A stretch of 32,000 bases of DNA from Mycobacterium leprae TN (GTDB taxonomy: Bacteria; Actinomycetota; Actinomycetes; Mycobacteriales; Mycobacteriaceae). Within the stretch, counting starts at the first letter, position 1. Every line of letters begins with the position of its first letter. Below the pieces are notes generated by a model. That model was not told the DNA's origin and searched no databases. It saw only the letters and a program-made list of their open reading frames with translations. A program made the translations under genes and the position numbers. The DNA lies in assembly GCF_000195855.1 (NCBI RefSeq), contig NC_002677.1, forward strand, positions 2,100,001 to 2,132,000, in the 5' to 3' direction. Shown here piece after piece: positions 1 through 32,000 of this stretch.

Positions 1-919
1 CCTCACCGCTGCGCGGCTGGGAGTACACCCCCACCTTGATCGGCTCCACGCACCGCATCGTCGCCGGACTGGGCCGAAGTGCCCGCGTGAAAACTACGTT
101 GACTTGCTTCATCACCACTCCGTACGGCCACCACGCCAGCCGCTTGAACCCATACAGCACCCGAATATCGTGCGAGGTGTAGATCAGGTACCGGTTCTTT
201 GCGACCCCGGCCAAGATCTTCTCGGCGGCCCTTTCCGCTGACACAGCATGACCACGGAAGCGGTCAACCCATCGACTGAACCTCGGGTCCTGGCGGTCAA
301 CCCCGGCAATTTCGATAGTATCGACTAGCGGCGTCCGTACCGCACCGGGCACCACAACCGACACCCCGATGCGGTACCGGGCTAGGTCGAAGCGCAGCAC
401 CTCAGAAAGTCCGCGCAATCCGTACTTGCTGGCACTGTAGGCCGCATGCCAGGGCAGGGCGACCAGCCCAGCCGCCGAAGAGACATTGACCAAATGCCCA
501 CCCCGGCCGGCGGCCAGGATCGCCGGCACGAACGTCTCGATGATGTGGATCGGTCCCATCAGGTTGATCGCGACCACGTTGCTCCACTGGTCGTGGGTGA
601 GTCGGTCAACAGTCCCCCAGACCGAGACGCCAGCGATATTCATCACGATATCCATGCTGGGATGCCTTGCGTGGATGTCAGCGCCGAATGCCGCCACCTC
701 GTCGTAGTCGGAAATGTCCAGGGCACGATACTCGGGGACCTGTGCACCGAGAGCCCGTGCTTCGGACACGGTTTGGGCCAAACCATCGCAGTGGCGGTCG
801 GTCAGATACAGCTCAGCACCGTAGGCGGCGAGCCGCAATGCGGTGGCTCGGCCAATACCACTAGCCGCGCCGGTGACAAAACACCGCTTCCCCACGAAAT
901 ATTGTGCCGTCTTCACCAT
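1..919 (-). CDS. Short-chain dehydrogenase/reductase (SDR family oxidoreductase); 3' end runs off the window
   Basis: My own minus-strand translation from ATG at 919 gives MVKTAQYFVGKRCFVTGAASGIGRATALRLAAYGAELYLTDR... It has the TGxxxGIG Rossmann motif and a YSASK (YxxxK) catalytic motif near 420-440. No stop occurs down to position 1, which is why it is absent from the ORF track. The plus-strand ORFs at 446-946 are antisense shadows. Confidence 0.85.
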   Translation of the reverse strand, partial: MVKTAQYFVGKRCFVTGAASGIGRATALRLAAYGAELYLTDRHCDGLAQTVSEARALGAQVPEYRALDISDYDEVAAFGADIHARHPSMDIVMNIAGVSVWGTVDRLTHDQWSNVVAINLMGPIHIIETFVPAILAAGRGGHLVNVSSAAGLVALPWHAAYSASKYGLRGLSEVLRFDLARYRIGVSVVVPGAVRTPLVDTIEIAGVDRQDPRFSRWVDRFRGHAVSAERAAEKILAGVAKNRYLIYTSHDIRVLYGFKRLAWWPYGVVMKQVNVVFTRALRPSPATMRCVEPIKVGVYSQPRSGE

Positions 920-979
920 GGCTTACCTTTGGCCGCCGCACCATAGAACGTTTAGCCACACCTGCTCGAGCACCCGCAC

Positions 980-1525
980 GCAGCGCCCCGTACCACACCA
1001 CTGTCGCAACCGATCAGCATAGGTTAACCGGTCAGCATCAGCGCGGCCGGACCCGCCAAGCGTACGGATCAATGCCGAGATGTCTGCACAGATCGGATGC
1101 GCGATCCCCGCGCCTCGAGTAAATCAATGATCTAGCAAAGCACCACTTCAAATTGCCGTTCGAAAATATGTTGGATCTCAATATCGGTGTGGCGGACGAC
1201 AGATGATTACAGGCCGTCATCACCGAGTCGTTGTGTGCGTAGACAACGGCGGCACTGCCCACCATTTGCTTGGCGAACTGCTCGAGTGATTCGCCCGACC
1301 GACGGGGGACGAAATATTAGGTGGACTTTTCGAGTTCTTCGGCTGCCTTCGCCAGAATCTTGGCAAGCACAGCGTACTTGGAGTCGAAATAGGAAGTAAG
1401 AAGCCGGATCGGGTCACCCCGACGCGGTGGCTAATGGTGCTAACCGACAGCTCCAACATGCGACCTCTCCTCCAGAAGCTCACGCGCTGCCTACAGGACC
1501 GCTTGTCGGTGCTTGTGATCATGCT
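980..1525 (-). pseudogene. TetR-family regulator pseudogene (position matches Rv3058c as I recall the M. tuberculosis order)
   Basis: The HTH region is readable only across frames. One frame gives MLELSVSTISHRVGVTRSGF (about 1400-1460). The next frame gives YFDSKYAVLAKILAKAAEELEKST followed by a stop (about 1310-1385). A third frame upstream gives AVL*AARELLEE. There are multiple frameshifts and stops. Boundaries are approximate. Confidence 0.55.
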
Positions 1526-1701
1526 GTCGCACAGTTGGTATCCCCCCGCTCCTGGCTGCTTAGCTATTCACATTGTAATCATCCCATCTGACCTTGCACC
1601 ATGCCGCTCGAAAAGGAAACTTGACAGCCATCAAACCTGTCCGAAGGATCATTTTTTAGTAACATTGTCATAGCCTGTCCAGGCAGGCAAATGAAGCGTT
1701 C

Positions 1702-3175
1702 ATGGCCGCCATCATAAGCACTTAGCACTATAAGCCGGACCAGACACAGGACATCGATGCCCCCAACGCTTAACACCATCCTCAGTATGGAAACGTTCCA
1801 AGGCGCTATATTCGCCCACGACTGGAAGACAGCAATCCTAGCCAAACCACCCGCCGGTAACAGTCTCAAGCTCATCCTCGGCGACTCAGACGTTGCCCAT
1901 GCTCGGTCACTTCATCGAAGTATTCCAGGGGAGACATGGACTACGCGCTGTTCCTGTATCAAGCACACAATCCGCTGATTTATCCCGCTTCGCCGGCCCT
2001 GCCGTCGGTTACTGGTGTTGGGACCGACGCTACCCAGGCCATATTCGCCAATTAAGAACTAAGGACTTTCGTAAAAGTATTTAGCACACGGCGACCGGCC
2101 CGTTCTTGAGCCAGTACCTTATATTGCTACGCCTCGAAAAGTACATGTACCACCAGCACATCATGCAAGAGGTCTTCATCCGGCCCCACTTAGCCGGGGG
2201 TACGTCGAGCTCACTGACCGCATGGCGTCGACCACCATCGCCAACTGACCAACCAACGATGCACGGTTCCTGTTACATCCCGCGATGACGCAACTCACCC
2301 TCAACGTCGCATCAACAGTGTTCATAGGCCATGAACCCGGTACCGACAGCGACCCGGCCACCAAGGTTAATCCGGGCCTTTACCACTACAACACGCGCCG
2401 GTGGCACGAGCATCCGCCAGTGGGTACCGCCGTTTAAATGGTGGCGTATACTGCGCACCCGCAAGGTGCTCGAGGAGTACTTCATCGACCACTTCATGGA
2501 GCGCCGTCACGCTCGTGGCACCAACATGTTAACAGTGCTGTTCCAAAACCAAGAATGACAACGGTAACAGCTTCACCGACGAAGACATCGTCAACCACAT
2601 GATCTTACTGATGATGACCGCCCAAGACACCTCGACATCAACAACCACAACGATGATCTACAACCTGACCGCGCGCATCCGGAGTGGCAGGAGCAAACAC
2701 GCGAGAAGTCGGCTCAGCGTGACGATGCACCGTTCGACATCGATGCGCTGGAAAAGTTGGAAGCTCTCGATTTTGTAATGAACTAATCTCTTCGCATGGT
2801 GACCTCACTGCCCTTCAACTTACGCCAGGCCGTTCGTGACACCAACCGGCTGGGCTATCATACGCCAGCCGAAACTAACGTAACAATACGGATGGCTCGG
2901 ACTGAACCACCGAATACCCGAATCATGAAGAGAGCAAAATAATTCGACCCGGAACGCTTCGCAGAATCGCGGTCCGAGCAAAAGAAACACCGGTAAGCCT
3001 TCGCACCGTTCGGGTGCTGGAGCGCACAAGTGCATTAGCATGGCATTCGGACAACTGAAGGTCAGGACCGTCGTGTACCGACTGCTTAGCAGCTACCGGC
3101 TGGGACTGATCCGACCCGACTAACAGCTACTATGGGACAATCAGCTGGATGCCGATTATGCTGCGTCCGTTCTAA
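1702..3175 (+). pseudogene. cyp136: Cytochrome P450 pseudogene (Cyp136-like)
   Basis: ATG at 1702. P450 landmarks sit in different frames: MPMLGHFIEVFQG (1893-), an I-helix-like ILLMMTAQDTSTST (2601-2645), and FDPERFAESRSEQKKHR followed by an in-frame TAA at 2994-2996. The heme loop FAPFG then shifts frame to GAGAHKCISMAFGQLKV. The C-terminus MPIMLRPF* ends at 3175. The span of 1474 nt is close to a 490-aa P450. Confidence 0.7.
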
Positions 3176-3299
3176 CCCGTACCCCGAACAGACGCCAATC
3201 ACACGGACAGTCAGTTAGCGCACACAACACGAACTACGTCGGATTTTCCGGCCAACAAACACCAACGACTTGATGAAATCAATTGCAGTATAGCGGCTT

Positions 3300-4830
3300 C
3301 CGGAATCACAATATCGGATCCCGCCGTCGGACCGCTAGCCCTGACGGACGCAGATCAGGGGACCTTCGAGCAGCTTCTCCAACCGCTACCAGTAGCAGGT
3401 ACGCTCACTACCCACCTCTCGGCTCCAGTGGACTCGACGGGGGGGAATGCCCCTGGTGTGGCGAGTCCCAGAATTCGCTCCACGTGGCGAGTTAATGGGC
3501 CTGGCAAGACAAGTCCGACGCCGAGTCTGATGAATGATACCCAGGACCACGTCTTCCGATACGGAATAGCCAATCAACCTACCCATAGCCTCTAGGTATT
3601 CCTCCCTTATTTGTAAACTCGTTGTCGGGAACCGCTAGCAATCAACCATAAAATACGTCCGGTGACTTTTAAGCTGCGGTGGGCCCCGAACTCAAAACTG
3701 GTCGTAGCTGAAAATTGGATCCCTTTCGCCCCATCCCGAGATCGTTATCGTCTACGGAACTCTGCGGGACGTTCGCCGGGTTAGCGGCCTCCGAAGTAGC
3801 GCCGATGGCCTGGTTGGTGACCTCGGTATCGGTATAGGAATCCGCGCTGGCGGCAAGGGGGGCAACAAACTGCTCATGCATCTTCTGGCCTGAGCGGAAA
3901 ATACCGGATAAAGCTCAGCTTGCGCGCTGTAGTGAGCGGGTTGAGCACCGACACCTCGTCGGCGGAAAGAGATAGAGTACCAGTCGTTGCGGGAGCTGCG
4001 CCTACATTATCTGGTAACCATCTGCGCATCGATGCCCTGCAGGTTGCCGGCAACTACCCTCGGGGCTTCCGATGGTCCCGTCACGACGGGATGGGGAAAC
4101 GGATGGGACACGAGAGTACCTCCTCGTACAGCTAACCAGCGATGGCTACGTACTGTTAGCGGACCCCGGAAGTCTAAATGCGCTTGCGTTGTATGCGCCG
4201 ACTGTTTTTACTTACTTGGGCGAACCGCCGCACAGACTGCCCGCCGCGCCAAGCCTGCGACAAGGGAAAATCACTCACACCAGCACAGCCCGAAGCACCA
4301 ACAATGACACATTCCACACACCAGTCAGCCAGAATCACACCCCCACAACCACCACCCCAAACATTTCTTGAAACGACCTTGACCGCTTGTTGACGTCACT
4401 TCGCGCCACGAGAAATGGCTACAAGTCTGCTGAACCTCGTGCAGGGCATTCTTCAACAGCACGGTTACCTGCTCAGCGATCTCCCACAACCCAGGATCTT
4501 AGGTTACCTCGATCCCCAACCTGGGGTCCATAGCGTCGATCAAAACCGTATCCGGTGCATCCGAGTCTTTGCCCATGACGACGTTGCAAGGCAACAGAAC
4601 TCCAAGCGTCCGGTACACATTGACCTCCTGTTACACAAACGTGCGATTACACGCACCAAGAACCATATAATACTCCATATTTTTCTAAAGCTTTTCAGCG
4701 TCACGTTCATGTCGATCTCGATTAGCACAACGAAACCTTGCTGCGTAAGCACTTTCCGAGCTCGCTCGACTGTGTAATCAAATGAGGTGTGTAGTGTGGC
4801 TGATCGCTAAACGCGCATGATGCTCTAATC
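3300..4830 (-). pseudogene. Probable GntR-type regulator pseudogene (heavily decayed; boundaries approximate)
   Basis: The minus-strand reading at 4690-4800 gives ATLHTSFDYTVERARKVLTQQGFVVLIE, which resembles the recognition-helix/wing part of a GntR winged HTH. Downstream there are only short broken ORFs. Its position between the P450 and the ACAD fits the remembered Rv3060c slot. Confidence 0.3.
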
Positions 4831-6119
4831 CTCACTCACGGAAAATCTCTCACGATCGCTTCTTTGAACTTTCGCTCGAGCTTTGTCGCAGTTAGTGCGA
4901 AGAACCATTTCTTCCATTCTTCTTCATACTGGTTAAGCGGACCGGTCCCTTAGGCTATATTAATTAGAGCTCAGATCCTTGCTGCTCTCGCTGGCCGGAC
5001 ACCGGTTAACCCCTACAGCCACCAAGATGCAGCAGCGTACAGATGGCGATGGATGCGATAGCGCGCCAAGCTGTCGTCACCGTCGCTGATTGCCTCGACA
5101 ATCCGCTGTTTAACGTGCTCGACAGCGACGACATCGCGCCAAGCCGGCAGCGCATTGCCGGCCAACTGCGCCAATCTGAGGTGGAACCGTGACTCACCGG
5201 CCGCGGCCATATCAGCCGGCAGCTGTTTGAGGGTATTGGTTGCGAATACCCCGATGAACGGCAAGAAAGGCCGCCACCTCGGGCTCGTTCCGCCTCCTCA
5301 GGATTTTGGCGATGGTGTCTATCTCGAAAGCACCCCGGACTCAACGTAAGTCTTCGCGGTCCGGTTTTAAGTACTCTCGGTAAAGCGCTATCGTGTCCAT
5401 GCTGGCCTGCTCCTGGGGTTTTATGATGACCAGTCTGCGGCGCATGTGTGTGATCGCGTAATATGCGAGTAGCACCGCTTCCAGAAGCACCGCGCGGCTC
5501 ACCCGGCTGCGTTACAGCAGCACTGTCTCGGTCCCGAAAGACGGAACGGACCTACCAGGAACTACCCGCGATATTGTCGACAATGGTGGTCGCCAATCCC
5601 TCCGCCAGCTTGCCGTGGGGTGCCTCAAGATCGACCCCCGGCACCTCGCGCAGCTGGCGTGCCCGACCCGGGCTCAGCAAGCCGCCGGTCTCAGTCCACA
5701 GCGTGGATCCGCAGTGCGGTGTTGACTTCGTCGGACTCGCCAAACCACATAAGCTGTGGATAACAGCTAATATCGTTGACTGCTAACCAGATTCAGTGAA
5801 ATGCGGGATGATCGTTGATATCTGACCCGAGCTGGTAGCCGCCGGAGCAGTTGGTTAAACCGAACACTAATCTGATTAGCAGGGACAAGTTAGGCTAGTC
5901 AGCACTTGCGTACGCTCCCCTGGTCCGTGGTTTGCCTTGCAAGAGTCGCGGAAAACCACCCATACAGTATCAATACCTTCACCGGAAATACATTGCAGAA
6001 TAACGACTTTCTGCATATACCTTCAATAGTCGTCAATGGTAACTTTGCAGCCGGTAAAAACGTCGGCGACTGCCTCACCTTGCCAGCTTCATTGAACGTG
6101 GCCTTGTGTGGCTAGCCCG

Positions 6120-6560
6120 CTAAACTGAGCAAGCCCAGTTTCGTTGGTGATCAGCGGTAGCATCTACCCACGGAGTCATCGACGACAACGTTGAAAGAAC
6201 CACTATATTCTTATAGCGCCACATCACCGCGACTCCATGGTCCCCGTACTGTATGTATTGCGCATCGAGGTCTGCGATCGCCGGAGTATTTAGCCCAAGT
6301 TGGTTGGCCGTTACCCCACTTATGCCAATCAGCACGTTTATCGGCGATCCCAGCCGAAAACGATCATTGCCCGATGTGCATCGAAATGGCCGTGCAGAGA
6401 TAAACTAAACGTCCTGTTGATGGGCCACTAAGAGCTGCTTTCGCAGCGTACATAGCCAGCTCAGAAACTACGTAGCCGCCTCATACATCCATCTCACCTA
6501 ACGGCTCAACAACTCCGGAAAACATCATTTCAGTCATGTGTTGCCGCTCCCCGGCGGCGA
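6120..6560 (-). pseudogene. PPE-family pseudogene fragment
   Basis: ORF 6120..6335(-) contains LGLNTPAIADLDAQYIQ...VAVMWRY. This resembles the conserved PPE N-domain block (GQNTPAIA..EA.Y..MWAQDA.AM..Y). The upstream reading MMFSGVVEPLGEMDV* is a degraded PPE-type N-terminus. The fragment is far too short and is interrupted by stops. Confidence 0.4.
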
Positions 6561-6675
6561 CCATCGAGCCAGTATCTGTCGGCACCGCCGTGTTGGTGGT
6601 ACGTAATAACTGCGAGATTCACTGTGCTGGGACGGATCCCAAGCACCCGGGCAACCTAACAAAGCACCCGGAATC

Positions 6676-8846
6676 TTAGTTAATCAACGGATCGCGCGGC
6701 ATGCCGAGAATCCTCTCGGCAATTTGGTTGCGAGTAACCTCCGAGGTGCCGCCAGTGATCACCATACCGCGCGCGCCCATGATCAACCGGCCGACCACTG
6801 TGCCAGGACCGTCGAGCAATGCAACCTCGGGCCCCAGCAGCACCGCCAAAATCGCCGCGCCCTCAACCATGTGCTCCGCCAGCTTCAGTTTGGTGACGTT
6901 GCCTTCCGGGCCAGAACCCACCCCTTCGACACTGCGGGCGACGCGACGCAGGTTCAGCAGCCGCAGCGCATGGTCTTCGGCGAGGTAGGTTCCGACACGG
7001 ATTTCCGCACTCGCCAACCGATCCACCCGCTGCTGGGCTAGCTGCACCAGTTGCGCCGCCATCCCCTCGTAGAACGAGTCACTACCGCCGAGACTGACCC
7101 GCTCATTGCCCAACGTCGCCCGCGCGATCGTCCACCCGGAGTTGGGCACACCAACCACATCCTCATCCGGAACGAACACGTTGTCGAAAAACACCTCATT
7201 GAATTCCGACCCGCCGGTAATCTGCCGCAATGGCCGCACCTCGACGCCCACTGCCTTCATGTCGATAATCACGGTGGTGATGCCCGCATGCTTAGGTGCA
7301 TCCGGGTCGGTACGTACTGTGGCCAGGCCGCGGCGACAATACTGGGCCCCACTGGTCCACACCTTTTGCCCGGTGATCTTCCAGCCACCGTCCACTCGCG
7401 TGGCCCGGGTCTTAACGGACGCTGCATCCGAACCAGCGTCGGGTTCGGAGAATAACTGACACCAAATTTCCTCTTGAAGCAACGCTTTTCCCGCGAATCT
7501 TTCAATCTGCCAAGGCGTTCCGTGTTGGATCAAGGTTAGGATCACCCAGCCGGTAATCGAGTAATCCGGGCGTTTGATTCCTGCTGCGCAAAACTTTTCA
7601 TCGATCACCAACTGCTCCACAGCATCGGCCGAGCGACCCCACGGTTGGGGCCAGTGCGGCATCACGTAGCCGGTCTCGATCAGCTTGTCGCGCTGTGCCT
7701 TCGTATCCAGGGCGGCGAGCTCGGCGGCGTCGGCACGGATCTGGGTACGCAATTCTTCGGCTTCGGCCGGCAAATCCAGGCTGTTGGTCCGAACAGCACC
7801 AGCCGCGGTGCGATCGAAGACATCCACGGCCGGCGCGTCACCACCCAGCAATGCCGCACTGACTAGCGCCCGCCGCAGGTGTAGGTGCGCATCATGTTCC
7901 CAAGTGAAACCGATACCGCCATGCACCTGAATGTTGAGTTCGGCATTGCGAGTGTAGGCGGGGAAGGCCAGCGCAGCCGCTACCGCGGCAGCCAGCCGGA
8001 ATTGCTCTTCATCCTGGGATGCCGCACGTGCGGCATCCCAGACCGCGGCGACCGCCGACTCGGCGACCACCAGCATGTTCGCGCAATGATGCTTGACCGC
8101 CTGGAACGTGGCGATGGTGCGGCCAAATTGCTGACACAGCTTGGCATACCCGACGGCAGCGTCGACACAGTCGGATGCTCCGCCCACCGCCTCGGCAGCC
8201 AGCAAAGTGCGCGCCCGAGCCAGCACCGATTCCCGTGCCCCAGGCAAAAGGTCGTCGGCGGTGACGCTAACGTTGTGTAGCCGGACGCGCCCGCAGCGCC
8301 GAGTCGGATCGAGATTTTCCGGTCATGTCCACCGACCACACCCGCGCGGTCGCGTTCCAACACCAGCATGTCGTCACCAGCGGCAACCAACAGCAACTCG
8401 GCGAGCCCAGCCCCCAATACGATTCCGGCCTCGCCATCGGCAGTGCCACCGTCTTTGACCCGCACCTGGCCGTACAACCCGATTCCCGCAGTGACGCTAC
8501 CGTCGATCAACCCCGACAGCAACCGCGCCTTGTGACCAGCGGTGCCGTCGTTGGCGATCACTGCCGACGCGATCACGGTCGGGACAAATGGCCCCGGCGC
8601 CACCGCGCGCCCGAGTTCTTCTATCACCACCACGAGTTCGGGCAACCCGTAGCCTGAACCGCCGTACTTTTCGTCTACGTGCAGACCGGGCCAGCCGAGC
8701 TCCACCATGTCGTGCCAGAATGCAGGCCGGACCTCGTCGGGCGTATCGAGCAGCGACCGAGCCGCCCAGCGCACCTGCTGCGAGATCAAGAACGCGCGGG
8801 CTACCTCGGCGAGTTCGCGATGATTGTCGGTCAGTGCGATACCCAT
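6676..8846 (-). pseudogene. fadE22: Double-domain acyl-CoA dehydrogenase (FadE22-like, about 723 aa) interrupted by a local frame change near 8305-8345
   Basis: ATG at 8846 is preceded by GAGGAGG (minus strand, 8853-8859). It reads MGIALTDNHRELAEVARAFL...GDDMLVLERDRAGVV. The homologous reading then continues in another frame as ENLDPTRRCGRVRLHNVSVTADDLLPGARESVL..., with TGA at 8323-8325 closing that frame upstream. The second ACAD unit is intact (FSEPDAGSDAASVKTRA, KVWTSGAQY, GGTSEVTRNQIAERILGMPR). The total span of 2171 nt is 3n-1. It could also be a split gene or a sequencing indel. Confidence 0.7.
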
Positions 8847-9039
8847 CAGGGTCCTCCTCGCACCGCTTTCCGATTGGAAAAAGCAAAATGTAGTGTACTT
8901 AATGTGACAAGAATCGCCGATGAGGCTACTTAGGCACGAATAACTGTCCAGCATCCAGGCATAAACATTTACCGTTGAGCATCGAGTTATCCACTATGGC
9001 TGCACCAACTTCGCTTATTACTCAGGCCGTCCCATCCGC

Positions 9040-9562
9040 TTAGCGAAGACCGTATCGCGGGTCAGCATAGCCGCCCTCCCGTCGGAACCTCACAGTCAAG
9101 TCGGTCAGAAACAAATTCGGAGCGATCGCCAGCACCCCGTCCCCAGCGACCCAAGGTCGCGCATAATAATCCTCGGGCTCGTTCTTGCTCATGTGAGCAG
9201 CTGACAACCGACTCATGTTGAACGTCGCGATGAGATTGAGATCCACCACCGAGCGGAAGGATTCGAGGTCAAGGAGACCGGATTTGGTGAACGTCCGCTT
9301 GGCTATACCGCCGCCGGTGGTCACTGCGACTTACAGACCGCGGAGTTTGTCAACCGTGGGCTCAGTGCGAATGAAGTCGGTGACATAGACACCTACTAAA
9401 ATAAAACACACCACCGAGACCTTCGATAACTGTTTTACCGTCGGCAACCCTCGCGATCAAGGACAGTGACCTGTGCGCCACGCTCGGCCAACCACTCGGC
9501 AGTAGCCCGCCCCATACCTGACGCACCACCGACGACGGCAGCCTCTTTCCCGGTGATCTCCA
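9040..9562 (-). pseudogene. SDR pseudogene (3-hydroxyacyl-CoA dehydrogenase type-II-like)
   Basis: ATG at 9562 is preceded by GGAGGG. It reads MEITGKEAAVVGGASGMGRATAEWLAERGAQVTVLDREGCRR, then a stop after 41 codons. A later frame (ORF 9040..9324) gives LDLESFRSVVDLNLIATFNMSRLSAAHMSKNEPED...LAIAPNLFLTDL, with the catalytic Ser/Tyr/Lys segment missing. The total of 523 nt compares with about 750 nt expected. Confidence 0.55.
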
Positions 9563-10089
9563 TTCAGCCCTCCATTGCCGTAGCCTTCTGAACATCTAGT
9601 ACGCACGCTAGAGCGCCCGCGTAACCAAGATGACGGCAAGCCTTGGCGAGCTGAACTGTGCTGTTTTTCGATGTGGCTACCATATCACACGATGTTGGCG
9701 GCACCTCGTCGCGGTTGTTCTAAAGTCGCGCGCATCGCTAGCGTAGTCGCGATCATCATGTCATGGCTCTCCGGTGAATTACACCAACGCTCCATATCGC
9801 CGTCAGCTAGGTATCGCTACAGTCACGACCAACGGCAGCATCGCAGCCAGTACTGAATGCTACCAACATCGACACCACCTTATCTCCCAAGATCAGCGTA
9901 GTGTCCGGCAATAAGACCCAAGCGCGGCGTGACGAACTCGTCGTTCGGTTACTCGCTGCCGCCACCAAAACCGAAACAACTCTTTCTGCGCCAGTTACTA
10001 AAGCAGTGAGCTGTGCCGAGGTGCGCTGGTCAGGCTCATGACTAACACTGTCGTCATCGCCGAAATCCCGACTGCCACAGTACAACGCG

Positions 10090-10720
10090 CGGCAACGCTT
10101 AGCAGAAGTCTGCTCGCGGTAGCCAGCGGCAACTGGATCGCCGAAACATCCTGAAAAACCTCCTGGTTCAGCCTATCGCCGGTTACCTTGTAGCTGGTAT
10201 CTAAATCATTTACGATTGCTCCGCGGAAGTTCTTCGGATGTGGTTGCTGCTTGCGCTACGCAACTACCTGTCGATATTCATGAAATGTAGACGCCATCGC
10301 TTTACTCGCGATCGGCACTCGCGATCGGCATTCGCACCGCCCAGCCTACCACGCAGACACTCGGGTGAGCTGCTTCATGCTTTCCAACACCCTCGGTAGT
10401 TTGAGCGGCTTACTGGCCAAGCTGCCAAATCCGAATTGGCACCCCGACGTATAGATTAGATCTGCAGCCTGGTGATGATCAGCGTGTGGAACAGCATCCT
10501 GCTGTTGAGCAGTAACCGATCCGCTCGGTGTTATCAACACAACTGTTCCCGCTGTTCGGTATTGCTAACTAGCTCGCAAGTATTTTGCTGACCGTCATCA
10601 TCATGGTGGTTATCAGGAAGAGCCTATTGAAAACGGTTTTTAGCTTCCAGGAGTTCCGCTACTAGGTTATACGGTTGTCGCGCTGACAGCGTCTTGGCAG
10701 AAAATCTTCTCCGCAGATCT
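10090..10720 (-). pseudogene. OmpR-type response regulator pseudogene (approximate)
   Basis: Receiver-domain remnants on the minus strand are ALPDNHHDDDGQQNTCELV (compare PDlvllDlmlPg.dG) and VLITPSG...AADLIYTSGCQFGFGSLASKPLKLPR (compare lTA...GADDYl.KPF.f.EL.aR). A degraded winged-helix part lies downstream. Stops and frameshifts occur throughout. Confidence 0.35.
10304..10329. repeat. Perfect 13-bp tandem duplication (ACTCGCGATCGGC x2, followed by a partial third copy)
   Basis: Read directly: 10304-10316 and 10317-10329 are identical. 10330-10336 (ATTCGCA) is a diverged partial copy. Confidence 0.9.
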
Positions 10721-11829
10721 GGCCATCGGCTGCTGGGCACAGCATATCCGATATCTAGCGGCGAACATTTGGGCAAAATGACGTTAGGTGCGACGAAGAA
10801 CCAGCATCAGCTCGACGAAGTCATCGGAAACACCTCGATTCAGGGAATCTTGTCGATTATTTTCTCCACGGTTGTCATCCTTGTGTTAGTTGCATGAATT
10901 ATATTCGCGGTCAAATCAATTCAAAGTGCTGATAGGACATTAACCGAGGATGATCCTATGCCGTCTAAGTTGTTCACACCCTCCGGGTTGCTTAACACCA
11001 TAACGGAGTAAAAGTTGCAAAAACGACGGTACGCTCGGCCATCGAGTAGCGATGGTCATGACTAAATTCGTTACAACACAATAAAAATGTGCGGTAAGGA
11101 AAAATATCAACCTCGGGATCGTGTGTTTATTCAGCCGTTCTCACAAAAGACAACATGAAGAAAATAACCAATTCGTGTGACCAAACAACCGACGCATCCC
11201 AAAATGGACATCTGCAGCTACCCAACCTGAAGAAGTATCTAAAGTAGAGCCCTTAGACAGTTGCCTCGATGTCGTACAGTATCATCGATCCTCACCTCAG
11301 ACGCGATTCGAGGAGCTTCGTAGTCGTGCAAGCTTCAAATATTTCCCCTCACAGGTTAACGCAATCTGGCAATCCTCACTACTGATGCCGTAACACTGCA
11401 CGCCGATCGATTACAAACAGCTTGGTGTCCTCCAACGTGGTAGTACCAGGGCCGCGAAAGTCCCCTAACTCGGTGTTGCGGTCGAAATCTATTGGACCAA
11501 AACATTTCAAAAGCCAATCCTGATCCTTGCCAACCGCGATTGACGCCAGTTTAACTATTGCGGCCCCCGGCCACGTCACCGATATACGGTTTATCAATAA
11601 CGATATCGAGAACGGTCTTGTCGCAACAGACTTCGCTCTCGCCAGGTTCGTCGTCGACTACCGCAAAATTCTGATCGATACGACCGCTGAAGAGGATGCA
11701 ACGGGATCGGTCGCCGCTTGCCTAGCAATAGCACGCATGGATTTCGGCTGGCATGGCCAATGAAAGATACAGATCCAGAACGTCATTACTTACAAACCGA
11801 TATAGCGGATAAGTAACAATTACAAGGAA

Positions 11830-13170
11830 GGCCAGCTCATTGCGGAACAGCATTACCGCCAGCTGCTCGACCATTCTCCCGACATGATCCTAGTACACAA
11901 AGACAGCCGGTTCGTGTATGTAAACCCGGCCGGGGTTAGGTGGCTAGGCAAGACCTCGTAAGAGCAATTCGTCGGCCGTCGGGCCACCGAAGTCGTAAAT
12001 CCCACCGAGACACAAAAGGGCTTGGCACGCATCATCTCGTTGCGTCACGTCGGGGGATACTTCCGACCCAGCTCCGGAGGCCTTGCTGAGCTTGGGTGGC
12101 ACCACGATGGACGTCGAGGTGGTGTGCAATGCTCAACTTCTATTTGTATTTGGCCATCATGCGTGACCTGAGCACTCTAGAAAGCTGCCGAAAAGACGCT
12201 GCATTATCAGGCAGGTAGCCCTGGTAAGCCACACCAGTGATGCGACTGTCGCCGGTATTGTCAACCCAGTTGGCATCCGGCAACCTAAATGATTTACTGC
12301 CGACTAAGCCGCCATGGCGTTGGGGCTTCCAATTCCAGTAGAGCAAGTACGGTCGGTGCATTTGTTGGATCCGGCAGTCATTGTCACCAGTGAAAATGTG
12401 TTCCGTGCCGCACAGCACACCTCAGACAGCACTGTTCTGTCAGTGCAGGTAGGTCAGCTCAGCCGCAATGGATAGTAGATTGTTCTAGAATGCGCCGATC
12501 AAACGCCCCTGCTGCAGGCTGAGTAGCACTTCCAAACCGTCGTCGCTTCACTTGCGGAGAGTGTGTTTGTATTTAGACAGTGATGGACGCGTTAAAGCGA
12601 TGAACGCAGCTGCACTACAAATTCTGAACGTCGATTCCAGTGACTAGGTTTACGATTTCGGGAGACGCGTTGTGATAGTTCTGATCTTCGATTCCGAAGG
12701 CCGAATACTCAACCCGGATCAACGAACCCTATTTGGGTTCCTGCAAGCGTAAGCCGTTCAGACCTGCAAAGCTCGCCCGGTGCTGCTCTCCTTGGCTTTC
12801 CTATGAGGCCGCTCACGATGGGCTGACCGGGACTACCCGATCACAGACATATACTTTTCATAGTACGTGTTTCCGACACCTTGATCTGGATAAATTCAAG
12901 ATCGCTTTAAGCCAAGAGGAGATGACGCAAGCAAGGTTGGATCAACTAGCCGAAAGGATCCTTGCTGCGCTGGCTAAACCTGTACGTATCGGAAGTGCTG
13001 AGGCGGTGGTAAGCGCCAGTAACGACATCCTCGTAATTACTGAAGATTACCCATGCAATTCTAGACAGATTATACACGACACCGAAGCAAGAATTCGGCA
13101 TGTTAAATCATACGAAGGAAATATGGCTCATTATTTTACACTATCAATATCCCTGCCAAATATGCACTAA
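11830..13170 (+). pseudogene. Multi-PAS GGDEF (diguanylate-cyclase-type) pseudogene, apparently truncated at its 3' side
   Basis: PAS 1 reads EQHYRQLLDHSPDMILVHKDSRFVYVNPAGVRWLGKTS*EQFVGRRATEVVNP with an in-frame TAA, then shifts frame to GGTTMDVEVV. PAS 2 remnants read ALVSHTSDATVAGIVNPVGI. The GGDEF-domain entry reads YEAAHDGLTG...FRHLDLDKFKIA (compare hD.LTGL...flDlD.FK.iND) and VSASNDILVITEDY...DTEARIRHVKSYEGN (ORF 12733..13170). The GGDEF signature itself is no longer recognisable. Confidence 0.6.
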
Positions 13171-13299
13171 ATATCGCGTTCTTATGATCAATTTTCACTT
13201 GATTTTTCCGAGCAAAATATGGGGTCATTACCAGGTTAACGGAGTGGCTCGTTCGTTACAGCTGCGGATATAGGTGGCGCCATTATATGCATTGCCAAC

Positions 13300-14400
13300 T
13301 TAGGGACAATGAAATAAAAAAGGGGGGTGTACCTTTTTAGTTCTAGCCGGCCAGTGTGCGGGTCTTGTCTTCCACTGCGCAATTGACACTCTATTAGTGG
13401 CACCGGGTTAGATATAGCGGTTGCGTTTGACCGGAGAGCGCCCATCGATGACACGCTGGGCCTTAGTGACCTGGTCATTGATGCCACCCAGCGTTTTTCG
13501 GGACCGATCGTGGCGGTATTGGTAGTGGAGTGACCCGGTCGGGGATTTTACGGGCTTTTTCTGAACTCGTCGGCGACCACCGCTGGGTAATGAACCAGCC
13601 CGTCGGGGACCGCCTCTCTGGGGTGTTTGTCACACACTATTAGCGCACCACGTCAGGCGGGTGCGGAACGCTAGCACCGAAGATATAGGACAACCCGGCA
13701 GCCTGTAGGACGACCTGGTTGGCTTCGGAGATCATGCCGGCGTCAGCCCACCACGGTCACGTCGGTCAGATTGCGAGCGGTCTTAAATGCATTGAGGACC
13801 GGCACCATCGTGGTGGTCTCGGTTCGGTTGCCCTCGAACGCCGCGACATTGAGCAAAACCCGGTAGCGTCAGTGAACGCCCCAGGGTGATCTACGGGTCC
13901 AACCGGCGTTCCTTCGAAAACCCAAGCTCGCAGAAACCATCCCCCACACCTTCTCGAAGTACAAGGTTGTCACGTCGTAGAGCACCAGACTGGCTGTACT
14001 CAACTTACGCATGAGCAGCTCACGGGGTCGAACGTTGCTGCCGGAATGCAGGTTTAGCGAAGACTGGTACTGGTAGGAGTCGATTCAGTGTCCAGTAGGC
14101 CGCCGAATCAACTCCTGTCTCCTTGAACACACATAGTGTATCGACCTTGTTCGTCGGTTCGATGACGTGTACCGTATACCATGGCGCGAACTACCTCATA
14201 GCCGCCAGCGGCGGCATCGAAACCCAGCACCTCGTAGTCTTGACACAACGCCTTCCACAGGTGCGCTGGCCTGGACACCATGATCTCCAACGGGGCGCCG
14301 GACGACTCGGGACGATCCAGGCTTTGCTGACTGGCAGCCAGACATTACATTACATTGATTCGCCACAGTCTTGAGCACCTCCAACTCCACTTCTTCGTGC
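13300..14400 (-). mobile_element. IS1634/IS4-type DDE transposase pseudogene
   Basis: Minus-strand reading across several frames gives PAHLWKALCQDYEVLGFD, GDGFCELGFSKERRLDP*ITLG, FEGNRTETTTMVPVLNAFKTARNLTDVTVVG* and then ADAGMISEANQVVLQAAGLSYI. The last junction is a 1-nt frame slip at about 13745. Further on it reads YQYRHDRSRKTLGGINDQVTKAQRVIDGRSPVKRNRYI*. No terminal inverted repeats were identified. Confidence 0.6.
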
Positions 14401-14639
14401 GCAGAACCCAGGTGCCCGCTCTTGCGTGAACCCCACCGTGGGAACCAAACAGCCTACGCAGCCGTAGCCCCCGAAGCCATCTTCACGGTGCGTCCATAAG
14501 CCACCACCGCACTCCTAAAAACCTTCAATTAGTAGCCCAGATTCCGTCCCGCCAACGACGAAAACACCAATTCAAAAGCCTGCAGACAACCGATCACCGA
14601 AGAATGGCCAAAGTCAGGTCTGATGTGTTCGCTAGTGTT

Positions 14640-14935
14640 GTGTGTTGGTGATTGTTTTAACGTTTGATTTTGTTGAGGGGGTGTCTGCGGTCTGGGTTCA
14701 GGTGAACGGTGTGGTGTGTTCGTTGTAGGTGGGGATCGCGGTTTCGAGGTTGTTGATATCGGTGAACGTGTTGTGGCGGGTGATGGTGGTGAAGAAGATT
14801 TTGGTTATGTGTCAGCTATGAGCAGCTTGTCGGTGTGAAGTGCAGTGTGGCTTGCTGGTTATCCTGTAGCCAGGATCGGCTGCTGGGGGTTTGTGGGTTG
14901 GCGTAGTTGTCGCAGATTGGGGAATTGCACAAAAC
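14640..14935 (-). mobile_element. IS630-family transposase remnant (C-terminal about 100 codons only)
   Basis: The minus strand reads CDNYANPQTPSSRSWLQDNQQATLHFTPTSCS* (compare DNy..H....v..Wl...p.i.lHFTPTsaSWlN). After a frame change it reads ITKIFFTTITRHNTFTDINNLETAIPTYNEHTTPFT*TQTAD (compare PF.WtKtaD). There is no room for the N-terminal part before the neighbouring gene at 15121. Confidence 0.5.
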
Positions 14936-14978
14936 CGTGGTCAAATACTGGCAGATCGACTAGATCCGTCCAGCGTTC

Positions 14979-14990
14979 ATATATATATAT
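14979..14990. repeat. (AT)6 dinucleotide microsatellite
   Basis: Read directly: ATATATATATAT at 14979-14990 in non-coding sequence. Confidence 0.9.
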
Positions 14991-15120
14991 GAAACTGCCA
15001 CCAATTCTCAACCTCACAATCCCACCCTAATGCAATCGACGATAACGGTCAGGCAGAAACTACCAAAATTCTTGATCAGCGCTTACAAACCCAAGCAAGT
15101 TTGGGGTCGGCGTTCGGGTT

Positions 15121-16992
15121 TTACGATCGGTGTATCTGGTGTTCGCTCGGCTCCGGGCTTTGACATGTGCCAAGCGCCATGGGTATCACACCTTTTGCCA
15201 GCAGAGATTCCATCGCCGCACCGTCGACGGGACGTGAGAGCAGAAAGCCCTGCGCACGGTTGCACCCTAACTCCAGCAGCACCTGCGCTGCAACGGCAGT
15301 CTCGACGCCTTCAGCGACGACTTCGAGTTCAAATTCCTTGGCTAGCGCCATGATCGCCCGCACGATCGCTAGATCACTTGCGTTGCTGCCCAGTTCGGCC
15401 ACGAAGCTCTTATCGATTTTGATGGTGTCCACCGGCAGGGATTTCAAATGGGTCAACACGCTGTAACCGGTACCGAAGTCGTCGATAGCCAGGTGCACTC
15501 CGACCTCCTTGAGTCCGGCAAGTGTCTTGCGAGTGGCATCGATGTTTTGGACCACAACATTCTCTGTGATCTCCAGACACACCATGCTGCCGTCGAGACC
15601 GAACTCGTCGAGAGTGCCAGCCACGTTGTCAACGAAACCTTCAGCAACCAACTGTACTGGCGAGACATTAATGCGCAACAGCGCATCAAGTCCCACGCCG
15701 GCTGAGCGCCATCGACTGAATTCCGCACATGCCGAGTGCATCACCATCCGGCCCAGCTTGCCTGCTAGATTAATCGATTCCGCCACTGGGATAAATGAAT
15801 CGGGAAATAGCAACCCCCGTGTCGGGTGCTGCCAGCGCACCAAGGCCTCGGTGCCCAAGACTTTGCCGGTACTCATGTCTACCTCAGGAAGGTAGTGCAG
15901 CACCAGGTCAGTATCGATCATCCCTGCTAAGTGCAGTTCAACCTCAGTTCTCAGCGTATGCTGTGCGCTGATCCCGTGGTCAAGAACCACGACCTTGCTG
16001 CCGTCGCTTTTCGCCGACAGCGCCGCGTGATCAGCCCAACGTAGCAGATCCGACGTGGTATCCCGTCCCGGAAGACCGGTGGCAACACCAATGCTGACGG
16101 TGCGGGTGAGTATTTCGCCGTCGATCACCACTTGCTTTTGAAGCCGCGTCTGCAAGCGATGGGCAAACGACTCTGCAACATCAACCGACACCGACTCAGC
16201 GGGCACTACGACAAACTCGTCTCCGCCGAAACGGGCAATAACCGTTAGGCTTTCAGCAGCCTCGCGCAGCCTATCGGCGAAGACCTCGATCAGCCGGTCG
16301 CCGGCATTGTGACCCAGGTAATCGTTGACCGCTTTGAGCCGATCGAGGCCAAGGAACAGCAACGTCACCGGGCCGCGCTGACCGTCGGCCAGCCTCTCAT
16401 CGAGGTGCGCGATCAGGGCTCGGCGATTCAGCAGCCCTGTGAGATCATCGTGTTCGGCCAGGTAACGCAATTGTTCTTCGGCAACGATGCGGGCCTGCAG
16501 CTGGGCGAAAAGAGTTGCGATCGCCTGCAGCGCGCGCAACTCATCGTCGTGCCATTCCCGGTCGCCGTACTTAACGAATCCGAGGACACCGGTGGTGATT
16601 TCTCCGGACAGCAACGGAACACACGCCAGGGAAACAGCCGGCACAGAGGCGCCCTCCTCGATGCGACGCTGATAGTCGGCATTGGCCGGCTCGGGCCGCA
16701 AAACCGCCGGTTCTTTGAGATACTCGGCCATAGCAAAAACCGGGTCGGCGTCGGCGAAATACACCACACCGATCGGGTCAGGATCAGGCACGTAGTCACG
16801 CGGCGGCCATTCCACGATCAGCTTGGTCGCGTGAATATCGTGGTTATTGTGACGAAGAAAACTCACATCGACGCCGAAGTGCTCCACCAGGATAGCCAGC
16901 ACCCCTTCGCTGATCGTGACCGCGGTGGCCGCTGTTGCAGCCATTAACTTCGAGGCCACCCTAGTGACGAGTTCGTCCAGGGACCGGGTCAT
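15121..16992 (-). CDS. GAF-GGDEF-EAL bifunctional c-di-GMP synthase/phosphodiesterase (Rv1354c-like, 623 aa)
   Basis: Intact 623-aa ORF with ATG at 16992, 17 nt after the upstream gene's TAA. It has a GAF-like N-terminus. GGDEF domain: EHDDLTGLLNRRA...GHNAGDRLI...ARFGGDEFVVV. The EAL domain carries every canonical block: GTEALVRW, RINVS, LEITEN, AIDDFGTGYS, KIDKSFV, VAEGVET, QGFLLSRP. Confidence 0.95.
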   Translation of the reverse strand: MTRSLDELVTRVASKLMAATAATAVTISEGVLAILVEHFGVDVSFLRHNNHDIHATKLIVEWPPRDYVPDPDPIGVVYFADADPVFAMAEYLKEPAVLRPEPANADYQRRIEEGASVPAVSLACVPLLSGEITTGVLGFVKYGDREWHDDELRALQAIATLFAQLQARIVAEEQLRYLAEHDDLTGLLNRRALIAHLDERLADGQRGPVTLLFLGLDRLKAVNDYLGHNAGDRLIEVFADRLREAAESLTVIARFGGDEFVVVPAESVSVDVAESFAHRLQTRLQKQVVIDGEILTRTVSIGVATGLPGRDTTSDLLRWADHAALSAKSDGSKVVVLDHGISAQHTLRTEVELHLAGMIDTDLVLHYLPEVDMSTGKVLGTEALVRWQHPTRGLLFPDSFIPVAESINLAGKLGRMVMHSACAEFSRWRSAGVGLDALLRINVSPVQLVAEGFVDNVAGTLDEFGLDGSMVCLEITENVVVQNIDATRKTLAGLKEVGVHLAIDDFGTGYSVLTHLKSLPVDTIKIDKSFVAELGSNASDLAIVRAIMALAKEFELEVVAEGVETAVAAQVLLELGCNRAQGFLLSRPVDGAAMESLLAKGVIPMALGTCQSPEPSEHQIHRS

Positions 16993-17009
16993 GGTCTTAC
17001 CATAACCGC

Positions 17010-19175
17010 TTAGCCCGACAGCAACCGGATGCGTTCAAAACTTCGGCGGCTCCGCACCGACGCAGGCCCCGCGACAGTCAATCGCAACACCAACACGAGG
17101 GAGTTATCGGCCGGGATACGCGCCAGACTGCGGAAGTCTTTGCCCAGTTGACCCAATTCATCGGCGAACTGTGCAGATAATGCGTGTAGCTCGTCGACAC
17201 TGTGAGCGTAGAGGAACACGGGCGAAATCGGCTGTACTGCGAACCCATACCGCTGCGCAGCGACCCATATCGCCTCGACAGCCGATCCACCACGAGCGTA
17301 GTCCGCCAACGCGTGCCCGGGCACCGAGATCACGGCAAGCGCCGAACTGGCCACCACACGATCATGGGTGTCTTGACCCAGCGCGGCGCCGACGTTCCAC
17401 TGCGCAAGGAGTTCCATAACGTCCGTACGACGAAGCACGTCGAACGCAGCCAACTGATGCCAATCCATTTCGAGGCTACGCACATCAATACCAGTGTCTG
17501 GAAACGAATCTCCCGGCCAACGCAGCTCCGAGATCATCTCCTCGTGAAGCCGTGGCGTAAGATACCTCGACCGGTCGGCAGCAGCCAGAATGGTTGCAGC
17601 TCGGACGATGTCATCTCGCGCAGTTAGCAGGTGCAGCCGTGCACCTTCGGCCACCGCGGCCGCGTGCAACACATCAATCGTCTCGGTCAGAACCATTGTT
17701 GGCTTGCCATGATTGCGATTAGTTTCGCGGACCAGCATCGGCTCATAAACTGCTGCTAAGTCGGGGTTCCACCCATCACCTAAACTTAAGGTGACCCGCA
17801 GCGGCGCACCGTCAACATTTTCAGCCAGGCTTACCGGCCCGAGCACACCATGGGCAGCAGCCGCAACCCTAGCGTTGAACAACGCTGCACCCACCGCAAC
17901 GGCGCTGCCGCGGAAGCCGACGTCGAGGCTGTCAGTATGTTCTGGAGCAATTCGAATCACCAAGGCATCAGGCCCGGCGTCGATGTGCCAGGGCTGTAGG
18001 TTTCCACCCGACGGTGCGCGGATCGCAGCAGTGGCAATAACCCCCTCAATACCGGACAGTGCGAGTTCTGAACACTGCGTCGGATTCGCGGGACGATGTC
18101 GGGCCATGTCCGGCTCGGTGAGCTGATTGAGCGCCGAGGCGACGTCAATACGCGCTCGCCCCGAGCGCAACTCCTCCCCGAGACCGATTCGGCGTACCGC
18201 CTCGGCCACCGCAGTAGCTCCCAGCGCCACGTCCCCTGCCAACTGGGGCCAGGTCGACAGCGAGCGATCGATCTCGACCAACGTCGTCGCAGTGCGCGGC
18301 GACAACCGTTCGGCCTCCAGAAAGCGCAAAATATACGGAATTTTCTCGCGGTTGCTCATCTCTGGAAGCAACCGGATATCAAGCTCACCTAGCAGACCGT
18401 GCAGAATCGAACGCCGCGGCTCCAAGTCGAACCGCTCAACATCAATCAGGCCGCGGTCACTGGTCGCCATCAGTACCGGAATACCGTGGCTGCGGGCTCC
18501 CTCTCGCAGGAGAGCCTTTATGTCCAGCGAATCGCACTGCTCCACCACGACATCGAGGCCCTCCAAGAACTGATCAACGGTGTCGAACGTCAAACCATTG
18601 TCAAACACTCGCACTGTCAGATACGGGTCCAGTTCAGCGATGCGGCGCGCAGCTACCTCAGCCTTATTGAGCCCAAGATCGAACACCGTGGCAGGAACTC
18701 GGTTGAGGTTGGATAGTTCGAGGCGATCGAAATCGGCCAAGCGCAGTTGTCCGCACAGGCCCTGGGCGGCCAACGTGTGGGCGATCACATGTCCCACACT
18801 TAGCCCAGCGACGCCGATGTGTAGTCTGCCCAACGCAACTTGCTCCTCGGCGGTGATCTCGTTGCGGTTGCGGTCCAACCGTACCGCCCGAAACCCGCGC
18901 GGACCCAGCATCGATACGACCACATGCCGCCATGGGTAGTACACCCACCTACACGGTTCGGCGATCAACTGCGGATCGGGCGTGGGCAGCAAGCTAAGCA
19001 ATTCCTGCAGCTGTCGCTCATGATGGTCGACAAAGTCAACCTTGGAATCAGCCCGCAGCCGCTGCAGCACCGCAGCATCAGCGGGGTCGTCAAGGGCCAG
19101 AACCCGAGCGTACGGGCTCACATCACGCTCATCACTCACCCTTGCGGCTCCCCTTGGGTTGCACCCATACGCCAA
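17010..19175 (-). CDS. moeY: ThiF/MoeB (E1-like adenylyltransferase) domain fused to an Acg-type nitroreductase-like domain (MoeY/Rv1355c-like)
   Basis: Intact 721-aa ORF from a TTG start. A GTG at 19139 preceded by AAGGGGAG is an alternative start. ThiF block: IGVAGLSVGHVIAHTLAAQGLCGQLRLADFDRLELSNLNRV...VVVEQCDSLDIKALL. C-terminal half: AAIRAPSGGNLQPWH, ETNRNHG and LTPRLHEEMISELRWPG, as in the Acg/Rv2032-type tandem nitroreductase fold. Confidence 0.9.
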   Translation of the reverse strand: MAYGCNPRGAARVSDERDVSPYARVLALDDPADAAVLQRLRADSKVDFVDHHERQLQELLSLLPTPDPQLIAEPCRWVYYPWRHVVVSMLGPRGFRAVRLDRNRNEITAEEQVALGRLHIGVAGLSVGHVIAHTLAAQGLCGQLRLADFDRLELSNLNRVPATVFDLGLNKAEVAARRIAELDPYLTVRVFDNGLTFDTVDQFLEGLDVVVEQCDSLDIKALLREGARSHGIPVLMATSDRGLIDVERFDLEPRRSILHGLLGELDIRLLPEMSNREKIPYILRFLEAERLSPRTATTLVEIDRSLSTWPQLAGDVALGATAVAEAVRRIGLGEELRSGRARIDVASALNQLTEPDMARHRPANPTQCSELALSGIEGVIATAAIRAPSGGNLQPWHIDAGPDALVIRIAPEHTDSLDVGFRGSAVAVGAALFNARVAAAAHGVLGPVSLAENVDGAPLRVTLSLGDGWNPDLAAVYEPMLVRETNRNHGKPTMVLTETIDVLHAAAVAEGARLHLLTARDDIVRAATILAAADRSRYLTPRLHEEMISELRWPGDSFPDTGIDVRSLEMDWHQLAAFDVLRRTDVMELLAQWNVGAALGQDTHDRVVASSALAVISVPGHALADYARGGSAVEAIWVAAQRYGFAVQPISPVFLYAHSVDELHALSAQFADELGQLGKDFRSLARIPADNSLVLVLRLTVAGPASVRSRRSFERIRLLSG

Positions 19176-19466
19176 GCCGACGTAGCCGGGTGCCAGTTTC
19201 GATCATCTGGCCTCCAATCGACGGCTCAGCTGGAAGGTTGCAGGTCCAAATCGAGCCGTCGACAACCACAGTAAACGTTGCCACCAGCGGGAAATTATCG
19301 GCCAGCAAGTGCACTGCAGCTCGCCGAATATAACGTAGCTAGCCCCAGAGTAGCCTCCGAGCCCGAGCCCGCAAAACGCCCCCCGATGTACACTCCGGGA
19401 CCGGCGGCGAGTTGCTGTGCAGGTTGATCACTGGCCGGCTTCGGCGGTCGCTGTGCAGATTCCACT

Positions 19467-20174
19467 CTATGTGTTCGTGTCGCGCAACAGCTCGCGCGTC
19501 TCAGCAAGCATTATTGATAGTTGTTGCGGTTCAGCATGGTTAGCTAAGGTACGGCGGTCCCACCAAATCATCTTGGTTCGGTAACGTTCATCCGGGTATG
19601 CAGCCACCGGGATTTTCGCTGCTACTACTCCCCCCGATGAACGCCACCGGTCCAGCACATGGGCTGCCGCGGTCGCCATAATGAACTGCACCCCTAACAA
19701 AGCCATGACTGTAAACGCGGGGCGCGCTAAGGCCTTGGCAATTAAACCACTCTGATGGGAGTCGCTGTCAGCCCATGCGGTCTTTACTTCCACGACCCCA
19801 AACGGCACGCGATCATTGATCATCTTGCGCACTGCGGTCAGTCCGGGATTACCTGCCCACTCAACCACGGCATGCGAATCCTCAGCTGACCCCAGCGGAC
19901 CAATCACGCGCATTCCCCCAACCACCTGTCTTTGCATGTTTACCGCAGCGAAAAATAGCCGTGTGTCATCACCCGCGTCGGGGTCTAGAGTACACTCGAC
20001 TCCATGTTTGCTGTAGGTACGAAACGCACCGTCAAGATATTCATTCCATAACTTAGGATCAAGGGTGGGCTGCGATACCACAAGCTGACATTGTGCATCG
20101 GAAGCCCAGACACTAAGGTTTTCCCGAAGGCACAACCCTTGCGGTACAACAGGATCCAATTGGGCGGTGACCAT
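19467..20174 (-). CDS. Conserved hypothetical protein (Rv1356c-like by position); possible GNAT-like fold, function unknown
   Basis: Intact 235-aa ORF. ATG at 20174 is preceded by TTGGAGAATA (GGAG SD). Amino-acid composition is balanced. By eye there is only a weak resemblance to acyltransferase (GNAT/LuxI-like) layouts (VVGGMRVIGP...GVVEVKTAW...). No firm motif was found. Confidence 0.7.
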   Translation of the reverse strand: MVTAQLDPVVPQGLCLRENLSVWASDAQCQLVVSQPTLDPKLWNEYLDGAFRTYSKHGVECTLDPDAGDDTRLFFAAVNMQRQVVGGMRVIGPLGSAEDSHAVVEWAGNPGLTAVRKMINDRVPFGVVEVKTAWADSDSHQSGLIAKALARPAFTVMALLGVQFIMATAAAHVLDRWRSSGGVVAAKIPVAAYPDERYRTKMIWWDRRTLANHAEPQQLSIMLAETRELLRDTNT

Positions 20175-20235
20175 TATTCTCCAATCTGTATGAATATTAG
20201 GTAGTTATGCAAAACGTCATTGCATTTGCTATTAA

Positions 20236-20294
20236 TGGCAATAACTGGTAGAAAATTTCCTATCTTTGGCAATATCCAGCCAGTTTTTCTACAG
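20236..20294. promoter_or_regulatory. Candidate operator/promoter repeats upstream of the Rv1356c-like gene
   Basis: TGGCAATA occurs at 20236-20243 and 20267-20274. CTGGTAGAAAAT at 20245-20256 faces its near reverse complement GTTTTTCTACAG at 20283-20294. A third TGTAGAAAAT lies at 20417-20426. All are 60-250 nt upstream of the ATG at 20174, in 35% GC DNA. Confidence 0.2.
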
Positions 20295-21318
20295 CATGAT
20301 TTGAACTGTTATCGAGCCGTTTTAAGCACACTGCACGCAAATTTATCATTTAGCTGAATATTGCTATTTCTGCGCAGACATGTTGTCTTTCGATATCTGA
20401 ATCCACGACCATAGCGTGTAGAAAATAAAGCTAGATAATACGTGGTTACTTAACTGATCAGTAGTTCCTGACCCCGGTTAGCACTGCTATCGTCAATCAT
20501 TATTTCAACAGGTCTGCGTCGTTAGGCGCGATTCGTACAGAATTACTCGAGATAGCACATCAACCTTAAATTTGTCCTACTTGCGATATTTATCGCTCAG
20601 CACGACCAATTAATTACGGCTATCGTCGCGAGCTCCGATCTCTAACAAGCGACGCTGTTAATATTGCGAAGGTGGTCTGTGAACCCCCATCGATCACGCT
20701 CGACGAAGGTCATGGCCCGCCCTAGCCACTGGGCCTGGTGAGCCTATATATGCAGGTAACCGAGAGCCCAGATCTGAACCAAATCGGATCGAAAGCGCTT
20801 GCGGGACAAACGATAAACCCGAAGCTACAGCCAAGCCTTGGTCAGCAAAATAAACAGCGGCGACTTACAGTACCCACACCTACCGTATCAACGGGGAGAA
20901 CCGTTGTCGCTAACCGGAGAAGGTCTCAATAACGTCCTCGTCGACCTAATCTGCGAACCGTTTCACATAGTCGGCGACCTCCACGCCAAGATTTGTCGAG
21001 GTCAAGCATTATCACAACCATGCGTATACTTTCGCGAAACGAGGCAGCAAAGCGGTCCTCATCAAAGCTACCCCAAAATTTCTGTGGTTCCCCGGCGGGG
21101 AAATGCGTCCCCTCTACGCACCGCCCCGCCGGGTGTCATTTACAAACCTCAGCGATTTGCTCGCAATATCATTTGAGGTTTGTGACAGTTGATATTTGGC
21201 CTCGTCAATGAGGCCAATACAATATATGGTGGCCCTCGCTCGCCGCTACAACTAATTGACACGCGCCGCGGTTTGCTAGCTGCGAGCCACCATAGATTTG
21301 CTCTCACTATTCGACCTA

Positions 21319-22320
21319 CTACTCAGTGAAAAAATCGGCCGGTAGCGCTTTCGCAAAATGCCAGCCTTGGGCAGCGTCGCAGCCGAAATCACGCAACCTA
21401 GCAGCTTGACCGGGCGTTTCAACTCGCTTGGCGCAAACAATGATCCCAAGTTTGAAGGCAAGGTCAATCATTGCCCGGGTGATCTGTTCATCAGCCAACC
21501 GGCCACGGATATCACCACCGAGGTTCTCGATGAACTCGCCGGCGAGTTTGACCATGTCGACGGGTAAGTTGCGTAAATAAGCGAGGCTGGAAAATCCAGT
21601 ACCGAAGTCGTCGATCGCGATACCCACGCCTAACGCGGACAGCTCCTGCAGCCTGGTGATCGATGCCTCATCTATGCTCAGGCTCGCGTTCTCAGTGAGT
21701 TCGAGCCGCAACGCGTGGGCAGGCAGACCAGTTTCGCCAAGCACCCGCTCGACCATCGAGAGAAAACTGGGATCACGAATGTTGCGGGCCGAGACGTTGA
21801 CGCTGACGAACGGTCGCGGATTGGTGCTGTCGTCACGCCAGTTGCGGATATGTCGGCAGGCCTGCTCAATCACGAAGGTAGTGAGTGGTACTATCATGCC
21901 GTTTCGCTCGGCAAGGCTGATGAATCGCGCTGGGAGTAGGGTACCCAGCGTCGGATGCGCCCAACGCAGTAACGCCTCGACGCCGATGAAGCGTTTGTCA
22001 TTAAGCCGGACAATCGGCTGGTAGACGAGGAAAAATTCTCCGCGATCCAGTGCAGCAGGAATCACCTGCAACAGACCATCGTGGACGCTCCGCTGCTCGC
22101 GATCGTGATGGCCGTAAAACCATCCACTACTTCGGTCTTTTACCTCGCCACTGCCGCGCGAATCGGCTGACCTGTCACTACACCCATCCGGCAGCGAACT
22201 GCTCCGCATAGCACCCTCGATAGGCAATGTCGACAGGCATTCAATGTCGACGTACCGCAGGGCATCCGCAGATACGCCACCCGAATCGTCGCAACCCGCA
22301 ATTTCCGATGCTGACATCAC
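21319..22320 (-). CDS. Stand-alone EAL-domain protein (Rv1357c-like), with non-canonical catalytic blocks
   Basis: Intact 333-aa ORF with a GTG-ATG start at 22320/22317. EAL blocks: GVEALLRW, VSVNVSARN, LELTEN, AIDDFGTGFSSLAYL and QGWHFAKA. However, KLAGEF replaces K(I/L)D.sF and CAKRVET replaces AEGVET. Confidence 0.9.
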   Translation of the reverse strand: MMSASEIAGCDDSGGVSADALRYVDIECLSTLPIEGAMRSSSLPDGCSDRSADSRGSGEVKDRSSGWFYGHHDREQRSVHDGLLQVIPAALDRGEFFLVYQPIVRLNDKRFIGVEALLRWAHPTLGTLLPARFISLAERNGMIVPLTTFVIEQACRHIRNWRDDSTNPRPFVSVNVSARNIRDPSFLSMVERVLGETGLPAHALRLELTENASLSIDEASITRLQELSALGVGIAIDDFGTGFSSLAYLRNLPVDMVKLAGEFIENLGGDIRGRLADEQITRAMIDLAFKLGIIVCAKRVETPGQAARLRDFGCDAAQGWHFAKALPADFFTE

Positions 22321-23767
22321 GCCAGTTCATTCTCGTCTGAATTTACTATAGCTGGGCCACGATGCCTAGCTATTAACAAACTCTAGCGATGCTGCGCAGT
22401 GAAGATCATCAGTAGTATTACGTACAACTTGCCACTGTTCCACGTAGAGGACTCAAAGGCTGCTTGCCTCCACGCCCGAGCTACGAAAACAAAGGCGCAA
22501 ACCGTGCCAGTCTGCAGCAGAAAAATGACCTGATAATGAGTAACTCCGACTGACGAGCACTGCCAGCTACATCAAGACTGGCCTTAGTTGATTTAACTAA
22601 AGGTAGGCCAAATTCAGCTCCTTAGCTGCCGAATTTCCCTGTCAAACAAGTCAATACCTTACTGTCATCTGAAAATTGTTTATAGAATTATTAATTTGTG
22701 TGAAGATTGACTGTGGAATGCCCTTCGGACTTCGCTGCTGAGGAGCATGTCACAACCACACAGTGACACGGTGTGCGCAGCAAAATCTGTGCTGGATGCA
22801 AGCAGATGCGCTAATGCTTATTGTTCGGCGATAGCAAATGATGGGCTCTCATTTACAAGATTGATCCGAGAAACAGACGTTGTTGATGTTACCAAACATT
22901 TCAACACCCTTGAACCATGGCGAATGCACGATGAGAACACAGCTTCGGCAGGAACTACACGATTGCGCTGTCAAGTTGCGCAAGCTGGCCCACAACCTCC
23001 CGCACGGGGTAGGCGAGTTCGGGCTGCTGCGTTTGTCTGAGCATATGGCAGCAACCGCCGGCCAGCCGGTGCTGCAGCACTAGTTGGGCCGCCTCGACAG
23101 ATCGTCACGCTCTTCAGCGATAACCGCCCGTAGAATCGTGCACCAACACCGGCTCCTATGCACGGCAAGCAGGCATGTTCGCGCTCCAAATCGTTCGGAC
23201 AAACGGCACCCGAGCGATACGCTGCTGACAGCACGCACGCGAACCTGCACCCGCAATGACACGGCAACGATACGTGAGCTGAGTCGACTCCAAACATTGC
23301 TGCGATACTCACGTGACAACGATCCCAGCCCCCCACATCACCAGATGCACGAGGTGCTGTGTAACCAAAGTCAAACCTGTCAATCGTCACACGTAACCTG
23401 CGTACCGGCCACCGCGCTGTGTTCACCGATGAGGTTCCGCTGTATCTGTATAGAAACAGCATCATCGATGCGCACCACAGGCCACCAGCCCTAATCGACC
23501 ACGCCTAATTACTTTGACGGGGGTATCGGTTCTATGCTCAACGCCGATCTAGCGGTGCCCGCCGACGCCGCGTTAATCCTTGAACCAGTGCCGAACGGAT
23601 CCGGTCGGCACTGGTTCAGTTGGTCGCTAATGGGACACACATCCAGGTGCTATTCCCACAACGCCGCCTGGCACAAAAGTCGAACTCGGCGAAGTAATCG
23701 CCGCGCCAATCAACGGGGGCACAGCTATGGAGAGCACACGTATAGCAGCCGTAGAGAACGTCGCAAC

Positions 23768-26700
23768 CTAGTTGTGGCGCGCAGCTTCTTGCACGAGTTG
23801 GACGCGGGAGGTGAGGCCAAGTTTAGAGTAGATGCGTGTGAGATGGGTATGTACGGTTCGAACGGAGACGAAAAGCCGTGCCGCGATATCTTTGGTATCT
23901 AACCCCTCGCTAACGAGCCGTATTACATTGTGTTCGGCAGGGGTTAGGGATTCCCAACCAGTGGTCGGTCGTTTACGGTTGCCACGCCCGCGCTGTGCGT
24001 AGGTGATCGCGTCGTCGATGGGCATGGCAGCACCCTCTGCCCAGGCGGAGTCGAAATCCTTGCAGCCCATCGCGCCACGAAGCACCGCCACTGCGGACTC
24101 ATAGCCTGCATCCCAGACTTTGAAGCGGACCTCACCTGTCTTCTCACGTTGCGCGGACGCCGCACCGAAAAGACGCCCGGCTTGACGATGGTTGTCACCC
24201 TGGCTGATCAGCTCGGCTAACAATTCCATGCTGTCTGATATGCCCAGAGACGCCTGGATGTCGGCACCGCACGCAAGCGCAGCATGGATATCAGCTCGTG
24301 CCAGTTCTGGTTCACCCTGCGCCATAGCGATGCGCGCACGCGTTGTCAAGGCCGCCATTTGATGCCACCCAGTGGTCGCAGAAACACTATTGTCGGCGAG
24401 GCGTCGCGCCACGATTACATCGCCTCTTGCCAAAGCGACCGCCGCCATGAGTTCGAGGTGTATCGCTACCAGGCCGTGGTCAGCACCCAGGTGCGGCCGG
24501 CACGCCTCGCTGGCCTCGACAGCCGCGGCAACATCGCCCATAGCCAACGCCGCAAAAACCATTGCTGCATAACCAATACCTTGGTACACCCCACTTAATT
24601 CCGCTGCGGCTTCAACGACCAGGCCGGCCGTAACCAGGGCCGCGCTGACGTCGCGATGCACCAGCGCCCGAGTTTGGACGTACAGACCGAAAGTTCTCGT
24701 CACTGTATCGTGGGCAGCTTCAGCACCGGCAACAACTTCACCCGATCGTACGATCGCTCCGTCCATATCGCCCTGCCATAACTGTGCAATGGAGAGCAGC
24801 AAACGACACTGTAGCGAAACGAACCGATCCCCGATTTCTTGAGCGAGATCGTCGGCCGCCTCAGCTGCTGCTCGCAAAGCAACCGGGTCACCTGACACGC
24901 AGAATCCAACAACTCCCCAAAGCCGAATCTGGCTCAGTGTCCATTTATCACCTTGCGTTCGCGCGAGCTCAACCGCCTCGGCAAAGTAGGGCCGAGCCAC
25001 CTCCGTGTCATAGCCACTGCTGAAGCCGCAGGCAGTAAGCGCCCGAGCCAAAACAGCAGAGTCACCTATCTCGCGTGCCATGGTCAGAGCTTGTTGAGCT
25101 TGAGTGACGAGGTCACTGCCGTCTGGTGGACTGCTGGCCAATATGGCGTGGAGCATAACCTTGTTGGCAACCGCCCGAGCTAAAACCTCTTTGGGTGCAA
25201 CAAGATGCTCGATGTTTTTGTGTTCAAAGATCGAGTCGAACCAGGCCAACCCCTCATACATGTGGCCCCGACCAAACCAGATCGGCTGTAGTGAAGACGC
25301 GAGTTGCAGTGCGCCAGCGATATCGCCGGTTTCGCGGCTCCATGCGAATGCGCTACGCAGATTGTCAAGCTCGGTCTCAACTTGCTCAACAAGCTGCTCG
25401 TGGTCGATGTCTCCCGGAGTATCCAGCAAAGCCCCAAGTGCCATGTAGTGATCGCGGTGACGGGCAAGCACAAGGTCGACCTCATTGGACTCTTCGAGCT
25501 TCTTCATCGCGTACTGGCGCACCGTTTCCAGCAACCGGTACCGCGAGCCACCCTGTCTGCCTTCAACTATGACCAAAGACTTGTCTATGAGCATAGTCAG
25601 CCGATCGAAAACCTGATCAGGCTCCTCAAGATCATCGTGTCCAACCGCATAGGCCACCTTGAGGTCGAACGTCCCCGAAATTGCCGACAAGCGACGAAAC
25701 AAGGCCCGCTCGCTTTCGGTCAGCAATGCATACGACCAATCCATCGAGGCACGGAGCGTCTGTTGACGTCGCACCGCGGTACGCGCACCACCAGTCAGCA
25801 GCCGAAACCGGTCATCCAAACCATCGGCTATCTCAGTTAACGATAACGTACGTATCCGTGCAGCGGCCAGCTCAATCGCCAAAGGCATGCCGTCAAGGCG
25901 CTGACAGATCTCGGTCACGATCTGACGGTTGCCATCGGTAACACTGAAACCGGGTTGAACCAAGGCAGCTCGTTCTGTGAATAATTCGACCGCTTCGTCG
26001 GCAGGAGACAGCATTGAAACCCGCCATATGACTTCGCCGGCCACCCCGATCGGCTCACGACTGGTCGCCAAAATCGTCAACGACGGACAAGCGCCCAACA
26101 GCGTAGTCATCACATTCGCGCACACATCGAGAAGGTACTCGCAGTTGTCCAACACCATCAGCATGCGACGGTCACCGATGCACCGGCGCAGATTGTCTAA
26201 CACCGTAATCGGAAAGATGTCGTGATCGGTGTCCGGAGCTAGGTCGAAATACGACAGCTCACCACTAAACTCGTCTGCGACCCTAGCGACGACCTGTAAC
26301 GCGAGCCGCGTTTTTCCTACTCCCCCTGGACCTACCAGCGTTAACAACCGTTTTTCGGTCAACAGCTCTTGCAGTTCTTTGATCTGCGCAGCGCGACCAA
26401 CAAAAGTGGTGAGCGGCACCGGAAGACTTGGTCCGCCAGGGACAGTCCGGATACCTAGCTCGTGAAGATTTCTGCGCAGATTACGGTGACACAACTGCAT
26501 GACACGTACTGGCCGAGCCAGATCCCGCAATAGGTGACTGCCAAGATCCACCAGCCAGGTATCAGCGGGGAGCCCATCAACGACGAGATCTCCTGTGATA
26601 GATGACAACACCGTTTGTCCCCCGCATGCCAAATCGAGCAACCCTGCAGCCTGCACCATCATAAAAACCACATTATTGACATCATCGTTGGATATCTGAA

Positions 26701-27160
26701 CCTCACCGGTGTGCAGAGCGATACGAAACCGAACTGGTACGATCGGGGCCAGCTGCAGGTCTAATGCGCACGCTGTGGCGTCGCTAGCACGGGCAAACGT
26801 TGCGAGAAAGTTTCCCCTTACCCCTTGGACAACCTGTTGCACCCCGCCGTGAGCCGCGACAGCTTCTGACACCACACAGTCCAGGCGTGCGATTGCATCC
26901 GCTGCCTCATCGGGTTGTGTTTCGGACAGCTCTGCCAAGCCTTCGACGTCACCCAGAAACAACGTCACCGTGCAACCGCGATGGAGGTCCGTCGGTACAT
27001 CGGTCGATCTCAGCCGCGCCACCAGACATGAAGCCAGATAATCAGCGCCAACGGGTACTGGTTTCTGCATCTCGCCCAAAGAATACATGTCTCCCGACAC
27101 ACATTCGGCCGTACATGTTAACCACGGTCTTGTTCCGCGGAAATGCACAGTCTGCGCCAA
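23768..27160 (-). CDS. Large LuxR-family regulator: class III cyclase-homology domain + STAND/AAA ATPase + TPR-like repeats + C-terminal LuxR HTH (Rv1358/Rv0386 type)
   Basis: Intact 1130-aa ORF from TTG at 27160. ATG at 27088, preceded by GGGAGA, is a likelier start and would give 1106 aa. Cyclase-like N-terminus: VTLFLGDVEG...RIALHTGEV. Walker A is LVGPGGVGKTRLAL and Walker B is RMLMVLDNCEYLL. LuxR HTH: LTPAEHNVIRLVSEGLDTKDIAARLFVSVRTVHTHLTRIYSKLG. Confidence 0.9.
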   Translation of the reverse strand: MAQTVHFRGTRPWLTCTAECVSGDMYSLGEMQKPVPVGADYLASCLVARLRSTDVPTDLHRGCTVTLFLGDVEGLAELSETQPDEAADAIARLDCVVSEAVAAHGGVQQVVQGVRGNFLATFARASDATACALDLQLAPIVPVRFRIALHTGEVQISNDDVNNVVFMMVQAAGLLDLACGGQTVLSSITGDLVVDGLPADTWLVDLGSHLLRDLARPVRVMQLCHRNLRRNLHELGIRTVPGGPSLPVPLTTFVGRAAQIKELQELLTEKRLLTLVGPGGVGKTRLALQVVARVADEFSGELSYFDLAPDTDHDIFPITVLDNLRRCIGDRRMLMVLDNCEYLLDVCANVMTTLLGACPSLTILATSREPIGVAGEVIWRVSMLSPADEAVELFTERAALVQPGFSVTDGNRQIVTEICQRLDGMPLAIELAAARIRTLSLTEIADGLDDRFRLLTGGARTAVRRQQTLRASMDWSYALLTESERALFRRLSAISGTFDLKVAYAVGHDDLEEPDQVFDRLTMLIDKSLVIVEGRQGGSRYRLLETVRQYAMKKLEESNEVDLVLARHRDHYMALGALLDTPGDIDHEQLVEQVETELDNLRSAFAWSRETGDIAGALQLASSLQPIWFGRGHMYEGLAWFDSIFEHKNIEHLVAPKEVLARAVANKVMLHAILASSPPDGSDLVTQAQQALTMAREIGDSAVLARALTACGFSSGYDTEVARPYFAEAVELARTQGDKWTLSQIRLWGVVGFCVSGDPVALRAAAEAADDLAQEIGDRFVSLQCRLLLSIAQLWQGDMDGAIVRSGEVVAGAEAAHDTVTRTFGLYVQTRALVHRDVSAALVTAGLVVEAAAELSGVYQGIGYAAMVFAALAMGDVAAAVEASEACRPHLGADHGLVAIHLELMAAVALARGDVIVARRLADNSVSATTGWHQMAALTTRARIAMAQGEPELARADIHAALACGADIQASLGISDSMELLAELISQGDNHRQAGRLFGAASAQREKTGEVRFKVWDAGYESAVAVLRGAMGCKDFDSAWAEGAAMPIDDAITYAQRGRGNRKRPTTGWESLTPAEHNVIRLVSEGLDTKDIAARLFVSVRTVHTHLTRIYSKLGLTSRVQLVQEAARHN

Positions 27161-27266
27161 ATATTTGGAGAGAAACCGATTCTCGGTCGATCAAATTGCT
27201 GCCGACATCTCACAAGCCGGCAGACTTGGTAACCTGCGGCGAGTCGACATCTTACCGTGGGCGCCA

Positions 27267-27545
27267 TCACCTGTGCCCACTCAAAACCCCAGAGCCGATC
27301 ACCCCAGCGGTCCAAGGCAAGACATCAGAATACCCAATGGCGTGGTCTTGTTCAACGCACTGCCACGCGGCCGGGCTGAAACGCTGGCGTGTGACCACCA
27401 CTTCTCCTGTGCTCCTGATCTTCCTGGACTCAATCATCAGCACGCCAGCGTCATCGATGGCATACGACCCGGACGTTTCATGCCCGGTATCATCTGTTTC
27501 CAACCTAATGACCTGTCCGTTGCTCAAAGTTACGGTGACCATCAT
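27267..27545 (-). CDS. Hypothetical small protein (92 aa) immediately upstream of the LuxR regulator
   Basis: This is the internal ATG of ORF 27267..27608, preceded by AAGGAAAGG with 6-nt spacing. It reads MMVTVTLSNGQVIRLETDDTGHETSGSYAIDDAGVLMIESRKIRSTGEVVVTRQRFSPAAWQCVEQD... The composition is protein-like and beta-rich. I recognise no family, and it may be a chance ORF or a remnant. Confidence 0.3.
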   Translation of the reverse strand: MMVTVTLSNGQVIRLETDDTGHETSGSYAIDDAGVLMIESRKIRSTGEVVVTRQRFSPAAWQCVEQDHAIGYSDVLPWTAGVIGSGVLSGHR

Positions 27546-28859
27546 GTCCAACCTTTCCTTTGCTGCCGTACCACGACCCGCGCGCATCAGATACGACAGT
27601 CGCTGCATGGTGTTCGACCTTGAATTCCGTGCACAACGATCAGCTGCAACGAGGTTTATTTAGTCGAATTCCGGTGCCGAGGCAGCGTTGCCAACGGCGG
27701 TTTTGAGAATCTTCACCCCTATCCTCGCAAGCTTCGTGTAACACGAGTCCAACTACATCGGCGCAGCTACGTATTTGGTCCAGTCTCTATACGTAGAGTA
27801 AACGGGCATGACTAGCCCTCAGAATGGCCGCTGAACTGGCCAGCAAGCACTAGGCTACGGCAAATCCAAGTCGCTAATGGTGGGTACTGCAGGAAGTTGA
27901 TAATGCACCGGGGTCGCATTCCGTCTCAGCCACCGCTGCGGTCGCTACACTCAGCGCGCCACAAGATACTAAAGTCAAGCATACAGCACTAACAGCGTTC
28001 GACGTCGCTTCTGGACTAGACGATGTCTTCTTCGTTGCGGACGGGGGTGCATGAGATGCGCCGGAAGAAGTGTCGGTAGAAACGCTGTTGGTCATGAGGG
28101 CCTGGCAGCGTGCAGTCGGGTAGGTCAGCACAGACGTATCAGCTGGCGGCTGCTTACGACTTTGCACAACGGCGATTAGGATGACGGTGCCGCATTCGAC
28201 TGGCCTGGTGTCGCTGTAAATTGCGGCCGATTTTAGCGTGGTAGGTGACGAATGTGTTGCGGTAGCCATTGAAGAGGGACGAGTAGTTCGGCAGTAAATG
28301 AGGTAGGCGTTGATGTAGTTAAGTCGTTGGTGCAGTTAAGTTCTGAGCAAACTATACCGCCGGTGATACTGTGGTGGTGTCGCTATGTGGGGGTTTAGCG
28401 TGACGACACCGGGAAAGGTTGTGTCTGGCCTGCCGACCCACTAGAGGCATCTTCGATGTTACTGAGCACGGTGCCTGGACCAAACCCACTATTGGCGACA
28501 GTGGAAGCGTGGAATTCGCTGAACACAATACGCTTCGGCGGCAGAAGAACTCGGTGTAGTCCTGACTGGGGTGCAGTATGAAACTTAGCGGCGTACCAGC
28601 GCTGAACGTTATGTGGCTGAGCATATGCCGTATCAGAAATGACTGACTCATAACAGCATCGATAGCAGGATGCTGCGGCTCAGCATGAGGTCATGCCAAC
28701 GGCCTATGTGAGTGCGCTGGAGACAATGCCGACAGTGGGTGAGTTGGTAGCCAATCACACAGCACATGTAACACGTACTAAGTACGAATTTCGTTGGTAA
28801 TAAAAAGATTCCGATTGACGCTAATGAGGACAACTTGCGCGGATGTTGATCTAGGCTCC

Positions 28860-28883
28860 CACCACTATGGACACCACTATGGA
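28860..28883. repeat. Perfect 12-bp tandem duplication (CACCACTATGGA x2)
   Basis: Read directly: 28860-28871 equals 28872-28883. It lies in unassigned AT-rich sequence. Confidence 0.9.
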
Positions 28884-29656
28884 GTTCTATCAGAAAGTCT
28901 CTACCGCGGCGGTGGTCGCAATCCCCGCACATCACACCCGCGTCAGCGATCGCAAAACCCGATATGAGTAATAAACTAACTCCCTACTTTAGAGGACCAT
29001 CGCGGCTCAGGACGACACTGTTGCGGTAATCAGCAGCACCTGGGAATTAACTCATCGCGACCTGGCACAGGTTCGTACAGATCATGCACTTCAATCGAAC
29101 TAATGGCGAGTTACCTGTTATTCCTGCTGGCCTTCGGGACTCGGTGGTTGGTCGCGTACCTAATTGGCTTGTTCGGCGGCTTAGTCGAAGCTCTGACGGC
29201 CCTGGTTATTGCTATTACCGCGGTTCTGATCCTAGGAGTTGGCCCGGTTAGCACAGTCGCCGCTATGAGTACGGTAGCGCTTCCGCTGAGAATTGGGATA
29301 CCGGGCGGTGTCAATTACCTGTCTTACTTGGAAGCAGACTTTGTAGACACGACCATCACCGATAGTTTGGCCACATCAAACAACGACGAGGCATCGAGCA
29401 AATTTCAAGTGCCACCCAGTGATGTCATGTCAGCGGTGGCACTCTCAGCGCAGGGTGGTGGGATTGTACCACCGCTCCTTCGCCGACCACTGCTGGTGCT
29501 TCGGAGCTGGTCACGTTGGATGGCAGGTTCAGTGGTGACCCACAGGTACCGCTGCTACCGGCGACGTGGGGTTGATCAATACAGCGAATTGATGGGTGTG
29601 TCGGTTGCCACCGGCGATTACGCACCCGAACTTCCGCCGGCAACCGCGTCGGCCGG

Positions 29657-31033
29657 TCAGCATTCGACGATGTTGACCGCGAGGGCGAGTCCGCCCGCGG
29701 CAGTCTCCTTGTACTTGAAATTCATGTCCCGGCCGGTTGCCCTCATGGTGGCGATCACCTCGTCAAGGCTCACCCGGTGGGTACCGTCGCCACGCATAGC
29801 CATCCGAGCGGCATTGATCGCTTTGCCGGCCGAGATGGCATTGCGTTCGATGCACGGAATCTGGACCAGACCGGCGATCGGGTCACAGGTTAAACCGAGA
29901 CTGTGTTCCATCGCAATCTCAGCCGCGTTCTCGACCTGAGCCGGTGTGCCACCAAGGATTTCAGCCAAGCCCGCAGCGGCCATAGAAGCCGCCGACCCCA
30001 CCTCACCTTGGCAACCGACCTCCGCGCCGGAGATAGACGCAAGCTCCTTGTACAGCGAACCAATTGCCCCCGCAGTTAACAAAAACCGCACACTTGTATC
30101 GTCTGGGTCTGCCCGCCCAGCGGGACAGTAATGCTGTGCATAATGCAAAACAGCGGGAATGATGCCCGCCGCACCGTTAGTCGGAGCGGTGACCACTCTT
30201 CCGCCCACGGCATTCTCCTCGTTGACTGCCAGCGCGACCAGGTTCACCCAGTCCTCGGCGAACACTGGATCGCGATTCGGATCCTCGGCACACAGCCGCT
30301 CGTGCCAGGAATGTGCGCGGCGACGCACTTTCAGCCCACCAGGCAGGTAGCCGCCCTGAGCAATACCACGCTGAACGGATTGCGTCATGACGTCACGAAT
30401 ATTTAGCAGACCGGCACGTACCTCCTGCTCGGACCTCAGGCTTTGCTCGTACTCGGCCATCAACTCGCAGATTGACATTCCTCGCGTGGCCGCCAATTCT
30501 AACAACTCACCCGCCGAGCCAAAGGACACCCCACCAGTGGTCCATTCCGCGCCCTCGGGTGGATCGCCGTGTGCCACGACAAATCCGCCACCGACCGAAT
30601 AATAAGTCTCGGCGGCGAGCTTGGTTCCGTCGCGGGCGAGAGCAACGATCGTCATGGCGTTGGGATGCCGGTCCAGCACCGTCTGTGGACGCAGTACGAC
30701 ATCGGCTTCGGTGAACTTGATCACGATCAATCCACCCAGACAGATTGTCCCGGCAGCGCGCATACAGGCCAATCGGGTCACCATGTCATCGGCATCAAGC
30801 CTCTCGGGATGCTCCCCCTCAAGCCCTAACAGGATAGCCGACATGGTGCCGTGGCCTGCCCCAGTTGCCGCCAGCGATCCGAACAACTCGACACGGATGT
30901 CGCACACGTCCTCGAGCAAACCGTTGGCAGCTAAGCCATCGACGAAACGTGCTGCGGCGCGCATTGGACCGACCGTGTGTGAGCTGGACGGCCCTATGCC
31001 GATCGTAAACAGATCGAACACGCTGATGGTCAT
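29657..31033 (-). CDS. sdaA: L-serine dehydratase (iron-sulfur, single-chain)
   Basis: Intact 458-aa ORF reading [27 protein letters not shown]... with ...[20 protein letters not shown]... and ...[17 protein letters not shown]... These are the classic SdaA alpha+beta domain layout. ATG at 31033 has GAGG upstream. Confidence 0.95.
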
Positions 31034-31290
31034 GATGAAGCCTCGGATGTCTCAGGTCGAGCAGCCATCATCCCCCCATACGTTGACAACGCTTATCGGC
31101 AACCTCCGCCCGTCTGGCCACTGCTGGTGAAAATGTGTATGCGTGAAGCCGATATCATACCAGTAGCGGCACTGTGCAATTCCGCAGATGAGCCAAACTA
31201 TCGGCGAGCATCATGGCATCGACAAGCTGTCCGCTCCAGCAAGTCATTCGCCCGCTTTTCTCGTGTACATTTGTAGAATAGGGAGGCATT

Positions 31291-31614
31291 GTGGCTTATC
31301 TGTTCCTCTTTTGCGCGATCTTTGTGGAGGTGGTGGCGACCACCCTGCTCAAGAGCACCGAAGGCTTCACTCGGCTGGTGCCAACCCTGGCTTGTCTGGC
31401 CGGCTACGCAGTAACTTTCACACTCCTGGCGCTGTCGATCTCACGCGGCATGAAGACAGACGTCGCCTATGCGTTGTGGTCGGCCATCGGCACGGCTGCC
31501 ATCGTGCTGATCGCGGTGCTATTCCTCGACTCACCGGTATCCGTGGCGAAAGTCGTTGGCGTCGCGCTGATTATAGTCGGAGTGATCACGTTGAACCTGG
31601 CCGATGCCCATTGA
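31291..31614 (+). CDS. mmr: SMR-family multidrug efflux protein (Mmr/EmrE-like, 107 aa)
   Basis: GTG at 31291 is preceded by GGGAGG (31281-31286). It reads MAYLFLFCAIFVEVVATTLLKSTEGF..., with four hydrophobic segments and the membrane-embedded Glu (E13) typical of SMR pumps. Confidence 0.9.
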   Translation: MAYLFLFCAIFVEVVATTLLKSTEGFTRLVPTLACLAGYAVTFTLLALSISRGMKTDVAYALWSAIGTAAIVLIAVLFLDSPVSVAKVVGVALIIVGVITLNLADAH

Positions 31615-32000
31615 CCACCGCCCCAGATCGCCGTCCACGCGACCCCACCGGTCGCCAACAAGCGATCGTCCAGGCAGCTGGACGCAATAATCACCTGGGG
31701 GTCTCGACGAATCAACCCAGCGCCGAGTACATCCGCCGAGGCGGATGTGCCGGTCGGGTACCACCTAATTACTTCAGCTATCTCGAAGCGCTGCAGGATG
31801 CCCCGCTCACGCACGCGGCGACCACTGCGACCGCATACCTCAGTCAGTGACGTCACGAACTTGAGACGAAGCCCGAGCTTCCCGCCGCACTCCCCCAGCC
31901 CACCGTAGATTACCTGGCCGACCGACACCGCGCACTCAACAGTTCTGTGTATTGCCACCACCCATCGACCGGAATTGCAGCACCTGGCGCGGGGAGTGGC
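31611..32000 (+). pseudogene. TetR-family regulator pseudogene (Rv3066-like partner of mmr), runs off the window
   Basis: TTG at 31611 overlaps the mmr stop (TTGA). The N-terminus DRRPRDPTGRQQAIVQAA and the later NYFSYLEALQDA are in one frame. The HTH core (STSAEADVPVGYH) is readable only in a different frame. An in-frame TGA lies at 31848-31850, and the frame stays open after it to the window end. Confidence 0.65.

What the first reader, a model, noticed from the sequence alone, without database searches (positions are those of the whole stretch)
15121..27160. Five-gene c-di-GMP / E1-nitroreductase / LuxR-STAND cluster preserved intact between fully decayed flanks
Within 12040 nt, five consecutive minus-strand genes are intact and occupy 9141 nt, or 76%. 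I could not read a single intact gene in the 6.2 kb before the cluster (8955-15120). In the 2.5 kb after it (27161-29656) there is only one doubtful small ORF. The set comprises GAF-GGDEF-EAL, ThiF-nitroreductase fusion, an unknown 235-aa protein, an EAL-only protein and a cyclase-ATPase-LuxR regulator. It is the same set found together in M. tuberculosis (Rv1354c-Rv1358 as I recall). Survival of the whole set through massive gene loss argues that they work together as one signalling module. The functional link between c-di-GMP turnover, the E1/nitroreductase protein and the unknown protein has not, to my knowledge, been described.
Basis: partly seen in the sequence, partly recalled or inferred. 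Interest (0 to 1): 0.7.

Follow-up and report, generated by a model that had tools for sequence, protein, structure and literature searches.

The report
Tryptazolone genes wired to c-di-GMP enzyme
The leprosy bacillus has kept intact a two-enzyme pathway for a small tryptophan-derived lipid (N-acyl-tryptazolone) directly next to its main cyclic-di-GMP signalling enzyme, and this same pairing recurs across mycobacteria, Nocardia and Rhodococcus, which suggests (without proving) that the lipid and the second messenger work together.

Summary
The window is M. leprae TN 2,100,001-2,132,000. The five minus-strand ORFs (ML1750c, ML1751c, an ORF missing from the original annotation, ML1752c, ML1753c) are intact, total 9,141 nt, and lie between decayed DNA.

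The "E1-nitroreductase" protein and the "unknown 235-aa" protein are homologues of TrzS (Rv1355c) and TrzA (Rv1356c), which make N-acyl-tryptazolone (JBC, December 2025). That paper noted the adjacency to c-di-GMP genes in one sentence.

The five genes are not one conserved module. The EAL-only and LuxR genes accompany trzS only in the M. tuberculosis/M. decipiens/M. haemophilum/leprosy-bacilli clade, sit behind 1.1-1.4 kb decayed spacers, and the LuxR gene is inverted in M. tuberculosis.

What is conserved is a trio of trzA, trzS and a sensor diguanylate cyclase:
- 60 of 76 species loci have the cyclase downstream of trzS on the same strand.
- 33 of 33 genome loci and 16 of 16 metagenome contigs with trzA plus trzS have a c-di-GMP gene nearby.
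- Nocardia has the same order.
- Rhodococcus plasmids pair trzAS with a cyclase of different architecture.

All five genes have dN/dS of 0.11-0.23 against M. lepromatosis. Published population data show excess non-synonymous change in ML1750c and ML1753c. No experiment yet links the lipid to c-di-GMP.

The parts
15121..16992 (-). ML1750c: GAF-GGDEF-EAL bifunctional-type c-di-GMP synthase/phosphodiesterase. It starts 17 nt after the trzS stop codon.
   Evidence: Pfam EAL 9.9e-66, GGDEF 1.6e-33, GAF 1.5e-7. Motifs GGDEF256, EAL382, EITEN, DDFGTG, KID and QGF are intact. Exact protein = CAC30703/JK2ML_1750. dN/dS 0.166. Junction sequence.
17010..19175 (-). [quoted passage not shown] The likely start is 19139, giving 709 aa.
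   Evidence: NCBIfam NF005901 'Rv1355c family' 1052.6 bits (cutoff 476); Acg-family FMN oxidoreductase 3e-29 at aa 381-665. Pfam ThiF 4.7e-24. PDB best match TcdA 3e-11, ThiF 5e-5. 58% identical to Rv1355c and 78% to M. haemophilum. dN/dS 0.225. Function of homologues: PMC12856293.
19243..19402 (-). C-terminal remnant of a cytochrome P450 gene. The gene is intact between trzA and trzS in M. decipiens and is a common neighbour elsewhere.
   Evidence: tblastn fragments in two frames against P450s of L006, L046 and L076 and the M. haemophilum fragment. Intact 461-aa P450 in M. decipiens L086. The P450 family is present in 36 of 54 loci.
19467..20174 (-). trzA: GNAT/LuxI-like amino-acid N-acyltransferase, homologue of Rv1356c. 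It is absent from the original TN, Br4923 and Kyoto-2 annotations.
   Evidence: 73% identical to Rv1356c over 230 aa. TrzA-family HMM 4.4e-121. AF2 pLDDT 80, pTM 0.80, with top Foldseek hits BjaI/RpaI/MesI and FeeM. dN/dS 0.111. Only AWV/OAR/OAX/WP accessions are listed. 235-aa and 248-aa alleles exist.
21319..22320 (-). ML1752c: stand-alone EAL phosphodiesterase of the Rv1357c family. This lineage-specific neighbour appears derived from a PAS-GGDEF-EAL ancestor.
   Evidence: Pfam EAL 3.5e-70. Motifs EAL, ELTEN, DDFGTG and QGW. 89% identical to M. haemophilum and 73% to Rv1357c. The next-closest relatives are ~580-aa PAS-GGDEF-EAL proteins. dN/dS 0.166.
22931..23083 (+). Small conserved ORF (50 aa) of unknown function, inside the ORF4-ORF5 spacer.
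   Evidence: 88% identical to M. haemophilum, 84% to M. lepromatosis, and 59-65% to M. tuberculosis and M. decipiens. PGAP WP_156511956. dN/dS 0.46 on only 15 changes, which is inconclusive.
23768..27160 (-). ML1753c: diverged cyclase-homology domain, P-loop STAND NTPase, helical repeats and a LuxR-type HTH regulator (Rv1358-like). It is a lineage-specific neighbour.
   Evidence: GerE 1.9e-16, NB-ARC 5.1e-6, AAA_16 6.1e-6. Cyclase-homology domain seen only by PDB phmmer (1YBT 1.5e-5). 89% identical to M. haemophilum and 57% to Rv1358. dN/dS 0.228.
27267..27545 (-). Small conserved ORF (92 aa; 113 aa from the upstream start) directly upstream of ML1753c.
   Evidence: 87% identical to M. haemophilum and 92% to M. 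lepromatosis. dN/dS 0.171. PGAP hypothetical protein. No Pfam family.
14922..15089 (+). C-terminal remnant of a TPMT-like SAM methyltransferase, convergent on ML1750c. The gene is intact at this position in M. decipiens and other species.
   Evidence: 36-41% tblastn matches to family-4 methyltransferases of L016, L037, L060, L074 and L076. Pfam of the family representative. M. decipiens L086 has two methyltransferases here.
11809..12764 (+). Pseudogene of a PAS-GGDEF diguanylate cyclase, broken over three reading frames.
   Evidence: Three tblastn HSPs in frames +1, +2 and +3 (43-62% identity) to the M. haemophilum PAS-GGDEF gene, L083 20840-22111.
11250..11531 (+). Remnant of a nucleoside deoxyribosyltransferase gene.
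   Evidence: 42% identity over 97 aa to M. haemophilum L083 20329-20814.

Best explanation
The region is a composite locus, not one five-gene machine.

Its conserved core is a three-gene unit:
- trzA (19467-20174) N-acylates L-tryptophan with a short acyl-CoA.
- trzS (ML1751c) cyclises the product using ATP and desaturates it using FMN and O2 to give an N-acyl-tryptazolone.
- ML1750c, a GAF-GGDEF-EAL enzyme that makes and breaks c-di-GMP, starts 17 nt after trzS and is most likely co-transcribed with it.

The enzymology is shown for homologues in M. tuberculosis, M. smegmatis and R. jostii. It is inferred here from homology and intact motifs.

The coupling is inferred from comparative genomics. 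A sensor diguanylate cyclase is physically interleaved with trzA and trzS across Mycobacteriaceae and Nocardia. In Rhodococcus a cyclase with a different architecture (membrane-anchored GGDEF) takes the same place.

My preferred mechanism is a synthase/receptor pair like RpfF/RpfR. In this model the tryptazolone, or its N-acyl-tryptophan precursor, is read directly or indirectly by the N-terminal sensor domain of the adjacent cyclase, which converts the signal into a c-di-GMP level.

ML1752c (EAL phosphodiesterase) and ML1753c (cyclase-like/ATPase/LuxR regulator) are additions specific to the M. tuberculosis/M. haemophilum/leprosy clade. They may feed into the same c-di-GMP pool but are not obligatory partners. 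The accessory P450 and methyltransferase genes of the ancestral locus decayed in M. leprae.

Confidence split: about 0.6 that the trio is a functionally coupled unit and the five-gene module is wrong. Within that, about 0.25-0.3 for the direct-sensing step.
For: Identity of the parts:
- Window ORF2 scores 1052.6 bits on the Rv1355c-family model.
- ORF3 is 73% identical to Rv1356c and has a LuxI/FeeM-like GNAT fold.
- Biochemistry of TrzA and TrzS is in PMC12856293.

Coupling, from 80 species-representative loci:
- Of 76 evaluable loci, the GAF-GGDEF-EAL gene is within 300 nt downstream on the same strand in 45 (median HSP gap 34 nt).
- It is 0.3-3.5 kb downstream on the same strand in 15 more, elsewhere within 10 kb in 9, and absent in 7.
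- Among 54 loci with full flanks, DGC is in 48, trzA in 33 and P450 in 36. The next most frequent neighbours are TetR in 17 and methyltransferases in 13 and 8. General synteny is therefore not conserved, yet this pairing is.
- All 33 loci with trzA also have the DGC (Fisher p = 0.002).
- In 27 of them the DGC gene lies between trzS and a convergent trzA, so the locus has been rearranged without breaking the trio.

Outside Mycobacteriaceae:
- Nocardia farcinica has trzA>trzS>GAF-GGDEF-EAL, the last 56% identical to ORF1.
- Five Rhodococcus plasmids carry TM-GGDEF(GGEEF) > < trzA | > trzS in otherwise unrelated, IS-rich contexts.
- In an independent trzA-anchored metagenome sample, 18 of 21 evaluable contigs have a GGDEF/EAL gene within 5 kb, as do 16 of 16 with both trzA and trzS.

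Other support:
- M. leprae and M. tuberculosis kept different DGC paralogues, yet both have one directly after trzS (PMC9248898).
- Selection: dN/dS 0.11-0.23 with dS close to the non-coding distance.
- The GAF domain is as conserved as EAL among 47 adjacent copies: 70.5% against 72.0%.

Against the five-gene module:
- EAL-only and LuxR accompany trzS in 1 of 54 loci.
- LuxR is inverted in M. tuberculosis and M. decipiens.
- The spacers diverge at the neutral rate.
Against: - No experiment links tryptazolone to c-di-GMP. The only published statement is a one-sentence remark on adjacency.
- The GAF domain of the M. smegmatis homologue DcpA is reported to bind GDP (Chen 2018, cited in PMC8846402).
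- Tryptazolones were not detected in M. tuberculosis cultures.
- 7 of 76 trzS loci, and the mycobacterial plasmid loci, have trzS with P450/TetR/DLH/methyltransferase but no DGC or trzA within reach.
- All sampled organisms are Mycobacteriales, so shared ancestry inflates the counts. The Fisher test is not phylogenetically corrected.
- Co-transcription of trzS and ML1750c is inferred from a 17-nt spacer only. The promoter and terminator scans were uninformative.
- Within M. leprae, ML1750c (17 non-synonymous: 1 synonymous) and ML1753c (9:0) are unusually polymorphic. That could mean the signalling arm is being relaxed or re-tuned.
Confidence: 0.6

Rival explanations
1. All five genes (ML1750c, trzS, trzA, ML1752c, ML1753c) form one signalling module that was preserved as a block because the parts depend on each other.
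For: - The same five families, in the same order and orientation, occur in M. haemophilum and M. lepromatosis.
- The five families are also together in M. tuberculosis and M. decipiens.
- All five have dN/dS 0.11-0.23.
- Three of the five (ML1750c, ML1752c, ML1753c) appear together in the list of most polymorphic M. leprae genes, which could reflect a shared selective pressure.
Against: - Outside that clade, EAL-only and LuxR homologues are not near trzS: 1 of 54 full-flank loci, and none in Nocardia, Rhodococcus or the metagenome contigs.
- LuxR is on the opposite strand in M. tuberculosis and M. decipiens.
- 1.1-1.4 kb neutrally evolving spacers separate ORF4 and ORF5 from the rest.
- The closest multi-domain relative of ORF4 sits in an unrelated housekeeping context in M. 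asiaticum.
- Other c-di-GMP genes of the ancestral locus decayed.
Confidence: 0.12
2. There is no functional link. trzAS and the c-di-GMP genes are neighbours by inherited synteny only, and each gene survived in M. leprae on its own merits.
For: - All sampled genomes belong to one order, so adjacency could be ancestral and simply not yet broken.
- About half of the ancestral locus was lost in M. leprae (P450, methyltransferases, second DGC, GNAT, NDT, PAS-GGDEF). That is similar to the genome-wide loss rate.
- DcpA's GAF domain already has a reported ligand, GDP.
- Some trzS loci lack a DGC.
Against: - The locus has been rearranged repeatedly: trzA upstream or convergent, P450 and methyltransferase inserted or lost, and paralogue replacement in M. 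tuberculosis. The DGC stays next to trzS throughout.
- Flanking families beyond the core are present in 17 of 54 loci or fewer, against 48 of 54 for the DGC.
- Rhodococcus plasmids pair trzAS with a GGDEF protein of different architecture, in IS-rich contexts that share nothing else.
- Chance expectation for any GGDEF/EAL gene within 10 kb either side is about 3%, assuming 10 such genes in 6 Mb.
Confidence: 0.18
3. The coupling is real but runs the other way, or is purely co-regulatory. Either c-di-GMP (or the DGC protein) controls tryptazolone synthesis, or both are outputs of one promoter that responds to a common cue such as starvation or oxygen. In this reading the lipid is not a ligand of the cyclase.
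For: - The order trzS>DGC with a spacer of about 20-35 nt suggests one transcript.
- TrzS needs O2 and ATP, so its output could itself report energy or oxygen state.
- DcpA's GAF domain binds GDP.
Against: - In 27 of 54 loci trzA is convergent on the DGC, and in Rhodococcus the GGDEF gene is convergent with trzA and on a different transcript from trzS. A single shared promoter therefore cannot be the general reason for linkage.
- No c-di-GMP-binding motif was looked for or found in TrzS or TrzA.
Confidence: 0.15
4. The cluster is on its way to decay in M. leprae. The genes are still open by chance, or selection on them has recently relaxed, so their 'preservation' has no functional meaning today.
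For: - ML1750c has 17 non-synonymous to 1 synonymous changes, and ML1753c has 9:0, among 154 genomes.
- Mixed within-patient alleles occur at conserved ML1750 residues P100, Q108 and R168.
- A nonsense polymorphism removes the trzA tail in most strains.
- Tryptazolone is undetectable in M. tuberculosis.
Against: - dN/dS is 0.11-0.23 with zero or almost no indels against M. lepromatosis, while adjacent non-coding DNA accumulated 19-110 indel events.
- All catalytic motifs are intact.
- 17 of 18 non-synonymous changes exceeds the neutral expectation (p = 0.038), and the same codons are hit in different genotypes. That looks more like positive selection than drift.
- The lost trzA tail is not conserved between species.
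Confidence: 0.08

Closest known systems
trzAS (Rv1356c-Rv1355c) N-acyl-tryptazolone pathway of M. tuberculosis, M. smegmatis and R. jostii RHA1 (PMC12856293); related tyzACB and oxzAB oxazolone clusters (PMC10404671)
   Same: Same two protein families and architecture: a GNAT-like acyltransferase plus a ThiF-FDO fusion. The genes are adjacent on one strand. The cluster lies next to a GAF-GGDEF-EAL gene, as in M. tuberculosis.
   Different: - M. leprae TrzS is only 58% identical to Rv1355c, which is an outlier; it is 78-80% identical to M. haemophilum and M. decipiens.
- A decayed P450 lies between trzA and trzS.
- The product has not been shown in M. leprae.
- tyzACB and oxzAB are not reported next to c-di-GMP genes.
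Rv1354c / MSMEG_2196 (DcpA, MSDGC-1) bifunctional GAF-GGDEF-EAL enzymes (PMC2994820; PMC8846402)
   Same: Same three-domain architecture with intact GGDEF and EAL motifs. It is the single such enzyme in the genome (PMC9248898).
   Different: ML1750c is an out-paralogue of Rv1354c: 63% identity, against 85% to the trzS-adjacent M. haemophilum copy. Rv1354c groups with the second M. haemophilum copy at 77%.
RpfF/RpfR BDSF system of Burkholderia and Cronobacter (PMC6361424, PMC4698668)
   Same: A small acyl-derived signal synthase gene is conserved next to a sensor-GGDEF-EAL protein that is the signal's receptor and converts it into c-di-GMP turnover. This is the best model for how the trz-DGC trio could work.
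   Different: The chemistry is unrelated (cis-2 fatty acid against acyl-oxazolone), as is the synthase (crotonase against GNAT plus E1-FDO) and the sensor domain (PAS against GAF or membrane domain). Ligand binding is proven for RpfR and untested here.
LuxI/LuxR acyl-homoserine-lactone quorum sensing
   Same: The TrzA model is structurally closest to the acyl-CoA-dependent LuxI-type synthases BjaI, RpaI and MesI. A LuxR-family HTH regulator is encoded 3.6 kb away.
   Different: TM-scores are only 0.45-0.5 with 14-18% identity. ML1753c has no autoinducer-binding domain and is not a conserved neighbour of trzA.
Rv1358 / Rv0386 / Rv2488c cyclase-ATPase-LuxR regulators, and the Rv1357c (BCG1419c) EAL phosphodiesterase
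   Same: ML1753c and ML1752c share domain order with these proteins, at 57% and 73% identity.
   Different: - The cyclase-homology domain of ML1753c falls below Pfam detection and lacks one metal-binding Asp in the 1YBT alignment.
- Its orientation is inverted relative to Rv1358.
- The nearest multi-domain relatives of ML1752c are PAS-GGDEF-EAL proteins.

Membership tests
TrzS (Rv1355c family; ThiF-like cyclase fused to flavin-dependent oxidase) | Scores above the curated cutoff of the Rv1355c-family equivalog model | tested here: met
   NF005901: 1052.6 bits against a cutoff of 476, covering aa 15-715.
TrzS (Rv1355c family; ThiF-like cyclase fused to flavin-dependent oxidase) | N-terminal ThiF/E1 adenylation domain fused to a C-terminal Acg-like FDO (nitroreductase-superfamily) domain | tested here: met
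   Pfam ThiF 4.7e-24 (aa 101-238). Acg-family FMN oxidoreductase 3e-29 (aa 381-665). Nitroreductase weak at 8.4e-4. PDB TcdA 3e-11 and ThiF 5e-5.
TrzS (Rv1355c family; ThiF-like cyclase fused to flavin-dependent oxidase) | Catalytic residues equivalent to TrzS(Msmeg) Asp217, Arg540 and Gln651 | tested here: inconclusive
   D215, R535/R537 and Q648 are invariant in a 13-sequence alignment and have near-matching numbering. I had no M. smegmatis sequence to align, so the correspondence is not proven.
TrzS (Rv1355c family; ThiF-like cyclase fused to flavin-dependent oxidase) | ATP-dependent cyclisation and O2-dependent desaturation of N-acyl-tryptophan | not testable with these tools
   Shown only for homologues (PMC12856293).
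TrzA (Rv1356c family amino-acid N-acyltransferase) | Full-length homology to Rv1356c | tested here: met
   73% identity over 230 aa. Family HMM E 4.4e-121. Only a non-conserved C-terminal tail of about 13 aa is missing.
TrzA (Rv1356c family amino-acid N-acyltransferase) | GNAT-type acyl-CoA-dependent N-acyl amino acid synthase fold | tested here: met
   AF2 pLDDT 80.4, pTM 0.80. Foldseek hits BjaI 1.4e-6, FeeM 6e-5 and many GNATs. No Pfam or NCBIfam hit.
TrzA (Rv1356c family amino-acid N-acyltransferase) | Encoded next to a ThiF-FDO gene | tested here: met
   About 290-330 nt upstream of trzS on the same strand.
Bifunctional GAF-GGDEF-EAL c-di-GMP enzyme (Rv1354c/DcpA type) | GAF, GGDEF and EAL domains with catalytic motifs | tested here: met
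   GGDEF256, EAL382, EITEN474, DDFGTG504, KID525, QGF581.
Bifunctional GAF-GGDEF-EAL c-di-GMP enzyme (Rv1354c/DcpA type) | Orthology to Rv1354c | tested here: not met
   ML1750c is 63% identical to Rv1354c but 85% to the M. haemophilum trzS-adjacent copy. Rv1354c is 77% identical to the second M. haemophilum copy. This agrees with PMC9248898.
Bifunctional GAF-GGDEF-EAL c-di-GMP enzyme (Rv1354c/DcpA type) | Diguanylate cyclase and phosphodiesterase activity | not testable with these tools
   Activity is published for Rv1354c and MSDGC-1 (PMC2994820 abstract), not for ML1750c in the papers I could read.
Stand-alone EAL phosphodiesterase (Rv1357c family) | EAL domain only, with catalytic motifs, and close homology to Rv1357c | tested here: met
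   Pfam EAL 3.5e-70 and no GGDEF. Motifs. 73% identical to Rv1357c.
Cyclase-ATPase-LuxR regulators (Rv1358/Rv0386/Rv2488c type) | C-terminal LuxR/GerE HTH and a central P-loop STAND NTPase | tested here: met
   GerE 59.8 bits (cutoff 23.5). NB-ARC 26.4 bits (cutoff 23.5). AAA_16 27.3 bits, below its cutoff of 32.6.
Cyclase-ATPase-LuxR regulators (Rv1358/Rv0386/Rv2488c type) | N-terminal class III nucleotide cyclase domain competent for catalysis | tested here: inconclusive
   No Pfam hit at E 0.1. PDB phmmer hits 1YBT 1.5e-5 and Ma1120 1e-3 over aa 62-224. The first metal-binding Asp is kept and the second aligns to Gly.
LuxI/LuxR quorum-sensing pair | LuxR-type receptor with an autoinducer-binding domain | tested here: not met
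   ML1753c has no autoinducer-binding domain hit in Pfam or NCBIfam.
   EAL-only and LuxR accompany trzS in 1 of 54 full-flank loci. They are absent from the Nocardia, Rhodococcus and metagenome loci.
Signal-synthase / sensor-DGC pair (RpfF/RpfR-like logic) | Conserved adjacency of synthase genes and a sensor c-di-GMP enzyme across rearrangements and taxa | tested here: met
   60 of 76 loci have the DGC downstream on the same strand. 33 of 33 and 16 of 16 trzA+trzS loci have a DGC. Nocardia has the same order, and Rhodococcus has a cyclase of different architecture.
Signal-synthase / sensor-DGC pair (RpfF/RpfR-like logic) | The product binds the sensor domain and changes c-di-GMP turnover | not testable with these tools
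   No data exist. The only reported GAF ligand is GDP, for DcpA.

The most novel reading that the evidence does not exclude
N-acyl-tryptazolone (or N-acyl-tryptophan) is a signalling molecule of the Mycobacteriales, and its receptor is the sensor diguanylate cyclase encoded beside trzAS. That sensor is a GAF domain in mycobacteria and Nocardia and a membrane domain in Rhodococcus. This would be an RpfF/RpfR-like 'oxazolone to c-di-GMP' circuit. The genome-reduced, obligately intracellular leprosy bacillus has kept it. The recurrent within-patient mutations at conserved GAF and linker residues (P100, Q108, R168) of ML1750c would then be adaptive re-tuning of that circuit in the host.
Probability: 0.25. 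Interest if true: 0.8.

Novelty: new member of a known kind. Interest (0 to 1): 0.55.

Why it matters
The physiological role of bacterial acyl-oxazolones is stated to be "a major unresolved question" (PMC12856293). What the sensor domains of mycobacterial c-di-GMP enzymes actually perceive is also poorly known. The near-universal interleaving of trzA and trzS with a sensor diguanylate cyclase turns a one-line remark in the literature into a concrete, cheap experiment. That interleaving includes a cyclase of different architecture on Rhodococcus plasmids. The experiment is to make the lipid, add it to the enzyme, and measure c-di-GMP in trz mutants.

M. leprae cannot be cultured. It kept this trio while losing the neighbouring P450, methyltransferases and two other c-di-GMP genes. 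It also mutates the sensor domain recurrently within patients. Together these points suggest the circuit matters in vivo.

The M. tuberculosis/BCG counterparts (Rv1354c, and Rv1357c/BCG1419c) are already tied to dormancy, biofilm and a vaccine candidate. A lipid input to that pathway would therefore have practical interest.

Tried and rejected
- **Six-frame Pfam scan of the flanks.** The tool refuses translations with stop codons. I replaced it with tblastn of 1,344 neighbour ORFs plus stop-density counts.
- **First adjacency count.** It was wrong because stop-to-stop ORF boundaries overlapped trzS. I redid it with HSP coordinates, and only the latter is used.
- **Sigma-70 promoter and terminator scan of 14500-27800.** It found fewer sites than the shuffles (4 against 6.4; 9 against 12.3), so it says nothing about operon structure.
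- **Search for decayed PAS/GGDEF sequence upstream of ORF4.** None was found, even at E < 1. The truncation is old or was a clean deletion.
- **Per-site mutation tables for ML1750c-ML1753c.** They are not in the held supplements of PMC5783932.
- **Rotcheewaphan 2016 (PMC5772806), on M. leprae diguanylate cyclases.** The paper is not held.
- **P0253 (M. vicinigordonae).** No contig is on record.
- **Pfam on nine other window ORFs.** No hits.
- **ORF3 as a pseudogene.** I considered this because relatives are about 251 aa, and rejected it. Only the non-conserved tail is missing, dN/dS is 0.11, and a 248-aa allele exists.
- **A LuxI/LuxR-type pair formed by TrzA and ML1753c.** I considered this and rejected it as a membership claim. 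There is no autoinducer-binding domain, and the LuxR gene is not a conserved neighbour.
- **A mirror-tree co-evolution test of TrzS against the DGC.** I did not run it, because both proteins track the species tree and it would not discriminate.

Full report
**What is in the window.** ORF listing shows five long minus-strand ORFs at exactly the stated coordinates: 15121-16992, 17010-19175, 19467-20174, 21319-22320 and 23768-27160. They total 9,141 nt.

Pfam and NCBIfam give these assignments:
- ORF1: GAF-GGDEF-EAL.
- ORF2: ThiF plus a weak nitroreductase signal. It matches the 'Rv1355c family' equivalog at 1052.6 bits (cutoff 476) and an Acg-like FMN-oxidoreductase region.
- ORF3: nothing.
- ORF4: EAL only.
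- ORF5: P-loop/NB-ARC plus GerE.

The exact ORF2, ORF1 and ORF4 proteins are M. leprae ML1751, ML1750 and ML1752, with consecutive accessions CAC30704, CAC30703 and CAC30705. SNP coordinates published for ml1750 and ml1752 place the window at TN genome positions 2,100,001-2,132,000.

**The flanks are decayed and the genes are not.** Region 8955-15120 has 73-89 stop codons in every frame. I aligned the window to the M. lepromatosis locus (L001):
- The five genes are 91-93% identical with 0-2 indel events.
- The left flank is 71.8% identical with 110 indel events.
- The internal spacers and right flank are 82-85% identical with 3-23 indel events each.

Nei-Gojobori dN/dS is 0.166, 0.225, 0.111, 0.166 and 0.228 for ORF1-5. 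dS is 0.17-0.31, matching the Jukes-Cantor distance of the non-coding stretches, 0.15-0.20. Catalytic motifs of both the GGDEF and EAL domains of ORF1, and of the EAL domain of ORF4, are intact.

Three corrections apply:
- The 'doubtful' ORF at 27267-27545 is conserved (87-92% identity, dN/dS 0.17) and PGAP annotates it.
- A 50-aa ORF at 22931-23083 is also conserved.
- The ORF3-ORF2 gap holds a P450 remnant.

An intact island between pseudogene tracts is normal for this genome, so the pattern itself is not statistically remarkable.

**What ORF2 and ORF3 are.** A full-text search for Rv1355c found two JBC papers. The 2023 paper predicted Rv1355c-Rv1356c to be a second acyl-oxazolone cluster. 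The December 2025 paper showed the following:
- Rv1356c (TrzA) N-acylates L-tryptophan with short acyl-CoAs.
- Homologues in M. smegmatis and R. jostii RHA1 do the same.

ORF3 is 73% identical to Rv1356c. It differs from relatives only by a missing, non-conserved C-terminal tail. That loss is a nonsense polymorphism within M. leprae, with 235-aa and 248-aa alleles. Its AlphaFold model (pLDDT 80, pTM 0.80) has a GNAT fold, closest to the acyl-CoA-dependent LuxI-type synthases BjaI, RpaI and MesI and to the N-acyl amino acid synthase FeeM. ORF3 has no CAC, CAR or BBC accession, so it was missed in the original TN, Br4923 and Kyoto-2 annotations.

The N-domain of ORF2 is most similar among solved structures to TcdA, an E1-like cyclodehydratase.

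[quoted passage not shown] It also reports that tryptazolones were not detected in M. tuberculosis. The enzymes are known and the adjacency has been remarked on, but nothing further has been done.

**Is it a five-gene module?** I fetched 80 species-representative loci around Rv1355c homologues, all of them Mycobacteriaceae. I mapped the five window proteins and the recurrent neighbour families onto them. A first count was flawed by ORF-boundary overlap and was replaced by HSP-based counts.

Of 76 evaluable loci:
- The GAF-GGDEF-EAL gene is within 300 nt downstream of trzS on the same strand in 45 (median gap 34 nt).
- It is 0.3-3.5 kb downstream on the same strand in 15.
- It is divergent or convergent nearby in 4, elsewhere within 10 kb in 5, and absent in 7.

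Among 54 loci with full flanks of at least 9 kb on each side:
- DGC is present in 48, P450 in 36 and trzA in 33.
- TetR is in 17, and the two methyltransferase families in 13 and 8.
- EAL-only is in 1 and LuxR in 1. Both are M. lepromatosis.

All 33 loci with trzA also have the DGC (Fisher p = 0.002, not phylogenetically corrected). In 27 of them trzA is convergent just beyond the DGC, so the cyclase gene lies physically between the two biosynthetic genes.

M. haemophilum has the same five-gene order, orientation and large spacers as M. leprae. In M. tuberculosis and M. decipiens the LuxR gene is on the opposite strand.

M. decipiens shows the complete locus: LuxR(-), EAL, trzA, P450, trzS, DGC1, two convergent methyltransferases, then DGC2. 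M. leprae kept trzA, trzS and DGC1. It lost the P450 (remnant 19243-19402), the methyltransferases (remnant 14922-15089) and DGC2. A neighbouring PAS-GGDEF gene is a three-frame pseudogene at 11809-12764.

M. tuberculosis instead lost DGC1. Rv1354c is closest (77%) to the second M. haemophilum copy, while ML1750c is closest (85%) to the trzS-adjacent copy. This agrees with the published phylogeny (PMC9248898). Two lineages therefore kept different paralogues, yet both ended with a DGC directly after trzS.

ORF4's nearest relatives outside the clade are ~580-aa PAS-GGDEF-EAL proteins. One of these lies in a gap-pgk-tpi/secG-ppc context in M. asiaticum. No PAS or GGDEF remnant survives upstream of ORF4.

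Conclusion: ORF4 and ORF5 are clade-specific neighbours. The conserved unit is trzA-trzS-DGC.

**Beyond Mycobacteriaceae.** A tblastn search of TrzS against plasmid records found the following:
- Nocardia farcinica has trzA>trzS>GAF-GGDEF-EAL, the last 56% identical to ORF1.
- Five Rhodococcus plasmids have a membrane-anchored GGDEF protein (GGEEF motif, no GAF or EAL, about 30% identity in the GGDEF domain) convergent on trzA (HMM 1e-85), which is divergent from trzS. Nothing else is shared around this unit except IS elements.
- Mycolicibacterium and Mycobacterium plasmids carry a second class of trzS locus (P450-TetR-DLH-methyltransferase) with neither trzA nor a DGC.

An independent metagenome sample, anchored on trzA and led by the Rhodococcus sequence, gave 21 contigs with at least 5 kb downstream. 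Of these, 18 have a GGDEF/EAL gene within 5 kb, including all 16 that carry both trzA and trzS. The 3 negatives also lack trzS.

**Selection within M. leprae.** Benjak et al. list ML1750c (17 non-synonymous, 1 synonymous), ML1753c (9:0) and ML1752c (one homoplasy) among the most polymorphic genes in 154 genomes. Seventeen of 18 exceeds the neutral expectation from site counts (p = 0.038).

Tió-Coma et al. found mixed within-patient alleles at ML1750 codons P100, Q108 and R168, the same codons that are mutated in other genotypes. These lie in the GAF domain and the GAF-GGDEF linker. They are 88%, 85% and 100% conserved over 86 homologues, against a GAF mean of 74%. Among 47 trzS-adjacent copies the GAF domain is as conserved as EAL, at 70.5% against 72.0%.

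Long-term purifying selection combined with recent recurrent change in the sensor suggests re-tuning rather than decay. I cannot exclude relaxation.

**ORF5.** The N-terminal region (aa 62-224) is a diverged class III cyclase-homology domain (1YBT E 1.5e-5; Ma1120 about 1e-3). It is invisible to Pfam at E 0.1. In the 1YBT alignment the second metal-binding Asp is replaced by Gly. I read it as a probable non-catalytic sensor or dimerisation domain; this is inference.

**How it most likely works.**
- Shown for homologues, inferred here: TrzA and TrzS make an N-acyl-tryptazolone, and ML1750c synthesises and hydrolyses c-di-GMP.
- Inferred from a 17-nt spacer and conserved order: trzS and ML1750c are co-transcribed.
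- Inferred from comparative genomics: the trio is a functional unit.

My preferred mechanism follows the RpfF/RpfR BDSF system, in which a signal synthase gene sits beside the PAS-GGDEF-EAL receptor of that signal (PMC6361424, PMC4698668). By analogy, the lipid or its precursor would be perceived by the cyclase's sensor domain.

Against this: DcpA's GAF domain is reported to bind GDP, no tryptazolone has been found in M. tuberculosis, and some trzS loci lack a cyclase.

**Verdict.** The five-gene-module interpretation is not supported. The underlying intuition, that c-di-GMP turnover is linked to the E1-nitroreductase protein and the 'unknown' protein, is strengthened and narrowed to a three-gene unit whose enzymology was published in late 2025. 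The locus itself is a new member of a known kind. The conserved synthase/cyclase coupling is a testable hypothesis, not yet a demonstrated system.

Noticed in passing
window 11809-12764 (+): Pseudogene of a PAS-GGDEF diguanylate cyclase, split over three reading frames and homologous to an intact M. haemophilum gene. A c-di-GMP gene right beside the 'preserved' cluster was lost.
   Followed up: partly
window 6676-8954 (-), frame change near 8322-8337: Acyl-CoA dehydrogenase region. M. lepromatosis has one 893-codon open frame here (L001 18187-20865). In M. leprae the N-terminal part is in a different frame from the rest, although both parts are 91-94% identical at protein level. This may be a recent frameshift or a two-gene arrangement.
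   Followed up: partly
window 27267-27545 (-) and 22931-23083 (+): Two small ORFs (92 and 50 aa) with no known family are conserved with M. haemophilum and M. lepromatosis. The 50-aa ORF is also conserved with M. tuberculosis and M. decipiens. The 92-aa ORF has dN/dS 0.17.
   Followed up: partly
window 19467-19469 (stop codon of ORF3): The trzA stop is polymorphic in M. leprae. The common allele gives 235 aa (227 contigs). A 248-aa allele (20 contigs) reads through a Trp codon, as in M. lepromatosis.
   Followed up: partly
L083 12130-13965 (M. haemophilum): The trzS-adjacent GAF-GGDEF-EAL copy of M. haemophilum has GRDEF instead of GGDEF, while its extra paralogues keep GGDEF. 42 of 47 trzS-adjacent copies elsewhere have GGDEF plus EAL.
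   Followed up: no
L081 10690-12837 (M. tuberculosis Rv1355c): M. tuberculosis TrzS is a sequence outlier. It is at most 61% identical to any other TrzS in the set, although M. decipiens TrzS is 80% identical to the M. leprae protein. This might relate to the reported failure to detect tryptazolone in M. tuberculosis.
   Followed up: no
L090, L094, L095 (mycobacterial plasmids); L010, L029, L030, L064, L067, L071: A second class of trzS locus exists, with P450, TetR, dienelactone hydrolase and methyltransferase genes but no trzA and no diguanylate cyclase within 8-10 kb. The source of its acyl-amino-acid substrate is unclear.
   Followed up: partly
L087, L088, L091, L092, L093 (Rhodococcus plasmids): A compact three-gene cassette (membrane GGDEF, trzA, trzS) sits on large linear or circular plasmids among IS3, IS256, IS30, IS6 and IS630 transposases. 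This suggests the unit is mobile.
   Followed up: partly
window 21319-22320; L085 (M. asiaticum): The EAL-only Rv1357c/ML1752c family is closest to ~580-aa PAS-GGDEF-EAL proteins. Intermediate-length forms (390-470 aa) also exist in other mycobacteria, which suggests stepwise N-terminal truncation.
   Followed up: partly
window 2509-3014 (+) and 140-919 (-): Weak remnants of another cytochrome P450 (27-32% identity) and of a short-chain dehydrogenase lie in the left part of the window. Neither forms an intact ORF.
   Followed up: no
window 29657-31033 (-): An intact L-serine ammonia-lyase gene (sdaA; TIGR00720 640 bits) is the next clearly intact gene beyond the right flank.
   Followed up: no
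window 16488-16695 (ML1750 codons 100, 108, 168): Published within-patient and cross-genotype recurrent mutations fall on residues that are 85-100% conserved over 86 homologues. All lie in the GAF domain or its linker to GGDEF.
   Followed up: partly
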